Below, one piece after another: positions 1-64,000 of a stretch of 64,000 bases of DNA. The position numbers and the translations under genes are program-made. Numbering within the stretch: the first letter of the stretch is position 1; each line of letters begins with the position of its first letter. The stretch lies in contig LBWX01000003.1 in the NCBI GenBank assembly GCA_000995065.1, positions 153,284 to 217,283 on the forward strand, in the 5' to 3' direction. Under the pieces are notes generated by a model that searched no databases, had not been told where the DNA came from, and saw only the letters and a list, made by a program, of their open reading frames with translations. The stretch comes from a candidate division CPR2 bacterium GW2011_GWC2_39_35. Lineage in GTDB: Bacteria > Patescibacteriota > CPR2.

Positions 1-203
1 ACAAAAGAGATCACATATCTTACAAGCAATACATTTACTTATATCACAGTCTACTGCCGGGGTTAGATAAAAACCAACATTATCGTGGGAAAAATTTAGA
101 CATTTCTGGGGACACTTTTCGACACAAACCCCGCAACCTTTACACTGATCCAAATCGATGGTCCATTTTTTATCGGAACTTTCAAACGTCACGGGTTTAG
201 GCA
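1..203 (-). CDS. porD: 2-oxoacid:ferredoxin oxidoreductase delta subunit (4Fe-4S ferredoxin), 3' part truncated by window edge
   Basis: Reverse-strand translation from ATG at 203: MPKPVTFESSDKKWTIDLDQCKGCGVCVEKCPQKC...CIACKICDLFC, with two CxxCxxCxxxCP ferredoxin motifs; immediately downstream of gamma subunit. Confidence 0.6.
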
Positions 204-790
204 TGTACCTCCTCCTCTCTCGTTTCCCGAAGTTCATTTCGAAGCATTGTTATCCCGGCATCCAAAGCTTTAAAGTTTAATTGATGCATCGCCGGATTAT
301 TTAAAACCTTAGCCCCTAATTCTTCCTCTAGGGCTTTTCTTACGATTTCCTTCGTTAAACCATCTACCAAACTTGTAATAGCACCTAAGTAAATTACGTT
401 AAAAACTTTTAAAGTTAAGAATTTCTCTGCGTATTCCTTAGCATCCATTCCGATTTTCTTACAATTTATGTGTTCGACATCCTTTTTAGAAATCTGGCCT
501 CTCTCGTAAATATAAATTGTTTCCGGAGTTACGTATTGTTCTGTTCTCTTGACGGCTCTTTTACACAAAACTACCAAGATATCGGCTTTAGCAAATTTAG
601 GAAATGGAATCTGATGAGTCGAAATCTGATTAAAACCAACCGAAACTCCACCCCTCTGTTCAACTCCATAATTTGGAATATAAGTAGTTTTTCTACGCGC
701 CAAAAAAGCGGCAATGGTAAGGGTTTTACCAATTACCTGAACTCCTTGACCGCCCTCACCGGTAACAATTAATCTTAAAGGTTTTTCCAT
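197..790 (-). CDS. porC: 2-oxoacid (pyruvate/2-ketoisovalerate):ferredoxin oxidoreductase gamma subunit
   Basis: 197 aa; LIVTGEGGQGV N-terminal motif typical of POR/KOR gamma; operon context with alpha/beta/delta. Confidence 0.75.
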   Translation of the reverse strand: MEKPLRLIVTGEGGQGVQVIGKTLTIAAFLARRKTTYIPNYGVEQRGGVSVGFNQISTHQIPFPKFAKADILVVLCKRAVKRTEQYVTPETIYIYERGQISKKDVEHINCKKIGMDAKEYAEKFLTLKVFNVIYLGAITSLVDGLTKEIVRKALEEELGAKVLNNPAMHQLNFKALDAGITMLRNELRETREEEVHA

Positions 791-796
791 AATATT

Positions 797-1063
797 TTAG
801 GCCCCTTTTAACGAGAGTTTAACAATAAAAAACCAGAAGATCGCCGCCACAAAAAACAAACTAACGATAATAAGACTAGCTGATAAAAACTTAGATTGCA
901 CCACCCTGGCATCTTTAAAATGAGCATAGCCAAAAACCGCAAATGCCACACAAACCGCAACCAATAGCGACAAAACAAGATTAGTAAAAATAGGCGCTAT
1001 ATCCTTTGCAATATCACCTATTTTGCCCATTATTTGTACTATTAAGTCAGCTTGTTCCGTCAC
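797..1063 (-). CDS. small hypothetical membrane protein (2 predicted TM) inserted between POR beta and gamma genes
   Basis: 88 aa ORF with two long hydrophobic stretches; overlaps beta-subunit gene end by 17 nt. Confidence 0.4.
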   Translation of the reverse strand: MTEQADLIVQIMGKIGDIAKDIAPIFTNLVLSLLVAVCVAFAVFGYAHFKDARVVQSKFLSASLIIVSLFFVAAIFWFFIVKLSLKGA

Positions 1064-1769
1064 GATTAATCTCTCCTAATTTGTAAACTTCTTCCATAGT
1101 TTTTAGAAATTCAAACGATCCTTTGGCATCGGTTTTCCAATTTGTGGGACAAATTGACAAAGCTTCCACAAAGGAAAAGCCCTTACCTTCCATCTGATGA
1201 GTAATGGCCTTTTTAATATATTTTTTAAGCGTCATCGGGTTAGAGACTGAACCTCTTGCAATATATAAGTCACCATTTCCGATTTGAGATACTAATTCCG
1301 GCCCCATTAAAGGGCTTTCCAAGGTAAAATCACCGTTTGGTGTACTATCGGTAACTTCATGAGGCATTGTAGTTGGTGCCGCCTGACCTCCGGTCATAGC
1401 ATACAAAGTATTATTAACCGTAATGACCGTAACATTTTCTTGTCTTAAGGCTGAATGAAGCAAAGATTGAAGCCCGATAGCATATGCTCCGCCATCACCG
1501 GTATAAGCAATAACGACCGATTTTGGATTGCCTCGCTTTATTCCCACAGCTACCGGAGTTGTCCGGCCATGATGGGTCTGCACCGTATCGACATCATAAA
1601 AATCCCAAGCTAGAAGCGAGCAGCCGATATCTATGGAGAAAACCGCATCTTTTTGAATACCCAATTCGTCAATAGCCTGACCAAGCATTTTTAAAACTAT
1701 GCTATGTCCGCATCCTGGGCAAAATTTTGCCGGCTTTGTTTCTTTTTTATAACAACTCGGCACGCTCAT
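1047..1769 (-). CDS. porB: 2-oxoacid:ferredoxin oxidoreductase beta subunit (TPP-binding)
   Basis: 240 aa; CPGCGH Cys motif and GDGG TPP-binding region; overlaps alpha gene by 4 nt. Confidence 0.85.
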   Translation of the reverse strand: MSVPSCYKKETKPAKFCPGCGHSIVLKMLGQAIDELGIQKDAVFSIDIGCSLLAWDFYDVDTVQTHHGRTTPVAVGIKRGNPKSVVIAYTGDGGAYAIGLQSLLHSALRQENVTVITVNNTLYAMTGGQAAPTTMPHEVTDSTPNGDFTLESPLMGPELVSQIGNGDLYIARGSVSNPMTLKKYIKKAITHQMEGKGFSFVEALSICPTNWKTDAKGSFEFLKTMEEVYKLGEINRDGTS

Positions 1770-2818
1770 AAAACCTCCTGAATCTTTTCTAAGGCTTCTT
1801 CCGGAACAATACCTTCTGCCGGTTTAAAATAGGAATAATATTCGGCCTGGGTGGCTCCAAATAATGCGTCTCTTACTAGCTTTGCAAATTGGCCATGAGC
1901 AGCCTCTATTACCATTATTTTCTTAGCTTTTCTGACAGCTTTTATCATGGCTTCTTTTGGAAGCGGTCTTAAGGTGATTGGCCTAAATAAGCCAACCTTC
2001 ATTTTCTGCTCCCGAGCCATACTTACCGCCGCTTTTACGGCCTCAGCGACGCTGCCATGGGCAAAAACAATAAGTTCCGCATCACCGCAGTATAGCTCTT
2101 CATATTCGACTATTTTAGGACTCATTTTATGAAAATCTTCAATATCTTTATTTAAAACCTCTGCCAATTCATCTTCTAGACTATAACAGTTGCGGATATT
2201 TACATACTCGCCTTTTTCGATCCTTTCTTTGTCCTGCAGCATCGGCTTTGCATCTATGGTTTTTCCTTTGTGATAAATAACTTCGCCAAAGGTTTTGCCA
2301 AGATATCCATCGGACAAAATAAAAGTCGGGAAACGATAACGCCAGGCCGCATCGAAAGCTTTAAAAGTATAATCATACAACTCCTGAAGATTTCCGGGAG
2401 AATAAACAATCCTCATGCCTTCGCCATTTCCACCATGAGCGGTTAAAAAAAGCTCTTGCTGAGAAAAAATGACGGTACCAGTAGACGGGCCGCCGCGCTG
2501 AGCAATGTAAGTAACAATCGGGATTCTCATCGCCTCGGCCATAGCTAAAGAATCTTGCATTAAAATGTTTCCGGGACCAGCCGAAGCTGTCCATGCTTTT
2601 TTCCCTGCAAGAATACCGCCAATTGTTGCGAAACCTGCTGCAATCTCGTCTTCTGTCTGAAGAAAAACCAAATCTTTATCGACATCAGCACGCTTCGCCC
2701 AACCAGCTAAGATTTCAGTTGAGGGAGTTATTGGATAACCGCAGAACATGGATGCTCCGGCATCTATTGCAGCTTCGACAACAACTTCATTTCCAATTGC
2801 TAGGACCTTGTTCACCAA
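1766..2818 (-). CDS. porA: 2-oxoacid:ferredoxin oxidoreductase alpha subunit
   Basis: 350 aa; N-terminal GNEVVVEAAIDAG.. CGYPITPSTEI motif typical of POR/KOR alpha. Confidence 0.85.
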   Translation of the reverse strand: MVNKVLAIGNEVVVEAAIDAGASMFCGYPITPSTEILAGWAKRADVDKDLVFLQTEDEIAAGFATIGGILAGKKAWTASAGPGNILMQDSLAMAEAMRIPIVTYIAQRGGPSTGTVIFSQQELFLTAHGGNGEGMRIVYSPGNLQELYDYTFKAFDAAWRYRFPTFILSDGYLGKTFGEVIYHKGKTIDAKPMLQDKERIEKGEYVNIRNCYSLEDELAEVLNKDIEDFHKMSPKIVEYEELYCGDAELIVFAHGSVAEAVKAAVSMAREQKMKVGLFRPITLRPLPKEAMIKAVRKAKKIMVIEAAHGQFAKLVRDALFGATQAEYYSYFKPAEGIVPEEALEKIQEVL

Positions 2819-2824
2819 CCCTCC

Positions 2825-5023
2825 TTATATATCATATTTTAACACCATCTTTACATCCAAAGCAATAACGCCCTTATTCCTCTCGTTAACTCTTAACGGA
2901 TTTATATCCACTTCCTCGATCTCGGGAAAATCAGTCATAAGTTTTGACAGCCTAATAATCGTGTCGGAAATGGCATCAATGTCATATGCTTCTCCGCCTC
3001 TAAATTCCTGGAGCAGTTTTGAGCTTTTTGTTTCGGCTATCATTTCTAAGGCTTCTTTTTTGGTAACAGGTGCGATTCTAAAAGCAACATCATGAATTAA
3101 TTCAACCATGATTCCACCCAATCCAAATACGATAACCGGCCCAAAAATCGGATCTCGTTTGCCGCCCACAATAACTTCCTGACCTTTTCTTACCATATGA
3201 TAAACCGTAATTCCTTCGATTCTAGCTTCGGGCATTTTTTTATTTACGCTAGCCATTATTTCCTTAAAGGCTTCTTTTACTTCAGTCTTGTTATTTAAAC
3301 CAATTTTTACGCCTCCAACATCCGTTTTATGAAGAATGTCCTGAGATGTAATTTTTAAGACTACCGGAAAACCAATACTCTGAGCTGCTTCGGCCGCTTC
3401 CTCCGTATTTTTAGTTAGCTGACTTTTTGCCACATTAACGCCGTAAGAACGTAAAATTTTAGCCGCCAAACTATCCAAAGAATCGCCCAAGTTAAAGATT
3501 CCGGCAACATGTGCCTCCCTTAAAAGATTATTAACTCGGTCCTTATTAATGTTCTCTGTAAGTATAAGATCGGTCTTATCTTTTCGATCTAGATATTCTG
3601 AATATTCAAACATCGCCTCAAAAGCCCGAACCGCCCTTTCCGGAAAATCAAACGTTGGAATTTTATTCTCCGCTAGAACTTTAACACCTTCTGAGATTTT
3701 CTTTCCGCCCATAAAAGAAGCAATAACCGGTTTTTTATATTTTCTTTGCATCGCCACTATCACCTCTGCCGTTTTTTTAACTTCGGTTGTTATTTGCGGC
3801 GTAGCGATAACAATCACGCCATCCACATTTTTATCGGCGAGAACCGCCTCGAGCCCAATCTTATACCGATCGGCCTTAGCATCTCCCACAAGATCCACCG
3901 GGTTATTGATACTTGCCATTTTTGGCAATTTTCGCTCTAAATATGCTTTAGTTATCGAATTTAATTTGGCAAGCTCCAGTTTGCTCTGAAAAATGGCATC
4001 AGCAGTCATGACTGACGGTCCGCCAGCATTGGCAATGATAGCAATTTTATTTCCCTTTAAAAGAGGCTCAAAAGCAAACACTTTGGCATAATCAAAAAGC
4101 TCCTCTAAGTTGTATGCTCTTATAATTCCGGCTTTTTTAAAAGCAGCTGATACAGCCGTTTCTGAACCCGCTAGGCTTCCCGTATGGGAAGCGGCAGCCT
4201 TTGCCCCCGCAGATGTTATCCCGGCTTTTAAAACAATTAAAGGTTTTTTGGCGGTAATTTTTTTAGCAAAGCGAATAAAATTATCCCCTTCGCTTATTCC
4301 CTCTAAATATCCCAGGATTACCTTGGCCGCATTATCATTTTCCCATTCCTGAAACAAATCAGATTCATCGATATCGGCTTTATTTCCCAAAGAAACAAAT
4401 CTCGAAAAACCAATATCGTTAGCATTAGCCCAATCTAGAATAGCCGTACAAACCGCTCCGGATTGAGAAAAAACCGCAATGTTATTTTTTTCCGGCATGC
4501 TTTGGGCAAAAGAGGCATTAAGCTTTTGGAAAGTATCGATATACCCCAAACAATTTGGTCCCAAGACTCGAATTTGATGGTCATTTGCAATTTCTTTTAT
4601 CTGTCGCTCCAGCTCTTTTCCTTTTCCGCCGATCTCCCCGAAACCGGCTGAAATAATAATCGCGGTTTTTATACCCTTAATACCGCATTGCTCCAAAACT
4701 TCCGGTACGTAAAAAGCCGGCACCAGAATAACGGCCATATCTACCGAATCCGGGATATGATGAATCGTCTGGTAGCACTTGTATCCAAGAATTTCTTCGG
4801 CTTTTGGATTGACCGGATAAATTTTACCCCTAAAACCGTATCTTTTAATATTTGCAAGCACCAAGAAACCAAGCTTATCCGGATCTCTGGAAGCCCCGAT
4901 TATAGCGATACTTTTTGGTTGGAATAATAAATTCTTTTTCACATAATGCCTTAAAATATAATTACTTTTGATTCGTCTCCAAAGCTTTAAACAGAAAAGA
5001 TGCTTTAAAATGACAAAATCCAA
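2825..5023 (-). CDS. acd: acetyl-CoA synthetase (ADP-forming), fused alpha/beta domains (CoA-binding + ATP-grasp)
   Basis: 732 aa; KSIAIIGAS CoA-binding N-terminus, succinyl-CoA-synthetase-like flavodoxin domain, C-terminal ATP-grasp; annotated start at 5023 may be too far upstream (overlaps inverted repeat). Confidence 0.8.
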   Translation of the reverse strand: MDFVILKHLFCLKLWRRIKSNYILRHYVKKNLLFQPKSIAIIGASRDPDKLGFLVLANIKRYGFRGKIYPVNPKAEEILGYKCYQTIHHIPDSVDMAVILVPAFYVPEVLEQCGIKGIKTAIIISAGFGEIGGKGKELERQIKEIANDHQIRVLGPNCLGYIDTFQKLNASFAQSMPEKNNIAVFSQSGAVCTAILDWANANDIGFSRFVSLGNKADIDESDLFQEWENDNAAKVILGYLEGISEGDNFIRFAKKITAKKPLIVLKAGITSAGAKAAASHTGSLAGSETAVSAAFKKAGIIRAYNLEELFDYAKVFAFEPLLKGNKIAIIANAGGPSVMTADAIFQSKLELAKLNSITKAYLERKLPKMASINNPVDLVGDAKADRYKIGLEAVLADKNVDGVIVIATPQITTEVKKTAEVIVAMQRKYKKPVIASFMGGKKISEGVKVLAENKIPTFDFPERAVRAFEAMFEYSEYLDRKDKTDLILTENINKDRVNNLLREAHVAGIFNLGDSLDSLAAKILRSYGVNVAKSQLTKNTEEAAEAAQSIGFPVVLKITSQDILHKTDVGGVKIGLNNKTEVKEAFKEIMASVNKKMPEARIEGITVYHMVRKGQEVIVGGKRDPIFGPVIVFGLGGIMVELIHDVAFRIAPVTKKEALEMIAETKSSKLLQEFRGGEAYDIDAISDTIIRLSKLMTDFPEIEEVDINPLRVNERNKGVIALDVKMVLKYDI

Positions 5024-5096
5024 ATTTCAAATTCCAAATGAAATCCAAATGATTAAATTTCAAATAAAAAGACTTTTGACATTTGGATTTTGTCAT
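5010..5096. terminator. perfect 16-bp inverted repeat (atgacaaaatccaaat / atttggattttgtcat) with ~55-nt AT-rich loop between PfkB kinase and acd genes
   Basis: arms at 5010-5025 and 5081-5096 are exact reverse complements. Confidence 0.4.
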
Positions 5097-5152
5097 TGAT
5101 TTGACATTTGATATTTGAGCTTTGGCATTAATTTTATTTTTCATTTTCCCTC

Positions 5153-6127
5153 TCACTTTACTTTCACTGCTTGTCTCGCCTTAAATAAATCCCTCTTACT
5201 TAGCAGCCCTTCCGTTGCTCCCCATCTTCCAACAACCGATGCGGCATTCTTTGCCGCTTTTTCGAGCGAGATATTTACATCTAATCCCATTATTTGACAC
5301 GCCGTAAAGGTCGAGCCAAAAGCATCGCCTGCTCCCGTCGTATCAATAATGTGCGAAGACAAAACTTTTTGATAATACTCCATAAAACCATCACAAGCAT
5401 AAGCGCCATCATTGCCGCAAGTTACAATTACCATCTTTGGACCAAAAGATTTAAGCTCCATTAAAAGAGATTTTTCGTCATTTAAATCTAGCTTAGACCC
5501 CGAGGAAGAAACTAAATCCTTAGCCTCCTCTTTGTTTAAGATAAGGATTTCTGTTTCTTTTAAGAAATCGGCCAATTTTTTATAACCCTCTGAAAGCTGG
5601 ACCGATCCCGGATTCCAAGCTATTTTAATCTTATGAATTTTAGCAAAGTTAAAAATTTGGGGGACTAGAAGATCGGATTTTCCAGTTAAGGAGCTAACGT
5701 AAAACCAATCCGTCTTTTTTAACGGCCGCCAATTGTTAATAACCAGTTCATCATTTGCCCCTCTGTAGTTAAAAATTATGTGGTCCTTGCCGGCTACTAC
5801 TATATACCCTAAAGCCGTATGATTTTTCAAAGTTTTGTTAATAAAGGTTGTATTGACCCCTAAATTCTGCAAATCTGAAACCATAGCGCTTCCGGTGCCG
5901 TCTTTACCAATACTTGCCACCATGGCAGCCTTAAGCCCCAATCTGGCAAAACAAACCGAAGAATTATGAGCCCCGCCGCCATAAGTAAAAAAAGCCTCGT
6001 CAGGGATAATCTTCGATCCATATTCAAAAGCGAGAAGCGTTTCCTTTTTGTTTTCTATAATCTCACCTTTACAGGTTTTACAAAAGATATCTCTGGTGGC
6101 ACCACCAATGCTTACCACGTTAAACAT
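5153..6127 (-). CDS. PfkB-family carbohydrate kinase (ribokinase/phosphofructokinase-like)
   Basis: 324 aa; GG di-glycine region and DTTGAGDAF ATP/anion-hole motif of ribokinase superfamily. Confidence 0.75.
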   Translation of the reverse strand: MFNVVSIGGATRDIFCKTCKGEIIENKKETLLAFEYGSKIIPDEAFFTYGGGAHNSSVCFARLGLKAAMVASIGKDGTGSAMVSDLQNLGVNTTFINKTLKNHTALGYIVVAGKDHIIFNYRGANDELVINNWRPLKKTDWFYVSSLTGKSDLLVPQIFNFAKIHKIKIAWNPGSVQLSEGYKKLADFLKETEILILNKEEAKDLVSSSGSKLDLNDEKSLLMELKSFGPKMVIVTCGNDGAYACDGFMEYYQKVLSSHIIDTTGAGDAFGSTFTACQIMGLDVNISLEKAAKNAASVVGRWGATEGLLSKRDLFKARQAVKVK

Positions 6128-7379
6128 GCGTTGTTATCCTTCCGGATTTTTTTAAGACTGTTTTAAAAATTTCTCTCCCCCTTAGATGTTTTAGGGCGCC
6201 AAAACGACAACCCGTCTCGCCGAATTCACAAATACTATCTCTATTTTTACCATCGTAGATTAGAAAAGGAACCGGATCTTCGGCATGATCCTGAAGCTCG
6301 CATGCCGTAGTATGATCACCAGATATAAATATTAAAGTATTTTTTAGCTTTCGGAAAGCCTTAAGCTCTCGGTCTATTTTTTCAATCAATATCTTTTTCT
6401 CCATATAATCTCCTCGCTCTTCAGCACAAGTATCGACAGCCTTAAAATGGAGATAAACAAAATCATGATTTTTTAAAGCCTTTTTGGCCGCCACAACTTT
6501 GCTTTTATAGTTAGAACTGCTAAGACCATTAGCGCCATTCACCTTTATAAAATCCATCCCTAAATACCTTGCGATCCCAATATAAAGAGGCGCTCCGGCT
6601 ACCGCAGCAGCCCTTAAACCATATTTTTCTTTATAAGAAGGAACCTTAAAAAAGGTGCCGGATCCTCTTGTTAAAAGAAAATTAACGGGTAAAAGCCCTT
6701 TTTTAATTCTTTCTTCATTTAAAGGTAAGGTATTTAAATATTTATTGACTTCAAGCTGATATTTCCACAATGCCTTTGCGGTTTTAACGGAAGCCTGGGA
6801 ACTATCCAAGGGTTGAGGGTGCAAAACCTTGGCGTCCTTTTTGTGAGGGCCATCTTTATGGGGGTCCGTGTCCGACACCATAGACGAATGAGCATGAACA
6901 TTCTCGCTCAAATCTTTACCGCTTATAATAAGTACGCCGCGATGAGCCAAACCGGAGTAAATTTCAAAATTAAAACCGTCCACCTCCCTAGTTCCAATTG
7001 CTTCAGAAAATTCTATTGTTCTAGAAATATTCCCTGCCCGCGGATCCACAACTCGCAAATCTTCGTCTACCGTGCCGAAATCAACTCGTAAGGCAAGATC
7101 CCCGGGATTTAATTTGATCCCAAGCCCCAAGGCCTCCAAAACACCGCGTCCGGGATAGTCCTTAATATAATGATAGCCAAAAAGAGCCAAATGACATTCT
7201 TCGGAAGTGGGATAGACGCCTTTTGGCAAGGCATTTTGGACTCCGCAAATACCATTTTGGGCAAAAAAATCCATGTTTGGAGTCCGAGCCGCTTCTAGCG
7301 GCGTTTTACCCTCCAAATTTTTTATGGGCCTGTCGCCCAAACCATCTAAAATTACAAAAAGAATTTTTTTAAACGCCAT
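6120..7379 (-). CDS. apgM: 2,3-bisphosphoglycerate-independent phosphoglycerate mutase, archaeal type
   Basis: 419 aa; N-terminal ILFVILDGLGDRP metalloenzyme motif and overall ApgM-like sequence; overlaps neighbours on both sides. Confidence 0.85.
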   Translation of the reverse strand: MAFKKILFVILDGLGDRPIKNLEGKTPLEAARTPNMDFFAQNGICGVQNALPKGVYPTSEECHLALFGYHYIKDYPGRGVLEALGLGIKLNPGDLALRVDFGTVDEDLRVVDPRAGNISRTIEFSEAIGTREVDGFNFEIYSGLAHRGVLIISGKDLSENVHAHSSMVSDTDPHKDGPHKKDAKVLHPQPLDSSQASVKTAKALWKYQLEVNKYLNTLPLNEERIKKGLLPVNFLLTRGSGTFFKVPSYKEKYGLRAAAVAGAPLYIGIARYLGMDFIKVNGANGLSSSNYKSKVVAAKKALKNHDFVYLHFKAVDTCAEERGDYMEKKILIEKIDRELKAFRKLKNTLIFISGDHTTACELQDHAEDPVPFLIYDGKNRDSICEFGETGCRFGALKHLRGREIFKTVLKKSGRITTHV

Positions 7380-8085
7380 CTCCCTTTAGTTTTCTTAATT
7401 TTTTATAAAGTATAAACGACGGATTGGTAATTAAAATAAACGAGAGAAAAGTGACTAAAATGCTACTTATTATTGGCAAGGATGTAAGAATAATGCTAAC
7501 TACGATTATTGGCAGATAGAGAACGACGAGAGTCACGAAAATTTTTCCCTTATAGCCGCTTGTAATTGCTTTACTCTCCCTTAAAGCCTCTAGGCCTCGC
7601 TTTCCCTCAGAGACATAAATATAAGGCGCCATAAAATACATCACCATAAAAATAAAGCCCGGAATTATAAGCAAAATAAACCCTAGAAGAACTTTTAGGC
7701 CGTAAAGAATAGTTACGAAAAGAAATCCCCAGAACTTTCCTTTTGTTTCCTTAAAGATTCCGGATAACTGGCCCTTAATTAGATTCTTACCCGAAATAAT
7801 CTTATCCAAAGACTGTAGATACATCAAAAGAGGGTAAATCGAAAGGATCGAAAGAAATATTACAAGAACAAGGACAAAAAGATCACTAATAAGTTCTTGG
7901 CCATTTGTATCGTCAAAGAATAAACCGCCAAGACTCGCAATTAAATTTATCATGCCAGTTATAGCAATAAGAATAAGAAGAGGTTTAAAATTTGTCTTAA
8001 ATAAACCCCACGATTCACCAACTAAATCAATAATTTTAGGAAAACTATTTTCTTCGGAAGCACTCTTGTTATTTCCTTTACTCAT
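7369..8085 (-). CDS. hypothetical polytopic membrane protein
   Basis: 238 aa, ~6 hydrophobic segments; translationally overlapped with apgM inside the glycolytic operon. Confidence 0.5.
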   Translation of the reverse strand: MSKGNNKSASEENSFPKIIDLVGESWGLFKTNFKPLLILIAITGMINLIASLGGLFFDDTNGQELISDLFVLVLVIFLSILSIYPLLMYLQSLDKIISGKNLIKGQLSGIFKETKGKFWGFLFVTILYGLKVLLGFILLIIPGFIFMVMYFMAPYIYVSEGKRGLEALRESKAITSGYKGKIFVTLVVLYLPIIVVSIILTSLPIISSILVTFLSFILITNPSFILYKKLRKLKGDGV

Positions 8086-8128
8086 TACGATCCCTTTACA
8101 AATTAGTTATTTATATTGTACCAGTTTT

Positions 8129-9391
8129 TTAAGATTTTATCTCTGCTTCGATCTCTAACAATCTGTTATACTTAGCCACTCTTTCCCCTCTCGCCGGAGC
8201 GCCGGATTTGATTTGGCCGCACCCGCAGGCGACTACCAAGTCTGCTATAAAATCATCTGTGGTCTCACCGGACCTATGAGAAATTATAGGTTGAAATTTG
8301 GCTTTTGTGAGCATTTTTATGGCCTCTACGGTCTCTGTTAGAGTACCAATTTGATTGTATTTTATGATAGCGCCATTTGCTAACTTTTTAGAGATTCCGT
8401 CTTTAATTCTTGCCGGATTGGTTACAAAAAGATCATCTCCAATAATTTGGATTTTTCGGCCGTCCACTTTTTCTAAGCGCTCCTTTAAATTTGCCCAACC
8501 CTCAAAATCGTCTTCAGCCAGAGGATCTTCAATGGAGAAAATAGGATAGTCTACAATCCACTGGAAATACATGCCGGTCATTTGAGGCGCCTTTAAAGAA
8601 ACGCCTTGGGATTTAATATAATAATAACCTCCCTGACCATCAGTTTCTTTATATAATTCTGTTGCCGCAACATCCAAGGCAATAAAAACATCTTTACCGG
8701 GAATATAACCTGCTTTTTCTATGGCTTCTACCAAAAGTACCATTCCAGCTTCATTGTTTTCTAAATTTGGAGCAAATCCGCCTTCGTCTCCAATCATCGT
8801 GGCCAGCCCCCTGCTTCTTAACACTTCTTTTAAAGATTTATAAATTTTGGCTCCGGCCTCTATTCTTTTTGTAAAATTGTTGCCCATCACCGGAACAACC
8901 ATCATTTCCTGAACATCAACATTGTTATCGGCATGCGCTCCACCATTTATAATGTTTAAAAGTGGCTTAGGAGCAACATAATCTTCATTAAATTCAAAAT
9001 ACTTTTGAAGAAATCTGTAAAGCGGCATTCCTTTGTCTAAGGCTGCTGCTCTGGCCGCTGCCAGAGAAACACCTAAAATCGCATTGGCGCCTAACCTGGA
9101 TTTATTTTCCGTGCCGTCAAGCATCATCATTGCTTTGTCTATTTCCCAAAGATTTCCGATTTCATTTCCTTTAAGGGCATTAGAAATCTCTTCAACGTTT
9201 GCTACGGCTTTTTTTACTCCAAAACCATCCGCATCCCTTAGCTCATGAGCTTCGTGAGCACCTGTCGAAGCCCCGGATGGCACACTAGCCTTGGCCATTT
9301 TCCCATTGTCCAAGATAACTGTCACTTCGACAGTTGGATTGCCTCTAGAGTCATAAATTTCCCTCGCCTTAATTTCTCTAATTGTTGCCAT
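8129..9391 (-). CDS. eno: enolase (phosphopyruvate hydratase)
   Basis: 420 aa; MATIREIKAREIYDSRGNPTVEV N-terminus and SHRSGETTD active-site region. Confidence 0.95.
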   Translation of the reverse strand: MATIREIKAREIYDSRGNPTVEVTVILDNGKMAKASVPSGASTGAHEAHELRDADGFGVKKAVANVEEISNALKGNEIGNLWEIDKAMMMLDGTENKSRLGANAILGVSLAAARAAALDKGMPLYRFLQKYFEFNEDYVAPKPLLNIINGGAHADNNVDVQEMMVVPVMGNNFTKRIEAGAKIYKSLKEVLRSRGLATMIGDEGGFAPNLENNEAGMVLLVEAIEKAGYIPGKDVFIALDVAATELYKETDGQGGYYYIKSQGVSLKAPQMTGMYFQWIVDYPIFSIEDPLAEDDFEGWANLKERLEKVDGRKIQIIGDDLFVTNPARIKDGISKKLANGAIIKYNQIGTLTETVEAIKMLTKAKFQPIISHRSGETTDDFIADLVVACGCGQIKSGAPARGERVAKYNRLLEIEAEIKS

Positions 9392-9392
9392 A

Positions 9393-10865
9393 TTATTTTA
9401 TCCTTTTTACTTCACCAAATATTTTAAAACCTGCGTATGAAAGAAGCATAACAAAGGCTATTAAGAATAAACCATAAATAATTTTTTTTATCAACTTTTT
9501 AGCGTCAACCTTCTCGTTGGGAATAACAATGTTATTGCTTTCCCCGGAAAAATCCAGATGCCTGGAATCGCTGCGACCATCCGTTCCTAAATTCTCTTCG
9601 ACTGCCCCATATACCGGATAATGAGGTTTTGATGGATTAATATCATTTATACTATATGGTTTATCTGCAGTTGTTTCTTTACGATCTTCCTCCTTCTCAT
9701 ACGCCATAATATCCGGCTCTTTAGCTTCTTGTAGTTCTTTCTGTGCTGGCTTGTTTTCTGCCTTTTCTTCCGTCCCTTTTGTTTCATTACTATCATTTCC
9801 AAATTGATCAAGTTTAGCAAAATGAAAATTGACGGCACTTGAATCGAATTTTTGCTCCCCAGAATTATCGACAAGTTCTTCCTCGGCATCATTATTAGCA
9901 CCGATTTTAGAAATTGCTTCGTCTAGAAGAGACCTATCTTCAATCGTTTTACTGGAAACACTATCTATCTTGTCATCAATGTTACCTAAAATATCTTGAA
10001 GACCATTCTCGGGTACTAAGCCTTTGGAATCTTCTTCGTTATCCTCATCGCTATTATTTTTTAAAGCTTCGCTTTGCGCTGTATCTTCGTTATCAGAAAT
10101 ACTGCTATCTAAATCTGCAGAAATAAAGCTATTATCGATTTCGATAACCGGCTCTAAAGCCTTCTTTTGTATTTCAGCCAAAGCTTCGTCGAAAGGAGAA
10201 TCAGTCCTAGTATCAACACCATCTTCCCCTTCGGAGGGTAGATTGACGGTTAGATTTTGATTCGTGTCTTCGGTTTTAGCTTCAAGCTCTTCGGTAACAA
10301 CTATTTCTTTATCATCTGCCACTAAATCTATGTTTTCTGGCCCATTAGGCAGAGTCTCCTGATCCACCATGCCTTCAGTCAATTTTTCATTAATTTCTTC
10401 TGGAACTTCAACCGTTTCTAAAAATTCCGGCTCTTTCTTGGTTGGAAAAATCTCATCGGAACTATCTTTTAAATCTTGTTTGATAAGATCTTCATAGTCA
10501 TTTCCATAGAATTCCGCCTCATCCGAATCATCACTATCGCTCAGTTCTGATGGATCATACTCTTTAGCCAAATCTTCTTCGATCAACTCCTCATAATTAT
10601 CGCCTTCGTAATCATTAACATCGTTTTCCTTGCTACCATCAGATTTAACCGGAATCGAAACTTCTTCTCCAAAAGAAGCGTAATTAGATCCATGGAACTC
10701 AGTATCGTCTTCTTTCTCTGCACTTTCGATATTTAAAGAAGATCCCGAAAAATCATTATCTCCCGTGTTATTTATTTGGCCCCTAGATTTTGATGCTTCA
10801 AGAATCTGGTCAAAATCTATGGTACCTATCTCTTCGTTTTCTTCTCCGAAGGTTCCTTCTTCCAC
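9393..10865 (-). CDS. polyacidic (Asp/Glu-rich, low-complexity) protein with single C-terminal transmembrane anchor
   Basis: 490 aa; >30% D/E over most of length, C-terminal IIYGLFLIAFVMLLSYAGFKIF hydrophobic helix; stop abuts eno start codon. Confidence 0.6.
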   Translation of the reverse strand: MEEGTFGEENEEIGTIDFDQILEASKSRGQINNTGDNDFSGSSLNIESAEKEDDTEFHGSNYASFGEEVSIPVKSDGSKENDVNDYEGDNYEELIEEDLAKEYDPSELSDSDDSDEAEFYGNDYEDLIKQDLKDSSDEIFPTKKEPEFLETVEVPEEINEKLTEGMVDQETLPNGPENIDLVADDKEIVVTEELEAKTEDTNQNLTVNLPSEGEDGVDTRTDSPFDEALAEIQKKALEPVIEIDNSFISADLDSSISDNEDTAQSEALKNNSDEDNEEDSKGLVPENGLQDILGNIDDKIDSVSSKTIEDRSLLDEAISKIGANNDAEEELVDNSGEQKFDSSAVNFHFAKLDQFGNDSNETKGTEEKAENKPAQKELQEAKEPDIMAYEKEEDRKETTADKPYSINDINPSKPHYPVYGAVEENLGTDGRSDSRHLDFSGESNNIVIPNEKVDAKKLIKKIIYGLFLIAFVMLLSYAGFKIFGEVKRIK

Positions 10866-10908
10866 CTAAACCCCTTTTTACCTCTGGCAACGTATATTAT
10901 TTAAGAGA

Positions 10909-13272
10909 TCATATGTGAAAGTTCTTCCTAACTTCAGACAATTCTCTTAAAAGCAGTTTTTCCTCGACAGAAGCAATCAGCCTTCTGGTAGATTCGATAA
11001 CATCGGGACTTACAGAAACTGAGGTAACGCCGTATTCTACTAGTTTTTCCGTAATTTCCGGGTAAACCGACGGAGCCTGGCCACAGATGGAAGCTGTTAC
11101 TCCTCGCTCCCTACAAACTTCGATAATTCTCTTTAAGGCAATTTGTACGGCTTCGTTTCTCTCGTCATATTCTTCAGCCACAACAGACGAATCTCTGTCT
11201 AAGCCCAAGATAAGCTGAGTTAGATCGTTAGAGCCAATCGAGATGCCGTCAATGCCGCAATCGATGAATTTATCAATGAGGAAGACCGTGGATGGCACTT
11301 CTACCATAATCCAAAGTTTAAAGTCCGGACCTCGCCTGAGACCCGCATCCTCAACTAATTTTTTAACTGCCATAAATTCATCAATTCTTCTTACAAATGG
11401 AATCATTAAATGAAGATTCGGATTGTTTTGGCGTACTTTTTTTATGGCTTCAAGTTCCATATTAAAGAGTTCCGGCTCTTTCATATACCTAAAGCAGCCT
11501 CGGTATCCAATCATTGGATTTTCTTCATGCGGTTCGTCCTCGCCGCCAGGAAGGTTTCGATACTCGTTTGTTTTAAAATCAGTAGCCCTGTAAACTACCG
11601 GTCGCGGATAAAAAGCCGACGCAATTGTCTCTAAGCCTTCAGCCAATTTGTCGATAAATTCCTGCTGCCTGCCTTCTTTATGGAATTTGCGCGGATGTTC
11701 TTTGATGTATTCCATAATGATAAACTCGGCCCTTAAAAGTCCAACGCCATCCACATTTCTCTTAGCCATTTCTTCCGCAAGTTCCGGTTCGCCAAGATTT
11801 AAATAAACTCTAGTTGCGGTAATCGGCTCGGACATGACAGCCGAAGCAGCGGATCCGGAAACGGTTGTCGCCTGCTTTGTTTCCACAGCTTCTTTAATAA
11901 GACCTTTATAAACCAAGCCGCGGGAACCATCCACAGTAACGGCATCATAAGCTTTTAGAGTTTCGGTCGCAGTTTCGGTGCCAACGACGCAAGGAATACC
12001 AAGCTCTCTGGAAACAATAGCCGCATGACAAGTTCTTCCACCGGCGTCGGTTGCAATCGCCGAAGCCCTTTTCATGGCCGGAACATAATCCGGCGTTGTC
12101 ATCTCGGTAACCAAAACATCACCTTCAAGGATTTTATCAATTTCATCTGGAGAGTGGATAATTTTGACCGGGCCACCACCCATACCGGCGGAAGCAGCCG
12201 AGCCTTTTAAGATAATTTCTTTTTCAGTTGTCGTTTCCGGAGTACCCGAAGTCTCTTCTGTTTTTGCCCCGGCATCACCCAAAGTAGTTACCGGCCTGGA
12301 CTGAACCATATATATTTTTCCCTTATAGACAGTGTATTCCGTATCCTGAGGCTTGCCGTAATGCTTTTCGATGTTTAAAGCAATTTGGGATAGCTGTTTG
12401 ATTTCGTCATCCGTTAGCTTTTGTTTATCCTGAAGATCGACCGGCACTGGCTGAGCCGCTTTCTGAAGAGCGCCCGGATCATCAGTATCAGAAGAACCAG
12501 ACTCTCGGTTTAACATCCAAGTTTGCTTGTGGATTTCTTTATTAGAAATTTCCAAAGTCTTTTTATCCACAAGGTATCTGTCCGGCGTTACCGCCCCAAG
12601 CACCACTACTTCTCCCAAACCATAAGCAGCTTCGATGGAAATATGATCGAGATCATTATTGGTTGGATCAATAGTAAACATAACGCCCGCTTTTTCGGCA
12701 TCAACCATTTCCTGAACCGGAACCGCGATTCCAACTTCAAGCTGACCAAAACCCTTATCTGACCTATAATAAATAGCTCTGGCTCCAAAAAGAGAAGCAT
12801 AGCATTTCTGTACCGCTTCTACTACCGCATCATCACCAAGAACATTTAAATAAGTCGATTGCTGGCCGGCAAATGAGGCATCAGCCAAATCTTCGGCGGT
12901 TGCCGAGCTTCTGACCGCCACGTAAAGCTTTTCCCTATCACCCTTTAACTTGTGATAATTTTCAATAATATCTTTTCGTAAGTCTTCCGGCATAGAAGAC
13001 TTAATGATAAGATCTTGGATTTTTTCCGCTCTGGCCTGAAGATCTTTAGAATCTTCAACGTCCAAACCCTCCAAGATGGTTTCGATCTTTTCTTTAAGAC
13101 CGGCCTTTTCTAAGAAATAAAAATAGGCTTGAGCAGTAACATTGTAGCCGTTAGGAACCGGAATGCCTGCCTTAAGCATCTCCCCCAAATTAGCCCCTTT
13201 TCCGCCAACGGTTGCGCCGTCGCCCTTGCCTACTTCGGAAAACCAAAGAATATTTTTTATTGCTTCAGTCAT
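10909..13272 (-). CDS. ppsA: phosphoenolpyruvate synthase (pyruvate, water dikinase)
   Basis: 787 aa; N-terminal GGKGANLGEM ATP-grasp motif, central phosphohistidine domain (GGRTCHAAIVSRELGIP), C-terminal PEP-utilizing TIM barrel. Confidence 0.85.
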   Translation of the reverse strand: MTEAIKNILWFSEVGKGDGATVGGKGANLGEMLKAGIPVPNGYNVTAQAYFYFLEKAGLKEKIETILEGLDVEDSKDLQARAEKIQDLIIKSSMPEDLRKDIIENYHKLKGDREKLYVAVRSSATAEDLADASFAGQQSTYLNVLGDDAVVEAVQKCYASLFGARAIYYRSDKGFGQLEVGIAVPVQEMVDAEKAGVMFTIDPTNNDLDHISIEAAYGLGEVVVLGAVTPDRYLVDKKTLEISNKEIHKQTWMLNRESGSSDTDDPGALQKAAQPVPVDLQDKQKLTDDEIKQLSQIALNIEKHYGKPQDTEYTVYKGKIYMVQSRPVTTLGDAGAKTEETSGTPETTTEKEIILKGSAASAGMGGGPVKIIHSPDEIDKILEGDVLVTEMTTPDYVPAMKRASAIATDAGGRTCHAAIVSRELGIPCVVGTETATETLKAYDAVTVDGSRGLVYKGLIKEAVETKQATTVSGSAASAVMSEPITATRVYLNLGEPELAEEMAKRNVDGVGLLRAEFIIMEYIKEHPRKFHKEGRQQEFIDKLAEGLETIASAFYPRPVVYRATDFKTNEYRNLPGGEDEPHEENPMIGYRGCFRYMKEPELFNMELEAIKKVRQNNPNLHLMIPFVRRIDEFMAVKKLVEDAGLRRGPDFKLWIMVEVPSTVFLIDKFIDCGIDGISIGSNDLTQLILGLDRDSSVVAEEYDERNEAVQIALKRIIEVCRERGVTASICGQAPSVYPEITEKLVEYGVTSVSVSPDVIESTRRLIASVEEKLLLRELSEVRKNFHI

Positions 13273-13467
13273 TTATCACCCTCCTTTTAGTAAAAATTTA
13301 CTTAGCTTATTTATTGATCAATTATTTTTAAACATCTAAATACATAAAACAAACAACTAGCCGTTGCTAAAAATATTATAAACCCTTATCTAAGAGGAAG
13401 GAAGATTAATATTTTTTATAAAGAAGTTTTGTTTTCCCAATTTAGATTTTGGGGTTATTATAGATTC

Positions 13468-14751
13468 ATGAAAACAAAATGGATCATGTTTGCCGCGGTT
13501 ATTTTTTCGCTTTGCCTTAAAAATGCAGTTCTGGCGAGCAACGAACAAGAGTTCCTTTGGGGGGTCGCCACATCCGCCCATCAGATTGAGGGGGGAGATA
13601 TCCCCAGCGATTGGTACGAGTTCGAAAAACAAGGAAAAGCGCCGGATGGCAGCACCACCGAAAAAGCTGTGGACGGATATAATTTAGCATTTGAAGACAT
13701 CAAACTCTTAAAAGAATTGGGCGTAAATTCCTATCGTTTTTCTATCGAGTGGGCAAGAGTGGAACCGGAAAATAACAAATTTGACGAGGCAGCACTTAAG
13801 CATTATCACGATTTAATAGTTGCGCTAAAGAATAATGGCATCACTCCGGTTGTCACCCTTCATCACTTTACTAATCCTAAATGGATTGCGGATAAAAGTA
13901 GCTGGACTAACAAAGAAACGGCAAACGAATTTGTAGAATATGCGAGGAAGATAATTGACCAAAACAATAATGACGTTACTTATTGGATTACAGTAAACGA
14001 GCCAAATGTTTTCTTAAGTTATAGCTATATCTTTGGCAATTTTCCGCCTTACAAAAAGAAAGATATTTTGGTTTACAAAAAAGCCATAGAAAATGTCTTT
14101 GAGGCTCACCGTCAAATTTACCGATATATCCATGAAAAAAATAATAAAGCCCAGGTGAGCATCGCCTACAATTTTAGCGACTTTAAGCCGAAAACGTACC
14201 GGCTAATTGATGTTTTATCAGCCAGAATTTGTAATTATGCCTACTCCTGGTACTGGACCGATCAGGTTAAGAACGAGATGGATTTTGTGGGCATTAATTA
14301 TTATTTTAGCCGTTACGTTGGCCTCGACTATCCGTTTTCTTCCCAATATTACAAGTACACCGACGTTTCCGAATGGAATCAGTGGCCGCAAAACATCCAG
14401 CCCGAAGGCTTGGAGCATATTACCCTTATGGCCCATAATCGCTACAAAAAACCAATAATTATTACCGAAAATGGATTACCTGATAAAGATGATGATAAAA
14501 GACCGGATTTCATTAAAAATCACATCGAAGCTTTAAACACCGCAAAAAGCAAAGGGGTCGAAATCAACGGCTATTTCTACTGGTCTCTAATGGATAATTT
14601 CGAATGGTGGGGCGGCTATAAAGATAAATACGGTCTTTATGAAGTGGATTATAATACCATGAAGCGGCGTCCTCGCCCCAGCGCATTTTATTACCGAGAC
14701 CTTATTATGAACTATCAAAAGAACGAGAATTTATCTCTACCGACATACTAA
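13468..14751 (+). CDS. glycoside hydrolase family 1 beta-glucosidase with N-terminal signal peptide
   Basis: GH1 signatures TVNEPN (acid/base Glu) and IITENG (nucleophile Glu); start chosen at MKTKWIMFAAVIFSLCLKNAVLAS (ORF-track start 13429 is alternative). Confidence 0.85.
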   Translation: MKTKWIMFAAVIFSLCLKNAVLASNEQEFLWGVATSAHQIEGGDIPSDWYEFEKQGKAPDGSTTEKAVDGYNLAFEDIKLLKELGVNSYRFSIEWARVEPENNKFDEAALKHYHDLIVALKNNGITPVVTLHHFTNPKWIADKSSWTNKETANEFVEYARKIIDQNNNDVTYWITVNEPNVFLSYSYIFGNFPPYKKKDILVYKKAIENVFEAHRQIYRYIHEKNNKAQVSIAYNFSDFKPKTYRLIDVLSARICNYAYSWYWTDQVKNEMDFVGINYYFSRYVGLDYPFSSQYYKYTDVSEWNQWPQNIQPEGLEHITLMAHNRYKKPIIITENGLPDKDDDKRPDFIKNHIEALNTAKSKGVEINGYFYWSLMDNFEWWGGYKDKYGLYEVDYNTMKRRPRPSAFYYRDLIMNYQKNENLSLPTY

Positions 14752-14789
14752 CACCCATTTCGCACTTCCTTATTGTTCGACTCCTCAAA

Positions 14790-14846
14790 GAGGGTGGAGA
14801 ACTTAAATCCCCGAATTTCAGGGCTCCGTTTCACTTCGCTCGAAGA
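14790..14846. repeat. dispersed intergenic repeat family (tattgttcgac ... gtggagaact ... cgtttcacttcgctcg), copy 1; related copies at 53120-53190 and partial at 23177-23193
   Basis: 16-mer cgtttcacttcgctcg present three times in window; copies 1 and 3 share additional upstream blocks. Confidence 0.6.
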
Positions 14847-14956
14847 GTAATTATGGGTCATTAATACCAAGTGCGAAATGCGTGATTAAAAGATCTAATA
14901 ACAGTCTTCATTCTAGTATTTTGCTTTTTTATCCACAACGATTATCCACAGAAAAA

Positions 14957-15823
14957 CTAGGCTTTTCCACAGCTACCAAAAAGCTTCAACTTTTCATCCA
15001 CAACCTTCTTTACTTCTTCTTTGGCTGGACCCAAAAAATTATAGGGTACATGCTCTTCCGGATTTTTCTCCAAATGTTCTCTTATAGAATTTGTAAAAGC
15101 AAGCCGGAGTTCGGTATTAATATTTACCTTGGCAACGCCATTAAAAATGGCTTGCCTTAACTGTTTTTCGGGACACATGGAGCCGCCGTGCAAAACCAAA
15201 GGAATGCCAAGAAGGTGGTTTATTCTGCTTATCCTTTCAAGGTCTAGCTTTGTCTCCCCCTTATAAGCCCCGTGTGATGTTCCTACAGAGATTGCCAATG
15301 AATCTATTTTTGTCTCTTTATAAAAAAGCTGGGCTTCTTCCGGATTCGTAAAAAAATCGGAACGGTTTGAATCTTCGCCTTCGAATTTAGGTGTTAAGAC
15401 CTTACCTACTTCTCCCTCAACCGACACTCCATGCTTATGAGCTAATGCCACAACTTTTTTAGTCACATTCATATTTTCCTCGAAGGGAAGACCCGAGCCA
15501 TCGATATGAACCGAGGTATAACCAGCTTCGATAGCTTCCCGAACCGTTTCATAACTATCCCCATGATCTAAATGAATCGAGATTGGAATATTATACTTTT
15601 CTGCCGCCCGTCTTACAATAGCTGCCAGAAGTTCCGCCCCCGCATGATGCATCTCGGACTTTGACGATTCTACAATTACGGGCGACTTCTGCTTTGCACC
15701 AGCCTCGATAATTGCCATCGCAATTTCCAAGTTGGGCGCATTAAATCCCCCCACCGCATAACGGTGATAATAAGCATGTTCTAAAATTTTTTTGTTATTT
15801 GATAGCATTCCCAACTTACCCAA
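14957..15823 (-). CDS. fba: fructose-bisphosphate aldolase, class II
   Basis: 288 aa; YAVGGFN N-terminus, HLDHG and HGGSG metal-binding motifs of class II aldolases. Confidence 0.85.
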   Translation of the reverse strand: MGKLGMLSNNKKILEHAYYHRYAVGGFNAPNLEIAMAIIEAGAKQKSPVIVESSKSEMHHAGAELLAAIVRRAAEKYNIPISIHLDHGDSYETVREAIEAGYTSVHIDGSGLPFEENMNVTKKVVALAHKHGVSVEGEVGKVLTPKFEGEDSNRSDFFTNPEEAQLFYKETKIDSLAISVGTSHGAYKGETKLDLERISRINHLLGIPLVLHGGSMCPEKQLRQAIFNGVAKVNINTELRLAFTNSIREHLEKNPEEHVPYNFLGPAKEEVKKVVDEKLKLFGSCGKA

Positions 15824-16058
15824 TCATAGATTTAACAACAGATAAAACGGGATATTTTAAAGCAATTAGAACCACTGTAGCAATTAAGATTATTTTAATT
15901 GCTTTTCCAATACTCCATTTAAGTAAAAAGGCTACAATAACCAATACCACCGGAACGGTATAGACGCCCAAACCCAAGAAATTGTCTAAAAGCGTAAGCC
16001 ATTCTGGAACTTTACTTACTTCAGCCGCGATTCTAGATGGATCGACATTATTTGGCAT
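15816..16058 (-). CDS. small hypothetical membrane protein
   Basis: 80 aa, two hydrophobic helices; overlaps fba start by 8 nt. Confidence 0.4.
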   Translation of the reverse strand: MPNNVDPSRIAAEVSKVPEWLTLLDNFLGLGVYTVPVVLVIVAFLLKWSIGKAIKIILIATVVLIALKYPVLSVVKSMIG

Positions 16059-16197
16059 TTTGATCTCCTGTAATTGAGTTTACTTTTAAATTTTAAGTTG
16101 AAATTTTGCCTTTTGAGTTTTGAATTGACAGAGACGAGATTGCTTTGTCGCTCCGCTCCTCGTAGTGACATACGTCACCTATATTAAAACAAGCTTC

Positions 16198-16977
16198 TTA
16201 TTTGGTATGCTTCTCTGCACCTTTAATTATTTTTGCAAATTCGAAATGGTCGACTGAAGCTCCACCCACAAGCACGCCGTCAATATCCGGGTCATCAAAG
16301 TAAACGTTTGCATTCTTTGCTTTAACGCTGCCGCCATACAATACTCTCATTTTCTCCGAGATTGCTTTTCCAAATAATTCGGCAATGGTGTGTTTAATAT
16401 CTTTTGCAACCTCAGTAGCCCTTTTGGCGCTGCAATTTTTACCGGTACCAATGGCCCAAACCGGCTCATAAGCAATAACCACTTTAGCTACTTCGTCTTT
16501 GGTTATAAGATGGAGGGCCGCTTGAAGCTGAGATAAAATGGTAATCTTAGAAAATCCATCGTTAAAATCCTGCAGAGTGTCGCCAACGCACAGTATTGGG
16601 GTTAGGCCATGACGAACCGCCGCTGCCACTTTTTTAGCGATTATCTTGTCAGTCTCCAAGAAATGAATTCTTCTTTCAGAATGACCAACAATCACATATT
16701 TACATAGCCCTTTAAGCATGAGGGGCGATATTTCTCCAGTATAGGGGCCTTGCTCTTCGTAAAAAACATTCTGGGATCCAAGCTCAATATTGGTCCCATT
16801 TACAGAGATATTAGCGGTATATAAATCCACAAAAGGCGGACACACTACGATCTCTACTTTCTTTATGTCTTCTACTTCTTTCTTTAGTTTCTCCAGCATT
16901 ATAGATGTCTCCGGCACAATCCCGTGCATTTTCCAATTGCCGACAACAAGTTTTCGCTTTACCATATATACCCTCAC
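16198..16977 (-). CDS. tpiA: triosephosphate isomerase
   Basis: 259 aa; VVGNWKMHG and VGHSERR, AYEPVWAIGTG motifs. Confidence 0.9.
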   Translation of the reverse strand: MRVYMVKRKLVVGNWKMHGIVPETSIMLEKLKKEVEDIKKVEIVVCPPFVDLYTANISVNGTNIELGSQNVFYEEQGPYTGEISPLMLKGLCKYVIVGHSERRIHFLETDKIIAKKVAAAVRHGLTPILCVGDTLQDFNDGFSKITILSQLQAALHLITKDEVAKVVIAYEPVWAIGTGKNCSAKRATEVAKDIKHTIAELFGKAISEKMRVLYGGSVKAKNANVYFDDPDIDGVLVGGASVDHFEFAKIIKGAEKHTK

Positions 16978-17276
16978 TGTTTAAGATATAAACCTATAAT
17001 TAGTATAGCATAAGACGAGTCAAAAATGTCTAATATCTAATTTCTAATTGACTTACTAAAATCCCAATAACTGACTTACTAAATCCTAATATCAAAGTCT
17101 CTTCGAGTCTAAGCCTCGGAACCGAAGGCCTAAATACTAAACAAATTCGAATGAACAAAATTCTAAACTTTTGGATTTAGAACATCTAAATTTAGATATT
17201 GCTTGGAGTTTATTATTTAGTGCTTAGGATTTTTATTTATTGAGACTCGATTAGAAATTAGGATTCAGAAATTAGA

Positions 17277-17300
17277 AATTGCTAGTTTTCCTGAAGAAAA
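17277..17300 (-). terminator. hairpin gctagttttc-ctgaag-aaaactagc immediately 3' of pgk
   Basis: 10-bp perfect stem directly after pgk stop codon (minus strand). Confidence 0.45.
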
Positions 17301-18473
17301 CTAGCTTACTGCTTCTACTCCCGGCAATCTCTCTCCTGCCAAGAAGTCTAAGGTTGCCCCACCGGCCGTAGAAATATAACTAAAATTTTCTTTTAAATTT
17401 TCCGGAATGCTGGAAATAGTTTCGCCGCCCCCAATAACGCTATAAGCACCACTCTCAGCAACCGCCTTTGCAATTGCATGATTTCCCCTATCGCCACCAA
17501 TCTCAAAATATCCAAGAGGGCCATTCCAAACTATGGTTCCGGCAAACTTGATCGGCTCTATAAATTTTTCGATCGTTTCGACACCAATATCCACAATAAT
17601 ATCGTCATCCTCGAGATCCGCCACATCCTTCAAAATCTTCGGGGCGTTTTCTTTAGCCTCTTTTACCACAAAAACATCATCCGGAATTAGGACCTGAATC
17701 CCTTTTTGCTCCGCTTCGTACATAAGATTATCCGAAAATTCTTCCCAATCTTCTTCTGCAAACGACTTGCCGATATTATACCCTTCACCGGCCAAAAACA
17801 CATCCGCGCTACCGCCGCCAACTAAAATAACATCCACAAATTTAAGCATATTTTCTAAAACTCTAATTTTATCCGAGACCTTTTTTCCGCCAATGATGGC
17901 CACCACGGGAGTCTTTGGATTCTTGGTTACTTTTGATAACGCTTCCACTTCTTTTCTAAGTTGGAATCCCGCATAAGAATCCATAAGTTTTGGAACGGCA
18001 TCTACCGAAGCATGCGCCCTGTGAGACACCGAAAAGGCATCATTAACATAGATATTCCCCAAGGGTGCAATTTTCTTGGCAAACTCCTCGTCATTTGCTT
18101 CTTCCTCCAGATAAAAGCGCAAATTTTCTAAGATCAAGACATCGCCATTGTCCATATCACCAACCATTTTTTCCGTCTCTTTCGACAAAATATCCGGCGC
18201 GAAAGAAATAGGATGATTTAATAAGCTTTCTAAATGTTTGGTAATCGGTAGGAGCGAGAATTTACTATCCGGCTTGCCATCGGGCCGGCCCAGATGAGAA
18301 AGCAAGATAACCTTAGCACCTTTTTCTCTTAAATAATTAATGGTATCTAAACTAGCCTTTATTCTTGTATCATCCTCAATTTTGCCATTCTCTAGAGGAA
18401 CATTATAATCAACGCGTACCAAAACCCGCGCATTTTTTAAATCATAATCGTTAATATCGGTAAGTAATCTCAT
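17301..18473 (-). CDS. pgk: phosphoglycerate kinase
   Basis: 390 aa; RVDYNVP N-terminal motif, GGGA.. nucleotide-binding regions. Confidence 0.9.
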   Translation of the reverse strand: MRLLTDINDYDLKNARVLVRVDYNVPLENGKIEDDTRIKASLDTINYLREKGAKVILLSHLGRPDGKPDSKFSLLPITKHLESLLNHPISFAPDILSKETEKMVGDMDNGDVLILENLRFYLEEEANDEEFAKKIAPLGNIYVNDAFSVSHRAHASVDAVPKLMDSYAGFQLRKEVEALSKVTKNPKTPVVAIIGGKKVSDKIRVLENMLKFVDVILVGGGSADVFLAGEGYNIGKSFAEEDWEEFSDNLMYEAEQKGIQVLIPDDVFVVKEAKENAPKILKDVADLEDDDIIVDIGVETIEKFIEPIKFAGTIVWNGPLGYFEIGGDRGNHAIAKAVAESGAYSVIGGGETISSIPENLKENFSYISTAGGATLDFLAGERLPGVEAVS

Positions 18474-18636
18474 GAGACCTCCTTTGATTCATAATAACCA
18501 ATGTTTTAAATTTTCACTATAACAATTTTGCTAATTATTGGCCTAATGGGTTCAAATAATCTAAATAGGCCTATGAGTTAAATGTTTTAAATACCCATTA
18601 AGCCTACTAGACCCACTCAAGCCAACTTAGCTTGGT

Positions 18637-19635
<999 letters not shown>

Positions 19636-19748
19636 TTACACCCTCCTTAAACTAAACGCTTGTCTGAAATAAGTATATCACTTCCCAAAAAAGCTTCAAT
19701 TAAAAAATTACCCGATTTGCTTTTACCAAGGTAATTTTGATATAAAAA

Positions 19749-20714
19749 TTACTCCTTTTCTTTTTTGTTCGATTTCGGTTTTTGAATCATTCCCATAAGC
19801 CAAGCAAAACTAACCAAAATAAGACTAGGCCCTCCGGCATAAATACTATTATTAATGATGGCCTTTTTCATATTCTTGGGGTCAATCAGCTTCTTCTCTG
19901 ATGTATTTGAAGAAAGATAAACTTCCGCCGCAACACTTCTTTTATCTCCACTTACTGCATAAAGTTGATGTCTTCCCTGCTCTAAATCCACATCAGCTTC
20001 CCAAACACCATTTTCACCCGACTGTATTTCTTTTTTTACGGGACTAGAAAAAACAAGAACTTTAAGATCGGTACTTGCTTTGGCCGTGCCTCTTACTTCA
20101 ACTTTAAATTTATTATCCTCAATTTGTCCAACCTCTAGTTCATTTACCCTTAAATCCTTATCGACTTCTATTTTTTCCAATTCTTCTTTTGCACTAGTAT
20201 TCTCTTCTTTTGTTAAAGCCTTGTCCTTATCAACTTTTTTCTTAGCGGTTAAAGAGGCCGAAGATTTAAGGGTGCCGTCATTGTCCTCGCTCCTTGCTTT
20301 TTTATTTTTAACTTCAAGTTCGATGGCAGTCTTTGAAGGCGCGCCGGTTTGGTAATAAGCCGTGACATACAGATTGTAGACGCCGTCGTCGTATTCAATT
20401 GTATCCCATTCAAATTCCCCAAGTCCATTTGCTATCCGAACTTCTCCCTCAGAAATAGCATCTCCATTTTCATTTTTGCCGGATAGATACAAGGCTTTGG
20501 CTCCTGGGGCTGCAACAGTAATTTTTTTCTCTCCAAAAACTTCTTCCCCCGCCTTAGGTGAAATGATTTGAGGCAAGGGGTAAACGATAAAATTTTGGTC
20601 TTTGCTCTTGGGGTTATTAACTTGATCTTGAAATTTATTTATCCCAAAAAAAGCGCCATATGCGGCTGAAAAAGCAACAATTAAAATAGAAAGAATGATT
20701 TTGAGGACCTTCAT
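19749..20714 (-). CDS. hypothetical exported protein with N-terminal signal/TM and C-terminal membrane anchor
   Basis: 321 aa; hydrophobic N-terminus, Lys/Glu-rich coiled middle, C-terminal GGPSLILVSFAWLMGMI helix followed by basic tail. Confidence 0.5.
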   Translation of the reverse strand: MKVLKIILSILIVAFSAAYGAFFGINKFQDQVNNPKSKDQNFIVYPLPQIISPKAGEEVFGEKKITVAAPGAKALYLSGKNENGDAISEGEVRIANGLGEFEWDTIEYDDGVYNLYVTAYYQTGAPSKTAIELEVKNKKARSEDNDGTLKSSASLTAKKKVDKDKALTKEENTSAKEELEKIEVDKDLRVNELEVGQIEDNKFKVEVRGTAKASTDLKVLVFSSPVKKEIQSGENGVWEADVDLEQGRHQLYAVSGDKRSVAAEVYLSSNTSEKKLIDPKNMKKAIINNSIYAGGPSLILVSFAWLMGMIQKPKSNKKEKE

Positions 20715-20717
20715 TTT

Positions 20718-21125
20718 TTATTTCTTCTCCATCTTCGGCGCGAACAGAACATATTCCCCATTATTAGCATTTGTAACTTCTACAACATAATAAGAACTAT
20801 CGGAAGGGTCTGTCGGAAAATCTTCCGTTGGCAAATAGCTGCTTGGAAAATTTGAGCTAGAGTCTTTTCCGTAAAAAACACCTGAATTGCCCTCTGCCTG
20901 TCCTTTAGTTAAACTACGACGACCATTCACAAATTTCCCATGCCTCGACTTATAAGTTTCAATGACGTTTTTTATCTTATCCAAATCGTCACTTCTCACT
21001 TTATTACGAGTATCAACCGCCACACCATTAAGCCTTATAGCAATGAGGGCAATAAAGAAAACACCAACTACCGTAACGAGCATTATTTTTGCAATTAAAT
21101 TATCTTTAGATAACTTCTGAAACAT
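20718..21125 (-). CDS. hypothetical protein with N-terminal transmembrane helix
   Basis: 135 aa; IMLVTVVGVFFIALIAI helix near N-terminus. Confidence 0.45.
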   Translation of the reverse strand: MFQKLSKDNLIAKIMLVTVVGVFFIALIAIRLNGVAVDTRNKVRSDDLDKIKNVIETYKSRHGKFVNGRRSLTKGQAEGNSGVFYGKDSSSNFPSSYLPTEDFPTDPSDSSYYVVEVTNANNGEYVLFAPKMEKK

Positions 21126-21211
21126 TTCTTCTCCTTAATTTTGAATTCTTTTCTTATTATAGAACATAAGTAAAAAAAGTATAACCCCTCAAATAATGTG
21201 GGTAATTATTA

Positions 21212-21251
21212 AATGACGGTTTTTATACGATCGTTTAATTTTCGTCATTTA
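21212..21251. promoter_or_regulatory. conserved 40-bp palindromic motif (copy 1)
   Basis: aatgacggtttttatacgatcgtttaattttcgtcatttaa. Confidence 0.5.
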
Positions 21252-21438
21252 AGAGATCGTTTTGTTGGTTTTTGGTGATTAAATGCGGGAAAACTATAGC
21301 CTCGAAAACTCTTTACAAATTTCCATTTTTCTGTTAAATTATTAGAGTTGAAAATAGGAAATAGAAGGTAGAAAACAGGAAATAATTAAGAATCAGCCTT
21401 CTATTTATTAGTCACTATTTCCTATTTACTTGACTTAT

Positions 21439-21515
21439 GGCCCCGTCGTCTAGTGGCCTAGGATATCAGGTTTTCATCCTGAAGATCGCGGGTTCGAATC
21501 CCGCCGGGGCTGCCA
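21439..21515 (+). tRNA. tRNA-Glu (anticodon TTC)
   Basis: 77 nt including CCA; acceptor stem GGCCCCG/CGGGGCT (one G-U), anticodon stem TCAGG/CCTGA with loop TTTTCAT, T-arm GCGGGTTCGAATCCCGC. Confidence 0.85.
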
Positions 21516-21558
21516 ATAGAAAAATCAAAGATTTTTACTGATAGCTTATAGCTATTAT

Positions 21559-21590
21559 CAAAATGGCTTTTTTAAAAAGCCATTTTGATT
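21559..21590. terminator. rho-independent terminator after tRNA-Glu (caaaatggcttttttaaaaagccattttg)
   Basis: 13-bp inverted repeat with A/T tracts on both sides (bidirectional). Confidence 0.55.
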
Positions 21591-21659
21591 TTGCGGATTT
21601 AATAGTCAGAGCAAATTTTAGCTTCATTTCGAGAAGCAATCCCTCTTACTCTACTTATT

Positions 21660-22412
21660 TTAAATTTCCAACACTTTACTTATTACAGCTTCGGCAATTA
21701 ATTGGGATGGATTGATGATATCCGATTCGTTTGCTTTATCCCCAAGAAGAAGGGGAATTTCGGTACACCCCAAGATAATGCCGTCCACTCCCTCTCCGCG
21801 AAGATAATCTATTGCGTCGCAAGCAACTTTAGAAAATTCCTGGGGGTCTCCTCCCTGCTGCACCGGATAAATTCCTTCTTCATCAAGTTTGTATCCCAAC
21901 TCAACTGGTAACAAAACGGATTCGACTCCTATTTTCTTTAGGGGACCCTGGAAAAGCCCTTCCCTTAACGTGACTCCAATTGCCATTACTCCTACTCTCC
22001 TGCAATTTCTTCTTTTGGCCTCTTGGATTGCGACATCTACCAAACTAAGTAGTGGCTTTCCGGCCGCCTTCTCGATTTCCTTTGCAAAGATATGTGCGGT
22101 ATTTGATGTACAAATTAGAAAATCAGAGTTTTTACCTACAAATTTTGCAGCCTCCAAAAGAGTAGGCGAAGGTTCTAGCGCATCGGGATACGAGCCATCA
22201 GAGTTAAGAATCATTGGAGCTTTATTTACCATCCTAATATCCATCGGCGGATAACCGCGGTTACCGTATTGTGGGACAGGAAAATCTACAGAAGCCCGAA
22301 ATATTCTGTTCAATATATCAAGAGTCGCCCACTGCCCCATTCCACCAATAACCCCAACTCTTTTTAGGAAGGGAACTTCAGATTCATGATTTGCAATTAT
22401 TCTTTGTGGCAT
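21660..22412 (-). CDS. Asp/Glu racemase family protein (aspartate racemase-like)
   Basis: 250 aa; VGVIGGMG N-terminal and GCTE C-terminal motifs of PF01177-type racemases. Confidence 0.7.
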   Translation of the reverse strand: MPQRIIANHESEVPFLKRVGVIGGMGQWATLDILNRIFRASVDFPVPQYGNRGYPPMDIRMVNKAPMILNSDGSYPDALEPSPTLLEAAKFVGKNSDFLICTSNTAHIFAKEIEKAAGKPLLSLVDVAIQEAKRRNCRRVGVMAIGVTLREGLFQGPLKKIGVESVLLPVELGYKLDEEGIYPVQQGGDPQEFSKVACDAIDYLRGEGVDGIILGCTEIPLLLGDKANESDIINPSQLIAEAVISKVLEI

Positions 22413-22413
22413 A

Positions 22414-23094
22414 TTAATTATTCTCCTCCCACTTTATAAGCCGGCCGTCTTCTATGTAGGCGATTCGGTTAGCAATAGATTTTATGCGGTCGTCATGACT
22501 TACGACAATAATACTTTTGCCATGATCCAAGGCAACAGAACTTAATAAGTCCATAACCTCCCTACCCGTCTTTTTATCCAAATTGGCTGTCGGTTCATCG
22601 GCTAAGATTACCGTGGGGTCGTTCATCAAGGCTCTGGCAATTGCTATTCTTTGTCTCTCTCCGCCTGATAAATCATTAATATCGGCGTTAAGTCTCTTTT
22701 CTAGACCTAATGCAATAAGTAGTTCCGTCGCTTTTTTCTTTTTGTCCCTCACTCCAAATCCGGCTATCATCACGTTTTCTACGGCTGATAAATTAGAAAG
22801 CAAATTAAAAGATTGGAAAATAAAACCGATGTTTTTTCTTCTAAACTTAGTTAGATATTTAGGACTTATCTTTTGCATCTCTTTACCCAGAAACAATAAA
22901 TTACCGGACGATGGCGTTAAAAGCCCGCCAAGCATGGTAAGAAAAGTGGTTTTACCGCTTCCGGATGGTCCCATTATCATAAGCAGCTCCCCTTCTTTAA
23001 GGGAAAAATCGATGCCCTGAACTGCCCGCACTTCGATTGGCTTGCCGGCGTCAAATACTTTGGTCAAATTTTTGGTTTCTATAATTGTTTTCAT
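22414..23094 (-). CDS. ABC transporter ATP-binding protein (FtsE/LolD/MacB-type)
   Basis: 226 aa; Walker A GPSGSGKT, signature LSGGERQR, Walker B ILADEPT. Confidence 0.85.
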   Translation of the reverse strand: MKTIIETKNLTKVFDAGKPIEVRAVQGIDFSLKEGELLMIMGPSGSGKTTFLTMLGGLLTPSSGNLLFLGKEMQKISPKYLTKFRRKNIGFIFQSFNLLSNLSAVENVMIAGFGVRDKKKKATELLIALGLEKRLNADINDLSGGERQRIAIARALMNDPTVILADEPTANLDKKTGREVMDLLSSVALDHGKSIIVVSHDDRIKSIANRIAYIEDGRLIKWEENN

Positions 23095-23122
23095 TTTTTA
23101 TCTTTTATAAGTTCTATATGTT

Positions 23123-23176
23123 GTTTTAGTTCTCGACTTCGTTTTAGTTCTCGACTTCGTTTTAGTTCTCGACTTC
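23123..23176. repeat. tandem repeat: 3 perfect copies of 18-bp unit gttttagttctcgacttc, followed by a degenerate fourth copy gtttcacttcgctcgaac
   Basis: read directly in the 152-bp spacer between ABC permease and ATPase genes. Confidence 0.8.
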
Positions 23177-23246
23177 GTTTCACTTCGCTCGAACAGTATT
23201 TCCTATCGACCCATTGACCCATTAACCGATTCGCCAATTTGCCTAT

Positions 23247-24356
23247 CTATGCCCTAAAAACCTCCGCCGGATCAATCGACATAAGCCTCTTAAGCGGAAT
23301 TAAAGAAGAAATAGCCGCCATTACCAATGTAGCGATACATACAAAAATAAAATTAGCCGTCGGTACCTCGTAAATAAAATCCGGGACTTTGCTTTGAACC
23401 ACATCAATAATTAAGGGCATCAGCAAAATTCCGATGACAAGCCCTACGATTCCGGCGATAACAGCTTGCATTACTGCCACCAAAAAAAGTTGCTTGTTTG
23501 TATAGCCTATCGCCTTTAAAACCCCGTACTCCTTTGACCTTTCCAAAACTCCGGTAAAAATAGTGATGCCGATTACCGCAAGCCCGATAGAAAAAGCAAT
23601 AACCATCAGAACCCCCAGAATCGGCAAAAAGGCATTTTTTACGATTCCGGCATTAGTGTCCATGAGTCTTTGCTTAGTTATAACTTCGATATTGGGAATC
23701 TTGCCAAGCGACACCTCGGCTTTCCCAATGTCCTTAGCCGAAACGACAAAAAAATTAACATGAGTTTTGGCATCCGCAATCTTTATAACCTCTTCCATTT
23801 GAGCGTAGCCATAAGTAAAACCAAGGAAGTTTCCGCCGGTACTAATTCCAACAATCTTGTAGTTAGCATCTTTAATAATCAAGCTGTCACCGACTTTAAG
23901 CTTGTTTTTGCCGACAAAAGATTTATCAACAATAATCTCGCCTTTTTGTGGCTTACCCTTACCATCAATCACCTCAAAAGGTCTTATAACCCCCTCTTTA
24001 TCCATACCGATTAGAGCCAGGAAATTATCCTTCCCGTTTACATCGAGGCTTACCTGATGCACCAAGAAAGGCGTCACCCGGCTTACCCCTTCCGAGTTTT
24101 TAATTTGAGTCTCAAGGCTTTTGGGAATAACCGAAATTCCGCGGCTTAGATCGATATTTCCTTTGGTACCGATCCAATAATCGGATTCGATAACCTTCAA
24201 AAATTTTGTCATCTCGGCCCGCCAGCCCTCGTAAAGTCCCATTAGAATAAAAACCAAAATCACCGAAAGAGTCACTCCGCCGATGGTTATCAGAAACCTA
24301 GTTTTTTCTTTAAATAAATTGCGCCTGGCGATTAAAACAATGCTCATTCTAAACAA
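23247..24356 (-). CDS. ABC transporter permease, FtsX/MacB-like (4 TM with large extracytoplasmic loop)
   Basis: 369 aa; N-terminal TM, ~200-aa loop, three C-terminal TMs typical of FtsX-like permeases. Confidence 0.8.
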   Translation of the reverse strand: MFRMSIVLIARRNLFKEKTRFLITIGGVTLSVILVFILMGLYEGWRAEMTKFLKVIESDYWIGTKGNIDLSRGISVIPKSLETQIKNSEGVSRVTPFLVHQVSLDVNGKDNFLALIGMDKEGVIRPFEVIDGKGKPQKGEIIVDKSFVGKNKLKVGDSLIIKDANYKIVGISTGGNFLGFTYGYAQMEEVIKIADAKTHVNFFVVSAKDIGKAEVSLGKIPNIEVITKQRLMDTNAGIVKNAFLPILGVLMVIAFSIGLAVIGITIFTGVLERSKEYGVLKAIGYTNKQLFLVAVMQAVIAGIVGLVIGILLMPLIIDVVQSKVPDFIYEVPTANFIFVCIATLVMAAISSLIPLKRLMSIDPAEVFRA

Positions 24357-24404
24357 AGTATAGATTTAAAATATAATGCTGTAAACAACTAAGAAAGCAG
24401 CCAT

Positions 24405-25058
24405 TTGCGCCTTATCCGCATTATGCTAAAATTATTAAAGTTAAACAGAGAAAATATGGCCGAATCAGAATTAATCCAAAAAATCGAAAAAGAAGTTTTT
24501 GAAATTGCCAACAAAAATGGTTGGGAATGGTTTTACAAGGTTCATATGAAACCGATGGTAAAAAGCGCTAACGAATTATTAAAGCTTTATCCGGAAGCCA
24601 ATAAAGAAATCGTAATTATTGCCGCCTGGCTTCATGACACTGCCAAAATTTACGCAAAAGATATTATCGAATTTGAAGAGATTCACAAAACCCATCATCT
24701 TGAAAGCGCAGAAGTCGCGAAAGATTTGTTATTAAAACACAAGGAACTTACAGACGAAAAAATTGAAGAAATATTAAGCTGCATTATAAGACATCGAAAC
24801 TCGAAAGATTATCCGGCTAAGACTTTAGAAGAAAAGATTGTCACCGTGGCCGATACCTTATCTCACTTTAGAGGCGCGATTTATCTTATTCATTTTAAAT
24901 TCTTTCCGGAACATAGCTTAGAACAGATGGCTCACGAAGCTTTAGCAAAATTAGACAGAGATTGGCGTGACCTTAAGCTCTTACCAGAAGCGCCAAAACT
25001 GGCCGAAACCGAATATCAAGTTCTAAAAAAGATGCTAGAGAGCTACCTCGAAGATTAA
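24405..25058 (+). CDS. HD-domain phosphohydrolase
   Basis: 217 aa; AAWLHDTAK HD motif. Confidence 0.7.
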   Translation: MRLIRIMLKLLKLNRENMAESELIQKIEKEVFEIANKNGWEWFYKVHMKPMVKSANELLKLYPEANKEIVIIAAWLHDTAKIYAKDIIEFEEIHKTHHLESAEVAKDLLLKHKELTDEKIEEILSCIIRHRNSKDYPAKTLEEKIVTVADTLSHFRGAIYLIHFKFFPEHSLEQMAHEALAKLDRDWRDLKLLPEAPKLAETEYQVLKKMLESYLED

Positions 25059-25070
25059 CTCTCACAAAGT

Positions 25071-26195
25071 CTAGTGATAAATCCTTTGATTGTTAATGCC
25101 CAGGTTAGTTAAGACTTCATAACTAATTGTGTTTCTAGTTTTTGCAATATCGTTGGCACTGATAGAGATTTTCCCTTCGGTACCCAAAATTGTAACTTCA
25201 TCGCCTGTATTTATATTAACGCCATCCGTTATATCCACCATCATAATATTCATGCAAACATTTCCCACCACCGGGAATTTTTGGCTATTTATGATCACTT
25301 CGCCCTTATTTGACAAGAAACGGCTCACGCCATCTGAATATCCGATTGGTAAAATAGCAATCTTACTATTCCTTTTGGTTGTAAATGTCCCGCTATAGCC
25401 AATAGGCGTGTTTTTAGAAATATCTCTTATTTGGATAATTCTGGTCTTAAAAGATAAGGCTGGCTTAAGATCCACTTTGCTTTTATCAACATTGTCCGGA
25501 CAAATCCCATAAAGCATGATTCCGGGGCGAACCATATTAAAATGAGATTGGGGTAGGGAAATAGTAGCGGCACTGTTGGCCATATGGCAATACTTTAGAG
25601 AAATGGCATTTCTTTCTAACTCTACTATAACATTATTAAACTTTTGAATCTGATTCTTGGTAAACGCCTTATCCGAATCGGCGCTATCTGCCTGCGGACA
25701 ATGACTATAAATCCCCTCGATTTCGATGGCCTTTAAACTGTTTAGTTCTTTTGCAAAATCCAAAACTTTATCAATCGGCAACCCATACCAACTCATACCC
25801 GTATCCACTGCCAAATGGACTTTAGATTTCTTTTTTTGTTTTTCGGCTTCGTTGCCAAGGACTTTCGCAAAGTTTTTGCTATAAAGAGACAATGACAAAT
25901 CATACAAAATAGCTTGATCTATTCTATCCGAAGGCGTGTCATAAAGAACCAAAATAAGCCCTTTTATCCCTTCATTTCTAAGCCTAATGCCTTCTTCAAC
26001 CGTCGCTACCCCAAAAGCATCAATTCCTTCATTCTTACAAGCCTTGGCAACTTCAATAAGTCCATGACCATAGGCTTCGGCCTTAATAATGGGCATCACC
26101 TTAACACTCTTGTCGACCAAATTCACAATCTGTTTGATGTTGTGCTGGATAGCTCCCAAGTCAATTTCTACCCAACAATTATTTAATTTAACCAT
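25071..26195 (-). CDS. alr: alanine racemase
   Basis: 374 aa; PIIKAEAYGHG PLP-lysine motif. Confidence 0.85.
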   Translation of the reverse strand: MVKLNNCWVEIDLGAIQHNIKQIVNLVDKSVKVMPIIKAEAYGHGLIEVAKACKNEGIDAFGVATVEEGIRLRNEGIKGLILVLYDTPSDRIDQAILYDLSLSLYSKNFAKVLGNEAEKQKKKSKVHLAVDTGMSWYGLPIDKVLDFAKELNSLKAIEIEGIYSHCPQADSADSDKAFTKNQIQKFNNVIVELERNAISLKYCHMANSAATISLPQSHFNMVRPGIMLYGICPDNVDKSKVDLKPALSFKTRIIQIRDISKNTPIGYSGTFTTKRNSKIAILPIGYSDGVSRFLSNKGEVIINSQKFPVVGNVCMNIMMVDITDGVNINTGDEVTILGTEGKISISANDIAKTRNTISYEVLTNLGINNQRIYH

Positions 26196-26257
26196 GAAAG
26201 TATTTTACAACAAAAAAATCATACATAACACTTTAATACGGCCAGCGAGCAAAAGAC

Positions 26258-26815
26258 CTACTTATATTCTCTTTTCGGAAAAAAGCGGACGGTTTCTTTG
26301 GCCTCCCGGCTTTCTATTATCTCCGCATATTTGTAGGGAGCAGGAATGTTAAAAAGGGTTAAATCTGCCTTTAATACAGGGTTATACACAATAAGCGTGC
26401 CATAGTTAAATATCCTTCCCCAGAGGTTTTGACTAACCTTGACCGTTTCGATTCTCTCGGTAGAAAAAGCGGTTTCAACAATCCTTATAATTCCGTTTTC
26501 TTCGATTATCTCGTAGGGCATAATAATATACTCTAAGTTCGCCCACCATAAGACAATATAGGAGACAAAAAAAATGTTTATTATCTGAACAGTAAGCCCT
26601 CCTGCAATAAGGAGGATTTGCGGCGAAACAAATTGACTGACTTCGGATAAATAGGCATTAATAAGAAGAATAACTGCCATCGATACCAAACTAAGGACCA
26701 ATTCCAACATCAGTAAATTAAAGATAAGAATTACGATACTTTGCCTTAAGTTGTAGCTATAACTGCAAACAGGCGCATTAGTTTGGTTTTTGGGCTTTTG
26801 GCCAGTGGCTTTCAT
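26258..26815 (-). CDS. hypothetical membrane protein with bacterial PH-like (DUF304-type) C-terminal domain
   Basis: 185 aa; two N-terminal TM helices then soluble beta-rich domain. Confidence 0.45.
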   Translation of the reverse strand: MKATGQKPKNQTNAPVCSYSYNLRQSIVILIFNLLMLELVLSLVSMAVILLINAYLSEVSQFVSPQILLIAGGLTVQIINIFFVSYIVLWWANLEYIIMPYEIIEENGIIRIVETAFSTERIETVKVSQNLWGRIFNYGTLIVYNPVLKADLTLFNIPAPYKYAEIIESREAKETVRFFPKREYK

Positions 26816-26871
26816 GGCCTAACTATAGCAAAAATCCGGATAAAATAAAGATTTTCTGTTAACATTACTTT

Positions 26872-27369
26872 TCACTTTACCCCTTCGATTTTAAGCAACA
26901 TTTCTTTCCACCTCGTTTTTCCGCTCCAGCCGCCTAAGCTACCATCGCTTTTTAATACCCGATGACAAGGAATAACAACCGGAATGCGGTTTTTGGCCAT
27001 AGCGTTCCCCACAGCCCTAGCGCCATTTGGCTTGCCGCACATTATTGCTAGTTCTCTATAAGAAACCGTTATTCCGGCAGGAACTTTTCTTAAATTTTGG
27101 TAAATTTGTTTCTCTAGATCGGTGGCCCAATCCAAATCAATTTTGATGTCTAAAAAATCTGCTTTCTGTCCTTTAAAATAATTGGATAATTTATTGCAGA
27201 GCTCATTTCCAACATCTTTACTAAACGTAACCTCGCCAAATCTTTCATAAATCTGTGCCTCTAAATAACTTCTATTTTTCTCGGGAAATAAAAGACCAAC
27301 GAGCTTTTGATCTCGAAATAAAACCGCCCCGCCACCCCATTTTGTTTTATAAATGTTATAAACTGTCAC
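26872..27369 (-). CDS. ogt: methylated-DNA-protein-cysteine methyltransferase
   Basis: 165 aa; IPCHRV active-site motif. Confidence 0.85.
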   Translation of the reverse strand: MTVYNIYKTKWGGGAVLFRDQKLVGLLFPEKNRSYLEAQIYERFGEVTFSKDVGNELCNKLSNYFKGQKADFLDIKIDLDWATDLEKQIYQNLRKVPAGITVSYRELAIMCGKPNGARAVGNAMAKNRIPVVIPCHRVLKSDGSLGGWSGKTRWKEMLLKIEGVK

Positions 27370-27598
27370 TCTCAGAGATTAACATAATCTTGGCTTTTAC
27401 CAAAAAGATAACTCCAGGTAGAGTTCTTCAAACATATCCTTTTAAATCCGCCAAAAGTGTTTACCTAAGACAGTTTGAAACCAACATTCTACCTAAATAC
27501 CGCTTATGTCCTTTACAGCCAAGCGTTGAGGTGGTAAAATATTGTCCAAGTCTAGCACCTTTCACAAAATATTTCTCAAGCACACGATCGGAGGTAGT

Positions 27599-28132
27599 AT
27601 GTCGTCTCAAAAAGTTATTGGTATCATCGGATTCAATCCAACAGACAAGAAGATCGAAGAGAAGATCGCAACACAGGCCAGAAAAGCAAGTAGAGAACTC
27701 GGCCTATCCAGGAGCTTTAAAGCGATAATTGCACCAACAACTTCAGCTGAACAAATAGCCGAAGCTGTGCATGCAAGCGAAATCAGCTATGCCGATTACC
27801 TTGGCATCCCGCGTAAAATCAGCAAGATGGCTAAAGGGTTGCTCCAGAACGCTGGAAGAGTAAGCGACACAATGCTTGTGAGGGATATCATTAATCACCC
27901 GCACTTCGACGAACTTGCAATACTAGGGCATAACCTGCAAACTGCAATTAGCCTGCACGACAACAAGGATACCTTGTTTGTCGCTCCCAATATCAACGCC
28001 CTGATTGCAAGCATACTTGGACAGAATAATGGCGTGTTACATATGGCACACCGGCTCGTGCCCAAACCAGGCAGAATCACTGTCTTTAGAGCTACTGCTA
28101 ACGGACTATTGACGCCTATCAGCCTTGCATAG
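27599..28132 (+). CDS. hypothetical protein, compositionally atypical (GC ~47% vs ~37% flanks)
   Basis: 177 aa from ATG at 27599 preceded by GGAGG (ORF track gives 27542); no family recognised by eye. Confidence 0.5.
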   Translation: MSSQKVIGIIGFNPTDKKIEEKIATQARKASRELGLSRSFKAIIAPTTSAEQIAEAVHASEISYADYLGIPRKISKMAKGLLQNAGRVSDTMLVRDIINHPHFDELAILGHNLQTAISLHDNKDTLFVAPNINALIASILGQNNGVLHMAHRLVPKPGRITVFRATANGLLTPISLA

Positions 28133-28191
28133 TCAACTCTCTGTCTGATGTTCTTTGGTGCTTAGACTAGCAACATAATGTTTACCCCGCT

Positions 28192-28253
28192 GGGCAATGT
28201 GTTCCTTAAATACAAATCAACACGTATTTGTATACATTAAGGAACACACTGCC
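28192..28253. repeat. long imperfect palindrome / hairpin (26-bp stem, 3-nt bulge, 7-nt loop)
   Basis: gggcaatgtgttccttaaatacaaat ..caacacg.. atttgtatacattaaggaacacactgccc. Confidence 0.65.
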
Positions 28254-28275
28254 CGGCACCTAATCTTTAAGCAAC

Positions 28276-28297
28276 GCAAGAATTTCTTGCTTTTTTT
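28276..28297 (+). terminator. rho-independent terminator (gcaaga-att-tcttgc + T7)
   Basis: short GC-containing stem followed by ttttttt at 28291-28297. Confidence 0.5.
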
Positions 28298-28426
28298 ATT
28301 TACGGAGGACACTTAATGCCTTTAAGGGTCGCACCCTAAGAAGGGAACGACCCATTATGAACCCGGTCATAAACTTTTGAATTTTGACCTGTAATTTTGA
28401 CTTTCGATTTTTGAACTTTGAATTAT

Positions 28427-31426
28427 TTATACTTCCGTTAGCGTAAACGGACAGATTTCTTTATAGGCGCACCAGCCACATTCGCCGAATCCCGGGTTTG
28501 CCTCATAGTTATTTGCCTTAATACCGTCCACAACCCTTTTTATTTCGTCCATAACTTTGTTTATATCTTTCTCATTTCTTACCGATTCTCCCACAATTCC
28601 CTTATCAATAAAATCCAACGTTAATTTATCGGGTATCTTACCCTTAGTATTTAAATATGCGAGGGAATAGATGGATAGCTGGCGATTTTTTTTCGCTTTA
28701 TCATTCGCTTTTTCTTTAGACTCCACATCCGAAGTCTTAAAATCCCTGATTTCTACCATCTCCCGGCCTTCATAGATAGCGTCGTAGCGGCCCCGGATCT
28801 TAACATCTAAATCAGGAAGAGCTGCCATAAACCATTCCTCAAGTTTGGTAGGATTTCGCTTTAATTCTTCTTCTCTTTCGAAAAAATTCGCTAACGCCTG
28901 ACGCCCAAATTGAAACCGTTGCTCTTCGTGTTCTCTGGTTACAAATCCCTCTGGATTCCAATTTTCTTCAAACGCCCGCCAAACATCATCCAGATTTACC
29001 TTAAAACCGCCCATTTTCCGGGCAAAATATTCTTCAACCGCTTTATGGATAGCGCTGCCGTAAACCACGGCATGGAAAGTCTTAACCGGCACTTTTAAGA
29101 TATGCAAAAACTCAAATTTTTTAGGGCAAGACAGGTAGTCATCTATCTGATGAGGGCTTAAGGTAAGCTTCCTCTCCGTATAAAATTTCTTTGGAAGCGC
29201 AAAAACCTCTTTAGGCTTTTCAAACTTCCTTATTATTTCCATGTCGGACAATTTATATTTTGCGACATCGACTTCAGGAAGATTTAAAGATTCCAAAACA
29301 AATTGGGAAACTTTTCTTCTTCTGGCGCCACCGTAATCTTCGGCCGACGTTAGATAAAGCTCTTCTTTAGCCCTGGTCATCCCGACATAGTAAAGTCTTC
29401 TTTCTTCCTGGACATGCACATTTCTCTCTTCTCCCTCGGGCAGAGTTTCTTTTACCAGCTCATCCGGAATTTGGATCGGGTCGGACCGCCTATTCGTAGG
29501 GAAATGTCCCGCTACCGAGTTTACCAAGAAAACAATCTTAAACTCTAAACCTTTAGACTTATGAACGGTAAGAATGTTAACGGCCTCTAAATCCGGATCA
29601 ATCTCCGCCGTTGCCGGATCCTCGCCTGCTGCCATTAAGGCTTCGATGTGCGCTTTAAAATTGACCAAATATTTATCTTGAGACACATGCTCGAACTGCA
29701 TTACCCTTTCGAAAAATTTGGAAATATTGGAGACCTTTACCTGAGCCTCCACCACTTCTATCGGCGTTTTATCCTTGTTTCCTTTACCAAGCGCCGCATC
29801 TGCCTTCCCTAATAAGTCCTTTAAATAATCCGTATCTTTTAAAAAAGCATACAAAACCTGGCCCGTGGTGTCCTCCTTGGATAACTCCCGAAATTTTTCG
29901 AGATCCTTAAGAACCCTATCTACTTTTTCTCGAGGCATACTAAAAAGATTGTCTTTTAGTTCTTCGATCTCGTCCGCTTTTCTCATTGACCATTCCAGAG
30001 ACCTTCTTTTTATGCTGGCATATGAGTTAAGAGTTACCAAGTCGGAAACGGGAATCCCATAGATCTCGGAAGCTGCTAAGTGATAAAGAGAAATGGAGTC
30101 CAGGGGATCGACAATTGCTTTTACAAAATTGATCATAAGCCGTATCTCCGGCCGATCGTAAAGACCAGATGACCCATCGAATTTATAAGGAAGACCATAG
30201 CAGGTTAAAGCGCGCATAAAAGGCTCGGCACTCGAATTTTTGCGGACTAAAATAGCAAAATCGTTTAATTCATATCCCTTTTTTAGCTTTTCTTTTATAG
30301 TACCAGCCACTTTGTCAGCTTCGGAGGATAAAGAATCGCAATGAAAATGAGCCGGAATAATGCCGCTACCTTGAGCTTTTAGTTTCTTATCAATACCGTA
30401 TCTGGATTCTAAACGATCGGGGTCATTGTGTTTTACCAAGCGATAAGCGCCATCTAAGATGGGTTGAGTCGAACGATAATTCTGGGTAAGTATTATCTCT
30501 TTGGAGCCTGGATAATGTTTTTTAAAATCTAAAATGTTAGAAATAGCAGCGCCCCGAAAGCGATAAATGCTTTGGTCGTCATCTCCTACGACCGTAATAT
30601 TTCCATTTTCGCCGGCAAGCATCTTTACCAATTCGTTCTGGGCAAAGTTGGTATCCTGAAATTCATCCACTAGAATAAATTTAAACTGCTCTTTGTATTT
30701 TTTTAGGATTTTAGGATTATCCTTAAAAAGCTTAAGGGCAAGATTTATTTGATCGCCAAAATCGAGATAGCCGTTCTCTGCCATAAGCTCCTGATATCTT
30801 TTAAAAGCTTGAGCAATTTCCAGCTGATTTTCCCATTCTTTCTTGTCTTCTTCCAAGACTTCGGAAACCTTTTTGCTGCAAAAATCAACATACGCCTCCG
30901 GATCGATCATCTCGTCTTTGAGTTTAGAAAAGTAAGAGACCAAAGTGTCCACGTGCCTAACAGGACTCGAAAGCGGCATATAGTGCTTTAAGTCAAAAGC
31001 CATTAAGTTATCTTCGAAAAAGACAACTTGCTCCGGACGGGTTAGAACTTTAAAATTTGACGGAAGTCCCAAATCAAGCGCATTTTCTCTTATAATTTTA
31101 TCGCCAAAAGCATGAAAGGTAAGAATCCAAGTATCCACAAAACCGTATGGCACCAGTTTATCTACCCGCTCTTCCATCTCAGCCGCCGCTTTATCGGTAA
31201 AAGTTAAGGCCAAGATCTCCTCCGGCTTCGCTTTTTTTTCGGCAATAAGATAGGCGATGCGATGAGTAATAACACTCGTTTTGCCAGTACCGGCTCCCGC
31301 AATTATAAGAAGCGGTCCTTTAAGATGAAGCACAGCCTCTTTTTGCTCTTTATTAAGATTAGCGAGATCTAGGCTCGATTTCTTTGTTAACACATGAGTA
31401 TTATACGATAAAACATCAAATATCAA
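28427..31426 (-). CDS. ATP-dependent DNA helicase, UvrD/PcrA family, fused to C-terminal RecB/Cas4-like PD-(D/E)XK nuclease with Fe-S Cys cluster
   Basis: 999 aa; Walker A AGAGTGKT near N-terminus, UvrD helicase motifs, C-terminal CGWCAYKEICP cysteine cluster. Confidence 0.8.
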   Translation of the reverse strand: MIFDVLSYNTHVLTKKSSLDLANLNKEQKEAVLHLKGPLLIIAGAGTGKTSVITHRIAYLIAEKKAKPEEILALTFTDKAAAEMEERVDKLVPYGFVDTWILTFHAFGDKIIRENALDLGLPSNFKVLTRPEQVVFFEDNLMAFDLKHYMPLSSPVRHVDTLVSYFSKLKDEMIDPEAYVDFCSKKVSEVLEEDKKEWENQLEIAQAFKRYQELMAENGYLDFGDQINLALKLFKDNPKILKKYKEQFKFILVDEFQDTNFAQNELVKMLAGENGNITVVGDDDQSIYRFRGAAISNILDFKKHYPGSKEIILTQNYRSTQPILDGAYRLVKHNDPDRLESRYGIDKKLKAQGSGIIPAHFHCDSLSSEADKVAGTIKEKLKKGYELNDFAILVRKNSSAEPFMRALTCYGLPYKFDGSSGLYDRPEIRLMINFVKAIVDPLDSISLYHLAASEIYGIPVSDLVTLNSYASIKRRSLEWSMRKADEIEELKDNLFSMPREKVDRVLKDLEKFRELSKEDTTGQVLYAFLKDTDYLKDLLGKADAALGKGNKDKTPIEVVEAQVKVSNISKFFERVMQFEHVSQDKYLVNFKAHIEALMAAGEDPATAEIDPDLEAVNILTVHKSKGLEFKIVFLVNSVAGHFPTNRRSDPIQIPDELVKETLPEGEERNVHVQEERRLYYVGMTRAKEELYLTSAEDYGGARRRKVSQFVLESLNLPEVDVAKYKLSDMEIIRKFEKPKEVFALPKKFYTERKLTLSPHQIDDYLSCPKKFEFLHILKVPVKTFHAVVYGSAIHKAVEEYFARKMGGFKVNLDDVWRAFEENWNPEGFVTREHEEQRFQFGRQALANFFEREEELKRNPTKLEEWFMAALPDLDVKIRGRYDAIYEGREMVEIRDFKTSDVESKEKANDKAKKNRQLSIYSLAYLNTKGKIPDKLTLDFIDKGIVGESVRNEKDINKVMDEIKRVVDGIKANNYEANPGFGECGWCAYKEICPFTLTEV

Positions 31427-31629
31427 AACTCAAAGATCAAGGAACAAAATACAGATTAAAAGATTTAAAAATTTCTAATTTCTAATTGCTCTAATTTCTA
31501 ATCAATAACTAATACCAAAATGTCTAATTTATCACCCTCACTTTAACCCTCTCCATCTAAAGCAGAGGAATGTTTAGTCATTCTTGAATTGGGTATTTTT
31601 TAGGTCAATTAGGTCAATTAGAAATTTAA

Positions 31630-33777
31630 CTAGCTTGGTAATTTAAAAACTTTCTTACCAACTAAAACGTAAATATTTCCGCTAGCATCGGAAGTAAGAC
31701 TGGTGATCCCCTTAAAGGATTCCGAGGTCATTTGTTTTACAAAATTACCGCTTTTGTCAAAAACTAAAATTTTAGAGCTTACTTCATCAAAAATATAGAT
31801 ATTGCTTAAAGATTCGGAGGTATAAATAAGCTTTGGTTTTTCCATCTTAGGAGAGCCTTTTAATGAAAAATCCTGTTTCTTACCAGTACTAAATTTACTT
31901 ACCTGGCCATCATTTAATAAAACGTAGATGCTGCTGTCTATAGTTAAGGAAATTCCATCTCGAAGACTCAAATTCTCCTGGAAATAAGGAGTCGGCTTTG
32001 TAAAGCCATCAACTATTCTTTGATGCTTATAAATCTGACCGTCATCACCTAAAACATAAATATTTGAATAATAAGCTATCATGTCCTTCGCCTTATACCA
32101 TTCTCCTACTGGGAGTGATTGTCTTTTTATTTCTTTCCCCGAAAAACCATAAACCATTGGCTCAGCAGTCATAAACACAATTGTACCATCTTCTAAAATA
32201 TCGGCGCCTAGAGTATCGGTCGAAGAGTTATCTGTAAATACCACATCTTTGCTTTGAATAGCTACTTTGCCAACCCCAGCTTCAGAAATTAGATAAAAAT
32301 TTTTGCTGCCGTAAACAATCTTATCAAACTGCTTATCAAGAGCGAGCATCTCTTCAGGATTTACTTTAACAATGCCGTCTATTTGATCTAAGATATCTTG
32401 GAGTTTTTGTCTTAAGGTTTTGATCTCTTCGGAAAATTGATCCTTAAACTTAGAATTTTCTACTTTTTCGATAGCCTCTCTGGCTTTATCTAGGTCCGCT
32501 TTACCACCGTTTTTATCTCCTGCAATAATTTTCGTTAAAGCATCATTTTCTTTTGCGGCAGCATCGCTTAGATATACTTGATAGATTTCGTTATTTTCCT
32601 CAGGCTGCTTTTTTTCTTTCGACAAGAAATTTGACCCAATAAATAAAAATGCAGCAATCCCGACTCCGTAAATTCCAATCTTTAAGTAATCCTTTTTGAT
32701 GTATTTAAGACCGGGTAAAAATCTTTTAAAAGAGATGTTTTTCTTGCGCATTTTAACAGACATAGGGAATACGGACGCCTGATTAGAATTACGATTTGTC
32801 GTCCTATTTCTAGCCATATGCTCTCTTTTTGCTTTGGCTTTTTCAGTCGCCTTACCGGCAACTTTAGCAATTTTTATTTTTACGTGACCAAATCTTTCCT
32901 TTATATTCTTTCCCATTTTTAAGGCATCTTTGGATTTATGAGCCACTTTGTCGATAAGTGGCGACGCACTTGTAACCACCGATTCGGTAACGTTTTTTGG
33001 TTCGTCTAACCAAAATTCGTCCTGAAAATCCAAAGTGTCATTGGCTAAAGCCTCCGGATCAGTAATCTCTAAAACCATAAAAGAAAGTCTATTCTGAGAC
33101 TTTACATCTTCTAAAATATTATAAAATGTATTTACAGCTACCGAAGGCGTATGCTGAATGAGCTCATTTTTTAACTCTTCCTTTGAGATATTGTAGTTAA
33201 GACTTGGGGTAAAAAAGACTAATTTGTCTCCTCTATCTACCGAGCCACTCGCAATATTTACAAATGTCTTTAGGGGATGAAGCGCCCCTTTTGGCGATAG
33301 TCCTTCGGTGATCTGAATAAAATTCTTTTTCCTAAGTAGATGGGCTTGGGCTCCGCCAGTTTGGGTCACATGAAGCTCTTTTTCTCTTAAAACTGCAATA
33401 ACAGCACTTAACTTTCCAAGCCACGCAATTTTTCCATCTTCTGCTGCCTCAACTAAGGCCTCGTTCACTCTCCCTAAAGCGTATTCAAAACGGGGCAGCG
33501 CTTCTTGCTTATTGCTTTCATAATAGGCTTCTTTGACTGAATCCAAAACAATCTCGGCAATAACTTTCGAGCTTTCTGCATTTCCCAAGATTTCAATGAC
33601 GCCAAAAATACTGCCTTTATCCTTGTTTGCCTCTTTGTCCGGATGATATTCATAAGCATAAGCAAACCCAGGGGCATTTTTCTTGTGAGCCGATTGAATT
33701 TTTATCGTCCTTAAAATCAATTTTCTTTTCACTTGAATATTTGCCTTTATCTTCAAGTTATGATACACAAATAACAC
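31630..33777 (-). CDS. membrane protein with N-terminal PP2C/PPM-like (possibly degenerate) domain, single TM, C-terminal beta-propeller (NHL/YVTN-like repeats)
   Basis: 715 aa; PPM-like blocks GSIFGVIEILGNAESS and TQTGGAQAHLLRK, TM IGIYGVGIAAFLFIG, repeated IYVL..DG..K motifs at C-terminus. Confidence 0.5.
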   Translation of the reverse strand: MLFVYHNLKIKANIQVKRKLILRTIKIQSAHKKNAPGFAYAYEYHPDKEANKDKGSIFGVIEILGNAESSKVIAEIVLDSVKEAYYESNKQEALPRFEYALGRVNEALVEAAEDGKIAWLGKLSAVIAVLREKELHVTQTGGAQAHLLRKKNFIQITEGLSPKGALHPLKTFVNIASGSVDRGDKLVFFTPSLNYNISKEELKNELIQHTPSVAVNTFYNILEDVKSQNRLSFMVLEITDPEALANDTLDFQDEFWLDEPKNVTESVVTSASPLIDKVAHKSKDALKMGKNIKERFGHVKIKIAKVAGKATEKAKAKREHMARNRTTNRNSNQASVFPMSVKMRKKNISFKRFLPGLKYIKKDYLKIGIYGVGIAAFLFIGSNFLSKEKKQPEENNEIYQVYLSDAAAKENDALTKIIAGDKNGGKADLDKAREAIEKVENSKFKDQFSEEIKTLRQKLQDILDQIDGIVKVNPEEMLALDKQFDKIVYGSKNFYLISEAGVGKVAIQSKDVVFTDNSSTDTLGADILEDGTIVFMTAEPMVYGFSGKEIKRQSLPVGEWYKAKDMIAYYSNIYVLGDDGQIYKHQRIVDGFTKPTPYFQENLSLRDGISLTIDSSIYVLLNDGQVSKFSTGKKQDFSLKGSPKMEKPKLIYTSESLSNIYIFDEVSSKILVFDKSGNFVKQMTSESFKGITSLTSDASGNIYVLVGKKVFKLPS

Positions 33778-33930
33778 CTATTTTGCAAATCAGGGAATGG
33801 AAACCGGTATCTGGTATAAGAATTTAGTATAGAGTATTTAGAAAATGCTTTATTTATTAGCAAAAAAATTGATGGCATATAGAATTCCCGCTCAAAATAC
33901 GCTATAATCAAGTTGTAATGGAGAAAAAAA

Positions 33931-34923
33931 ATGAAAAGAATTTTAACGGGAGACAGACCAACTGGAAAACTTCATATTGGCCATTTAATCGGATCTCTAG
34001 GAAATAGGATTAAGCTTCAGAACGAGTACGATACTTTTATTATAGTCGCCGATTTTCAGGTGCTTACAGACCGCAAAGATACCGCAAAGATAGAAGAAAA
34101 TATTATCGAAATAACCAAGGATTATCTGGCCGCCGGCATTGATCCTAAAAAAACCACCATTTTTATTCAATCGCATATTCCAGCCCTTTCAGAGTTATAC
34201 CAAATTTTATCAAATGTAGTTACTGTCTCTAGGGTTAAAAGAAACCCAACTGTAAAAGAAGAATTAAAAGCGGCTCATATAGATGAAGCTAACATGTCCC
34301 TTGCCATGTTTTCTTATCCCGTTTCTCAGGCTGCGGATATCTTAGGCTTTAAGGCAAACTTAGTGCCGGTAGGCGAAGACCAAATCCCCCACATCGAACA
34401 AACAAGAGAAGTAGCGAGAACGTTTAATAAAACTTATGGCGCAGTTTTTCCTGAACCGGAAGCCCTTCTTTCTCCAGCCCCCAGAATTTTAGGACTGGAT
34501 GGAAAAGCCAAGATGAGTAAATCCCTAGGCAACACCATTATGCTTTCCGATACCCCAGACGAAATTAGAAGTAAATTTAAAAAAGCCGTTACCGACTCGG
34601 GCCGAGAAATTTATTTTGATAAAGAGCATAAACCGGAAATTTCTAATCTCCTCACTATTTTTAGTTTCTTTAGCGCCAAGAAAATAAGCGAACTTGAAAA
34701 AGAGTTTAAAGAGGCAAGCTATAGCGAATTTAAAGCTGCTATCGCCGAGGAATTGGTAGATAAACTTTCGGAACTACAAAAGAAAAGAACCGAAATTTCC
34801 GAATCAGAGGTAAAAGAAGTTCTTAAAAAGGGCACGTTAAAGTCCGCCGAAATCGTTAACGACACTCTAAAAGAAGTCCGAAAAACAATGCAGCTGGATT
34901 ACCCAAAAATATTTGGCTCTTAA
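33931..34923 (+). CDS. trpS: tryptophanyl-tRNA synthetase
   Basis: 330 aa; TGDRPTGKLHIGH (HIGH) and KMSKS motifs. Confidence 0.9.
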   Translation: MKRILTGDRPTGKLHIGHLIGSLGNRIKLQNEYDTFIIVADFQVLTDRKDTAKIEENIIEITKDYLAAGIDPKKTTIFIQSHIPALSELYQILSNVVTVSRVKRNPTVKEELKAAHIDEANMSLAMFSYPVSQAADILGFKANLVPVGEDQIPHIEQTREVARTFNKTYGAVFPEPEALLSPAPRILGLDGKAKMSKSLGNTIMLSDTPDEIRSKFKKAVTDSGREIYFDKEHKPEISNLLTIFSFFSAKKISELEKEFKEASYSEFKAAIAEELVDKLSELQKKRTEISESEVKEVLKKGTLKSAEIVNDTLKEVRKTMQLDYPKIFGS

Positions 34924-34928
34924 AATAA

Positions 34929-36353
34929 ATGAACCATAAGGCTTTGGAAAAATCATCATTTAAGCTAGGCAAACTTTTAACTTACTTTTTTATTGCATGC
35001 ATAACGGTTATTACGGCTATGCTTCTTTATTTATCTTTTTTTAAACCCCTCGAACAAGACGAGGGTGTTTTTTTGACTATTGCCAATGGGATTGTAGAAG
35101 GAAAATCCCCATACCAAGATTATTTTGATCACAAGCCTCCCGGCATTTATTTTCTTTTAGCTTCAGCAGTCTATTTGTCAGAGAATACTGCTCTTATGGC
35201 AAAAGGGATCCTCTTTTTCTTTAACTTTATCTCGTCGTTTTTAATCTTTAAAATTGCGAATGAGTACAAAAAAGGTTCTGGTTTTTTGGCTTCAGTTCTT
35301 TTTTTGTTTAGTGCTACTTTTTTTGAAACAAATCATATTATCGCCGAACCTTTTATGGTTACCTTCTTGCTCTTAGCTTTCTTGCTTATGCTTGAATGGA
35401 CGAACAAAAATGAACGCAAATACCTTGTTGGATCCGGATTGATGGTTGGACTTGCCGTTCTATTTAAACAAACCGCAATTGTCAATTTATTTATCTTTAT
35501 CCCATTTATTTACTTTGCAAAGAAAAAAATTTCTGATCTTGGCTATTTTATTTTTGGTACTATTATCGTTTGTTTTCCTTTTCTAATTTATCTCTTGAGT
35601 AAAAAAGTTGTTCAAGAAGCCATAAATCAGATTATTACCGTTAATTTTACTAGCTATCCCAAAGAAAACATGTCTATGGTATTTAATAACTTGGCGCCTC
35701 CTTTTAAAAAAACACTACCAATTTGGATCCTTTTTCTGGCCTTTGTCTTTTCTAAAGGGAAAAATATTGATCAAAAAAAATTGCTTCTTATTATTTCGGC
35801 TCTTGCACCAATGCCGTTTCTCTTAGTCCGTCATTATCCTCATTATTGGTTGCAAATAATGCCTTTTATAGCTATTGCAGCAGCCATCAGTCTAGATAGC
35901 CTCATTGGGTTTAAATCATCAAAAACATGGTTAAACTTGTTTAGGGTAGCAGTGCTTTCGATTATTGCTTTAAGTTTTTTTACCAATTTTAAGTGGTTTT
36001 ATTGGATGGCGAAAAACGTAGACCAACCAAAGCTAAAAGCAGAAAAAGAGGCCGCCAAAATGTTAAAGGAATTACCGCAAAAAAACATCCTTGCCGAAAA
36101 CCAATTCACCGGTTTTTATCTCCTCTCCGAAAAAGAAGCTCTAACTAAATATCTTTATATTACTGAAGTGAATGAAAAAGAAGCTGCCGAAGAAAAAACG
36201 ATTGAAATCCTAAAAAACAATAAGGATACAATAATTGTGTGGCCCAAGGACTTAAAATATACCTATGCCAAAAAGTTGCAAAACTACATTATCCAGCATT
36301 ACCAGCCTAAAAAAGAATTTTCGCAGTTGGGAATGATTATATACCAAAATTAG
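34929..36353 (+). CDS. GT-C fold membrane glycosyltransferase (ArnT/PMT family 39-like)
   Basis: 474 aa, >10 TM segments; N-terminal loop with DE motif (EQDEG) typical of GT-C enzymes. Confidence 0.6.
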   Translation: MNHKALEKSSFKLGKLLTYFFIACITVITAMLLYLSFFKPLEQDEGVFLTIANGIVEGKSPYQDYFDHKPPGIYFLLASAVYLSENTALMAKGILFFFNFISSFLIFKIANEYKKGSGFLASVLFLFSATFFETNHIIAEPFMVTFLLLAFLLMLEWTNKNERKYLVGSGLMVGLAVLFKQTAIVNLFIFIPFIYFAKKKISDLGYFIFGTIIVCFPFLIYLLSKKVVQEAINQIITVNFTSYPKENMSMVFNNLAPPFKKTLPIWILFLAFVFSKGKNIDQKKLLLIISALAPMPFLLVRHYPHYWLQIMPFIAIAAAISLDSLIGFKSSKTWLNLFRVAVLSIIALSFFTNFKWFYWMAKNVDQPKLKAEKEAAKMLKELPQKNILAENQFTGFYLLSEKEALTKYLYITEVNEKEAAEEKTIEILKNNKDTIIVWPKDLKYTYAKKLQNYIIQHYQPKKEFSQLGMIIYQN

Positions 36354-36364
36354 AGATTCAGCAT

Positions 36365-38446
36365 TTACCTTACCACTATCCCCGTGTTTCCAAACCAGCT
36401 CCACTTGGCCGCAAACGTATTAACATCAAAAGTTTTTGACGGATAACCATAACCAGAGTCATTTACCACAAAAGATGTCGGATTCTGAACCGTTCCGGTA
36501 AAGCCTTTTACAACCTGAACATGCATCGAGTTCACCGCCCTTATCGCTCGCCCGTTATTTTGCCACGTAACTTCGTAAGCCGGCCAAACGCCATTTACCC
36601 ACCATATAATAATCGGGTTTCCGTTGGCAATTTCCTGGGCAATTCCCTGAACTGTCCAACTTTGTTTTACTTCGACAGTCCGGTATTTAGACAAAGCCTT
36701 GGCTACCGGGTCCCAATGCGATCCATAACCCCAGCCCGGAGCTGTATTGCCGTCGATATCCCCCACAAAAGCGGCATTTGGGTCGCCCCAAGTAGCGTTA
36801 GCATCTCGCCAAGTTCCCGACCAAGTTGTCGGATCGTAACCCATCAGACCAACAAATTCTAGCTCGCCCACAGAAAGGCCCCGGTAGGAAAGTGCGTCTC
36901 TGGCAGCCGCCGCCATGCACGTATAAAGATGACTCTGCCTGTAAGAAGGAATGTTTAAAACAATAGATTGCTCCTTCGTTGTAAAAATTGCGCTAAATGC
37001 CTGAATTGAATCTAAACCATAAACTGCTTTTACGCCGGAACCAATAGATACCGCATAATTTTGACTGTATAAAAAACCACCATGCGAAAACACCATCGTA
37101 TTTCCATTCCAGCTAAAGCTTCCGTCTACTTTTGGCGTTAAAGCAAAACTGTCTTCGGCTGATTTATGATCCACCGCCTGATTAAAAGTAATTGAGATTT
37201 TAGTTCCGATGTCGACATTCCGAGCGCTATTTGCCGGATAAAAACCGGAGACAGTAACATAACCGATTGTAGTAAATGAATAAGAAAGACCGCTCTCAAA
37301 TAAGCTTTCATCGGCCGCCTTAGCCTCTTTAGAAATAGAAACAGTGTATTGGGTATTCTTTTCCAATGGGTTTTTGGGTAGAAACTTTAGAAGCCGATTC
37401 CCTTCCCAGCTAAAACCGCCATCCGCTTTCGGGGTCAAGCTAAAAGCTTTCTCCGTAGCTTCCTTATTCATGTCTTGTTTAAATTCGACTTGAATGTTGC
37501 TATTTGCCAAAACACCGCTACCGGTTGGCGAGTAAGAACTAACACCGGGCGCATCAATGGTTCTAAAAGAACTCTTACCTACTTCTTGTTTCTCGCTTAA
37601 AACACGAGTTTTTTTAGTATTATAATTATATACCGTAAGCGTCCTTAAAACCGTCAATGTATAATCTGTTCCTTTGGACAAATTTGACTTTGGCTTAAGG
37701 ATATATTTGAGGCCATCCTCCGCTACTTCTAGTTCTGCTGGCGGGCTTAATTCGAAAGAAAACTGAGCCAACTCATTATGAGACACATCTGTTAAGATAA
37801 CAATCTCCTGTTTTGGCAGTACCCCTTGAACACCGTTTGCTGGCTCTACAGCGGTAACTTTAGGTATGGGAGAAGTGAGAAAACTAAATAAATAATTCTC
37901 TTTTTTAACTCCGACAATATTTCTGATTTCTGTTAAAGACACTGTGTACCTTGTCTCCATTTCCGGGGTTTCTATCGGAATAAAACTTAAAGCACTTGAT
38001 CCGCTGTAAAGGTTAGTCTTAAAGTTCCAATTTCCTCCAAGCTCCGGACTGATCGAATATTTAAGATTTTCTTTACGAATAGGGCGATCAAAATTGATCA
38101 CTAATGGCTTGTCCTTAGTCACTTCTGTAACACCTAGAGCAGGTTCGCTTGGAAAAACTACCTTAGGTTGAGGCACTACAATACCAGCAACTAAGCCCGC
38201 AAACCCCAGAAAAAGCCCGATATTAATATATAATTTCACGTTAACCAAAAGATAAAGAAAAATACGAAGAAAATATTTAACGCGGTACAAAAGGCTAAAG
38301 TTGGCATCAAGCTCCGGCTTTTTAATCTGCTTTAACCAATTTAATAAAAGTAAAGCATTATAAATAACCATAAGAGACATAATAATAAGAAGAGAAATTT
38401 TTAGAAAGTTGGGGTTTAACAAAAATTTAAATAACTCTTTTAGCAT
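36365..38446 (-). CDS. exported protein with tandem Ig-like (SbsA-type) domains and C-terminal C39-like papain-fold cysteine peptidase domain
   Basis: 693 aa; N-terminal TM, repeated TPKADGGFSWEGN / TPKVDGSFSWNGN modules, C-terminal QSHLYTCMAAAARDAL ... HVQVVKG Cys/His arrangement. Confidence 0.55.
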   Translation of the reverse strand: MLKELFKFLLNPNFLKISLLIIMSLMVIYNALLLLNWLKQIKKPELDANFSLLYRVKYFLRIFLYLLVNVKLYINIGLFLGFAGLVAGIVVPQPKVVFPSEPALGVTEVTKDKPLVINFDRPIRKENLKYSISPELGGNWNFKTNLYSGSSALSFIPIETPEMETRYTVSLTEIRNIVGVKKENYLFSFLTSPIPKVTAVEPANGVQGVLPKQEIVILTDVSHNELAQFSFELSPPAELEVAEDGLKYILKPKSNLSKGTDYTLTVLRTLTVYNYNTKKTRVLSEKQEVGKSSFRTIDAPGVSSYSPTGSGVLANSNIQVEFKQDMNKEATEKAFSLTPKADGGFSWEGNRLLKFLPKNPLEKNTQYTVSISKEAKAADESLFESGLSYSFTTIGYVTVSGFYPANSARNVDIGTKISITFNQAVDHKSAEDSFALTPKVDGSFSWNGNTMVFSHGGFLYSQNYAVSIGSGVKAVYGLDSIQAFSAIFTTKEQSIVLNIPSYRQSHLYTCMAAAARDALSYRGLSVGELEFVGLMGYDPTTWSGTWRDANATWGDPNAAFVGDIDGNTAPGWGYGSHWDPVAKALSKYRTVEVKQSWTVQGIAQEIANGNPIIIWWVNGVWPAYEVTWQNNGRAIRAVNSMHVQVVKGFTGTVQNPTSFVVNDSGYGYPSKTFDVNTFAAKWSWFGNTGIVVR

Positions 38447-38447
38447 T

Positions 38448-41357
38448 TTAATTCTCTTTAAGCCAATCGTTATAAATGTCCCTTAAGGTCACATAAATAA
38501 CCGGGCCCAAATCCTTTTCGTACTTAAACTGATCAACATGGTTAAAGACCTCGTTTACCTTATCCTGCTCGGCACGGTTAAACCAATGCGGATGAGAAAG
38601 ATAAGTCACTTGTTTTTTATCTGTTAAGATTCCCCCCTTATAGTTTTCATCAAAACGGCTTATCATGTCTTTGGCCGAAAACCAATAAGAATCAGCCCCG
38701 TTATTCGGAACTTCCCAAACATCTAAAGCATCGTCAGATGTTTTATTTTGATCCGTTCTAGACGGCTTATAAGGCGCAGCTGTTTTAGACAAATTCCAAG
38801 GCCCCTTCTCGCTATAAAAGCTGTAAGATGTTCTCCCCGAACTATCCAACTTGATTCCTACTTTTTCTAATGACTTTAGAGTTTCTTCGTTAGCAAACCA
38901 GCCGCCAGCTCTAAAAGAGACTGGTTTCAAGAGACCTTTTTTCTCAAACCACCAAAGCGCTCGCTCCAAGATTTTAACCATCTCGGCTTCGTTGTAATTA
39001 GACGTAAGGGAACCGTAACCGTCACCACTGTCACCCCAATTTGGAGAATTTTTCGGTACCACTCCCGCATCTTTTATAAAATCATAATACATATGAAGAT
39101 GCAGTCCGACTTCCTCATCCTTAACCTTTTCTCTTTGTTTTACCCAATCGGTCAGATAATCCTGCCGATCCTGAGGCATAGACGAAACATAAATTCTTGG
39201 ATTAAAAAGATGGGTCATTGATAATCCGTGGTTATCGGCAATATTGGCCATAGCATTTAAATACACTTGGGAAACATCAATACCTTCCCAATCCTGAGTC
39301 CAAGTAACGTATAACGGATAAGAAACATAAAAACCATGTTTTTGACTTTTGTAGGTCTGGCCTCCGTCCTTAATAGTAGCCTGAATTTGATATTGGCCAG
39401 GTTTTAGGTCGCCAACATCAATAACGCCTTCCAAGATGTTGGCATCGCTCTTTTCTAAGCTTCCTTCTATCTCTGTTTTTAAAACCTCTACTTTTGTCTG
39501 AGGATCGGTAAGTTCGCTTGCCGTTTTTACCGAAACATTTAGAGTGCTGACGCCCGCAACTTTATCCGATTTTAAAATCCACAACCGATCGGTTTCAAGA
39601 ATTGTTGGATAGTGAGCCTCGTCGCCAACCGCAGTTTCGTAACCATAACGCCATTCACCCGCCATATTGCTGGCTGGTACATCTTTTGAAACCGCATTGC
39701 CGTAATAAAGATAAAGGTCTTTTATCTCTTGGCCGGCCGGAATGGATTTCGGATTCTTAAATTTTATGGTCGTATTACTTAAATTCCAACCATTTTGAAG
39801 GGAAAATTCAGCCTCCTCAAAGCTTCCGCCATTCCAAAACACAATACGAACATCTTTCCCGTTAGGCAAAGATTTTTTTTCTTTTACTAATTTTTGATGA
39901 TCAAGCGAAAATTTTAGGATTTGCCCTTTTGTAATGTCGCTAAAAGATTCTTTGTTTTTTACTATAAGCGGCCGATTAAAGGCATATTCGTCGCTCCACC
40001 AACCTGTAATTTGAGCCGACTTAACAGACTCCCTAACCTCTTCCATCGCACTAGGTACAACCATAAAAGAAACGAGTAATAAAATAAGAGATGCAAATAG
40101 AGCGTGCCTTTTTTTAATGAGGCGTTTTTTCTTTAGCGAACCATCCGACTTTAGAAAAAAGAAATTTTTTAAGTGTTTTATCTCTAACTTTGACTCTTTA
40201 TAAACCTCTTCACCAAGCCTATAGATAGCCTCGCTTTTTACTGCATCTTCCTGGTCTTCGCGAGAACCTTTTATAAAGTTTAAGGTGAATTTAAAGTTAA
40301 ATGGAATAAAAGTAGCGAGGGCCAGAGACAAAACAATCGTTAGAGCAAAAAGAAAAATAAATATTACAACCGAGCCAACCTTTGTGCCACCCGACATCTC
40401 ATATAATTGCAACAAAAAAATATGGGTCCAAAATAAAGCATAAGAATTTTGACCCAAGACCAAAAGAAAGTCACGAAGAATCGGAATTTTTTTTAATTGT
40501 GCGGTTTTATATAACAAAACGCTTGCAAAAAAAGTAAACAAAATACCGGTCAGCAAGAATGGAATTGAAGGCGGCCATCTTAGCGAGAAAAGACTTAGAT
40601 TCTTGGTAAGCCCAAAACTTAAGACAGCAATTGCCGCGGCTAGCAATCCAAAAAAAACTAAAAACTTTTTTAAAATCTGTTCTTTTTTAGAGAGAATATC
40701 AGCTGTTATCAATCTGTAGCCCCAGCTGATTCCTAAAATAAAAATAGGGAAATATTGAAAGATTGGGAAACGGTAATAACCGGGATGACCGACAAAAAAC
40801 GCTTTCCACGGCACTAAAAACTGAAACATCGGCAGCCTAAAAAGCGTGGTGCCTGCGAAATAAAAACAAGCCGAAATGGCAAACGCTAAAGGAATGGATC
40901 TCGCCATTTCTTTAAAATATTTGGGGAAAAAAGCGATGAGAAACGAGAATAGTATGAACGGCGGAATGTATTCCGTGTAAGAAGGAAGGGTTCTAAAAGT
41001 TAATATATTTAAAATAACTCCCCACTTCCAAAGACCATAAGAAGTTAGGATTTGTCCGGCCATTACAAAAAAAGCTAAAACATAATAGGAGACCAGAAGC
41101 ATTGTAAGCCTTTTTATAATGCGCTTCTTATCTAGATGCCAGCTTTCTTCATCTCTAAAATAAACAATATAAGAAACCGCGCCCGAGATTAAAAGAAAGG
41201 CCACAAAGCAAACAGTATTGCCAATTTTTTCTAAGGAAAGTAAAAATGGGCTTGTTGAATTATGAAAAAAATACACGGTATGAGCTAGAATCATTAATAG
41301 AACCGCTATCCCCCTTAGCAAGTCAAACAGAAAAAACCTTCTACCAGATTGGCTCAT
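38448..41357 (-). CDS. acyltransferase-3 (OafA-like) polytopic membrane domain fused to large extracytoplasmic C-terminal domain (possible carbohydrate esterase/deacetylase-like)
   Basis: 969 aa; N-terminal FDLLRGIAVLLMILAH signature of acyltransferase family 3, ~11 TM, ~530-aa C-terminal soluble domain with HLHMYYD / RAGGWF / HPHWF blocks. Confidence 0.55.
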   Translation of the reverse strand: MSQSGRRFFLFDLLRGIAVLLMILAHTVYFFHNSTSPFLLSLEKIGNTVCFVAFLLISGAVSYIVYFRDEESWHLDKKRIIKRLTMLLVSYYVLAFFVMAGQILTSYGLWKWGVILNILTFRTLPSYTEYIPPFILFSFLIAFFPKYFKEMARSIPLAFAISACFYFAGTTLFRLPMFQFLVPWKAFFVGHPGYYRFPIFQYFPIFILGISWGYRLITADILSKKEQILKKFLVFFGLLAAAIAVLSFGLTKNLSLFSLRWPPSIPFLLTGILFTFFASVLLYKTAQLKKIPILRDFLLVLGQNSYALFWTHIFLLQLYEMSGGTKVGSVVIFIFLFALTIVLSLALATFIPFNFKFTLNFIKGSREDQEDAVKSEAIYRLGEEVYKESKLEIKHLKNFFFLKSDGSLKKKRLIKKRHALFASLILLLVSFMVVPSAMEEVRESVKSAQITGWWSDEYAFNRPLIVKNKESFSDITKGQILKFSLDHQKLVKEKKSLPNGKDVRIVFWNGGSFEEAEFSLQNGWNLSNTTIKFKNPKSIPAGQEIKDLYLYYGNAVSKDVPASNMAGEWRYGYETAVGDEAHYPTILETDRLWILKSDKVAGVSTLNVSVKTASELTDPQTKVEVLKTEIEGSLEKSDANILEGVIDVGDLKPGQYQIQATIKDGGQTYKSQKHGFYVSYPLYVTWTQDWEGIDVSQVYLNAMANIADNHGLSMTHLFNPRIYVSSMPQDRQDYLTDWVKQREKVKDEEVGLHLHMYYDFIKDAGVVPKNSPNWGDSGDGYGSLTSNYNEAEMVKILERALWWFEKKGLLKPVSFRAGGWFANEETLKSLEKVGIKLDSSGRTSYSFYSEKGPWNLSKTAAPYKPSRTDQNKTSDDALDVWEVPNNGADSYWFSAKDMISRFDENYKGGILTDKKQVTYLSHPHWFNRAEQDKVNEVFNHVDQFKYEKDLGPVIYVTLRDIYNDWLKEN

Positions 41358-41421
41358 TTATACTTGCCCTCCTAGCTACGATCATTTATTATTATACACA
41401 TAATCATACAGAAGCGAAACC

Positions 41422-42351
41422 ATGACAACTAACCTAATATCAATAGTCTCCCCCGTTTTTAATGAGCAGGAAGTTATTCAAGATTTTCTAAAAGAAACTC
41501 AAGAAAACTTAAAAAAAGATTCATATGAAATTATTCTTATTGATGACGGTTCCACAGACAATACTCCAGATATTTTAAAAGCCATTGTCGTCCAAAATCC
41601 CAAAATTAAAGCTATCCGCTTTACCCGAAACTTTGGCCAGCAAGCGGCAATCATGGCCGGACTCCGGATGGCCAATGGAAAAGCAATTATCGTGATGGAC
41701 TCTGACCTCCAAGACCCGCCTCAATATATTCCTCAACTAATTAAAAAATGGGAAGAAGGCTACAAAATTGTTTATGCCAAAAGACTTAAAAGGCGCGATT
41801 CTTTTTTAAAAAAATTCACTGCCTCAATTTTTTATAAGCTGCTTCATTTTCTAACCGATACTAAAATGCCAAAAAATACCGGCGATTTTTACCTCTTGGA
41901 CAGAAAAGTGGTAAACGAGCTTAAGCAGCTTCCCGAAAAGTTTCTTTATTTTAGAGGTCTTACAGGCTGGCTCGGATTTAAGCAATCAGAAATCGAAATA
42001 ATTCGACCTAAAAGAATGAAGGGAACAACCGGATATACTCTTAAAAAAATGATGCGCCTAGCAACAGACAGCTTGCTTTCCTTTTCCAATAAGCCCTTAA
42101 GAGCCATCACCTACCTCGGTATGATTGTTTTGATGACTGGCATAGTTTTAGGCTTGGCTCTTTTATTTAAAGCTTCTTTATTTAAAGAACAGACCTTATC
42201 TCCCATATTGCTTGTAACAATCATTATTCTTAGCGGCCTAAACCTCATCTCTTTAGGGATCATCAGCGAATATTTAAGCCGGATTTTTTTCCAAACCCAA
42301 GACCGGCCTCTTTATGTAATCGAAGAAACTTATGGTTTTAAAAAAGAGTAG
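41422..42351 (+). CDS. family 2 glycosyltransferase (polyprenyl-phosphate sugar synthase, DPM1/ArnC-like) with C-terminal TM helices
   Basis: 309 aa; ISIVSPVFNE, IILIDDGSTD, DSDLQD motifs; two C-terminal TM. Confidence 0.8.
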   Translation: MTTNLISIVSPVFNEQEVIQDFLKETQENLKKDSYEIILIDDGSTDNTPDILKAIVVQNPKIKAIRFTRNFGQQAAIMAGLRMANGKAIIVMDSDLQDPPQYIPQLIKKWEEGYKIVYAKRLKRRDSFLKKFTASIFYKLLHFLTDTKMPKNTGDFYLLDRKVVNELKQLPEKFLYFRGLTGWLGFKQSEIEIIRPKRMKGTTGYTLKKMMRLATDSLLSFSNKPLRAITYLGMIVLMTGIVLGLALLFKASLFKEQTLSPILLVTIIILSGLNLISLGIISEYLSRIFFQTQDRPLYVIEETYGFKKE

Positions 42352-43621
42352 AAAAGTTGGTATTATTGGCAGCGGTATCGCCGGCCTTGCTTGCGGCTAT
42401 TTTCTCTTAAAAGAAGGTTTTGAGGTTGTAATCTATGAAAAAGACCAAGAGCTTGGCGGGCTCCTTAAAACGACTACAACCCAAAAGAATGTTAGAATAG
42501 AAAAGTTTTATCATCATTTTTTTAAAACCGACACTGAACTTTTAGAATTAATAAAAGATATTGGACTAAACCCTAAGGTCATCTGGCAAAAAAGCACTGT
42601 TAGCTTTTACCGTAATCATCAATTCTCCAACTTAAATACTCCCCTAGACTTACTAAAACTGCCTTTTATATCTTTTACTTCAAGGTTAAGATTCGGCATC
42701 GCAACCTTAATCCTTAAACACGCTACCAATCTAAACAGATATGAGAGCATGACGGCTAAGGAACTCGTCAGTAGATGTTTTGGTAAAGATATTTGGGACA
42801 AAATTTGGTCTCCTTTGTTTGAAGGCAAGTTTGGAATATATAACGACAAAATTGGCGCCGCCTGGCTCTGGTCAAGAATTAAAACTCGAACTAGTTCCAG
42901 AAGAAACGGCAAAGAAACCCTGGGTTATATTAAAGGAAGCCTTTGGGAACTAGTGAGTGCCCTCAAGGAAAATATTAACAATAAAGGCGGCAAGATAATT
43001 ACCGGCAAAGAAATAAAAAGTATTCGTTCGTTAAAAGATAAGTTGATTATAGGAAACGAAGAGTTTGATTTTATAATAAGCACAATTCCCCTTAACGACT
43101 TCATAAAAATCGCTCCCCTTACTACCAAAGAAAAGGTTAGGCTCGGAGAAATTTCTTACCTCGGAGCTATCTCTACCTTAATCGAGTTAAAATCAAAACA
43201 AACAAATTATTATTGGAACAACGTCTTAGACTCTAAAATTCCCTTTAAAGGCATCATCGAGCACACAAATCTTGTAAGCCCCGAGGAATACAAAAATAGT
43301 CATCTACTCTATCTTAGCCATTATTTACCAAATAATTCTGCCTTCTTTAAGTCTAACGATAAAGAAATTAAAAATACTTATCTTAACTATCTGGAAGAAA
43401 TCATTCCAAACATCCGCAAAGTAGTAATTAGCATCCAAGTATTTAAAGAGAGTAATGCTCAACCGGTAATTTATAGTAATTTTAGACCGCTACATAATTC
43501 CACGTCTTTAAAAAACCTCTTTATGACGAGCATGGCGCATACTTATCCATTCGACCGGGGAATGAATGAAGCCATAAAAGAAGCAAAAAAAGTTGTAAGG
43601 CTAATAAATTCTGATAATTAA
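42332..43621 (+). CDS. FAD/NAD(P)-binding oxidoreductase (amine-oxidase / protoporphyrinogen-oxidase-like fold)
   Basis: 429 aa; N-terminal VGIIGSGIAGLACGYFL ... EKDQELGG dinucleotide-binding motif; overlaps GT2 gene by 20 nt. Confidence 0.65.
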   Translation: MVLKKSRKVGIIGSGIAGLACGYFLLKEGFEVVIYEKDQELGGLLKTTTTQKNVRIEKFYHHFFKTDTELLELIKDIGLNPKVIWQKSTVSFYRNHQFSNLNTPLDLLKLPFISFTSRLRFGIATLILKHATNLNRYESMTAKELVSRCFGKDIWDKIWSPLFEGKFGIYNDKIGAAWLWSRIKTRTSSRRNGKETLGYIKGSLWELVSALKENINNKGGKIITGKEIKSIRSLKDKLIIGNEEFDFIISTIPLNDFIKIAPLTTKEKVRLGEISYLGAISTLIELKSKQTNYYWNNVLDSKIPFKGIIEHTNLVSPEEYKNSHLLYLSHYLPNNSAFFKSNDKEIKNTYLNYLEEIIPNIRKVVISIQVFKESNAQPVIYSNFRPLHNSTSLKNLFMTSMAHTYPFDRGMNEAIKEAKKVVRLINSDN

Positions 43622-43690
43622 GGTGAGGTTGACTGTCTTCTTAATATCCAATATACTGTAAACGTTTACTAGTTAATAAGTGAGGGATCA

Positions 43691-43990
43691 ATGGAAGAAC
43701 AAAACGACCAATTAGAGAAAAAAGGCGGCTTTAAGAAGTATTGGTGGGTTGCCTTATCCGTGTTTTTTGTGGTAATCGGGATTTCGGGCATTATCTATTT
43801 AAGCCTAATGCAGTCCAGCGAAAAGACAGCAAACAAATCTGCCACACCAACTCCGACTCCAACTAAAACCGAGCTTCAGAAAATCGAAGAAGATGAAAAA
43901 GCAATCGATACGGAAATTGCCGGAGTCGAAAAAGATCTAAAAGAAATTAATGAAAGCGAAACATCACTCGATGATGTTCCGGCTATATAG
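43691..43990 (+). CDS. small hypothetical membrane-anchored protein
   Basis: 99 aa; one TM (WWVALSVFFVVIGISGIIYL), TPTPTPT linker. Confidence 0.4.
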   Translation: MEEQNDQLEKKGGFKKYWWVALSVFFVVIGISGIIYLSLMQSSEKTANKSATPTPTPTKTELQKIEEDEKAIDTEIAGVEKDLKEINESETSLDDVPAI

Positions 43991-43999
43991 GAGGATTAT

Positions 44000-44980
44000 A
44001 TGAAAAAAACACTTTATTCATTCCTAGTCTTAGCACTCCTTCTTCCATCAGTAATTTTTGCAAGAGAAGCTAATGGAGAAGAATCAGGGAAAAATACCCC
44101 GACTCCAAGAGTAACTACTACTACCACCGAAGACGAAGATGTAAACGAAACTACTACTACAGCAACCCCGACTCCATCAAAAACAACTACCCCAAAAGTT
44201 ACTCCAAAAACATCAAAAGAAAGCCTGGAAGATTCCCTAAAAGCTTATAAAGAAGCAAGCGAAGCTAAAAAGCTTGAAAAGCTTAAAACTTTCGGCACAA
44301 AAGCGGTTGATAACAGAATCAAAGAGTTAAATAACATCATCTCTCAGATCGAAAAAAATAAGATGTTGGAGAGTGCTGACAAGACAGAACTTAAGACCGA
44401 CATCCAAAAAGAAATCGCAACCCTAGAAGCCCTTAAGGAAGAAATCACCAGCGCAACAGATCTCGAAACCCTAAGAACCTTAATTAAAAAGATCTATACC
44501 GATCACAAAATCTACGCTGTCGTTAAACCAAAACAACTGGCTATTTTAGCAGCTGCAAGAACAAAAGGCGCCGTCAATAAATTAGAAAATTTGGAAAAAA
44601 GGCTAGAAAAACTGATAGATAAAGCAAAAGACGATGGCAAAGACACTACCGCCGTAGAAAGCTATGTTACCGATTTTAAAGCTAAAACCGAACAGGCAAA
44701 AAGCTTAATCGATAAAGCAAAAGCTACTTTTAAATCGATGCCGATAAATGACCCCGCAAAAGCCAAGGTTTTAAGGGAAGAAGGCAAAGGATACCTAACA
44801 CAAGCTAAAGATCTTCTAAAACAAGCAGGCACCGATTTAAAGAAAATTATCGCTGCTTTAAAAACAGAAAAAAAGTCCAGTAATAGTAACACAGACGATG
44901 ACGATGATACTACTCCATCGACAACGCCAACACCATCTGCTACCCCAACCTCAACACCTACTCCAACAACGACCGAATAA
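44000..44980 (+). CDS. secreted coiled-coil protein with Thr/Pro-rich N- and C-terminal linkers
   Basis: 326 aa; signal peptide LLLPSVIFA, TTTTED..TPTPSKTTTPK and C-terminal DDDDDTTPSTTPTPSATPTSTPTPTTTE. Confidence 0.5.
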   Translation: MKKTLYSFLVLALLLPSVIFAREANGEESGKNTPTPRVTTTTTEDEDVNETTTTATPTPSKTTTPKVTPKTSKESLEDSLKAYKEASEAKKLEKLKTFGTKAVDNRIKELNNIISQIEKNKMLESADKTELKTDIQKEIATLEALKEEITSATDLETLRTLIKKIYTDHKIYAVVKPKQLAILAAARTKGAVNKLENLEKRLEKLIDKAKDDGKDTTAVESYVTDFKAKTEQAKSLIDKAKATFKSMPINDPAKAKVLREEGKGYLTQAKDLLKQAGTDLKKIIAALKTEKKSSNSNTDDDDDTTPSTTPTPSATPTSTPTPTTTE

Positions 44981-45002
44981 TGATTGCACTAATAATTCTA
45001 AT

Positions 45003-45031
45003 AAAAACCGCCCAGCAAAGGGCGGTTTTTA
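45003..45031. terminator. rho-independent terminator aaaaaccgccc-agcaaa-gggcggttttt
   Basis: 6-bp GC stem flanked by A5 and T5 tracts. Confidence 0.8.
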
Positions 45032-45094
45032 TTTGCATATCATAAAATAAATTAACCCAATTGCCACCCTTTTCTAAAAGCAATAGAAAGTATC

Positions 45095-45187
45095 TTTTTT
45101 CGTCATTCCCGTGAAAACGGGAATCCGGGAAAGCTTGGGAAGGAATGGGGCATCTGGATTCCCACCTCCGCGGGAATGACGAAAAAG
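45095..45187. repeat. compound palindromic REP/MITE-like element (outer 17-nt perfect inverted arms tttttcgtcattcccg / cgggaatgacgaaaaa with internal hairpins)
   Basis: direct reading; core gtcattcccg / cgggaatgac shared with second copy at 60923-60983. Confidence 0.65.
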
Positions 45188-45286
45188 TGGGTGGTTCAGA
45201 TTTAAGACAGTACAGATTTGAATTTAAGTTTAAGCACTTGATTTTTTTAACCGATAGTTTCATTATATATATAGGAGGTAATTATT

Positions 45287-45793
45287 ATGACGCATATTAA
45301 TTTAATGAAAAAAGAAAGCCAAATTGTAAAAGAAATCGAAAGAATAGAACCAATCCTGCAGTTTACTCTTTTTAATTTTATCTTTATCATTCTTGCCGAA
45401 TTTTTATCCAATCTAATAATTAATTTTACAGCTAGCCTATATTATATGCAGCACGTGAGTAATGTTTTCGCGGACCTTCAAGTAACTCACAAGGAAATAT
45501 TTTCTTTTTCGCTCATTAAATTTTCCATCTTTCTTCTAATAATATACCTGGTAAACCACCAATTAATGAAATATGTTAAATTAAAAATAAACCCGGAACA
45601 ATATGTATTTTCTTTCAGCGGCGTATTATCGGTAATATTTATTACGACAAATTTCAATATGAATCAGGGCGCCATGAAGAACTTTACCGATTTTAGCAGT
45701 GTAATTGCCGTGCTTTCAGTTGTAATCATTACTTTTACCGGAATCCTCCTTTCTCTTCCAAAAAAACCTAGGACAATAAGAAAAGAAGCTTAA
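45287..45793 (+). CDS. hypothetical membrane protein
   Basis: 168 aa; ~4 hydrophobic helices; RBS ggaggt 8 nt upstream. Confidence 0.5.
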   Translation: MTHINLMKKESQIVKEIERIEPILQFTLFNFIFIILAEFLSNLIINFTASLYYMQHVSNVFADLQVTHKEIFSFSLIKFSIFLLIIYLVNHQLMKYVKLKINPEQYVFSFSGVLSVIFITTNFNMNQGAMKNFTDFSSVIAVLSVVIITFTGILLSLPKKPRTIRKEA

Positions 45794-46101
45794 CCAAAGT
45801 TTCTTTCCACCGAGTCTAATATATTATTTAAGACGCCGGCTTCTTTGGCTTTTTTAATAGACGAATAGGTTATTATATCTCCCTTGTTTAAAATCACATT
45901 ATCTCTTTTATCCAAAATAACTCTAGCTACCGGTCTTCCTACTGCCATATTAAGACGCCTGTCTTCTGTCTCCTTTTTTGCTTCCTCTTCTTTTTCTGTG
46001 GTAATCCTTGTTAAAAATTTAAAAAAACGTTCCCAGCCGTCCCTGGTACGTTCAGTAAACTCCTCTACCCTTTCTTCGATACTCGGCTTTCTTATTCTCA
46101 T
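45790..46101 (-). CDS. hypothetical small protein (Lys/Glu-rich N-half, possible PRC-barrel-like C-half)
   Basis: 103 aa ORF convergent with upstream gene. Confidence 0.4.
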   Translation of the reverse strand: MRIRKPSIEERVEEFTERTRDGWERFFKFLTRITTEKEEEAKKETEDRRLNMAVGRPVARVILDKRDNVILNKGDIITYSSIKKAKEAGVLNNILDSVERNFG

Positions 46102-46181
46102 ACTTTATTTATATCCTGTTAGAACCCGGGAACCATTATTTAAACATCCAAAATGATTATGAATATGGTAAAATAAACATT

Positions 46182-46577
46182 ATGGAGGGTATGCTCGCCA
46201 AAAGTTTAATATTGTCTCTTCTTAAATGGTGGTATTTTGAGTCGCCGAAACAATTTTTGACACTTGCCAAAATGATTGCCAGAAAAATAATGGATAGCCT
46301 TTCTATTTCGATTATTTTAAGGACATTCTTTAGCCCTTGGAAGAAAGTCACCTCTTATAAACATAATAATTCACTAGAAGAACGAGTAAGGGCATTGGAA
46401 GACAATGCTGTTTCGAGGCTCGTAGGAGTGGTTATGAGATCGGCAATCTTAATTCTGGCTGCTCTTTTTATAGTTTTTTACATAGTAACATTGATGCTTG
46501 GCTCGATTATTTGGATCATTTTTCCGACCTTGCCGATTGCTTTAGCATTTTATAGCCTGGGATTTATTATCTCATGA
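46182..46577 (+). CDS. hypothetical membrane protein, translationally coupled (ATGA overlap) to Clp-type ATPase gene
   Basis: 131 aa; C-terminal two TM helices; stop overlaps downstream start. Confidence 0.5.
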   Translation: MEGMLAKSLILSLLKWWYFESPKQFLTLAKMIARKIMDSLSISIILRTFFSPWKKVTSYKHNNSLEERVRALEDNAVSRLVGVVMRSAILILAALFIVFYIVTLMLGSIIWIIFPTLPIALAFYSLGFIIS

Positions 46578-49048
46578 ATGAATCCACTACTACAAAACAA
46601 ATAATCATTAATTTTAAAGACCCCATTTTCGCGCTTGCAAAAATCAATAAAAAGCTTGGCAGTCCCAGATTCAAGTCGATTTCTAATATTATTATAATAG
46701 TAGGCATCATTTTCTTTGCCCTAATAAATATCCTTAAGTTAAGCGATTTTTTGATGTTTTTTGCTATAAATCTGCTAGCTATAAGCACATTTCTTATTAA
46801 CCTAAAGCTTTATTTCGACCTAAAAATTAAAAACTATGTCCCAAAAATTGAGATTTCAGTTTTAGCTGAAAAGCAAAGTCTGGGGAATCAAATCGATATC
46901 AGTCCGGTTTTAAACTTCGAAGCCGCTTTGCTTCTAAAAACAAATTGGGGCAATACCTTGGAGTCAATCTTTTTAAAAATTTGTCAAACCAGAGAAGCAA
47001 GTTTTATTTTGTATAAAGCTGGTCTTAGCACCCAATATTTTTCGGGGCTAAAAATTGATGCTTCCATAGAGGAAATACTAAAAAGAGCCCTCGAATCGGC
47101 CGCAAAAAATAACCAGCGCTTTATTTATATTAGTGATTTATTCTGGGGATTTGCCTCATCTTCTAAGATAATTCAGGATACCTTCTATAAAGCCGAACTG
47201 GACACTAAAGACTTGGAAAACCTGATATTTTGGGAAAAGACCCTGATGGCCAGAACTGAAGCTAAGAGCTTGCTTGATCCGGAAAATTGGACCTCAACCG
47301 GCGGTATTGCTAAAGACTGGTCTTCGGGATACACAATTTATCTGGATCAGTTCGGCAAAGATTTAACCAGTATGGTGTCTGGCGGATGGCTTAACTTTTC
47401 GGTTGTCTCGAGAGAAAACCTAACTAGAGAGATGGAAACCGCCCTTTCTAAGCAGCACAGCCATTTAATTATGGTTGGCGAAGCCGGCGTTGGCAAAAGA
47501 GCGCTCGTTTTAGAATTTGCCAGGAAAGTGCTGCACGGCAAGACTTTAGATCATCTTAATTTTAAAAGAATAATCGAGATTGATACAGGGCTTCTGGTCG
47601 CCGGCGCTCACGATAATGAAGGCGAGATTGAAACCAGGCTACAATTAATTCTTAACGACGCGGTAAAAGCCGGGAATGTTATCATTTTTATCGACAATAT
47701 CCATTCTATTTTTATTAAAGATGGCTACGGAACAGCTAATCTTTCTCAAATCTTAATTCCCTATCTAGAATCGGGCCGGCTTCAGTTAATAGGCGCCACC
47801 AATCTCGAAAGCTGGCATAAGATAAGTGCCAATTCCAACATTTCTTCGTTATTTAATAAACTCGAGGTGCCGGAAACAGACAAAAATCAAACTTTAAAGA
47901 TCCTTCAGGACTTAAGCTTCAAATTCGAATATAAATATAAGATTGCTATTACTTATCAAGGCCTGAACGAAACTTACAACCTGGCAAAAAAATATATTCC
48001 TTATGAGTTCTTCCCGGCAAAAGCAATTGATCTTTTGGAAGAAGCTGCTATTTTCTGCCAGAATAAAAGATCAAATTACTTAACCCCGGAATTGTTAAAA
48101 GAAGTGGTTTCTAACAAAACAAGCATTCCTGTTTCCGAAGCAAATGATGACGAAAAGAATGTTTTATTACACTTAGAACAATTTTTGCATGAACGGATTG
48201 TAGGTCAAGACAAAGCTATAAAGACAGTTGCTAGCGCCTTAAGAAGAGCAAGAGCCGGCTTAAAGAACGATAATAGACCGGTAGCATCATTTTTGTTCTT
48301 GGGCCCTACAGGAGTCGGGAAAACGGAAACCTGCAAAGCCCTGGCTAAAGCCTACTTTGGATCCGAAAGAAACATGTTAAGGCTTGATATGTCGGAATAC
48401 CAAGAAGTTTCAGCTATTCATAAGCTTCTTGGCAGCGATCAAGAAGCTGGCGGATATCTAACCAAACCTATTAGGGAAAAACCTTTTACCTTAATTTTAT
48501 TAGATGAAGTCGAAAAAGCACATCCGGACATCTTAAACCTCTTTCTTCAGGTATTAGATGATGGCCGGATTACAGATAATTTGGAAAGAACAATCGACTT
48601 TACCCACGCTATCATCATTGCTACTTCGAACGCCGGTTCGGAGCTAATTAGAGAACATTTTATGAGTAGCAATGCCGATACTCACGAGTTCGGCAAAATC
48701 CTTATCGATAAACTCTTAAAAGATGGGATATTTAAACCGGAATTCTTGAACAGATTTGACGGCGTCATCACATTTACCCCTCTATCCAAAGAAGAAATAA
48801 ATGCAGTAGCCAGGCTTTTAATAAAAGGGATAGCAAGACAGCTCGACGAGAAAGGCATAGCCCTTAAGGTAACAGACGGGGCTATAAATAAACTTTCCGA
48901 ATTGGGTTTCGATCCGGCTTTTGGCGCCAGGCAGATGAGAAGAGTTGTCCAAGATAAACTAGAAGATTTTATAGCCGAAAAAATCCTCGGCGAATCTTTA
49001 GAAAGAGGCGATTCTATTACATTTGATGTTGAGGATATCAAGGGATAA
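46574..49048 (+). CDS. Clp/Hsp100-family double-AAA+ ATPase with N-terminal transmembrane segments; first ATPase domain degenerate
   Basis: 824 aa; 2 N-terminal TM, Clp_N-like repeats, D1 Walker A GEAGVGKR (T->R) and Walker B IIFIDNIH (E->N), intact D2 Walker A GPTGVGKT and Walker B LLDEVEKAH. Confidence 0.75.
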   Translation: MNESTTTKQIIINFKDPIFALAKINKKLGSPRFKSISNIIIIVGIIFFALINILKLSDFLMFFAINLLAISTFLINLKLYFDLKIKNYVPKIEISVLAEKQSLGNQIDISPVLNFEAALLLKTNWGNTLESIFLKICQTREASFILYKAGLSTQYFSGLKIDASIEEILKRALESAAKNNQRFIYISDLFWGFASSSKIIQDTFYKAELDTKDLENLIFWEKTLMARTEAKSLLDPENWTSTGGIAKDWSSGYTIYLDQFGKDLTSMVSGGWLNFSVVSRENLTREMETALSKQHSHLIMVGEAGVGKRALVLEFARKVLHGKTLDHLNFKRIIEIDTGLLVAGAHDNEGEIETRLQLILNDAVKAGNVIIFIDNIHSIFIKDGYGTANLSQILIPYLESGRLQLIGATNLESWHKISANSNISSLFNKLEVPETDKNQTLKILQDLSFKFEYKYKIAITYQGLNETYNLAKKYIPYEFFPAKAIDLLEEAAIFCQNKRSNYLTPELLKEVVSNKTSIPVSEANDDEKNVLLHLEQFLHERIVGQDKAIKTVASALRRARAGLKNDNRPVASFLFLGPTGVGKTETCKALAKAYFGSERNMLRLDMSEYQEVSAIHKLLGSDQEAGGYLTKPIREKPFTLILLDEVEKAHPDILNLFLQVLDDGRITDNLERTIDFTHAIIIATSNAGSELIREHFMSSNADTHEFGKILIDKLLKDGIFKPEFLNRFDGVITFTPLSKEEINAVARLLIKGIARQLDEKGIALKVTDGAINKLSELGFDPAFGARQMRRVVQDKLEDFIAEKILGESLERGDSITFDVEDIKG

Positions 49049-49290
49049 TTAAAACATCAAAAGATTTGAATAACGAATTAAGAATAAAGAACAGAAATTC
49101 GGAATGTTTTGATATTTGAGATTTAATGATATTTCCGCTTGACTTTTAAATTTTAAACGATCCTAAAAAATTCGGTAGATAATTTCCAAATAATTTTTTT
49201 ATTTTTGAGCATGAAGGTTTTATTGACTTTAAATCTGCTTACTTTAAAATAGTTATATAGAGAATGCAAAGGCCTCGAGTATATATTGGG

Positions 49291-49328
49291 AATAGACCTG
49301 AGGCCGCCTGGTTTCAGGTCTATTTTTA
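49291..49328 (+). promoter_or_regulatory. terminator-like hairpin (aatagacctga..tcaggtctatt + T-run) 12 nt upstream of RBS aaggagg of next gene; possible attenuator
   Basis: 11-bp stem, GC-rich 12-nt loop, followed by ttttt then aaaaggaggagatATG. Confidence 0.35.
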
Positions 49329-49340
49329 AAAGGAGGAGAT

Positions 49341-49709
49341 ATGGCTTACTACAAATCAGTATTTACAAAATTATTCAGAGGTTTTTTTCTTGTAGGCACT
49401 TTTCATCTTCTTATTGCTTTAACTTATTTTGTTACCTTTCCGGTAAGCCAAGATTTTCTGGCAAATGCCGCATCGAGTATGGATTATGGCACTATCGATA
49501 ATTCCAATTTTGTATTCCTAATAAATTTTTTCATCCTTATTGCTAGTATCGGCCTTGCTATGCTTGCAAGCGTAACCCTAAAGCAGCTTGGATCGTCGAA
49601 AAATCAAATCAAAATCGCCCCACTTGTATTAGAACCGATAGAGATAGCTAAACCTCAAATTACAAAGGCCAAACAAACTCCAAAAAAGAAGATCATTATC
49701 CAGTTCTAG
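49341..49709 (+). CDS. small hypothetical membrane protein
   Basis: 122 aa; two hydrophobic helices. Confidence 0.45.
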   Translation: MAYYKSVFTKLFRGFFLVGTFHLLIALTYFVTFPVSQDFLANAASSMDYGTIDNSNFVFLINFFILIASIGLAMLASVTLKQLGSSKNQIKIAPLVLEPIEIAKPQITKAKQTPKKKIIIQF

Positions 49710-49844
49710 CTTCACGTATCTAGTATAAGGTATAAAGTATTAGGTATTTTTTAAATAACGTTTGATGATTTAATAATACCCTTATTTTCGAATAGTTATT
49801 TTCTTCCATACTTTTACCTAATGCCTTATACTAAATTCCCATTA

Positions 49845-52052
49845 TTATTTAGATGCTTTTCGATATGCATTTATATTCTGAGAGTTCTGGCTTTTTTCGA
49901 TGCCGGTTTCCCAGGGAATAAAGAATCCAAAGGTACAACCTTTTCCTGGCTTACTATCAAAATAGATATTACCTTTATGGCCCTCTATAACTTCTTTTGC
50001 CAAAAAGAGACCAAGACCACTGCCATCCGGCCTTATTTGTTGGGCATTTGATCCCCTAAAGAATTTTTTAAATATATCTTTTTGTTGATCTCCCGGCACT
50101 CCAATTCCCGTGTCTTTAACAAGCACAATCATTCCCTTATCATCTTTGTCCACAACAACAGTAATCCCGCCATCTCTTGTATAAAAAATAGCATTTTCAA
50201 TAAAATTAGAGATTACCTGACCCATCTTTAACTTATCAATCATCATCTTCTTTCTCTTTCCAGTCAAAACTTCTAGTTTCAAGAATAACTGCCTCGACTC
50301 TGCCCTTTCCCTCAAATGAGCCACTTCCTCAGCCGCAATTTCCGCAATATCAATAAGTTCTCCCTGCATAAAGAATTTACCCGTATCAATCCTAGAAATA
50401 TTCAAAAGATCATCAATAAGCCTCTCCATTCGGGAGGTATTTAAATAAGCCTCCTGCATAGCATTGAGCTGTGTTACCGTCAGATCGCCGAAGTCTCCCT
50501 CCACAAGCATATGAAGATAACCCGCAATAGTGGTAAGCGGCGTTCTAAGCTGATGAGATGCCATTGCCAAAAACTGATCCTTTGCCTTATCCAATTCCTT
50601 TAAATGTTCATTAGCCCTTAAAAGTTTGGCCGTTGATTTTTCGACTTTTTCTTCTAGAGTACAGGCAAAATTTTTTATTTCTTCATATTGACAAGCATTC
50701 TGAATAGCCACGGTCAGCTGATTGGATAAAATATGTAATACTTTAATGTCCTCCGGGCTGTAACTTTCTCCGGATTTCTTATGCCCAATTAACATCACTC
50801 CGGCTAAATAAGATTTTGTTTTTAAAACAAAGCTTATCCCGCTGTCATATTTCTTAAGAAGCGCTTTTCTGGGATCTGAATCGGCTAACTCGTATTCATC
50901 AAGAAGCATCTTTGTCTTAAGCATGTCAAATTCTTTAGGTGTTAGTTTTATTAGCTTTCCGAATCCAACTGCGTAAGTATCTTTTAAGTTACCTTGCTCG
51001 TCGGCAATAGCAAATAAGATACGAGAAGTTTTGATGGTAATCTCAAGCGCTCTAAATACCTTGAACAAAATTTCATGAAGTATTATTGTTGAGCTTATTT
51101 CTTCGCCGATTTCATTTAGAAATTCTTCTGACCGATATTGATTTTTGAAGAAGAACTTGTCCGTAATCTTGGCAATGAAGATTTTTATTGGCTGAAAAGA
51201 AAAAATTAGAACTAATACCACGGCAATGCGAAAAATCTGATGCCCGATGCTCACCTCTTCGCCAAAGACCAAAACATTTGCGGCATATATAAAAGCGGTA
51301 TATGCAATTGCAAGAGTCATAACAAGAAGAAAGAAAGCAAATGACTTGACAAAAATTACCTTAATGTCTATCAGACGATGCTTTACAATAGCATATGCGG
51401 TAAAGCTCAAGAAAATGAGCGCTGAGTAATTGCCGATTGCCCAGAATTGGGGAATTCCCTGAAAAAAGGGCAAAATGACGTTAAAAATAAGATTTGCCAA
51501 AACCCACACGAAGAAACCAAATAGAAAATAAACGAGCTTAGCTCTTGCATTAGCTTTAGATTTAAAATAATTTACCAAAAAACGATAGGCAATATATAGA
51601 AACCAAAAAAATATCAATGAGAAATAAGCATATGCGCCCTTCCCCAAAACAGGAATAGCTCCATACTGCGTTACCGCCATGTTTTTTACCATGAAATTGC
51701 CGGAAATAGAAATAGTAAATAAAAAAAGGCTCGAAAATATTAAAAAGAAATCCATTTTAATATTTTTCTTGTATTCCTGTAAAAAAGAAGTAGAAAAAAA
51801 ATAGAAGGGGATAAAGAAAAGAGCGACAACACCATATGCAATTCTACCCCAAAGCGGATCCGTAGTAATAAAAATAGAATTTCCTAAATAACATGCAAGG
51901 ATCCACAAGAACAAAAAAAGCGAGGTCCAGAAAAAAAATACGTTCACCTTGAGTCTCGAGTTCGAGGAAAGAACCCAAAAACCGAGCCCCAAACAAAGTA
52001 TTCCAACTACGATTGTCAATATTGCGTTAATCAAAAAAAATGTTTCTGCCAT
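49845..52052 (-). CDS. sensor histidine kinase with N-terminal multi-TM (7TMR-type) sensor, GAF-like linker, HisKA and HATPase_c domains
   Basis: 735 aa; ~8 TM; H-box MASHQLRTPLTTI; G-boxes DTGIGVP.. GSGLGL. Confidence 0.8.
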   Translation of the reverse strand: MAETFFLINAILTIVVGILCLGLGFWVLSSNSRLKVNVFFFWTSLFLFLWILACYLGNSIFITTDPLWGRIAYGVVALFFIPFYFFSTSFLQEYKKNIKMDFFLIFSSLFLFTISISGNFMVKNMAVTQYGAIPVLGKGAYAYFSLIFFWFLYIAYRFLVNYFKSKANARAKLVYFLFGFFVWVLANLIFNVILPFFQGIPQFWAIGNYSALIFLSFTAYAIVKHRLIDIKVIFVKSFAFFLLVMTLAIAYTAFIYAANVLVFGEEVSIGHQIFRIAVVLVLIFSFQPIKIFIAKITDKFFFKNQYRSEEFLNEIGEEISSTIILHEILFKVFRALEITIKTSRILFAIADEQGNLKDTYAVGFGKLIKLTPKEFDMLKTKMLLDEYELADSDPRKALLKKYDSGISFVLKTKSYLAGVMLIGHKKSGESYSPEDIKVLHILSNQLTVAIQNACQYEEIKNFACTLEEKVEKSTAKLLRANEHLKELDKAKDQFLAMASHQLRTPLTTIAGYLHMLVEGDFGDLTVTQLNAMQEAYLNTSRMERLIDDLLNISRIDTGKFFMQGELIDIAEIAAEEVAHLRERAESRQLFLKLEVLTGKRKKMMIDKLKMGQVISNFIENAIFYTRDGGITVVVDKDDKGMIVLVKDTGIGVPGDQQKDIFKKFFRGSNAQQIRPDGSGLGLFLAKEVIEGHKGNIYFDSKPGKGCTFGFFIPWETGIEKSQNSQNINAYRKASK

Positions 52053-52058
52053 TTTTAT

Positions 52059-53033
52059 TTAGCTCTTGCTTACTATTTGTAATATTAATAATTTTTCTAA
52101 TTTTTGTCCCAATTCTCTTATTTCGATTAAGTCTTTAATGTCCTTTTTGCCGCTAATATCCTTGTAGCACTCATCCCAAACATTCATTAACTTTTCTTCT
52201 AGCCTATCTCTTTTTATCTTCGCTATAAGTTCTTCACTACTTATTGCTTCCAAATTATCGACGTCTAAAATATTAGAATCCAGCGCATAAGCAAAAATCA
52301 AGCTTGTCAAATCCTTCTCGTCTATTTCCCTTTCCCACGTACTGATCCAATTTCCAATCCTGCCCATCTTCTGTGCCTTTAGAATTATGTCTCTTATTTC
52401 TTTTAATTCTTTAGGCGTTAATCTGCCGTTTCCGGCCATTAATTCCATAATATTATAAAGCATCATTTGCATCGAGCATGGAAAATAAGTCCAGTAATTT
52501 TCCGCGCTTATTAAAAAAGGGTGGCTGCTCACTAAAATAGCAAATCTCATAGAATTAAATATCTGGTCAATTTCAAAGCTAAGAATGTTTTTAAAATCGC
52601 TATAAAAAGGAAAATTGGCTATTTTTTTATTAATATGCCGAAAAATATCTAAAGCAAATGTCGAAAGAGTATCTAAATTTTCCCTCCCTAAATAATTATC
52701 GTTAGAAATAGCTTTGTATATTTCTTCTAAAAGCTCGCTGTCTTTTTTTAAATCCGCAATATCGTCTATGATGACGACAAACATACTGAATAAAAATTTT
52801 GCTTCCTCAACGTCTTTTTCATAGCTTTTATCATAATCAACAAAAGGAGAGACATTTTTAATAACACAATAGGTAAACGGCCATATTATGTTACTTCTTA
52901 CTCCGCCGGCCTTTACGTATTCATCCACCCATTTTTGAATGTTTTGAGGTAAAGGCACGCTCATCATGTTATCTAACTCAGACCTGATACTTTCCGGACT
53001 TAGTTTCGATTTTATTTCTTCGATTTTCCTCAT
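52059..53033 (-). CDS. class I terpene synthase-like protein (putative terpene cyclase)
   Basis: 324 aa all-alpha; DDIAD (aa 90-94) and NWISTWERE (aa 228-236; N..T...E = NSE/DTE motif), 138-aa spacing as in bacterial sesquiterpene synthases. Confidence 0.5.
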   Translation of the reverse strand: MRKIEEIKSKLSPESIRSELDNMMSVPLPQNIQKWVDEYVKAGGVRSNIIWPFTYCVIKNVSPFVDYDKSYEKDVEEAKFLFSMFVVIIDDIADLKKDSELLEEIYKAISNDNYLGRENLDTLSTFALDIFRHINKKIANFPFYSDFKNILSFEIDQIFNSMRFAILVSSHPFLISAENYWTYFPCSMQMMLYNIMELMAGNGRLTPKELKEIRDIILKAQKMGRIGNWISTWEREIDEKDLTSLIFAYALDSNILDVDNLEAISSEELIAKIKRDRLEEKLMNVWDECYKDISGKKDIKDLIEIRELGQKLEKLLILQIVSKS

Positions 53034-53119
53034 AAATATATTTTATCATTTTAAAGCTACCGCTGAAACCAAAAAAACGTAAACAACTTTTTTCGTTCAT
53101 CTTTCGCTACTTGTGTGCT

Positions 53120-53190
53120 TACATATTGTTCGACCTTGTGGAGAACTGCATTAAAGTACTTCTAGACCACGTTTCACTTCGCTCGCCATA
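53120..53190. repeat. dispersed intergenic repeat family, copy 3
   Basis: atattgttcgaccttgtggagaactgcattaaag...cgtttcacttcgctcg. Confidence 0.6.
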
Positions 53191-53390
53191 CCATCCGTAT
53201 GGGAAGAAAAAAGCAACTGCTCAACCCCATCGTCATTGCGAGGAGTTCATACGACGAAGCAATCTCGCTCCAGTTCCAGACAAAGATCGCCACGCTCATT
53301 TCATTCGCTGAGGGTGACAGTTGTGAGCAGTTACGAATAAAATAGGTAGTTTAGGTGTCAAATGCGAAAGTCGCGTTCAGTAGTATTGGA

Positions 53391-53912
53391 TCAATTGGAT
53401 ATTGTATTTAAACTTTCTAACCTCTCTAGAGCAATAATAAACCACGGCGTATATTTATCCGGATTCTCTTCCATGTCTTTTTTGAGATCATTAATGTTTA
53501 CCCATTTCCAATCTGCTACTTCCTCTTTAACGGGTTTCACGTCTCCATCATACTCCCCGATTAAAGTGGCGCAAACCTCGGACTCCGCTCCCACATCTTT
53601 ATAGGCGGCATGGTACTGAAACTTATCTGCCATTTTCAGTTTGCAGGTAAATCCTAATTCGTCCAACAATCTTCTTTCCCCTGCCTTCTCATAACTTTCA
53701 TTCTCCCTTGGATGGCTGGCACAGGTATTGTCCCATATAAGAGGCCAAAGCATTTTTTTCTCGCTTCTTTGCTGAATCAAAAGTTCACCCTTTTTATTAA
53801 AAATAAAATCTGCAAAAGCCCGATGAAGCTTTCCTTCATCCAGATGCGCTTTTACTTTTTCTTCCAATCCAATATTTTTGTCGTTTTCATCAACCAGTAT
53901 TACCTTTTCCAT
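53391..53912 (-). CDS. idi: isopentenyl-diphosphate delta-isomerase, type 1 (Nudix fold)
   Basis: 173 aa; HRAFADFIFN, NTCASHP Cys motif and WKW/E-rich catalytic region typical of IDI-1. Confidence 0.8.
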   Translation of the reverse strand: MEKVILVDENDKNIGLEEKVKAHLDEGKLHRAFADFIFNKKGELLIQQRSEKKMLWPLIWDNTCASHPRENESYEKAGERRLLDELGFTCKLKMADKFQYHAAYKDVGAESEVCATLIGEYDGDVKPVKEEVADWKWVNINDLKKDMEENPDKYTPWFIIALERLESLNTISN

Positions 53913-53913
53913 T

Positions 53914-54945
53914 TTATTTTTCCCTCTCGATTACAAAATTTGCAAGACCGGATAAAAGTTCCCGCCACTCATTTTTCGGCAAACTCTTAAGCTCGCCCCT
54001 GGCTTTTTCGACATAATTTCTAGCGATCTTGGCGGCTTTTTCTTTAGCTTTAGTTTTTTTAATTAATTCGATCACTTTTTTTACTTCGCCCTCTGTGACC
54101 GGATGATTGCTGTTTAAAACGCCATGAATTTTTTCTTTATCCTCGGCACTTAATTCCTCCAAAGCTAGAAGGATCACCACGTTGCCTAGTTTTTTTTCAA
54201 TAATATCTTTGCCGACCTTTTTGCCAAACGATTTTTCATCCGCAAAAATATCCAAAATGTCATCTTGAACCTGGAAGGCCATTCCCAAATTAAAACCATA
54301 ATTTCCAAGCATCAAAATTTCCTGCCAGTGTCCGCCGGCACAAATTCCGCCAGCTTCACAACTAGCCTTTAGCAAAACAGCCGTTTTTTTACTTATCATT
54401 TCAAAATAGTCTTCTTTAGAAATGTTTTTATACCTGTTTTTTGTAACAAAAGGCTCGTTCTCCCGTCCGGAACGCTCAAACGAAACATCAGTAATCTCAC
54501 CATCAGCAATTGCCTTTAGGGTTTTAGCTAGAAGCTCTGTTAGTCTAGAAACATTGGGAGATTTATTTGCACCCTGAAAAACAGAAACTGCATAATCTAT
54601 TCCGGCACACTGTGCCATGGAATTTCCGTATTTTGCCCAAACGGTCGGCTCATTCCTTCTAAAATCGCTGTGGTCGATCATGTCGTCTATAATAAGAGTG
54701 TAATTATGAAGGATTTCTAACGATGCGGCCGCATGAATGACATCTTCCAGCTTTCCTCCCAAACAAAGACAAGAAGCAATGGCCAGACCCGGTCTAATTC
54801 TTTTTCCCCCAACCTTCATTTGGTGATCCAAAAGCTCATGATTTCTTGCACCAACACCATCGTTTAAAAGATCTAAAATTACCGGATCAACCGCTTGGCT
54901 CCACTGGGTCAAATAAGTTTTTACGCTTTCTTTAGTAATAGGCAT
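53914..54945 (-). CDS. short-chain polyprenyl diphosphate synthase (FPP/GGPP synthase-like)
   Basis: 343 aa; first DDxxD LIIDDMIDHSDFRR with Tyr at -5, second QVQDDILD. Confidence 0.85.
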   Translation of the reverse strand: MPITKESVKTYLTQWSQAVDPVILDLLNDGVGARNHELLDHQMKVGGKRIRPGLAIASCLCLGGKLEDVIHAAASLEILHNYTLIIDDMIDHSDFRRNEPTVWAKYGNSMAQCAGIDYAVSVFQGANKSPNVSRLTELLAKTLKAIADGEITDVSFERSGRENEPFVTKNRYKNISKEDYFEMISKKTAVLLKASCEAGGICAGGHWQEILMLGNYGFNLGMAFQVQDDILDIFADEKSFGKKVGKDIIEKKLGNVVILLALEELSAEDKEKIHGVLNSNHPVTEGEVKKVIELIKKTKAKEKAAKIARNYVEKARGELKSLPKNEWRELLSGLANFVIEREK

Positions 54946-54957
54946 ATTTTTCCTTTC

Positions 54958-57135
54958 CTACGGTGTCGTAACCAGCATTCTTTTCTTTGGATCTGCCTTT
55001 ATTATAGATTTTATCGGAATTCTAAAGCCAAAAACCGAACCCTTGGAACTAGACCTAAAGATTATCTCGCCGCCATGATCTTCCACTACCCTTTTAGCCA
55101 AATAAAGGCCAAGGCCATTACCATCCGGACGCAAGCGCCTGGCGTTATCCGCCCTGTAGAATTTAGAGAACAATTTATTTTGCACTTCTTTTGGAACACC
55201 AATGCCGGTATCAATTACCTCAAAGACAAATTCGTGTTTATTGGCCGCGGCTCTTACAGTCACTCCGCCCTTTTCTGTATAATAAATCGCATTATCAATA
55301 AAGTTCATTATGACCTGACGAATCTTATTCTCATCGGCCTGAACGGTTGACATCTTTTTAGGGCACTCAAACTTAAGCCACAAGTTTTTGGTTCTAGCCT
55401 GATGCGCTAATTGTTTAACTTCATCAGCAATCATAACTTTCATATCAAGATCCTTGGGATCGATAAAGAATTTGCCCGTACTCATTCTGGACACATTTAG
55501 AAGATCATTAATTAAAGTCACCATCTTATTAGCGCCCTGAAATGCCTCATTTATAAAGTCAAACTGGCCAACCTTGATTTCTCCCGCATCCCCTTCTAAA
55601 AGCATGGATAAATAACCCTTAATAGCTGTAAGCGGAGTGCGCAGCTGATGAGATGCCATGGAGATAAACTCATCTTTTGCCTTGTCAAGTTCTTGCAGAT
55701 GGTCGTTAGCTTCGCGAAGTTTTTTGGTCTGACGCAAAACCTCCGCCTTCAAGGTGATGTTAAACTTCTGGATTTCCTCATACTGCTTGGCCCGCTGCAT
55801 CGCCATGGTAATTTCCGGCTCCACAATCTCTAAAATCTGGATATCTTTTGCCGCATACATATCCCCCGACTTTTTTTCACCCAAGAACAAAATGCCGGCA
55901 AATTGGTGATCCTCCATAAGCCTAACGGCTACCGAAGTCTCATATCTTCTTAAAATAGATTTGAGCCTGCTTCCTTCTTCTAATTCGTCATATACTGCAA
56001 TTGGAAAGCGGCTTAGATATTTAATGTCGCCGTATTCAACTTCCGGCGCTTTTTTGTAACCGATAGACTGAACAGAATGAATATGCCCTTCCTCTACTAC
56101 TACAAACATGCCTTCTAATATTTTAAATTGCTGCAAAATATGATCTAAGCTTTTATAAAGAAGCTCGGTTAAGACGATATTGGTACTTAAGATATGGTTA
56201 GTTTCCCTAAGAAAAGCATCCGGATCATACTGCTCTTTAAAGAAAATTTTATCCGTAACTTTGGTAAGAAATCTCCGTAATGGCTGAAAGGTAAAGGCCA
56301 TTACCATGGCAAGAATGATTTGGATGATTGTATGCGTCATAGAATAACCCTGCTCCGGAAAAAACAATCTCTGAACTGCAAAAATCGTAGTAGCATAACC
56401 CCCGGCAAGAATGATGACAAGCAGCGTATATGCCAAAGATTTGGCAACCACCATCCGAATGTCCATAAGACGATGTTTAACAATGGCGTAGGCTATGCCA
56501 CCAATCATAAAAACAAAACCATAAATCCCTAAACGATTAACTGTTTCATTAACTATCAACAGCCTAGGTATGATTAGGTTAGTTGAAATTGCAATTGTCG
56601 CAGATAAAGATAACCCCATTGTTATATAAAGTAATTGCGACCTAGCCACTCCTCGAGAAGAAGACAATTTTTTAATAAGAATAGTGATTCCCACAAGAGA
56701 TAAGGCAATTAACATGACAGAATAAATAATAAATAAAGGACCCTCTTGAAAATCTATGCCCATATCTTTAGAAAAATGTACGCTCTCAATAATGTACGAT
56801 GAATAAGCTAATCCAGAAAAAACAATTGAAGCTATTAACGATACTATCCAAAGAGTATTCTTTATCTTACTCTCAGACTGAAAAACCAAGCAGAAAGAAA
56901 AAAAGGTAAACGATGTGATTAGACCAAATGCAAAATCTGTCCTTACAAGATAACTAACTAAAGCAACATTCAATGTCTCGCTTTCAAAAAAAATAACCAA
57001 TGACCAAATAGATAACGCTAGTGTAAGCAAGAAGAAGATAAGGTTGGAGGGTTTTTTTGAATTTCTAGAAAAAACCAGGAGACCAAGAAACAAATTTAGA
57101 GAGACCGCTATAATTAAAAGCGCATAACTAATCAT
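54958..57135 (-). CDS. sensor histidine kinase, paralogue of 49845-52052 (multi-TM sensor + GAF-like + HisKA + HATPase_c)
   Basis: H-box MASHQLRTPLTAI; same architecture; start set at MISYALL (ORF-track start 57171 overlaps upstream gene). Confidence 0.8.
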   Translation of the reverse strand: MISYALLIIAVSLNLFLGLLVFSRNSKKPSNLIFFLLTLALSIWSLVIFFESETLNVALVSYLVRTDFAFGLITSFTFFSFCLVFQSESKIKNTLWIVSLIASIVFSGLAYSSYIIESVHFSKDMGIDFQEGPLFIIYSVMLIALSLVGITILIKKLSSSRGVARSQLLYITMGLSLSATIAISTNLIIPRLLIVNETVNRLGIYGFVFMIGGIAYAIVKHRLMDIRMVVAKSLAYTLLVIILAGGYATTIFAVQRLFFPEQGYSMTHTIIQIILAMVMAFTFQPLRRFLTKVTDKIFFKEQYDPDAFLRETNHILSTNIVLTELLYKSLDHILQQFKILEGMFVVVEEGHIHSVQSIGYKKAPEVEYGDIKYLSRFPIAVYDELEEGSRLKSILRRYETSVAVRLMEDHQFAGILFLGEKKSGDMYAAKDIQILEIVEPEITMAMQRAKQYEEIQKFNITLKAEVLRQTKKLREANDHLQELDKAKDEFISMASHQLRTPLTAIKGYLSMLLEGDAGEIKVGQFDFINEAFQGANKMVTLINDLLNVSRMSTGKFFIDPKDLDMKVMIADEVKQLAHQARTKNLWLKFECPKKMSTVQADENKIRQVIMNFIDNAIYYTEKGGVTVRAAANKHEFVFEVIDTGIGVPKEVQNKLFSKFYRADNARRLRPDGNGLGLYLAKRVVEDHGGEIIFRSSSKGSVFGFRIPIKSIIKADPKKRMLVTTP

Positions 57136-57721
57136 AAACAATTCCTCGTCTCCAATTTTTAACATAAACATTCTGAATTTGGTTTTGCTTATCAGGAAAT
57201 TTTGAATTACTAATTATATCGATAGCCTTTTTTTCAACACCTTTATATTTTAACTGTAATACATTTATTAATTCATTGCCAACAAAACCTTTTCCTTTAC
57301 TCTGATGATAGAAATTTAAATAACTATAATCTAATAGCCCTAGCCTTAAAAAGTACCACACAGATATGAGCAAAGAACAAGGAATATGACCCTCTTTATT
57401 ACTAATATAACTTAAGTAACTTCTTTTTGCTTTACCTTCGTTTATTAATTCAAAAAAAGGCTCTTTAAGCTTAACTAGCTCGGACTCAAATAGTACAAAA
57501 TCTGGCATAACGTTTGAATGCTCGAGATTGGATAAGTACTTATCTATGTTTAATTTCTGCCTTGTCGGATTATAATCATCAATTAAAAGTGCTAGACTAT
57601 AAGACAAACCTTTTTCGCCAATACTTATGGTTATGTCCTTAACTGCCGGGATCATACCATGAGAACGAATATTTTTTTCATCAATATAAATATGAGCAAA
57701 CTCAATGCTAAAACTTTCCAA
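57128..57721 (-). CDS. hypothetical protein
   Basis: 197 aa ORF, no recognisable motif. Confidence 0.4.
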   Translation of the reverse strand: MESFSIEFAHIYIDEKNIRSHGMIPAVKDITISIGEKGLSYSLALLIDDYNPTRQKLNIDKYLSNLEHSNVMPDFVLFESELVKLKEPFFELINEGKAKRSYLSYISNKEGHIPCSLLISVWYFLRLGLLDYSYLNFYHQSKGKGFVGNELINVLQLKYKGVEKKAIDIISNSKFPDKQNQIQNVYVKNWRRGIVYD

Positions 57722-58894
57722 TTATTTGCCTCCCAAAATTAGCTTAAGCAAAAATTGGTTAGTTGCTGCTTTTTCAAATAACCAACCCCAAAATTTAGGA
57801 AAAGGAAATGAATAAAAGGGATTTGTTGCCTTAAATAAAACACCATAATTACCACTTTCTTTGTCTCCAACAAAACCATTTTCAACTAGCCTAACTTTCT
57901 CTAATCCGAAAGATTCATACATCCGAATTTGCGGGTCAAGCGCAACCTCTTTACCATCCTTTATAATTCTCTTGCTATAATATTCCTCTGGAGTCATTTC
58001 CTGTCTAAACTTATGAAAGTCTGGCATTCTACCACTAAAATATGCCATTTTTTTGCGTTCTGCTATTAATTTCCTCCCCGCCGCCGCAAAAAGCCTATCT
58101 ACCAATTCCAAACCTCTAACGTCAGGGCTTGTTGTTAATGCAACACCATAAACATACCTACCGTTAGAATCAAATGTAGTATCAAGTGTCCCATTATCAG
58201 TTGAGTCCTCCCAAGATGTAAAATCCTTAATTCCTTTATTGGTAGGCATTAGGCTTAAAATTCCTTTAACTTTTCCATCCATATCAGCAACAAAAAACCA
58301 TTCTTTACTATTTTCTATCCTTTTTCCCATCATCTCCCCAGTAGCCGTAACTTCTTTAGAAATGTCACCATACCTATCATTATCAACCTCTAGTATGTCC
58401 TCCAGATCTGATATTTTAACATTTCTTATAATAACTTTTTTTCTATTGAAAATCCTATTGAATTCTAGCGGAATGCTTGCTATTAACAAAACAATAGATA
58501 GTTCAACAAATAGTAATGAAGAGATTAAAGGAGGCAACTTATCCCATCCACTAACCAATAGATAGGCTGGAGGAACAAAAGCAGCTATCCTGTTCAACGT
58601 AAATCCCGTATACACTAACTCATTTTCGAATGTTACGTTCTGAAAATCTAAATTAAAAATATGATTAAGGCGCAATTTTATAATACCACTACCAAGAATC
58701 ATTAAAATAATGCCGATATTAAAAAAAATCTCACTAATAATTAATATGGTTAAAAAAAACATTGGATCAATACCGTATTGCTCATTAACAACGTTAAAAC
58801 CTTTTACAATAATTTCAAAAACTAGCCAACCAATGATAACAAGGGTTGTTAACAATACTATCTTTGAAAGTCTTTTATTTTTCCCTAGTTTCAT
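57722..58894 (-). CDS. membrane protein (4 N-terminal TM) with C-terminal GNAT-like acyltransferase-type domain (tentative)
   Basis: 390 aa; hydrophobic N-terminal third; C-terminal YVYGVALTTSPDVRGLELVDRLFAAAGRK block reminiscent of GNAT motif A. Confidence 0.4.
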   Translation of the reverse strand: MKLGKNKRLSKIVLLTTLVIIGWLVFEIIVKGFNVVNEQYGIDPMFFLTILIISEIFFNIGIILMILGSGIIKLRLNHIFNLDFQNVTFENELVYTGFTLNRIAAFVPPAYLLVSGWDKLPPLISSLLFVELSIVLLIASIPLEFNRIFNRKKVIIRNVKISDLEDILEVDNDRYGDISKEVTATGEMMGKRIENSKEWFFVADMDGKVKGILSLMPTNKGIKDFTSWEDSTDNGTLDTTFDSNGRYVYGVALTTSPDVRGLELVDRLFAAAGRKLIAERKKMAYFSGRMPDFHKFRQEMTPEEYYSKRIIKDGKEVALDPQIRMYESFGLEKVRLVENGFVGDKESGNYGVLFKATNPFYSFPFPKFWGWLFEKAATNQFLLKLILGGK

Positions 58895-58930
58895 AAATAA
58901 ATCTGGTTACTTTCATTATTTTTTTATTTA

Positions 58931-58995
58931 TACTCATGCCCAATCTCCCTCGCTATCTCTGACCACTAGCAAATCACGCACTATTTCTTCCATCA
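58931..58995. repeat. ~65-bp direct repeat copy A (degenerate duplicate of the 3' end of plsC); partner at 60280-60345
   Basis: tactcatgcccaatctc + cgctatctc + gcactatttcttc blocks shared with 60280-60345. Confidence 0.6.
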
Positions 58996-59209
58996 TTTAC
59001 TATTTATCCCATTATACCCTACTTACTCTAAATAATTAAATACAAATCCTTTTGCTAAATATTCTTAAAAAAAGGGGCAGTTCTCTCTTTAAATATTAAT
59101 CTCCTATTTTATTAATAACCAATCGCCTACCCACACAAATAACAAAAATAGCCTCCAAAATCCTGCAACATTTGACACCTCCCGAATCTCGCCAATCAAT
59201 TATTTTAGG

Positions 59210-59249
59210 ATGACGGATTTTCTACGATCGTGGTAATTACGTCATTTAA
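59210..59249. promoter_or_regulatory. conserved 40-bp palindromic motif TGACGG-N-TACGATCGT-N-CGTCATTTAA (second copy at 21212-21251)
   Basis: two near-identical occurrences in intergenic DNA, internal ACGATCGT palindrome flanked by TGACG/CGTCA inverted arms. Confidence 0.5.
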
Positions 59250-59424
59250 CAAGGCGCTCGCTTTATGAATTTTATCCTAATAACCGCTAAACTTTTTCTT
59301 GACGTTCCAATAGTTTAGGATTACAAGTTTAAAAACATATGTAATTATCGTAATATAATGACACGCCCATCTTTAAGAAGAGAAAAGCTATTTTGATAAG
59401 CAATGACTAACTAAAGGAGCTAAT

Positions 59425-59835
59425 ATGAAATTTGCGGTTGCTACAAAAGCTGTTATCTTAAATCCAAAAGGAGAAGTTTTAATACTAGTAAAGAGCAATA
59501 AAGATGAAATTAACCCGAAAACTGCCGATATCCCTGGAGGACGTCTAAAATTCAGCGAAAAAATTGAAGATTGCTTAAAAAGGGAAATTGAGGAAGAAAC
59601 TAGTATAAAAGAGATCAATATCATAGCACCTTCCAAAACATGGAGCCTAATAAAAGATGATATGCATCTTGTAGGAATCACGTTTGCTGTAACTACTAAT
59701 ACCTATGAAGTTAAGACAAGCTTTGAACATGAAAGCTTTTCTTGGCTATCGCCAGAAGAAATTTTAGAAAGCAATCTTTCGGATTGGATAAAAGAAGAAG
59801 TGAGGGCAGCATTAAAAATAGCCAGCCAAAACTAA
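59425..59835 (+). CDS. Nudix hydrolase
   Basis: 136 aa; Nudix box GGRLKFSEKIEDCLKREIEEETS. Confidence 0.75.
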   Translation: MKFAVATKAVILNPKGEVLILVKSNKDEINPKTADIPGGRLKFSEKIEDCLKREIEEETSIKEINIIAPSKTWSLIKDDMHLVGITFAVTTNTYEVKTSFEHESFSWLSPEEILESNLSDWIKEEVRAALKIASQN

Positions 59836-59879
59836 AAAACGGCCCCAAAGCCGCTTTACTACCTTAATCTTTCTTAAGC

Positions 59880-60155
59880 TTATGCCATCTCCGGCATTTG
59901 AATGAATTTCCTAATTTTTTTTATCTCTAGACCTTGTTCATCTTGCCGTTCAATAACAGCATTTAGTTTTCTTTCTATTCTATCATTGCTCATTTCTAAA
60001 TTCTCAACCCTTTTTTCTAACCCACCCATACTATGCTCTAATTTATCCATTCTGTTCTCTAACCCGTCCATCTTATCTTCCAAACGAACAATATGCGGCA
60101 AGACAACTTGCTCGAAACCTTCGTTAAATAAATTAATCATCTCTTTCTTATCCAT
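59880..60155 (-). CDS. small coiled-coil protein with repeated LE..M(D/E)KLE heptads
   Basis: 91 aa; LEDKMDGLENRMDKLEHSMGGLEKRVENLEMSNDRIERKL. Confidence 0.45.
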   Translation of the reverse strand: MDKKEMINLFNEGFEQVVLPHIVRLEDKMDGLENRMDKLEHSMGGLEKRVENLEMSNDRIERKLNAVIERQDEQGLEIKKIRKFIQMPEMA

Positions 60156-60263
60156 AAAAATAATATACCTTCTGTTAGGACCTAAGTCAACAAAAAATTA
60201 GCCGATCTAAAGAAATGTACACACCCGGTGTGTACAGCCTAGACACAAAAGCAATTACTAAGG

Positions 60264-60884
60264 CTAAGTTTTGTGCTCGTACTCATGCCCAATCTCACGC
60301 GCTATCTCAGGCATTAAGATGTCGTGCACTATTTCTTCGGGTGTTTTGTCAGCAATTTCTTTATAGGAAATCGGTTCCAAGAATTTAACCCTACAAATCC
60401 GCTTTATTCTGGGAAACTTATGATGCCTTCCAAAAACGTGATGCGAATTTTCTATAGCTACAGGCAAAATATCTACCTGATTTTGCAGAGCCATTCTAGC
60501 CACGCCCCTATATGCCTTAAGCGGTTTTCCATCGTAGCTCCTGGTTCCTTCCGGGAAAAGAACTAAGATATGGCCTCTTCCTAAAACATCAGCCGCTGCC
60601 TGATAAACCATCTTCTTATCTTTACTAAAACGATCCACCTTTATTTGTCCGGTTATACGCATAATAAACCTAAAGAAAGGGTTTCTATAGATCCAGTCTG
60701 CCGCCAAAAAGAAAAGTCTTCTTCTAACCGCCGCACCAAGAAATGCAAAATCCAAATAACTCGCGTGATTAGCTGCAATTATAATCGGCCCCTTTCTGGG
60801 AATATTATGCTTTCCCTCAACCCTTTCTATCCAAAAAAGTTTAATCAGGGGGCTTAAAAGAATTTTTAGAACTCGATACAGCAT
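60264..60884 (-). CDS. plsC: 1-acyl-sn-glycerol-3-phosphate acyltransferase
   Basis: 206 aa; NHASYLD (HX4D) and FPEGTRS motifs. Confidence 0.8.
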   Translation of the reverse strand: MLYRVLKILLSPLIKLFWIERVEGKHNIPRKGPIIIAANHASYLDFAFLGAAVRRRLFFLAADWIYRNPFFRFIMRITGQIKVDRFSKDKKMVYQAAADVLGRGHILVLFPEGTRSYDGKPLKAYRGVARMALQNQVDILPVAIENSHHVFGRHHKFPRIKRICRVKFLEPISYKEIADKTPEEIVHDILMPEIAREIGHEYEHKT

Positions 60885-60922
60885 ACGCTTATAATACCAT
60901 TATATGTCTTTTTAAGAAGTTA

Positions 60923-60983
60923 CTGGATTCCCGCCCCTTCCATCTTCGCTAAAGCTACGCTGGACAGGTCGCGGGAATGACAC
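60923..60983. repeat. second copy of REP/MITE-like palindromic element (ctggattcccgcc ... gcgggaatgacacg)
   Basis: shares ctggattccc and gcgggaatgac arms with 45150-45185. Confidence 0.6.
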
Positions 60984-60995
60984 GAGAGAGACTAT

Positions 60996-62456
60996 CTAGT
61001 AAGCCTTGGCAAAGATTACTCGCTTGTCAGATTTTTGGCTGCAGAGAATGCATTTACCTTCTTCTTCTTTCTCGTCAAAAGGAATGCAGCGGATAGTGGC
61101 TTTGGTTTGCCGCTGAACTTCGGCTTCACATTCCTCGCTACCGCACCAATGAGCCCTTATAAATCCGGGGTTCTCCTCCAAAATATTCTTAAACTCATCC
61201 CAATCGTCAGTAATATGAGTGTTGTTACTTCTAAAATCCAAAGCCTTTTTATAGAGATCATTTTGGATAGTTTCCAAAAGATCATTTGCATAGATGCCTA
61301 TCCTCTCGTCGCTTACAAATTCCTTTTCTCCAGTATCCCTTCTTACTACAACCACCGTATTTTTAGCGACGTCTTTCGGTCCGATTTCTATTCTTACCGG
61401 CACTCCTTTTTTCTCCCACTCGTAGAATTTAGGACCCGGGCGACCTTCTCTGTCATCAATATGAATGGTGATGCTTTGATCCCTTAAAGAATCAGCCATT
61501 TCTTTAGTTTTCGACATCACCGCTTTTTTATCTTCTTCGTTATCCCAAATCGGCACAATTACCGCCTGGACGGGCGCAATTTTTGGCGGCAACACCAAAC
61601 CCTTATCATCACTATGAGTCATAATGAGACCGCCAATTATTCGGGTACTCAAACCCCAACTTGTTTGCCACGCATACTGTTCTTTTCCATCCGAGTCCGA
61701 AAATTTGACATCAAAGGCCTTAGCAAAGTTTTGGCCCAACATATGAGACGTGCCGGACTGAAGAGCCTTACCGTCTTGCATCATGGCTTCGACAGTCGTT
61801 GTGTAAACCGCTCCGGCAAACTTTTCGGATTCCGACTTAAAGCCGCTAATTACCGGCATAGCCAAGTAGTCCTCTGCAAATTTCTTGTAAACGCCTATCA
61901 TTTCTAGTGTCATTTCAGACGCCTCTTTTTCTGACGCGTGAGCCGTATGCCCTTCCTGCCACAAAAATTCGGTGGTCCTTAAAAATGGCCTAGTCCGCAT
62001 CTCCCACCTAACCACATTTGCCCATTGATTAATAAGAAGTGGCAAGTCCTTGTAAGACTCGATCCATCTGGAATAAGTGTCATATATTATAGTCTCCGAC
62101 GTCGGACGAACAATTAGCGGCTCATCCAGCTCCCCGTCCGGAATTAACTTGCCGTTTTCTTCTTTTAGTCGATGATGGGTAACAATAGCGCATTCTTTGG
62201 CAAAACCTTCTACGTGCTTAGCCTCTTTTTCGAAAAAACTTTTAGGAATAAATAAAGGGAAATAAGCGTTTTTGACCCCCTTTTCTTTAAACATCCCGTC
62301 TAACGTTTTTTGTATATTTTCCCAGATGGCGTAACCCTCCGGCTTTATAACCATGCAGCCTCTAACAGGCGAGTTATCAACTAAATCAGCCGCTTGAATG
62401 ACGTCTAAGTACCATTTTGAATAATCTTTTTCTCTGGAAGTTATCTTTTTATCCAT
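60996..62456 (-). CDS. proS: prolyl-tRNA synthetase, archaeal/eukaryotic type
   Basis: 486 aa; class II motifs, C-terminal Zn-binding domain with Cys cluster (HWCGSEECE ... CILC). Confidence 0.9.
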
Positions 62457-62578
62457 TTTTTCCTTTGGTTTACTTAAGCATTTTACTAAATAATTACCCA
62501 GATTCCAAATCGAAAAGTAAATATACTTTTCTTAAATCCCAAACTCGCCTTGACGTATACTCGTCAAAGTAAGATAAT

Positions 62579-62980
62579 TTGGTCATGAAATCAACCGGAC
62601 TATCAACCAAAATAAACGAAAAAAGAAAGAAGCAACCCCTGCACCGAAGCTTTCAAAGTGCTTTTAGAGGCATAAAACACGGCACGGAAGAGCGTAATTT
62701 CTTGATCCATTTATTTTTTGGTTTTTTAGCCATCAGCCTTTCTTTTGTCTTTAACTTAGATTTAATCGAAAAAACTATCATTGTGGTTCTAACCGCTCTT
62801 GTCTTGGGGGTAGAGCTCATCAATTCCGCCATCGAAAGATCTTTAGATTTTATAACTACCGAGCATCACCCCGAAATTGCTAAAATTAAGGAGCTGATGG
62901 CCGCTGTAGTTTTAGTGTTTGTTGTAGCTGCCTTTGTTGTAGGTGTCCTCATCTTCTCAAAAGCAATATTTCTTAAATAA
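62579..62980 (+). CDS. dgkA: diacylglycerol kinase family (DgkA-type; could be undecaprenol kinase)
   Basis: 133 aa; EERNFLIHL catalytic-region motif, three TM. Confidence 0.7.
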   Translation: MVMKSTGLSTKINEKRKKQPLHRSFQSAFRGIKHGTEERNFLIHLFFGFLAISLSFVFNLDLIEKTIIVVLTALVLGVELINSAIERSLDFITTEHHPEIAKIKELMAAVVLVFVVAAFVVGVLIFSKAIFLK

Positions 62981-62982
62981 TT

Positions 62983-63651
62983 ATGAGAAAAAAATATTTA
63001 AAAAAGTTTCTTGTAGATTCGTTAATTATTATCACGGCAATTATCGTAACGCTTGCCGTAATCGTTCATGTTTTCCCGGTTTTATCTATTGATGTCGAGA
63101 TTTCTAGAAAAATTCAGGAGAACGGTGGTTCAATCCTTCTTGAGGCCATGAAGCTTATTAGTATGTTTGGAAATGCCGCCGGATTGCTTACGACGGTAGC
63201 TTCAGCTTCCGCCATTTTTTATTTTTTTTCTTATCGCCGAGAGGCATTATTTCTCATTTCAACCATAGCCGTAGATGCTGCAACGCTGGCTATAAAATAT
63301 ATTGTCAACCGTCCCCGGCCCGATTCCAGTCTGGTTAGCATCTATGCCAAGGTTACGGACCCTGGCTTTCCAAGCGGACATGTTGTACATTACACCGTTT
63401 TTTTCGGCCTGATTTTTGTTTTCATGCTGCGCCTTAAGAAAATTCCTATACTCACCCGAATTCTTATAAGCTATATTTGCCTTAATCTGATTTTTTTAGT
63501 ACCGATTTCCAGAATTTATCTGGGCGTACACTGGCTTACCGACGTTATCGGCGGATATTTAGTAGGACTGTCTTTTCTTATTGTGCTGCTATACTTATAT
63601 TTTTATCCTAAGACTTTAAAAAAGCTATCCAAGAGATTTGACATTAAATAA
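62983..63651 (+). CDS. PAP2-family membrane phosphatase (phosphatidate / undecaprenyl-diphosphate phosphatase-like)
   Basis: 222 aa; KYIVNRPRP, PSGH and later H/D-containing C3 region (YLGVHWLTD) = PAP2 motifs. Confidence 0.75.
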   Translation: MRKKYLKKFLVDSLIIITAIIVTLAVIVHVFPVLSIDVEISRKIQENGGSILLEAMKLISMFGNAAGLLTTVASASAIFYFFSYRREALFLISTIAVDAATLAIKYIVNRPRPDSSLVSIYAKVTDPGFPSGHVVHYTVFFGLIFVFMLRLKKIPILTRILISYICLNLIFLVPISRIYLGVHWLTDVIGGYLVGLSFLIVLLYLYFYPKTLKKLSKRFDIK

Positions 63652-63690
63652 TATTCATAACATACAATCTCTAGTTTAATAAGATGTAAA

Positions 63691-63719
63691 AAGCCAGGTG
63701 CAAATAATTCACCTGGCTT
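63691..63719. terminator. bidirectional terminator hairpin aagccaggtg-caaataatt-cacctggctt between convergent genes
   Basis: 10-bp stem with flanking A/T. Confidence 0.6.
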
Positions 63720-63738
63720 CTTGCCAAAACTCTAGCCT

Positions 63739-64000
63739 TTAATATGGCTTTTCTCCGATGGCTGCAATATACCAACCATCCGGTCTACCATACTTTAGGG
63801 TAGCATAGCGAAGATAATAAACATCCGTCTGAACCGGATTTATATCTTTGTCGGACAAACAATCATGAAGGGGTTGATTAATCTTTTCATATTTGACCCT
63901 AAAAGTAGCAATTTGCGGTCCAAATAGATCGCTGCCATTGCCCTTATTTTCAACCCTCTTCACGTCAACAATTTCGTAGGTATATAGCTCAGCTGAAAAG
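63739..64000 (-). CDS. hypothetical protein, C-terminal part (gene likely continues beyond window end)
   Basis: ORF reading into window edge, stop at 63739. Confidence 0.3.
   Translation of the reverse strand, partial: FSAELYTYEIVDVKRVENKGNGSDLFGPQIATFRVKYEKINQPLHDCLSDKDINPVQTDVYYLRYATLKYGRPDGWYIAAIGEKPY

Follow-up and report, generated by a model that had tools for sequence, protein, structure and literature searches.

Three intergenic copies of an invariant 16-mer in a CPR2 bacterium probably belong to a divergent branch of the CGTC-tagged REP/SRM hairpin repeats

Introduction

What kind of element carries the same 16 nucleotides three times in the non-coding DNA of one 64-kb stretch of a candidate division CPR2 genome? 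The stretch, referred to below as the window (G+C content of about 39%), comes from the bacterium GW2011_GWC2_39_35. An initial annotation, made from the letters alone, had described the 16-mer as the mark of a dispersed repeat family and had named three options for it: a miniature mobile element, a small RNA family, or a conserved transcription signal. In this work, the three copies are compared with related loci in other genomes and with known systems of hairpin repeats. The family is real, and it is of a known kind of element rather than a new one. The three copies are probably modular, REP/NIME-like DNA hairpin repeats of a divergent branch of the CGTC-tagged REP/SRM group, deposited as non-autonomous units.

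CGTC-tagged REPs are characterized by an unpaired CGTC or TGTC tag, an 8-9 bp stem with AT at its start, a 4-5 nt loop, and a CCA tail. They occur mostly as head-to-head dimers in five phyla, have no dedicated transposase, and include dRS3 of Neisseria as well as RPE-4 and RPE-6 of Rickettsia (Di Nocera et al. 2013, PMC3733652). A longer form of dRS3 is known as the Neisseria Transformation Sequence (NTS), CGTCATTCCCGCGMAVGCGGGAATCYRG; together with its degenerate relatives, the Ssn-related motifs (SRM), it flanks the genes of small single-domain GIY-YIG nucleases (cd10448) called Ssn (Chenal et al. 2025, PMC11893778). One of them, SsnA, cuts ssDNA adjacent to the motif. SsnA requires the 3 nt before the palindrome for cleavage and the C that follows it for binding, whereas the loop may be lengthened or dispensed with (PMC11893778). 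In N. meningitidis, the NTS/SsnA pair limits the integration of transforming DNA (PMC11893778). The published SRM pattern is HGTCWYN(0-2)YYVSBRHN(0-5)WNVSBRGN(0-2)RNCYNB, and the motifs are hairpin-forming inverted repeats of 20-50 nt (PMC11893778).

Occurrence and genomic setting of the 16-mer

The 16-mer CGTTTCACTTCGCTCG occurs exactly three times in the window, each time on the plus strand (Table 1). The copies begin at 14827, 23176, and 53170, each one position away from where the initial annotation had placed it. By chance none would be expected: an exact match appeared in none of 100 dinucleotide-shuffled windows. The window holds no variant with one or two mismatches. All three sites are intergenic, as had been claimed: copy 1 lies between convergent genes, copy 2 is intercistronic, and copy 3 is located between two genes of the minus strand. 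Identity among the three copies is 100% over the 16-mer and falls to about 35-70% over the adjoining 20 nt.

The proteins encoded in the window are present in identical form in Rifle groundwater assemblies and in GCA_000995395.1, GCA_001771115.1, and GCA_003500505.1. The three loci are the same in all assemblies of the species, which thus contain no filled-versus-empty site polymorphism. An apparent 149-bp difference in length between two assemblies, L001 and L002, was traced to undetermined bases (N) in the scaffold of L002; once aligned, the spacer does not differ among the three assemblies.

Table 1. Positions of the repeat copies, their parts, neighbouring genes, and other hairpin units in the window
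Feature	Positions	Strand	Sequence or remark
GH1 family-1 glycosidase gene, convergent neighbour of copy 1	13429-14751	+	
Copy 1, complete composite (~133 bp)	14752-14884	+	nhmmer 14750-14884, E=7e-36; 1 nt after GH1 stop codon
Copy 1, outer inverted repeat, left arm	14752-14767	+	CACCCATTTCGCACTT; pairs with 14869-14884
Copy 1, short unit	14771-14802	+	TATTGTTCGAC-(TCCTCAAAGAGGG hairpin)-TGGAGAAC; conserved in 11 relatives
Copy 1, long unit	14815-14851	+	ATTTC-AGGGCTC-CGTTTCACTTCGCTCG-AAG-AGTAAT; 16-mer at 14827-14842
Copy 1, outer inverted repeat, right arm	14869-14884	+	AAGTGCGAAATGCGTG
Class-II fructose-bisphosphate aldolase (FBA) gene, convergent neighbour of copy 1	14957-15823	-	
ABC ATPase gene, neighbour of copy 2	22414-23094	-	
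Copy 2, tandem repeat	23123-23176	+	GTTTTAGTTCTCGACTTC, 3 perfect 18-bp copies; TRF: period 18, 3.2 copies, 100% match
Copy 2, solo long unit	23163-23200	+	stem GTTC/GAAC; nhmmer 23163-23209, E=8.5e-8, long-unit part only; 16-mer at 23176-23191
FtsX-type permease gene, neighbour of copy 2	23247-24356	-	
NTS-like Ssn-related motif	45101-45128	+	CGTCATTCCCGTGAAAACGGGAATCCGG; no other site in the window fits the published SRM pattern (expected from shuffles: 0.11)
Inverted partner of the NTS-like motif	45154-45181	-	CGTCATTCCCGCGGAGGTGGGAATCCAG; head-to-head with the 45101-45128 unit, ~25 nt apart
Hypothetical gene, neighbour of copy 3	52059-53033	-	
Copy 3	53105-53226	+	nhmmer E=3e-21; without right outer repeat
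Copy 3, short unit	53124-53146	+	without internal hairpin
Copy 3, long unit	53158-53185	+	16-mer at 53170-53185
Copy 3, nested 17-nt hairpin	53186-53202	+	CCATACCATCCGTATGG; inserted between TCG and GAAG
GTCAT-tagged long-loop unit	53231-53267	+	CGTCATTGCGAGGAGTTCATACGACGAAGCAATCTCG (CGTCATTGCGAGG...CGAAGCAATCTCG); next to copy 3
Degenerate inverted unit resembling the 16-mer long unit	53284-53320	-	GTCAC tag, ends GGGTGACAG; plus strand AGATCGCCACGCTCATTTCATTCGCTGAGGGTGACAG; compared by eye with the general units
NUDIX gene, neighbour of copy 3	53391-53912	-	

Organization of the three copies

Alignment of the window copies with their relatives demonstrates that the 16-mer does not stand by itself but forms the conserved core of a "long unit". 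This unit is part of a two-unit, imperfectly palindromic element, in whose complete form an inverted "short unit" precedes the long one. When the window is searched with an nhmmer profile built from 11 relatives (described below), a complete copy, a nearly complete one, and a partial one are recovered and nothing else; a solo short unit was found by profile search 66 bp past the left end of the window (L160, 10857-10893). The upstream blocks that the initial annotation had seen in both copy 1 and copy 3 are indeed common to them, with ATTGTTCGAC at 14772 and 53125 and GGAGAAC at 14796 and 53140. The larger inverted repeat that it had drawn around copy 1 is real as well and extends to 16 bp with one mismatch; its left arm as first described, however, lies at 14756-14767 (right arm at 14869-14880) and not at 14765. 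The stems of the three window copies are 4 bp long (TTTC/GAAG, GTTC/GAAC, and CTTC...GAAG). No direct repeat flanks any of the copies, so that the target-site duplications suggested as a check are absent.

Copy 2 is a solo long unit preceded by a tandem repeat, which is the 5' part of the long unit in triplicate. Two other readings were considered and rejected: a CRISPR remnant, as there are no spacers and the 18-bp repeats are contiguous, and an integron attC site, as the R' and R'' boxes are missing. The spacer that holds copy 2 separates the FtsX and ABC genes by 152 nt, in comparison with 3, 42, and 55 nt in the orthologous operons of three other Patescibacteria. This difference points to copy 2 as DNA inserted into the operon, in a comparison that concerns spacer length only and in which the closest FtsX homologue is 48% identical.

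Copy 3 carries a nested 17-nt hairpin, and an identical insertion is found at the same site in L142, a locus of CPR2 GWC2_39_10. Two further hairpin units follow copy 3 in the same spacer, which is thus a mosaic of at least four units. Elsewhere in the window, an NTS-like unit and its inverted partner form a pair (45101-45181) with no gene between them. This pair has the tag, stem, loop, and tail of CGTC-tagged REPs, and its first unit differs from the NTS consensus by one compensatory stem pair, C:G to T:A.

Relatives in CPR2, Howlettbacteria, and Roizmanbacteria

A metagenome scan with TATTRTTCGA-N(20-50)-16-mer recovered 14 loci, to which a genome scan added L040 (bacterium CG2_30_37_16), L100 (Roizmanbacteria), and L116 (CPR2 GWC2_39_10). 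Together they represent 11 distinct versions of the element, located on CPR2, Howlettbacteria, and Roizmanbacteria contigs and built on a common architecture. The related loci have no neighbour genes in common with the window; the family therefore occupies unrelated loci in different genomes. CPR2 GWC2_39_10 alone has at least three copies of the 16-mer element (L116, L142, and L143). As an unbiased check on the conservation of the 16-mer, the examined loci were also searched by the short unit alone; only one extra match appeared, a solo unit. Because the alignment was ascertained on the 16-mer and TATTRTTCGA, the invariance of these two stretches within it is by construction.

The pairing of the element was evaluated on a structure composed of the outer repeat, the stem that closes the doublet, and the hairpin of the short unit. 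In this CPR2-type structure, 84.5% of cells pair, in contrast to 34-52% (maximum 51.5%) when the 3' partner is slid. Seven pairs are changed on both sides, a count that was reached in 3/500 shuffles. Compensatory variants of the short-unit hairpin include a change from TCCTC/GAGGG to TCTAC/GTAGG, CCCGA/TCGGG, and TCCAC/GTGGG. The outer inverted repeat flanks the relatives L138, L141, L145, and L147 too, and its arms change in concert, reading TTTACGCA/TGCGTAAA in L145 and CCCTTTCCACT/AGTGGGAAGGG in L137. At the loci examined, the outer repeat CACGCATTTCGCACTT is seen nowhere apart from the element, and it does not form the end of any longer one.

The 16-mer in other phyla

When one genome per species was scanned (596 Gb), at least 120 loci with the 16-mer came up, a number to be read against our own estimate that a random 16-mer would have a few hundred chance matches in a sample of this size. 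Many of the matches are coding DNA of G+C-rich genomes, including one conserved coding context (L038, L043, and L091). At least 36 matches are of another kind. In these general units of about 40 nt, the identical 16-mer stands in the context AGAT-T/C-N-C...16-mer...N-A/G-ATGAC(A/G), i.e., AGAT-stem...stem'-ATGAC. The units are distributed over at least eight phyla. Their hosts include Bacteroidota (Pedobacter, Niabella, Flavobacterium, Sphingobacteriaceae, and Chitinophagales), Patescibacteria (Saccharibacteria, Peribacteria, Gracilibacteria, and Moranbacteria), Balneolaceae, Melioribacteraceae (Ignavibacteriota), Verrucomicrobiota, Acidobacteriota, Bacillota, Chloroflexota, and a gammaproteobacterium. 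This base-for-base sharing with repeats of many other phyla had escaped the initial annotation. Copies thus recur in related and in unrelated genomes, with a conserved structure, as expected if the repeat family that it had proposed exists. In the plasmid and phage collections, neither the canonical pair described below nor copy 1 had a match, and four matches of the 16-mer on viral contigs lie outside any repeat context.

The stem of the general units has five bases on the 5' side of the loop, whose partners are the final G of the 16-mer and the four bases that follow it. The variants of this stem covary (ATTGC/GCAAT, ATTCC/GGAAT, ATTTC/GAAAT, and ATCCC/GGGAT). Pairing holds in 92% of cells, in comparison with 28-45% in slid controls, and 27 cells are changed on both sides, a number that none of 500 shuffles reached. 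The units lie in all orientations relative to the neighbouring genes and are usually head-to-head with a shorter unit, GTCAT-stem-GAGCGAAGC...-stem'-ATCT; canonical pairs of this kind are L064, L087, L097, and L083. As ssDNA, the Pedobacter pair L064 folds into one long hairpin (-34.4 kcal/mol, z=-8.1), in which CTTCGCTCG, the 3' half of the 16-mer, is part of the stem and the 5' part of the 16-mer (CGTTTCA) falls within a 10-nt bulge. By its letters, the long unit looks like a short unit with an expanded pentamer tract, from CGAAG to CGAAG-TGAAA-CGAAG on the tag strand.

Why the 16-mer itself is invariant is accounted for neither by pairing nor by canonical Ssn recognition; in the CPR2 copies it stands without its former pairing partner. 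Some other factor may read the word, or the sample may be biased through searching with the 16-mer.

Small GIY-YIG nuclease genes near the repeats

Recurrent neighbour genes were sought at 55 loci, and the small GIY-YIG genes were the only meaningful ones; clusters of response-regulator and RbfA-like neighbours proved to be unrelated housekeeping genes. The GIY-YIG genes encode proteins of 93-99 aa and are flanked by, or abut, hairpin units in sister CPR2, Balneolaceae, and Sphingobacteriaceae. The Howlettbacteria contig L149, itself the site of a 16-mer composite element, has the gene of a GIY-YIG protein of 93 aa (Pfam E=1e-16) between TGTCATTCCCGCGAAGGCGGGAATCCAG and an inverted CGTCATTCCCGCGCAGGCGGGAATCCAG. 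The latter is an exact match to the NTS consensus, and the other flank differs from it at the first base only. A protein 82% identical to that of L149, P0123, is found in CPR2 GWC2_39_10 (L159) and in a second CPR2 genome; NTS units surround its gene as well, and the loop of one of them contains a 29-nt insertion. NTS-flanked GIY-YIG genes are thus present on three sister CPR2/Howlettbacteria contigs (L149, L154, and L159).

Further from CPR2, a GIY-YIG gene of Balneolaceae (L066) abuts an array with a period of about 355 bp that includes 16-mer units. In Sphingobacteriaceae (L096), such a gene is flanked by repeats of the GTCATCCTGAGCCTGTCGAAGGAC type, i.e., of the short-unit type, whose GAGC..TGTCGA loop matches the short units of L087 (Peribacteria) and L100 (Roizmanbacteria). 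With proteins of Nitrosomonas, Desulfococcus, Leptolyngbya, and Nitrospinae, the CPR GIY-YIG protein shares 70-77% identity. Such identity across phyla points to horizontal spread of the gene together with the motif, which would also be the reason for the cross-phylum identity of the repeats. Nothing informative matched the GIY-YIG proteins in PDB or NCBIfam, and a weak tblastn match in L139 turned out to be the N-terminus of UvrC and not an Ssn. Within the window and 10 kb on either side (84 kb), neither a GIY-YIG gene nor a transposase was found.

Comparison with known repeat systems

The tag, stem, and tail of the family are akin to those of NTS and SRM. Like SRM, the general 16-mer units carry (C/T)GTCAT as their 5' tag, open the stem with AT, have a C directly behind the palindrome, and have ATC(T/C) as their tail; they occur in head-to-head pairs and in arrays beside small GIY-YIG genes. 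They differ from SRM in a 22-nt loop of conserved sequence, where the SRM pattern allows 0-5 nt, and in a stem of 5 bp instead of 7-9. The window copies are further removed: they have ARTAAT instead of the ATGAC tag, no conserved C after the stem, and an added outer inverted repeat. None of the three (0/3) was matched when the window was scanned with the SRM pattern, and their tag strand reads ATTACT-CTTC... or AATACT-GTTC..., with no GTC before the palindrome. Since the GTC tag is absent, the SRM pattern fails, and the surrounding 84 kb hold no nuclease gene, we class the window copies as a divergent, probably decaying, non-autonomous variant.

The likeness to CGTC-tagged REPs lies in the head-to-head build of copies 1 and 3 (short unit plus inverted long unit) and, for the general units, in the tag, the AT at the start of the stem, the occurrence in several phyla including Bacteroidetes, and the lack of a dedicated transposase. 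Unlike these REPs, the 16-mer units combine a stem of 5 bp with a loop of 22 nt; the window copies are tagless, with a 4-bp stem and a loop of about 22 nt. With the NIME of Neisseria and the BIMEs of E. coli, the family shares a build as intergenic mosaics of alternating hairpin units (53105-53320 in the window; the arrays L066 and L080), although the unit sequences differ and the BIME partners IHF, gyrase, and RayT are not implicated for the 16-mer family. The REPIN/RAYT system is similar in that its inverted hairpin doublets are believed to be mobile in the form of ssDNA hairpins and to leave no target duplication, and in that a single domesticated nuclease gene is flanked by its own repeats. 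In contrast to it, the 16-mer family has no GTAG or GTGG tag; no Y1 transposase (Pfam Y1_Tnp) is present in the window annotations or near the units, and GTCATT and AATGAC are absent from the published tables of RAYT-associated repeats. A DNA-uptake sequence was also considered and rejected, the copies being too few and not lineage-specific.

Alternative explanations

One alternative, an unlikely one, is that the element acts as RNA, either as a cis-acting structured RNA (a 3'-end or intercistronic hairpin that stabilizes or terminates transcripts) or as a small RNA family. REPs in E. coli act as such cis RNA hairpins, which counts in its favor, and compensatory changes together with a variable inserted hairpin are typical of structured RNAs. 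Copy 1 folds better than shuffles on both strands, with -40.9 kcal/mol (z=-3.6) on the plus strand and -44.5 kcal/mol (z=-3.7) on the minus strand; as ssDNA, it reaches z=-2.4. In 7 of about 12 cases (the three window copies and nine related loci), an opposite-strand ORF on the 3' side of the 16-mer ends beside the element, which thus comes after the 3' end of that gene. However, copies 2 and 3 fold no better than shuffles, and neither does any of the three window copies once the outer inverted repeat is left out (z=0.65, 1.3, and -0.07).

The mismatches in the stems bear on the same question. In the CPR2 type, G:T exceeds A:C by 15:7 on the plus strand, as an RNA would have it, but this wobble-favored strand is antisense to the neighbour genes at copies 2 and 3, and the ratio in the general type is 3:3. 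These counts give no clear single-strand RNA signature and no strong strand asymmetry. The general units, lying in all orientations and having no G:T bias, are better explained by a palindrome that matters at the DNA level than by a one-strand RNA. In Rfam 15, which was searched with the window and 13 loci at the gathering threshold and at E<=5, nothing was found at the elements, and tRNA alone reached the threshold. Scans of the three copies revealed no shared promoter and no T-run terminator in common; one weak terminator site is present, inside copy 1 only. Of the options named by the initial annotation, the small RNA family is thus left with nothing in support, given the lack of an Rfam match, the mixed orientation, and the weak wobble asymmetry, and the conserved transcription signal has no shared promoter or terminator to rest on.

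The remaining option, the miniature mobile element, comes closest to what was found, as the element is modular, one copy is inserted into an operon, and the loci are unrelated. A classical MITE is nevertheless improbable. Under that explanation, the 16-bp outer repeats would be the ends recognized by a DDE-type transposase encoded elsewhere, and the SRM-like units would be passengers. A length of about 130 bp, non-coding content, dispersal over unrelated intergenic loci, and the existence of truncated copies are features shared with bacterial MITEs such as Correia/NEMIS and Nezha. So are the terminal inverted repeats of the complete copy, which recur in the four flanked relatives named above with both arms changing in concert. 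Against it, every copy is without a target-site duplication or direct flanking repeat and no cognate IS is found, which is why the element is not regarded as a classical MITE. Moreover, the outer repeat was never seen apart from the element, copies 2 and 3 and several relatives keep the inner units without one or both outer repeats, and the inner units are themselves dispersed repeats that occur alone.

Finally, a sequence-specific dsDNA protein-binding site (an operator, a promoter element, or a DNA-uptake-type signal) would fit an invariant 16-mer amid diverging flanks, as expected of a recognized word, but it is highly improbable, given that the 16-mer is not palindromic, is not set at any constant distance from gene starts or in any constant orientation to them, is flanked by convergent genes in the case of copy 1, has only three copies per 64 kb, and recurs in at least eight phyla always within a hairpin unit, unlike lineage-specific operators or uptake sequences.

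Proposed origin of the window copies

The reading that we prefer, i.e., divergent REP/SRM-type hairpin repeats, is probable and runs as follows. The canonical form, distributed over many phyla, is a head-to-head pair with the outer ends GTCAT...ATGAC that forms a single long ssDNA hairpin, and the 10-nt bulge, including CGTTTCA, would derive from expansion of a YTTCR pentamer tract. Such units are likely to be cognate sites of small single-domain GIY-YIG ssDNA endonucleases (Ssn), whose genes, typically flanked by units, appear to travel between phyla along with them. In the CPR2 lineage, the element would then have diverged: the tag may have changed from ATGAC to ARTAAT and the stem may have been reduced to 4 bp, while the short unit would have acquired a hairpin and the element as a whole an additional outer inverted repeat of 16 bp. 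The window copies would be non-autonomous units, deposited in spacers, one of them within an operon, in a way that creates no target duplication; they seem partly decayed, with one solo unit and one truncated copy. Directly observed are the family, its anatomy, the covariation of its stems, its kinship with NTS and SRM in tag, stem, and tail, and the Ssn-type genes that such units flank in sister genomes. We infer that the window copies arose through Ssn-linked processing of ssDNA, and that whatever action they may still have is confined to ssDNA or RNA hairpins.

A broader idea goes beyond this, and we regard it as possible but rather doubtful. According to it, the 16-mer, read as (YTTCR)3, would mark a distinct pan-bacterial class of long-loop or bulged ssDNA hairpins that escapes the present definitions of SRM and REPs; its identity in at least eight phyla would be due to a partner that reads the bulge, and the CPR2 composite would be a lineage-specific re-tooling of this class. 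If true, the partner could come from a sub-clade of Ssn-type nucleases whose specificity is new, or it could be another kind of ssDNA-binding protein, and the ARTAAT tag and outer stem of the CPR2 form would suit a diverged nuclease in organisms that depend on DNA uptake.

Significance

As REP/SRM-type repeats, the copies and the general units would extend the reach of the repeats that were linked in 2025 to site-specific ssDNA nucleases to CPR/Patescibacteria and Bacteroidota, adding forms with long conserved loops, bulged pairs, and composites. These forms are missed by the published search pattern, and therefore the censuses of motifs and of nuclease/site pairs are probably incomplete. For genome annotation, recognizing the family avoids spurious small ORFs and false calls of a "novel sRNA" in intergenic DNA. 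A 16-mer that is identical across phyla, and identical even in decaying copies, also presents a concrete puzzle. Ssn nucleases act on incoming ssDNA, and CPR bacteria are thought to be reliant on uptake; repeats of this kind could thus shape recombination in their reduced genomes.

Repeats and palindromes around the intergenic family

Besides the copies of the 16-mer long unit, several other repeated elements were found in and next to the window (Table). Copy 2, a solo long unit, is directly followed by an 8-bp tandem repeat that shares its operon spacer. Just beyond the left end, a solo short unit, of the kind that stands inverted before the long unit in complete elements, lies directly after a ferredoxin gene, and its inner hairpin represents an additional compensatory variant.

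Both copies of the palindromic repeat, which are 83% alike across a 40-nt repeat, occupy intergenic spacers between divergent genes, ahead of tRNA-Glu and a NUDIX gene; this palindrome resembles the operator of a dimeric regulator. CGTCAT is also read at its ends. Of the 40-nt direct repeat, one copy precedes a gene start, and the second falls where an acyltransferase ORF has its 3' end. The 23-nt inverted repeat occupies an intergenic spacer containing many tandem repeats of 7-14 nt. Its arms end in AATGACAAAA and TTTTGTCATT, another GTCAT-type end.

Table. Repeats and motifs in the window, and related loci outside it.
Feature	Location	Details
Inverted repeat, 23 nt	5009-5031, 5075-5097	arms 96% complementary
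Palindromic repeat, 36 bp	21213-21248, 59210-59245	ATGACGG...TACGATCG...CGTCAT
Tandem repeat, 8 bp	23208-23231	GACCCATT x3
NTS-like Ssn-related motifs, head-to-head	45101-45128 (+), 45154-45181 (-)	
Direct repeat, 40 nt	58920-58959, 60269-60308	83% identical (…TACTCATGCCCAATCTC.C.CGCTATCTC)
Solo short unit	L160 10857-10893	TATTGTTCGACTCCACGAAGTGGGTGGAGAAC; 66 bp outside left end
Small GIY-YIG (Ssn-type) genes	L149 (Howlettbacteria) 7710-7991; L159 (CPR2) 4001-4291	proteins P0121-P0240
Tandem array	L066 (Balneolaceae) 6380-7660	period ~355 bp

NTS-like motifs and Ssn-type genes

The window also carries a pair of motifs resembling the Neisseria Transformation Sequence (NTS), separated by a gene-free spacing of ~25 nt. 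The plus-strand motif differs from the Neisseria NTS consensus solely by a compensatory change of one stem pair, from C:G to T:A.

In the Balneolaceae genome, each period of the tandem array contains four different GTCAT-type units; one of these is the 16-mer unit, and another has a hairpin nested in it. This array, which is organised like a NIME, stops at a distance of 55 nt from a GIY-YIG gene.

The small Ssn-type GIY-YIG protein of Howlettbacteria and CPR2 (Ssn proteins being ssDNA endonucleases) is 70-77% identical to proteins of Nitrosomonas, Desulfococcus, Leptolyngbya, Nitrospinae and Planctomycetes, and the motifs flanking its gene in CPR genomes match the Neisseria NTS consensus exactly. 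This protein identity and these exact flanking motifs suggest that the module of Ssn-type gene and NTS was recently transferred horizontally across phyla.

Follow-up and report, generated by a model that had tools for sequence, protein, structure and literature searches.

The stretch of DNA analysed here, a window of 64 kb, belongs to a single groundwater species of candidate division CPR2, within the Candidate Phyla Radiation, and the same DNA is present in GCA_003500505.1, GCA_000995385.1 and Rifle aquifer assemblies. Within the window, a 1057-nt interval (27370-28426) separates ogt from a helicase-nuclease gene and carries a 177-aa open reading frame (ORF) on the plus strand for which no family could be recognised. 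The question that this locus raises is whether the ORF is a gene at all and, if it is, whether it was brought in from elsewhere, as supposed by the original prediction of a horizontally acquired cargo gene, or arose where it is now found. The explanation that we favour, and to which we would give a probability of roughly 0.6, is that it is a horizontally imported, monocistronic and species-restricted orphan gene, situated at a synteny breakpoint and forming a unit ended by a hairpin and a terminator.

The orphan gene and its neighbours

The two flanking genes, both on the minus strand, are what they had been taken to be, with ogt (26872-27369) matching PF01035 at 5e-28 and the helicase-nuclease gene (28427-31426) combining a UvrD helicase with a PD-(D/E)XK nuclease domain. 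All genes within 10 kb on either side belong to housekeeping functions and include those for phosphoglycerate kinase (PGK) and GAPDH, racemases, an ABC/FtsX-type transporter, an HD protein, a tRNA synthetase and a glycosyltransferase. The orphan ORF is indeed the sole plus-strand gene of its surroundings, although the minus-strand stretch that contains it spans 8.7 kb (25071-33777) and not the approximately 10 kb first estimated; the nearest plus-strand gene named outside it is the HD-domain gene (24405-25058).

The orphan gene (27599-28132, plus strand), which stands out by ORF length, codon periodicity and composition, begins with an ATG. A perfect Shine-Dalgarno GGAGG, which can be read directly in the sequence at 27590-27594, lies 4 nt before this ATG, and the strong ribosome-binding site claimed for the gene is therefore present; GGAGG and AGGAG motifs also stand upstream of many other genes in the window. 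The 229-nt spacer between the gene and the divergently oriented ogt contains, some 60 nt ahead of the ATG, a promoter-like site on the plus strand (TTTACA-17 nt-TAAAAT, 27512-27540) with an extended -10 TG and 10/12 matches to the consensus, which is a prediction of a kind that is not above background in this region (five sites found against 5.3 expected from shuffles). One NCBI record begins the protein at an alternative TTG (27542), which would lengthen it to 196 aa, but this start has no ribosome-binding site and is located directly 3' of the predicted -10 element.

Several properties of the ORF bear on its coding status. When the interval 27370-28426 was shuffled 2000 times with preservation of dinucleotides, the longest ORF in the six frames averaged 77 aa and reached at most 173 aa, so that 0/2000 shuffles attained the 177 aa (or 196 aa from the TTG) observed. 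Codon-position periodicity is strong, with 70% purine and 8.5% T at codon position 1, and the opposite strand of the ORF holds no competing ORF longer than 61 aa. As an RNA, the same segment is not unusually stable against shuffled controls (folding z -0.85), and a structured RNA was rejected as a reading after a search of Rfam gave no family at gathering scores and only generic miRNA-hairpin matches at lenient E-values. Because the ORF is non-random and periodic, while the RNA is neither unusually stable nor matched in Rfam, a protein-coding gene is much more likely than a structured RNA. Read together, these signals point to a real monocistronic protein-coding unit with a predicted promoter of the sigma-70 type.

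The encoded protein would have a mass of 19.1 kDa and a pI of 9.8, with no cysteine, no tryptophan and no evident signal peptide. We take it to be soluble, and a small basic protein lacking cysteine suggests a putative cytoplasmic binding or accessory protein. Its AlphaFold2 model, predicted from the single sequence, is of low confidence (pLDDT 43.5).

Foreign composition and 3' structures of the unit

With 46.6% G+C, the orphan ORF stands apart from both the window mean of 38.4% and the mean of the 44 other genes (38.7%, sd 3.3), and its GC3 of 0.483 compares with 0.364 (sd 0.043); both its GC and its GC3 are the highest among the 45 genes. The 120-nt sample from which an elevated G+C content had been proposed, at 47.5%, was thus representative of the full ORF, whereas the neighbouring genes, put by eye at about 36-38%, compute to 38-41%. 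The idea of a GC-elevated islet does not hold, as the elevation is limited to the ORF. Its two flanking spacers, at 37.6% and 38.1%, lie close to the genome mean and a little higher than the 34.3% of pooled intergenic DNA, and the whole interval comes to 42.3%. Moreover, GC alone is not decisive, because native DNA can be as rich: two native stretches of 534 nt reach 50.9% (36381-36914) and 49.3% (11771-12304), and some 2-3% of native 177-codon segments match the ORF in GC or GC3. Both of these GC-rich stretches lie inside large, compositionally native genes, the first of them at the 3' end of the gene for a 693-aa Big_5/Peptidase_C39_2 protein.

Codon usage and the dinucleotide signature are stronger signals of foreignness than GC, and they are the decisive ones. 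The native reference for all these comparisons is the set of 44 other genes of the 64-kb window. Scored under the window's own usage, the ORF has a synonymous-codon log-likelihood of -0.039 per codon, compared with 0.089 (sd 0.027) as the native mean; 0/533 native 177-codon segments score as low, and the orphan ORF is the only one of the 45 genes with a negative value. Where the host prefers ATT, TCT, GTT and GAT, the ORF prefers ATC, AGC, GTG and GAC, and it avoids TTA, ATT and GTT. Its dinucleotide signature is at a distance of 0.208 from that of the window, compared with 0.099 +/- 0.030 for native windows, of which 0.16% (about 1/624) lie further away. A bias linked to expression does not explain this codon usage, since the glycolytic genes PGK and GAPDH, which are also in the window, have codon usage typical of it. 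Composition is therefore not uniform across the locus, whichever of the two decisive measures is taken. The coding-strand GC skew of the ORF (-0.06) is like that of other plus-strand genes in the window.

Downstream of the ORF, two structures follow each other before the convergent helicase gene is reached. The long imperfect palindrome predicted there, as a hairpin with a 26-bp stem at 28192-28253, is real and somewhat larger than had been thought. Folding and an inverted-repeat search place it at 28189-28257, on both strands, 56 nt past the ORF stop, with 28 pairs (8+12+8), one mismatch, a bulge of 3 nt and a loop of 8 nt. Its folding energy is -38.9 kcal/mol (z -10.4) on the plus strand and -39.5 kcal/mol (z -7.1) on the other, and no T-run comes after it on either strand, so that it is not classed as a terminator. 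The canonical terminator placed at 28276-28297, on the other hand, was found as described on the plus strand: a G+C-containing stem-loop at 28276-28290 (GCAAGAATTTCTTGC) is followed by seven T at 28291-28297, and an A-rich tract lies upstream of the stem. On the minus strand its tail would be GTTGCTTA, a poor terminator tail. Since the T-run is on the plus strand only, we assign the terminator to the orphan gene and not to the helicase gene.

The helicase gene may have a 3' structure of its own. Its 133-nt 3' flank folds at -30.8 kcal/mol (z -3.6), and a G+C-rich stem-loop of 11 bp on the minus strand (28326-28353), about 75 nt after the helicase stop and with no T-run, is a candidate for the structure at the 3' end of the helicase mRNA. 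Three copies of TTTTGA(A/C)(T/C)TT(T/C)GA occur at 28375-28421, directly after the helicase stop codon (28427-28429), a motif which is not enriched window-wide (3 matches against 1.7 expected). Another spacer, between two minus-strand genes, holds an inverted repeat of similar kind (5014-5117) that is rich in CAAAT/TCAAA and has arms of 38 nt. Seven nt after a second perfect GGAGG (28305-28309) begins a 7-codon mini-ORF, MPLRVAP (28305-28340 with the GGAGG), which overlaps the stem-loop at 28326-28353; the combination is probably fortuitous.

Other non-coding parts of the window have features of their own. The spacer 44981-45286 contains an inverted repeat with 31-nt arms (45096-45186), and within it are two ATTCCC-N8-GGGAAT palindromes (45105-45124 and 45158-45177); the window as a whole has 3 matches to this pattern at no more than one mismatch, against 0.24 expected, and we take its consensus to be equal to the Neisseria dRS3 repeat. 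There are also four stretches of 0.8-1.4 kb with no ORF of at least 150 aa (58895-60263, 20715-21659, 49049-49844 and 45794-46573), which is unusually long for a compact CPR genome. These were covered by an Rfam scan at gathering scores, and the window's only tRNA, a tRNA-Glu at 21439-21515, lies inside the second of them.

Distribution of the protein and the locus in relatives

That the protein belongs to no recognisable family was borne out to an extreme degree across all protein and profile databases searched. A word-indexed search of 5.8 billion clusters returned the orphan protein only, and an exhaustive phmmer search of 1.84 billion representatives added to it a single match, to a 3048-aa vertebrate Ig-repeat protein (P0002), which was rejected as spurious since its score was summed over four repeat stretches. 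Nothing significant was found in Pfam (E<=10), PHROGs, NCBIfam, PADLOC or the sequences of the PDB, and no relative in phage genomes, plasmids or IMG/VR. Two weak leads were set aside. The phage T7 capsid assembly (scaffold) protein PF05396 gave an E-value of 0.0034 at 18.2 bits, below its gathering threshold of 27.1, and had no support from the PHROG or phage searches; a DsbA or thioredoxin fold was dropped, as there was no significant structural or profile match together with a CxxC active site.

About 24 contigs, drawn from independent assemblies of the one CPR2 species, carry the gene for the orphan protein, 100% identical and with the same neighbours on all of them, and the protein is found in 5 MAG protein records; the sole other member of its cluster differs from it only in the annotated start, which is the upstream TTG. 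The interval 27370-28426 was 100% identical in each of the seven loci fetched and thus offers no sequence variation. The gene recurs unchanged, between the same flanking sequences, in ENA, NCBI, JGI and Logan assemblies that are independent of one another, and is therefore no artefact of assembly.

Physical marks of transfer were looked for around the gene. No integrase, transposase, prophage gene or neighbouring cassette lies within 10 kb on either side, and no tRNA flanks the unit, the only tRNA in the window being 6 kb away. Terminal inverted repeats and significant flanking repeats are likewise absent around the unit. An 11-nt direct repeat pair, AACATAATNTT, was considered as a target-site duplication and rejected, being at chance level (by our estimate, such a pair is expected several times in 1.2 kb). 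The databases searched yielded no donor, and neither integrase or transposase, tRNA target nor target-site duplication accompanies the gene. The palindrome at 28189-28257 is single-copy in the 64-kb window, and exact-arm scans of IMG/VR and a metagenome collection gave no second palindromic copy; the one viral and 51 metagenome matches obtained were all chance matches to a single arm and give no indication of a repeat family in these collections.

Gene order in relatives gives a different kind of evidence. For this comparison we used contigs encoding homologues of the helicase, the nearest of which (66-68% identical) are denoted L008-L012, with further ones at 57% identity; at 66-68% helicase identity intergenic DNA is not alignable, and absence of the orphan gene from a relative is consistent with either gain here or loss there. 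A scan of a genome collection with the helicase alignment yielded, among the matches listed, distant phyla only (<=49% identity). The block upstream of the helicase gene (tRNA synthetase, 700-aa protein, helicase) is conserved in relatives, the class-I tRNA synthetase being kept in L009 and the approximately 700-aa protein adjoining the helicase in L009-L012, whereas the DNA after the helicase stop is different in every lineage. In L008, the helicase gene is followed by two tiny ORFs, then by csoR, HMA proteins and a Cu-ATPase, and then by ogt, so that a 4.7-kb cassette stands between helicase and ogt. L009 and L010 have the copper cassette and no ogt, L011 and L012, which likewise lack ogt at the locus, carry a convergent ORF of 171 aa free of Pfam domains and, after it, a 234-aa protein, and the relatives at 57% identity carry yet other genes. 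The 171-aa convergent ORF was examined as a positional homologue and rejected, as it has no similarity to the orphan protein.

Searches of the interval against the relatives' loci with blastn, tblastn and tblastx found no trace of it, and the loci contain no long G+C-rich hairpin after the helicase gene. A relic of the relatives' own genes was also sought in the interval, by tblastx against all loci and by tblastn of the Cu-cassette proteins against the window, and nothing was found. The ORF is thus not conserved at this position, where each relative has something else. A simple insertion between otherwise adjacent ogt and helicase genes, as first pictured, finds no support either, since the two are adjacent in no relative examined. 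Judged from gene order, the orphan gene sits at a synteny breakpoint and not at a clean insertion site.

The relatives' loci showed some further features. The copper-resistance cassette (csoR, HMA-DsbD_2, Cu-ATPase) occupies 3686-7911 in L008, 11429-15744 in L009 and 4141-8456 in L010, with CsoR-operator-like palindromes (ATACC...GGTAT) upstream of csoR, L008 has an additional separate small HMA gene, and the 64-kb window has no counterpart of the cassette. The ogt of L008 (7898-8398) is only 36-38% identical to that of the window (26872-27369), against 68% for the adjacent helicases; the two ogt genes may be non-orthologous, and ogt itself may be part of the variable content of the region. 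Some of the helicase homologues (P0026, P0028 and P0030) are 1353-1529 aa long and have Hint/intein Pfam domains (PF01079, PF14890), which suggests intein insertions in the helicase family of other lineages.

Origin of the gene and comparison with known systems

From the foreign composition of the gene and the variability of its locus between lineages, we infer import by horizontal transfer. The donor would be an unsampled phage, mobile element of another kind or bacterium, and the gene would have come to lie immediately beyond the 3' end of the helicase-nuclease gene, at a boundary prone to rearrangement and in convergent orientation with that gene. The hairpin and terminator, in tandem, would end the orphan transcript; they may protect the 3' end of its mRNA and could also keep the RNA polymerases of the two convergent genes out of each other's coding region. 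Of the original prediction of a horizontally acquired cargo gene, the foreign composition and the absence from relatives' loci stand, while a donor, a mark of mobility and a clean site of insertion are missing.

This shortage of physical marks speaks for a native gene, either one which has diverged beyond recognition from a resident gene or one born de novo where a rearrangement joined pieces of the host's own non-coding DNA. The gene coincides with a synteny breakpoint, a place at which scrambled sequence might be produced, its GC skew of -0.06 resembles that of other plus-strand genes in the window, and a minority of bacterial ORFans do arise in situ (PMC13012023, PMC12315717). A gene with such a history would nevertheless be expected to bear the mutational signature of its host, and the orphan gene, with a GC3 of 0.48 against 0.36, is an outlier in both codon usage and dinucleotides; its composition is not expected from divergence in situ or from birth out of spacer DNA, which in its native form averages 34% GC and is far from 46.6%. 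There is also no six-frame similarity to the relatives' genes at the locus, including those of the Cu cassette and iPGM, and we regard a native origin as unlikely. A more sceptical position is that the ORF does nothing, being a decaying remnant or an unexpressed frame, and that the conspicuous features of the interval are 3' end structures of the convergent helicase gene. Purifying selection is not demonstrable for a protein with neither homologues nor variation, its structural model is of low confidence, and on the helicase strand the hairpin is about as stable. All this would leave unexplained why the frame exceeds anything in 2000 shuffles and has strong codon-position periodicity, why a perfect GGAGG is placed at a workable distance from its ATG, and why its stop is followed by a correctly oriented terminator whose T-run, on the plus strand only, serves the ORF and not the helicase gene; a non-functional frame is in our opinion improbable.

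The order of elements, an ORF and then a long imperfect palindrome, resembles the architecture of a cassette, which together with the foreign composition raises the possibility that ORF and palindrome were captured as a cassette or are left over from a small mobile element, be it a cassette of the integron type, with an attC-like site, a palindromic element of the MITE/REP type or a phage moron. A self-contained unit of promoter, gene and terminator is the classic moron layout, and the sub-threshold match to the T7 capsid assembly protein is a faint hint in the same direction. Inspection did not bear out an integron cassette, as no RYYYAAC or GTTRRRY core sites bound the palindrome, no intI or array accompanies it, and a promoter-like site and a terminator are present, which would give the ORF a promoter of its own. 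For a palindromic element, the single copy in the window, the chance nature of the single-arm matches elsewhere and the lack of terminal inverted repeats flanking the unit are unfavourable, and for a phage gene there is no relative in PHROGs, phage genomes or IMG/VR, and no integrase, neighbouring cassette or prophage gene within 10 kb; a cassette or element relic accordingly has a slim chance of being the right answer. Far more speculative still is the combination of two ideas, that the 177-aa protein represents a new family or fold with a lineage-specific role and that the palindrome is a functional recombination or binding site capturing a single-gene, promoter-carrying cassette. We consider this very improbable; if it were true, the protein might act, for example, in episymbiont-host interaction or in phage defence or counter-defence, and the cassette would be a minimal mobile type not yet described.

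Horizontal import thus remains our preferred reading, and its significance is modest. It adds one well-documented example to the question of how bacterial orphan genes originate, in which a clearly foreign composition and the lack of any homologue among about 15 billion predicted proteins are combined with a reduced CPR genome and a defined synteny breakpoint, and if the protein is expressed it is a candidate new protein family. No current view is changed, because singleton orphan genes of atypical composition are common in bacterial genomes.

Among known systems, phage morons are autonomous promoter-gene-terminator units inserted between conserved genes, and the orphan gene is like them in being a solitary gene, predicted to have a promoter and terminator to itself, that differs in composition and is placed between unrelated genes; it differs in that its flanks are chromosomal housekeeping and repair genes instead of a prophage, and in that no phage homologue was found. 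With an integron gene cassette the unit shares an orphan ORF ahead of an imperfect palindrome some 70 bp long, but a cassette would have attC core sites, intI and an array in place of the apparent promoter and terminator seen here. Intrinsic terminators at convergent junctions are matched by the stem and seven T after the gene, with a further stable hairpin between the convergent genes, yet the 28-bp hairpin is much longer than typical terminator stems and has no T-run, and its role may be that of a stabiliser or roadblock.

The closest comparison is with the horizontally acquired ORFans of bacteria. It agrees with the published picture, in which import and not invention accounts for most ORFans and homologues are usually unfindable even in phage databases (Cortez et al., 2009, PMC2718499; uz-Zaman and Ochman, 2026, PMC13012023; reviewed in PMC12315717). 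The orphan gene is like these in being species-restricted, short, of atypical composition, located in a variable region and without a homologue even in phage databases. It is unlike them in being a singleton with no adjacent integrative-element genes, and the pangenome test used in E. coli is inapplicable to its host, an uncultivated CPR2 bacterium with no close sequenced relatives. Moreover, E. coli ORFans are usually AT-richer than their host, whereas the orphan gene is GC-richer. Imported orphan genes are common and well described, and the feature reported here is of this ordinary kind.

Follow-up and report, generated by a model that had tools for sequence, protein, structure and literature searches.

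A run of seven genes in a candidate division CPR2 bacterium raises the question of whether a glycosylation pathway is encoded there together with the surface protein that it modifies, or whether these genes act on another part of the cell envelope. We analysed the locus within a 64-kb stretch of DNA, referred to here as the window, and found all seven open reading frames, with domain contents that the initial annotation had assigned essentially correctly (Table 1). They are real genes and not chance open reading frames, since full-length homologues of every large protein are numerous and the putative catalytic residues are invariant. The genes form three or more transcription units spread over the two strands, and the cassette is flanked in the window by housekeeping genes. 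Promoter and terminator scans of the window were uninformative, the promoter scan taken overall showing no enrichment relative to shuffles.

Table 1. Features of the locus with their positions in the window, strand and the evidence for each.
Feature	Positions	Strand	Evidence
GT-C fold glycosyltransferase, ArnT/PMT_2-like, 474 aa	34929..36353	+	PMT_2, ArnT profile match
Ig-like/C39_2 peptidase protein, membrane-anchored, 693 aa	36365..38446	-	Big_5, Peptidase_C39_2
AT3 fusion protein, 969 aa, whole ORF	38448..41357	-	Acyl_transf_3, 11th TM, outside domains
AT3 transmembrane domain, aa 1-350 of the fusion	40308..41357	-	Acyl_transf_3
11th TM helix (aa 420-438) and β-sandwich/Ig-like domains (aa ~455-680)	39318..40100	-	TM prediction, model
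CE4-type (polysaccharide/peptidoglycan deacetylase, ArnD-like) domain, aa ~681-969	38451..39317	-	Fold
GT2 polyprenyl-phosphate sugar synthase, GtrB/ArnC/PgfS type, 309 aa	41422..42351	+	Full-length GtrB alignment
FAD-dependent oxidoreductase, PRK07233 family, cytoplasmic, 429 aa	42332..43621	+	NF005560, model
Promoter-like site TTGACT-17-TATACT, between flavoprotein and small-protein genes	43629..43657	+	10/12 consensus positions
Small single-pass membrane protein, 99 aa, TPTPTPT linker	43691..43990	+	One TM helix
Secreted helical Thr/Pro-rich protein, 326 aa	44000..44980	+	Sequence composition
Intrinsic terminator hairpin directly 3' of the Thr/Pro-rich gene	45003..45033	+	ΔG, shuffles

The glycosyltransferases and the coupled flavoprotein

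The GT-C protein had been described as ArnT/PMT-like, of which the ArnT/PMT_2 assignment stood and membership of PMT proper did not. The Pfam search returned PMT_2 (PF13231, 45.1 bits against a cutoff of 26.1), and a profile built from eight orthologues reached ArnT (5ezm, E = 1.1e-12, positions 12-339) with the DE(G) and KPP motifs aligned; the protein thus does not fall into an unrelated family. Nine TM-like segments and a C-terminal domain of ~120 aa outside the membrane make up its topology. D44, E45, K69, P71, K180, Y306 and P312 are invariant in the family, and the acidic pair D44/E45, which aligns to the ArnT ‘DEG’, directly follows TM1 in the first extracytoplasmic loop. PMT (GT39) identity was rejected because PF02366 and MIR were not matched and the 474-aa protein has no large internal loop domain. 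Against the solved Pmt1 and Pmt2 the profile likewise gave no match at E ≤ 1, only ArnT being found, so the proposal of a protein O-mannosylation-like system was not upheld. YfhO-family membership was also rejected, as Pfam gave no YfhO match.

The second transferase was confirmed as a GT2 polyprenyl-phosphate sugar synthase. It matched Glycos_transf_2 in the Pfam search (2e-36, 125.9 bits) and showed full-length homology to GtrB (5ekp, 2.9e-73 over aa 5-306) and ArnC (9hwj, 1.4e-43 over aa 5-302), both alignments including the C-terminal TM hairpin (aa 231-249 and 262-280). No NCBIfam match at equivalog level fixed its sugar among the families tried, since PgfS, the top match, scored 256.5 against a cutoff of 500, ArnC 173.4 against 529 and PpgS (polyprenyl-phosphate-GalNAc synthase) 33.9 against 370. 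A weak PpgS match was shared by the GT2 of a related locus, L040. From the linkage of the GT-C to this GtrB-like GT2, we infer that the GT-C donor is a polyprenyl-phosphate-linked sugar.

A GT2 polyprenyl-phosphate sugar synthase and a GT-C are the pair classically used for glycosylation on the outer side of the membrane, as in the three-component systems of GT2, flippase and GT-C that carry out Gtr O-antigen glucosylation and, as CsbB/YfhO and GtlA/GtlB, teichoic-acid glycosylation. The window shares with these systems a full-length GtrB homologue with its C-terminal hairpin and a GT-C whose first outside loop bears an invariant acidic motif and which is linked in relatives. In contrast to them, the GT-C is ArnT/PMT_2-like and not of YfhO or GtrC type, no flippase gene, GtrA-like or other, was recognised at the locus, a flavoprotein is coupled to the GT2 (and fused to it in a relative), and the centre of the locus is held by an AT3-CE4 fusion and an Ig-like/C39 peptidase that are missing from the known systems.

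The flavoprotein gene overlaps the GT2 gene by 20 nt. Its earlier description as a FAD oxidoreductase agrees with the matches to Amino_oxidase (1.6e-25, Pfam search) and NF005560/PRK07233 (408.2 bits against a cutoff of 252), the latter cutoff also being exceeded by the orthologues in L043 (398) and L024 (343). PRK07233 is listed as “hypothetical protein” at NCBI, and we found no paper mentioning the family. The structure model (pLDDT 95.6) has a phytoene desaturase/PPOX-like two-domain FAD fold, as in the PDS, PPOX and UGM flavoenzymes; the best Foldseek match was rice PDS (5mog, 4e-28, TM-score 0.83), with UGM ranked lower (TM-score 0.77), and sequence identity to PDS and PPOX is ~15%. Identity as UGM was rejected because TIGR00031 was not among the best 25 NCBIfam families, and PDB UGM sequences were matched only in the N-terminal part at E~3e-4. 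This sets it apart from the protein in the same operon slot of L040, which at 429 bits (cutoff 304) is a genuine UDP-galactopyranose mutase.

The coupling to the GT2 extends well beyond the window: a GT2 gene lies within 5 kb of the flavoprotein gene in 21 of 38 genome loci from many phyla, with PMT_2 GT-Cs nearby in 11 loci, and GT2-flavoprotein fusions make up clusters P0047, P0048 and P0051, one of which adjoins an AT3 fusion in L048. DprE1 is a flavoenzyme that remodels a polyprenyl-phosphate-linked sugar; it differs in fold from the window flavoprotein and is a functional analogue only. The flavoprotein is genetically coupled to a polyprenyl-phosphate-sugar synthase, with a true UGM taking its place in L040. 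We infer for it a mutase or oxidase activity that remodels the sugar donor, and not a role in an unrelated pathway. The modelled resemblance to a carotenoid desaturase, the top structural match, would also fit an action on the polyprenyl chain and not on the sugar.

The AT3 fusion and the anchored peptidase

The initial annotation had recognised an OafA-type acyltransferase fused to an extracytoplasmic domain of ~530 aa, and this architecture was recovered. Acyl_transf_3 (PF01757) covers aa 11-348 above the Pfam threshold, with 10 TM helices and conserved TM1 His/Arg motifs as in the AT3-SGNH proteins (OafA/OafB, OatA, PglI) and HGSNAT, and the 11th TM helix is followed by ~530 aa outside the membrane. 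The outside placement of these domains is suggested by the AT3-SGNH architecture, where the 11th helix has the same effect on the C-terminal domain (PMC9558356). Membership of the AT3-SGNH group was nevertheless rejected, as no SGNH match was found in Pfam and the C-terminus consists of a β-sandwich and a CE4 deacetylase fold. A 2022 review of AT3 proteins gives AT3-only, AT3-SGNH and AT3-alanine-racemase as the sole architectures (PMC9558356). The β-strand domains come from the predicted structure model; a related protein, L113, matches DUF2341 just under the cutoff (2.4e-4).

The C-terminal domain forms the distorted (β/α) barrel of the CE4 fold. Its top match is HP0310, annotated as a putative peptidoglycan deacetylase, and HP0310 and 3rxz both outscore ArnD. 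The window domain matched no Pfam family above threshold; among 13 members of its family, seven match DUF2334 (best 4e-8) and six Polysacc_deac_1 (best 0.0015), and the family profile found no significant match among PDB sequences. D689, H753, H755, D759, R816 and H922 are invariant, with the two histidines spaced as H-x-H, in contrast to the canonical CE4 H-x-x-x-H. In view of this spacing and the lack of a Pfam match, the domain could alternatively act as a binding module or carry out another reaction.

The fusion of an acyltransferase to a deacylase seems at odds with itself, unless they differ in the positions or in the acyl groups that they target. Paired acyl editors of this kind are IcaB (CE4) and IcaC (AT3) on PNAG, and PgdA (CE4) and OatA (AT3-SGNH) on peptidoglycan. 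As in these pairs, a CE4 de-N-acetylase and an AT3 protein would presumably meet on one extracytoplasmic HexNAc-containing polymer. In contrast to them, CE4 and AT3 are here fused, or encoded by adjacent genes in the wider clade, and are followed by an Ig-like/C39_2 peptidase gene; unlike Ica, the locus has no processive synthase such as IcaA.

This peptidase gene begins 1 nt past the stop codon of the AT3 gene. The initial annotation of its product as a secreted Ig-like protein with a C39-like peptidase was right in both domains, which we identified as four Big_5 domains (1.1e-33, Pfam search) and a C-terminal Peptidase_C39_2 (PF13529, papain-like, clan CA; 2.5e-15, 57.7 bits against a cutoff of 24). 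Free secretion did not stand, since TM segments at the N-terminus (aa 17-35 and 73-91) make the protein membrane-anchored. Q504, C510, H642 and D663, the expected Gln/Cys/His/Asp catalytic set of the family, are invariant across 26 homologues. Peptidase_C39_2 is mentioned in two endolysin surveys, an anecdotal hint towards the cell wall. A role as C39 bacteriocin-processing peptidase was rejected, because the C39 domain sits behind a membrane anchor and four Ig-like domains, and the locus contains no ABC transporter.

Gene order in relatives

We compared 90 related loci, which fell into 67 non-redundant groups. The part that is most conserved is the unit of AT3, CE4 deacetylase-like domain and Ig-like/C39_2 protein, and not the glycosyltransferases. 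AT3 and the CE4-type domain occur fused or, in the wider clade, as separate adjacent genes, and the Ig-like/C39_2 gene comes next in either case (47/56 non-redundant groups). Among loci of the fused type, the Ig-like/C39_2 gene was present in 21 of 24 and the ArnT-like GT-C in 19 of 24, the GT-C being linked in either orientation amid unrelated flanks. The GtrB-like GT2 lies upstream in 9 of 39 and the flavoprotein in 11 of 39, exclusively in a CPR2/Berkelbacteria-like subclade. Ten groups of the split type carry the AT3/CE4/Ig-like/C39_2 unit with neither GT-C nor GT2 adjacent. The AT3-fusion and Ig-like/C39_2 families each comprised about 40 clusters in the protein search. Thus the GT-C, Ig-like/C39_2, AT3 fusion, GT2 and flavoprotein genes are syntenic despite unrelated flanks, and the small and Thr/Pro-rich genes accompany them only within CPR2. 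Peptidoglycan genes were seen near several related loci (SLT, MurJ, YkuD with M23, M23/M14, LytR_cpsA_psr, Amidase_2 with YceG, FtsW), an anecdotal hint towards the cell wall.

The last two genes of the locus were correctly described in outline. The small anchor protein has one TM helix (aa 20-38) before its linker, and its match to TIGR04561 (28.5 bits) is under the cutoff of 30; in L039, the other CPR2 genome, an ORF of similar size and composition stands at its position without a detectable sequence match. In the Thr/Pro-rich protein, the N-terminus resembles a signal peptide, both ends are T/P-rich and a run of DDDDD is present; the helical core matches no Pfam family. This core is shared by an unnamed family of secreted proteins that is very large (1,944 representative clusters) and has S/T/P-rich tails on many members. 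Alongside the cassette, the gene occurs in CPR2 only, in 2 of the 34 non-redundant groups whose upstream DNA was long enough, and tblastn found a homologue in L039 and none in 47 other loci. A promoter-like site precedes the small-protein gene, weak evidence given that the scan was unenriched, and the Thr/Pro-rich gene is followed by a strong terminator hairpin, AAAAACCGCCC-AGCAAA-GGGCGGTTTTT (ΔG -22.6 kcal/mol, z = -6.3 against shuffles). The two genes hence behave as an independent unit and are lineage-specific neighbours, not conserved partners of the cassette.

A proposed glycan-editing cassette and its candidate acceptor

The reading that we prefer, and to which we give about an even chance, is that a conserved cassette of CPR2/Berkelbacteria type decorates and edits a glycan at the outer face of the cytoplasmic membrane. 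In a first arm, for sugar supply and transfer, the GtrB-like GT2 would load polyprenyl phosphate from a nucleotide sugar at the inner face, and the translationally coupled PRK07233 flavoprotein would work on this donor by remodelling the sugar. Once flipped, the donor would be used by the ArnT-like GT-C, which would attach the sugar to an acceptor on the outer side. In a second, editing arm, the AT3 domain may take the acyl group of cytoplasmic acyl-CoA to the other side of the membrane, where the fused CE4-type domain would strip an N- or O-linked acyl group and the co-translated, membrane-anchored Ig-like/C39_2 cysteine peptidase would cut or transfer a peptide on the same substrate.

The acceptor could instead be protein, a reading that we consider unlikely. 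Here the GT2 would supply a polyprenyl-phosphate sugar that the GT-C places on Ser/Thr of T/P-rich tails, including those of the 326-aa and 99-aa proteins, with the AT3-CE4 fusion as editor of the protein-linked glycan and the C39 peptidase as the enzyme that processes the glycoproteins, in a logic parallel to that of streptococcal GtrB/PgtC2 and PgfS/PgfM1 or actinobacterial Ppm1/PMT. The streptococcal pairs, whose GT-C members PgtC2 and PgfM1 are YfhO proteins, O-glycosylate disordered Ser/Thr-rich protein regions, and the S. mutans pgf cluster also carries its adhesin substrates (PMC12041528). In the window, two exported proteins with TPTPTP tracts similarly adjoin the cassette, one of them the sole ORF of the 64 kb in which T+P reach 60% or more of a 20-aa stretch, and the same gene pair holds the same place in L039. 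Both proteins carry candidate regions of this kind, and the Thr/Pro-rich tails, which recur on many members of the helical-core family, resemble proven O-glycosylation acceptors and sites (PMC12041528), which makes the Thr/Pro-rich protein a possible candidate acceptor. Among NCBIfam families the GT2 scores best against PgfS (256 bits), and AT3 enzymes such as PglI acetylate protein-linked glycans (PMC9558356). Nevertheless, the rarity of the Thr/Pro-rich gene beside the cassette, its own promoter-like site and terminator, and a family of ~1,900 clusters against about 40 each for the AT3 fusion and the Ig-like/C39_2 protein all speak against this acceptor, as do a GT-C of neither YfhO nor PMT family and a core that occurs without any GT-C. 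The notion of a lipid-linked donor pathway is thus retained in the GT2/GT-C pairing, the neighbouring protein as its acceptor lacks support, and no evidence was found for S-layer-type glycosylation.

Less probable again is an amino-sugar decoration modelled on Arn, Francisella FlmF2/NaxD/FlmK and mycobacterial PpgS/Rv3779. In the Arn and NaxD pathways the order is GT2, CE4, GT-C; accordingly, the GT2 here would make polyprenyl-phosphate-HexNAc (or carry another N-acyl amino sugar), the CE4 domain would de-N-acylate the lipid-linked donor and the ArnT-like GT-C would place a cationic amino sugar on an anionic envelope polymer, changing the surface charge. The ArnC-like GT2, ArnD-like CE4 fold and ArnT-like GT-C are indeed shared with these systems, and the weak PpgS matches of the GT2 in the window and L040 are in line with such a donor. 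In contrast to ArnD and NaxD, however, the CE4 domain lies outside the membrane fused to an acyltransferase, its better matches HP0310 and 3rxz are not lipid-linked-sugar enzymes, and UDP-sugar formyl- or aminotransferase genes are absent. The CE4 substrate cannot be the GT2 product alone, since the CE4 unit also occurs without GT-C or GT2 (the 10 split-type groups). Lipid A cannot be assumed as the acceptor, to our knowledge CPR envelopes offer no LPS context, and the scheme leaves the flavoprotein and the peptidase without a role. Finally, that up to four unrelated units (TrpRS-GT-C, AT3-Ig-like/C39_2, GT2-flavoprotein, small and Thr/Pro-rich) adjoin by chance in a compact genome and share no function is very improbable: the two strands, at least three transcription units, housekeeping flanks, uninformative scans and the independence of the last pair are compatible with it, but synteny has largely refuted it for five genes, as 19 of 24 fused-type groups keep GT-C, Ig-like/C39_2 and AT3-CE4 together as neighbours despite varied flanks and a flipped GT-C, and GT2 and/or flavoprotein lie directly upstream in 11 of 39 groups and are mutually fused beside AT3 in L048.

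For the envelope cassette that we favour, the common substrate is most likely a cell-wall glycopolymer, either peptidoglycan or a polymer attached to it, and this is the more likely acceptor than the neighbouring Thr/Pro-rich protein. It follows from the occurrence of the editing arm in loci that lack the GT-C and in loci that lack the Thr/Pro-rich protein, and from folds that match peptidoglycan/polysaccharide deacetylases, OatA/HGSNAT-type acyltransferases and a peptidase family found in phage endolysins. The editing arm of AT3, CE4-type domain and Ig-like/C39_2 peptidase is the evolutionary core of the system.

Gene content and packing of the locus

All seven ORFs named in the initial annotation were found where it had placed them, and its domain calls for the locus held in Pfam and NCBIfam matches and in TM prediction. 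The window has a G+C content of 36-42% and is dense in housekeeping genes, among them those for an AddA-like helicase, TrpRS, a ClpB-like ATPase, glycolysis enzymes and alanine racemase. Gaps of 5 nt separate TrpRS from the ArnT-like transferase (GT-C), 1 nt the acyltransferase-3 (AT3) fusion from the Ig-like/C39 protein (IgC39) and 9 nt the small gene from the Thr/Pro-rich gene, while the genes for the polyprenyl-phosphate sugar synthase (GT2) and the flavoprotein overlap by 20 nt. The NCBIfam search gave no named family for GT-C, IgC39, the AT3 fusion or the Thr/Pro-rich protein.

Features of the locus and its surroundings in the window
Feature	Position	Strand	Description
ADP-forming acetyl-CoA synthetase-type protein	2825-5023		CoA_binding, Succ_CoA_lig, ATP-grasp_5
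715-aa ORF	31630-33777		no Pfam match; one TM-like segment
GT-C	34929-36353	+	PMT_2, 45 bits (cutoff 26.1); 9 TM-like segments
IgC39	36365-38446	-	four Big_5, Peptidase_C39_2
AT3 fusion	38448-41357	-	Acyl_transf_3 at aa 11-348; extra TM helix at aa 420-438; then ~530 aa extracytoplasmic
GT2	41422-42351	+	full-length alignment to GtrB (5ekp, 3e-73) and ArnC (1e-43), C-terminal TM hairpin included
Flavoprotein	42332-43621	+	NCBIfam NF005560/PRK07233 ("hypothetical protein"), 408 bits (cutoff 252)
Small protein			99 aa; single-pass; TPTPTPT linker
Thr/Pro-rich protein			326 aa; signal-peptide-like N-terminus, T/P-rich ends, DDDDD run, helical core
Helical core of Thr/Pro-rich protein	44210-44869		aa 71-290
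Spurious ORF	44958-45263	-	101 aa; created by the palindromic element
Terminator hairpin	45003-45033		strong, bidirectional; z = -6.3
Palindromic element	45101-45181		~80 bp
ClpB-like ATPase	46182-49048		double AAA+, 824 aa; N-terminal TM-like segments (aa ~36-77)
Two histidine kinases	49845-57171		~735 aa each; HisKA, HATPase_c
trans-Polyprenyl diphosphate synthase	53914-54945		between the two kinases
Second histidine kinase	54958-57171		the only one with a detected 7TM N-terminal sensor region

The small gene is preceded by a promoter-like site (TTGACT-17-TATACT) and a ribosome-binding site, and the terminator hairpin directly follows the Thr/Pro-rich gene. The hairpin was spotted by eye and confirmed by folding; the promoter and terminator scan of the window returned counts no different from those of shuffled sequences and missed it. 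In the gap after the Thr/Pro-rich gene lies the palindromic element, the two inverted arms of which resemble CGTCATTCCCG...GGGAATC and which is found once in the window, against a chance expectation of 0.

Several neighbours deserve mention in their own right. The other CPR2 genome, L039, has the 715-aa ORF at 53% identity, likewise placed between the AddA-like helicase and TrpRS. The ClpB-like ATPase is preceded by a small TM protein (131 aa) whose stop overlaps the ATPase start, and the pair is likewise kept in L039 (54% and 46% identity, respectively); membrane anchoring is unusual for a ClpB-like protein. The histidine kinases lie ~9 kb downstream of the cassette. In the related locus L043 (6471-8555), a protein homologous in type to the ADP-forming acetyl-CoA synthetase of the window adjoins the flavoprotein/AT3-CE4 cassette, which could be an acyl-CoA supply link or a coincidence.

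Conservation of the cassette in related loci

Related loci came from three sources: a scan of the genome collection with the flavoprotein (38 loci), homologues looked up for the AT3 fusion, IgC39 and the GT2-flavoprotein fusion, and a scan of metagenomes with the alignment of the AT3 fusion (80 loci). Their ORFs were annotated with HMMs built from our own alignments and, for the synteny counts, 90 loci were collapsed at 90% identity into 67 groups. IgC39 directly follows AT3/CE4 in 47 of the 56 groups with at least 0.7 kb of downstream sequence. Of the 24 fused-type groups that extend 4 kb or more downstream, 21 carry IgC39 and 19 carry GT-C, the latter in both orientations and with unrelated flanks. 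Upstream, the flavoprotein is present in 11 and a separate GT2 in 9 of the 39 groups with at least 2.6 kb, and the Thr/Pro-rich protein in 2 of the 34 with at least 4.5 kb, both of them CPR2. Separate adjacent genes encode the AT3 domain (~330 aa, PF01757) and the part comprising a TM helix, β-sandwich and CE4-like domain (~450 aa) in a wider clade (L077, L085, L088, L090, L093, L099, L102 and L108); IgC39 still follows in 9/10 of this split type and GT-C in 1/10. Pfam-checked neighbours of the split-type loci encode FtsW/RodA, a VanW-like protein, ABC exporters and a histidine kinase.

Because the counts fall off gene by gene and split-type loci exist, we describe the cassette as layered: AT3, CE4 and IgC39 form the core, GT-C is frequently attached, the GT2/flavoprotein donor arm occurs in a CPR2/Berkelbacteria-like subclade, and the pair that includes the Thr/Pro-rich gene is found only in CPR2. 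The initial annotation had proposed a lipid-linked sugar pathway together with a Thr/Pro-rich acceptor; the five genes GT-C, IgC39, AT3 fusion, GT2 and flavoprotein are syntenic in relatives, but the proposed acceptor is not beyond CPR2. On synteny, the test suggested in that annotation itself, its specific claim fails.

Further variants were seen among the loci. In L113 a related protein combines DUF2341 and a CE4-like part with a type IX secretion tail but lacks AT3. Next to an intact GT2, the cassette-associated flavoprotein gene of L042 (7932-9184) falls into two ORFs (186 and 187 aa), reflecting a frameshift pseudogene or else a faulty assembly. The "FADox" label assigned downstream in L093, L105 and L107 belongs to an unrelated HI0933-like flavoprotein.

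Enzyme assignments

The 969-aa AT3 fusion shows 100% identity to an NCBI protein entered under "candidate division CPR2 bacterium". It was modelled with AlphaFold from 40 homologues (mean pLDDT 85.9, above 90 in the C-terminal part). The model runs from a 10-helix AT3 domain through a poorly ordered, charged cytoplasmic linker and an 11th TM helix to an extracytoplasmic part of two β-sandwich/Ig-like domains and a C-terminal α/β domain, an arrangement consistent with the Foldseek results. By fold comparison the C-terminal domain has a CE4 deacetylase-like fold. The window copy reached no Pfam threshold; among 13 members of the CE4-like family, 7 match DUF2334 (best 4e-8) and 6 match Polysacc_deac_1 (best 0.0015). 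PDB sequence searches with the whole fusion and with the CE4-domain profile returned nothing useful, so that it was the fold comparison that proved informative. Since D689, E691, H753, H755, D759, R816 and H922 are invariant in the alignment, the domain is probably catalytic; its H-x-H histidine spacing is unlike the canonical CE4 motif. OafA/OatA-type enzymes share the layout of AT3, 11th TM helix and outside domain, with SGNH where the window protein has CE4. A 2022 review of AT3 architectures includes only AT3-only, AT3-SGNH and AT3-alanine-racemase proteins (PMC9558356), and the AT3-CE4 fusion is thus missing from it.

For the partner protein, described initially as secreted, the Ig-like and C39-like domains stand, but two N-terminal hydrophobic segments in the TM prediction indicate that it is membrane-anchored rather than freely secreted. 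Gln504, Cys510, His642 and Asp663 of its C39_2 domain are invariant in 26 homologues. Endolysin surveys found by a paper search on the Pfam family mention Peptidase_C39_2. A weak "Pilin" match in IgC39 was judged spurious, as no stretch passes alone.

When a profile of eight GT-C orthologues was compared with solved structures, exactly one match was significant, that to ArnT (5ezm, E=1.1e-12), in which the invariant D44-E45 aligns with the ArnT "DEG" motif and K69-P-P71 with "KPP"; the single sequence gave nothing useful against the PDB and only the profile was informative. As ArnT alone matches and PF02366, MIR and Pmt1/2 matches are absent, the profile evidence classes GT-C as ArnT/PMT_2-like and not as a PMT, unlike the PMT half of the earlier "ArnT/PMT-like" label. 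Membership comparisons placed the two glycosyltransferases with GtrB-type GT2 and ArnT/PMT_2-type GT-C proteins, and not with PMT or YfhO proteins or the PgfS/ArnC equivalogs. The donor and transfer arm of the window would work like known GT2 plus GT-C systems of extracytoplasmic glycosylation.

The flavoprotein model (pLDDT 95.6) is closest to rice phytoene desaturase (Foldseek 4e-28, TM-score 0.83), followed by protoporphyrinogen oxidases and then UDP-galactopyranose mutases, and the sequence profile ranks these likewise. Membership in the UDP-galactopyranose mutases was rejected on NCBIfam, PDB sequence, profile and fold ranking. The PRK07233 loci of the genome collection (L001-L038) span CPR, Margulis/Saganbacteria, Bacteroidota, Chloroflexota, Planctomycetota, ANME, Archaeoglobi and Methanomicrobia. 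Counted over a distance of 5 kb, the flavoprotein has a GT2 gene nearby in 21/38 loci from many bacterial and archaeal phyla, a PMT_2 GT-C in 11 (7 archaeal, 4 bacterial), a UbiE-like methyltransferase in 7 and a DUF2298 membrane protein in 6. Furthermore, GT2-flavoprotein fusions form three protein clusters, and in L048 such a fusion is divergent beside the AT3-CE4 gene, as are the separate genes in the window. Literature searches found no paper mentioning PRK07233/NF005560 and nothing on clusters of GT2 with amine oxidases.

A hint at function comes from the related locus L040, where a genuine UDP-galactopyranose mutase (TIGR00031, 429 bits, cutoff 304) occupies the flavoprotein slot and has a 4-nt overlap with the start of GT2. 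At 8071-9998, upstream of an AT3-CE4 gene (product 43% identical to that of the window), IgC39 and GT-C, the places of the PRK07233 flavoprotein and the GtrB-like GT2 are taken by this mutase and by a short GT2 of 238 aa that lacks the TM hairpin. In our reading, a non-orthologous enzyme has displaced the flavoprotein here. This suggests a galactofuranose-containing product in that organism and, for the PRK07233 protein, a role on the sugar donor as well; the mutase is therefore kept as a functional analogy. The flavoprotein may catalyse a pyranose-to-furanose mutation or oxidation of the lipid-linked sugar. A possible but less favoured role is α-saturation of the polyprenyl carrier, which would fit the phytoene desaturase-like fold, the archaeal distribution of the family and the statement that the archaeal α-reductase is unknown (PMC5088576). 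Against it, a sugar mutase replaces the protein in L040, the family is common in bacteria using unsaturated carriers, and the invariant pocket residues are polar or aromatic. Action on the sugar donor is the role carried into the model below.

Proposed pathway and its substrate

Starting from the observed enzyme classes, membrane topology elements, invariant putative catalytic residues, conserved linkage and fusion, we propose that GT2 makes a polyprenyl-phosphate sugar, which the flavoprotein would alter and a flippase, none being recognised in the locus, would turn over before the ArnT-like GT-C carries out the transfer on the outer side of the membrane. Transmembrane delivery of an acyl group would fall to AT3 and removal of an acyl group to the CE4 domain, and the Ig/C39 peptidase would act on a peptide in the same substrate. 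The whole model, with a cell-wall glycopolymer as the favoured shared substrate, has in our judgement about an even chance of being correct. A wall glycopolymer is favoured because the AT3/CE4/IgC39 core exists without glycosyltransferases and because fold relatives act on peptidoglycan and wall polysaccharides. Anecdotally, peptidoglycan genes turn up repeatedly close to related loci, encoding SLT, MurJ, YkuD with M23, a giant M23/M14 protein, LytR_cpsA_psr, Amidase_2 with YceG, and FtsW.

Protein O-glycosylation of the Thr/Pro-rich tails is unlikely. The idea has real precedent, since these tails resemble the Ser/Thr-rich disordered regions glycosylated by streptococcal GtrB/PgtC2 and PgfS/PgfM1, and in S. 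mutans the substrates are encoded in the pgf cluster itself (PMC12041528). Among the ORFs of the window, the Thr/Pro-rich protein alone reaches 60% T+P over 20 residues. However, its gene distribution gives no tie to the cassette: by tblastn a homologue was found only in L039, at the same position, and in none of the other 47 loci. No Pfam model covers the family of its helical core, which is large (1,944 representative clusters at E<=1e-3, 467 at E<=1e-10) and made up of small exported helical proteins. In a typical member the signal peptide is followed by a variable linker rich in S/T/P and then by a helical core of ~200 aa; an S/T/P-rich tail is often present as well, and many members carry variable linkers of this kind at both ends. 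Mucin and New_glue Pfam matches in the protein were treated as compositional. Less probable again is an amino-sugar decoration resembling Arn, NaxD or PpgS, in which the CE4 domain would deacylate the lipid-linked donor. Mere adjacency of the genes is very unlikely.

Literature searches found no description of the AT3-CE4 fusion, its Ig/C39_2 partner or the coupled PRK07233 flavoprotein, and nothing on envelope glycosylation in CPR2/Berkelbacteria. CPR/Patescibacteria are mostly uncultured episymbionts whose envelopes mediate host attachment, and to our knowledge their surface chemistry is almost unknown. The conserved cassette offers testable enzyme activities in the GtrB-like synthase, the ArnT-like transferase, the AT3-CE4 fusion and the Ig/C39 peptidase, and the flavoprotein is a widespread partner of polyprenyl-phosphate sugar synthases in bacteria and archaea alike. 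AT3, CE4 and Ig/C39_2 may couple transmembrane acyl transfer, deacylation and peptide cleavage on one substrate. That the PRK07233 protein is an unrecognised remodeller of donors at the polyprenyl-phosphate stage and, jointly, that AT3/CE4/Ig-C39_2 is a new wall-editing machine of CPR bacteria is a tentative and rather doubtful proposal. If true, the flavoprotein would be a fourth standard component of GT2/GT-C glycosylation systems; its action on the lipid-linked donor would add a step to the textbook pathway, and action of the editing module on peptidoglycan would show wall modification by CPR bacteria.

Follow-up and report, generated by a model that had tools for sequence, protein, structure and literature searches.

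Two short palindromic elements lie in intergenic DNA of the window – the whole 64-kb stretch of CPR2 DNA that was analysed. The first, copy 1, sits between a stop codon at 44980 and a start codon at 45287, 62 nt downstream of a terminator hairpin (45000-45033; -20.9 kcal/mol, z = -6.4) with a U run behind it; 100 nt separate copy 1 from the next start codon. The second, copy 2, starts 12 nt past the proS stop codon (60996) and precedes plsC (start at 60884), the two genes being encoded on the minus strand. Each copy is located between co-directional genes. Copy 1 is also read through by a 101-aa open reading frame on the minus strand (44958-45263), which the first-pass annotation of this DNA had considered spurious. 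Consistent with that view, the reading frame is a gene call in no public assembly. Coordinates of the repeats and their parts are provided in Table 1.

The first-pass annotation had further placed both copies next to terminators. This was borne out for copy 1 by the hairpin at 45000-45033 but not for copy 2, in the flanks of which a terminator scan and folding identified no terminator-like structure. The consensus scan missed the clear hairpin at 45000-45033, and a negative result from that scan does not equate to the lack of a terminator; it reported no intrinsic terminator at either copy itself. On both strands it is an A run, not a U run, that comes after the copy 1 hairpin, which is therefore not an intrinsic terminator. 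Between copy 1 and the RBS of the next gene we also observed two 10-nt direct repeats, 16 nt apart (GTTCAGATTT and GTACAGATTT, 45194-45219), that might represent a regulatory or promoter-region feature.

Table 1. Positions within the window of the two repeat copies and of their component parts.
Feature	Positions	Strand	Description
Copy 1, whole	45096-45186		T5 - NTS(+) - 25-nt spacer - NTS(-) - A5
Left NTS/SRM unit, CGTCATTCCCGTGAAAACGGGAATCCGG	45101-45128	+	26/28 to NTS consensus; exact SRM pattern; nhmmer E = 8e-9
Left dRS3 core	45105-45124	+	8-bp stem, GAAA loop
Spacer, GAAAGCTTGGGAAGGAATGGGGCAT	45129-45153		25 nt; counterpart of the 'RS' segment
Right NTS unit (minus strand), CGTCATTCCCGCGGAGGTGGGAATCCAG	45154-45181	-	26/28 to NTS consensus; nhmmer E = 6e-9
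Right dRS3 core	45158-45177	-	Exact dRS3 pattern; one G:T in stem
Copy 2	60923-60983	-	Single NTS with expanded loop: GTGTCATTCCCGCG - 34 nt - GGCGGGAATCCAG
Loop insert of copy 2, CCTTCCATCTTCGCTAAAGCTACGCTGGACAGGT	60936-60969		34 nt; part of a second dispersed motif

No inverted repeat in the window is longer than copy 1, which reads, on the top strand, TTTTT-CGTCATTCCCGTGAAAACGGGAATCCGG-GAAAGCTTGGGAAGGAATGGGGCAT-CTGGATTCCCACCTCCGCGGGAATGACG-AAAAA. Its outer inverted arms had been described as perfect over 17 nt. They are indeed perfect, over a length of 16 nt (45096-45111, TTTTTCGTCATTCCCG; 45171-45186, CGGGAATGACGAAAAA) – the first pair further inward is T/G – and tolerating mismatches lengthens them to 31 nt, 84% of it complementary (45096-45126 / 45156-45186). 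The two internal hairpins that had been reported are both present. One has a perfect 8-bp stem (ATTCCCGT-GAAA-ACGGGAAT, 45105-45124), and the other contains a single mismatch that becomes G:T when read on the minus strand (ATTCCCAC-CTCC-GCGGGAAT, 45158-45177). As single-stranded DNA, copy 1 has a folding energy of -25.4 kcal/mol (z = -5.7) and can adopt either one long hairpin or two local hairpins; the corresponding RNA folds at -51.2 kcal/mol (z = -6.3).

We found that the pattern ATTCCC-N8-GGGAAT, with at most one mismatch, occurs three times in the window against an expectation of 0.24. Its two exact instances are the two arms of copy 1, with none elsewhere. Tracing the pattern ATTCCCNNNNNNNNGGGAAT in the literature led us to the dRS3 repeat of Neisseria and to the study of Chenal et al. 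2025 (PMC11893778). Approximately half of dRS3 copies lie within a longer, oriented sequence, the NTS (Neisseria Transformation Sequence; consensus CGTCATTCCCGCGMAVGCGGGAATCYRG), and NTS-like 'Ssn-related motifs' (SRM) are present in many bacteria, where they flank genes for SsnA, a 94-aa single-domain GIY-YIG protein (cd10448) (PMC11893778). The SRM definition allows a loop of 0-5, and in matching NTS the authors allowed one mismatch; Ssn homologues belong mostly to Pseudomonadati, yet are scattered over bacterial phyla (PMC11893778). The published SRM pattern matched the window once, in the left arm of copy 1, against 0.07 matches expected from shuffles.

To these pattern counts we added a profile search, in which an nhmmer profile of 258 arms from other genomes was scanned against the window plus ~18 kb of flank. 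Both copy 1 arms were recovered (E-values in Table 1). Copy 2 was matched on the minus strand as two colinear halves (model positions 3-16, E = 0.02; model positions 19-31, E = 0.14), and nothing credible was found in the scanned DNA beyond copies 1 and 2. The pattern and profile statistics exclude a chance palindrome at copy 1. The description of a compound palindromic repeat family dispersed through intergenic DNA in two copies was accurate – both are there, copy 1 far beyond chance – and, judged by their match to the published motifs, both loci are copies of the known and very widespread dRS3/NTS (SRM) hairpin repeat. What is new is CPR2 as a host for NTS/SRM, the repeat family itself being already known.

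The individual units depart little from the family. In the left arm of copy 1 the two differences from the NTS consensus make up a compensatory C:G to T:A change of one stem pair, and in the right arm one of the two mismatches makes the stem G:T, and the strict SRM pattern fails there. The left arm carries a G two bases past the 3' C, a position at which 233/262 arms of other genomes have an A, and its N8 core (GTGAAAAC) is the fourth commonest variant among those 262 arms. GTC-ATTCCC...GGGAAT-C is kept in all three NTS units. These three units, at two loci, occur within ~84 kb, the shuffle expectation being 0.07 per 64 kb, and their density is far below that of SRM-rich genomes, in which hundreds are seen. 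The elements are visibly richer in GC than the surrounding DNA (34-38% GC).

Set against NTS/SRM of other hosts, the copies are near-identical in sequence, form a hairpin with a GNRA-like loop, have oriented flanks (5' CGTC, 3' CCAG/CCGG) and are intergenic, and the NTS-ssn-NTS arrangement exists in related CPR genomes. They differ in their host – a CPR2 bacterium of 38% GC with few copies in ~84 kb and no ssn nearby – in the T:A stem pair and in the 34-nt loop insert of copy 2, which falls outside the SRM definition.

Copy 1 also resembles the NIME of Neisseria, which Bentley et al. 2007, citing Parkhill 2000, give as dRS3-RS-dRS3 with an RS of 19-214 bp (PMC1797815). Two exact dRS3 20-mers surround a 33-bp segment in copy 1, a length inside the RS range, and GC, high in the dRS3 cores, drops between them; copy 1 thus has the structure that defines one isolated dRS3-RS-dRS3 unit. 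It differs from the Neisseria elements in being a single unit outside any array and outside Neisseria – NIME arrays were not observed beyond that genus by Bentley et al. (PMC1797815) – and in its spacer, which matches none of 131 spacers from composites elsewhere, nothing in ~1.5 Mb of fetched loci and nothing else in the window.

Neither locus matched an Rfam family at threshold. The sub-threshold matches near copy 1 stem from the neighbouring terminator, with the exception of a weak match to FtrB (RF02748) at 45080-45137. FtrB is an sRNA of Francisella that contains an NTS hairpin (published Northern probe, GAGATTCCCGCCTACGCGGGAATGAC; PMC3091763), and the shared NTS explains this sub-threshold match. 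The FtrB example indicates that NTS copies can be transcribed within an sRNA.

Copy 2 had been reported to share both motif ends with copy 1, and we find both of them, CTGGATTCCCGCC (60923-60935) and CGCGGGAATGAC (60970-60981); their order is unchanged, and they lie on a single strand with a long loop between them. Its RNA is no more stable than shuffled sequences (z = -0.85). NTS with comparably long loops occur at other loci (L055, from Falkowbacteria; L072; and twice in L223), placing copy 2 in a recurrent variant class. Ten viral contigs (L232-L241), their flanks unrelated, carry the insert motif, CTTCGCYAARGCTWCGSYGGACAGG, as does an Azospirillum MAG (L030, 6438-6462). It occurs only once in ~1 Mb of NTS-bearing loci and is therefore not normally tied to NTS. 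Copy 2 is best seen as a solo NTS that later acquired a second small repeat in its loop. The insert motif, approximately CYTTCCAYCTTCGCYAARGCTWCGSYGGACAGGTCGC, matches no Rfam family.

We next consider how the copy 1 design is distributed. An inverted-pair query (GTCATTCCC-N8-GGGAATC, a gap of 10-40, GATTCCC-N8-GGGAATGAC) matched at least 120 loci from many phyla in a collection of species-representative genomes, and 8 viral contigs. Among the matches listed, hosts include Alpha-, Beta-, Gamma- and Deltaproteobacteria, Bacteroidota, Ignavibacteria, Acidobacteriota, Chloroflexota, Planctomycetota, Nitrospirae, Omnitrophota, Atribacteria and Elusimicrobia. At least four CPR genomes carry the inverted pair: two Falkowbacteria, one Doudnabacteria and one Parcubacteria. 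The NTS motif is thus conserved across many phyla, far beyond the window.

The same survey provided 262 arms of other genomes in which the N8 core alone was free to vary. At N1-N8 the pairs are G:C (245), A:T (14) and G:T (3); at N2-N7 they are C:G (237), T:A (23) and C:A (2). The loop has the form G-N-A-R. The A:T variants account for 34% of arms in loci below 45% GC, as compared to 7% above. This clear compensatory variation supports a selected hairpin.

Spacers are in general lineage-specific, with exceptions. Ten clusters of composites share a spacer, and for at least seven of these clusters the outer flanks show no relation. Examples are two copies on one contig (L057) and a pair made up of a viral contig and an Azospirillum genome. 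Shared spacers with unrelated flanks imply copying or transfer of whole NTS-spacer-NTS units. Of 10 composite pairs compared from other genomes, none showed a target-site duplication. Nor is there one at copy 1, for which the first-pass annotation had raised the prospect: its flanks, gtatcTTTTTT and AAAAAgtggg, are an inverted T6/A5 and not a direct repeat.

The orientation of paired units might be expected to carry information, and a preference for the (+,-) polarity of copy 1 was initially considered a sign of a MITE. We dropped this argument, as the expected preference was not seen: NTS pairs in viral contigs comprise 8 with (+,-) polarity, 9 with (-,+) polarity and 25 tandem stretches, near a random 1:1:2 with tandem pairs somewhat in excess. 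A small number of families account for many of these pairs, among them prophages of the Neisseria type whose spacers contain DNA uptake sequences. The (+,-) arrangement is not privileged, and polarity by itself is thus no proof that a pair derives from an ssn cassette. Close NTS pairs occur in any orientation, as they do in Neisseria NIME arrays (PMC1797815).

A direct association with ssn is rare among these loci. A GIY-YIG reading frame adjoins the composite in 1 of 128 composite-bearing loci – that of Desulfosarcina widdelii (L138; PF01541, E = 3.5e-13), where it is flanked by NTS – and most NTS units are thus solo. A second cassette is encoded by a patescibacterial contig (L223), on which an ssn gene of the GIY-YIG type (5001-5285) is preceded by an NTS(+) at 4949-4973 and followed by an NTS(-) at 5288-5312. 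The 94-aa product (P0161) is a 67% identical homologue annotated as Patescibacteria, and the GTCATT ends of the cassette point outward, with the same polarity as in copy 1. CPR bacteria therefore carry the full NTS-ssn-NTS cassette.

This contig, from Hainich groundwater (L223, 1-10285), is very dense in repeats: it contains seven SRM-pattern matches of at least three subtypes (e.g., TGTCATCCCGGGCTTGACCCGGGATCCAT twice), and two additional long-loop NTS surround the cassette, which fits tightly between an amine-oxidase gene and a 615-aa reading frame whose called ends overlap the repeats.

Around the two CPR2 copies we found no ssn gene. A GIY-YIG motif search of six-frame reading frames yielded none in the window, tblastn with one Ssn returned only noise from the window plus ~18 kb flanks, and no PF01541, RAYT or transposase gene is among those publicly called in the window and the ~10 kb to either side of it. 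We likewise found no close relative of the patescibacterial Ssn in viral contigs.

The host population offers little comparative depth at these sites. The window's ProRS shares 99% of its residues with the enzyme of candidate division CPR2 bacterium GW2011_GWD2_39_7, and the next-best ProRS among 5.8 billion proteins shares 69% identity – the nearest relative outside the species, and the reason that alignable relatives are lacking. In a scan of metagenomes, all loci among the matches listed had a ProRS of at most 61% identity. Identical contigs are present in groundwater metagenomes from Rifle and in three NCBI assemblies. The species is represented by the assemblies GCA_000995385.1, GCA_001771115.1 and GCA_003500505.1. 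Copy 1 is the same base for base in every population contig that spans it, and is thus fixed in the sampled population, with no insertion polymorphism or empty site among those contigs; copy 2 is unchanged in all population contigs scanned for its 5' half. Two independent metagenome contigs (L009 and L011) end at window positions ~45059 and ~45037, i.e., 37-59 nt upstream of copy 1, which could reflect an assembly break at the repeat or hidden strain variation. A look for an empty site among annotated plasmids led to Cupriavidus megaplasmid copies that are orthologous and both filled, a third relative breaking elsewhere.

The biochemistry of SsnA provides a framework for understanding these repeats. 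SsnA binds the NTS hairpin sequence-specifically as single-stranded DNA and does not act on double-stranded DNA, RNA or the complementary strand (PMC11893778). Binding depends most on the C directly 3' of the palindrome, and cleavage – a few nucleotides upstream, on the same strand – depends on the three nucleotides 5' of it (PMC11893778). In Neisseria, SsnA trims incoming transforming single-stranded DNA and lowers the integration of NTS-bearing DNA (PMC11893778). Since GTC, ATTCCC, GGGAAT and the 3' C are kept in all three CPR2 units, these are predicted to be Ssn-type substrates when single-stranded.

We put at roughly 70% the probability that both loci are dRS3/NTS (SRM) repeats of a selfish kind, predicted to be Ssn-type substrates, and that they are either relics or served in trans. 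An NTS would fold into a short hairpin whenever its region becomes single-stranded, for example during replication, DNA uptake or repair. An Ssn-type nuclease would then bind the hairpin and cut a few nucleotides upstream; at copy 1 the predicted cuts fall in the left T run on the top strand and in the right T run on the bottom strand. On this view the copies are dispersed repeats of a selfish kind, carried along with ssn cassettes, and not host regulatory sites, copy 1 being an isolated, gene-less NTS-spacer-NTS unit. The sparse and slightly degenerate CPR2 copies may be relics of an invasion or horizontal transfer, or they may be served in trans by an ssn located beyond the 84 kb.

A bolder extension is that NTS-spacer-NTS is a non-autonomous, MITE-like form of the NTS-ssn-NTS cassette, with Ssn as the mobilizing enzyme and the CPR2 copies as its footprints. 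We entertain this tentatively, with the odds against it. The suggestion of a miniature transposable element in the first-pass annotation is fair as a description of structure, given an ssn gene between NTS in L223 and L138 and the recurrence of units, and it falters at the target-site duplication, which is absent. Classical MITEs such as Correia elements are likewise small and gene-less with terminal inverted repeats, and NTS units recur at unrelated loci elsewhere; NTS units differ in generating no target-site duplication, in having arms that are themselves palindromic hairpins and in that no transposase with matching ends is known for them. If Ssn did mobilize these units, they would constitute a new class of element – hairpin-ended, moving via single-stranded DNA, leaving no target-site duplication and crossing phyla into CPR bacteria and phage contigs.

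A further likeness is to REP/BIME elements with their RAYT and to the ends of IS200/IS605, which also feature short intergenic hairpins (often in inverted pairs), single-stranded DNA recognition and no target-site duplication. The IS-like analogy for NTS is already in print, Chenal et al. having drawn it to both REP/BIME and IS200/IS605 (PMC11893778). NTS differ in belonging to another sequence family and in having as partner a hydrolytic GIY-YIG nuclease and not an HUH/Y1 transposase, and NTS units are not known to transpose. To the IS-like hypothesis our survey adds that whole units turn up repeatedly at unrelated loci, with no target duplication, and that pair orientation is not privileged.

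The first-pass annotation had gone further, calling the repeats REP-like and proposing a cognate RAYT. Mobilization as REP/BIME elements by such a Y1 transposase strikes us as very improbable. The resemblance is general – intergenic, GC-rich, imperfectly palindromic elements in inverted pairs – but neither copy has a GTAG-type REP head, no RAYT, Y1_Tnp or other transposase is among the gene calls of the window plus ~10 kb on each side, and the near-exact match is to a different family, dRS3/NTS/SRM, with a different documented partner in Ssn. Less likely still, and close to negligible, is a role as recombinase target, in which dRS3 would be the integration or recombination site of a phage-encoded transposase or recombinase, as with Neisseria filamentous prophages. 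Such phages do use dRS3 as their integration site in Neisseria (PMC1797815), and NTS pairs are present in viral contigs. At the CPR2 loci both sites are unoccupied and adjoin no prophage, recombinase or transposase gene, and such phages are not known to infect CPR bacteria. We also dismissed a CRISPR, there being no array, and an attC site, the motif belonging to a different family.

The main functional rival would act on RNA, with the hairpins serving as a transcription insulator, an mRNA 3'-end stabilizer or part of an sRNA, in the manner proposed for REP elements. The lack of a U run after the copy 1 hairpin, the upstream gene's own strong terminator (45000-45033) and a copy 2 RNA no stabler than shuffles lead us to disfavor this role, despite the very stable RNA hairpin of copy 1, the position of both copies between co-directional genes, and the NTS within FtrB with its weak Rfam counterpart at copy 1. 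The sequence is moreover kept across phyla irrespective of gene context, its RNA form is not bound by SsnA (PMC11893778), and no Rfam family reaches threshold, and an RNA-level function thus seems improbable to us. For the mRNA-stability and DNA-gyrase-binding roles raised in the first-pass annotation, we found nothing in support. A more serious competitor is that the copies are inert fossils – NTS copies brought in horizontally together with a since-lost ssn cassette, now having neither partner protein nor function and persisting only because deletion is slow. The absence of ssn from ~84 kb, the very low copy density, the GC excess over the surrounding DNA and the degenerate traits (the right-arm G:T, the rare left-arm G and the copy 2 loop insert) are what such fossils would look like. 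We nonetheless consider this rather unlikely, as all three units keep every position reported to be critical for Ssn – GTC, the palindrome and the 3' C – and the two changes in the left arm compensate each other, which preserves the stem. The absence of ssn, in addition, covers ~84 kb of the genome alone.

Reading the loci as dRS3/NTS repeats places an orphan-looking palindrome within a family that has a biochemical partner, Ssn, and keeps it from being filed under REP/RAYT, as a terminator or as a 101-aa gene. It extends the host range of NTS/SRM to CPR2, alongside the full NTS-ssn-NTS cassette of a patescibacterial genome. Heavy reliance on DNA uptake is generally attributed to CPR bacteria. 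By analogy with Neisseria, in which Ssn/NTS modulates natural transformation, and as speculation, Ssn and NTS might act on incoming DNA in CPR bacteria as well.

Three minor observations concern other repeats. A low-GC viral contig from IMG/VR (L012, 35% GC) contains an NTS pair at 4718-4786, the right arm of which equals the left arm of copy 1 over 25 nt (GTCATTCCCGTGAAAACGGGAATCC). Its spacer and, in part, its flanks resemble a copy in an Ignavibacteriaceae MAG (L139, 4007-4075), a sequence likeness that hints at phage-borne spread of the NTS repeat. Within the window, the second-best inverted repeat after copy 1 lies at 5009-5031 / 5075-5097, its 23-nt arms (AATGACAAAATCCAAATTTCAAA and TTTGACATTTGGATTTTGTCATT) being 96% complementary with 43 nt between them. 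These arms are AT-rich and not NTS, and the repeat is almost wholly intergenic, its left arm overlapping the start of the reading frame at 2825-5023. A further inverted repeat, with 21-nt arms at 90%, spans 28189-28257.
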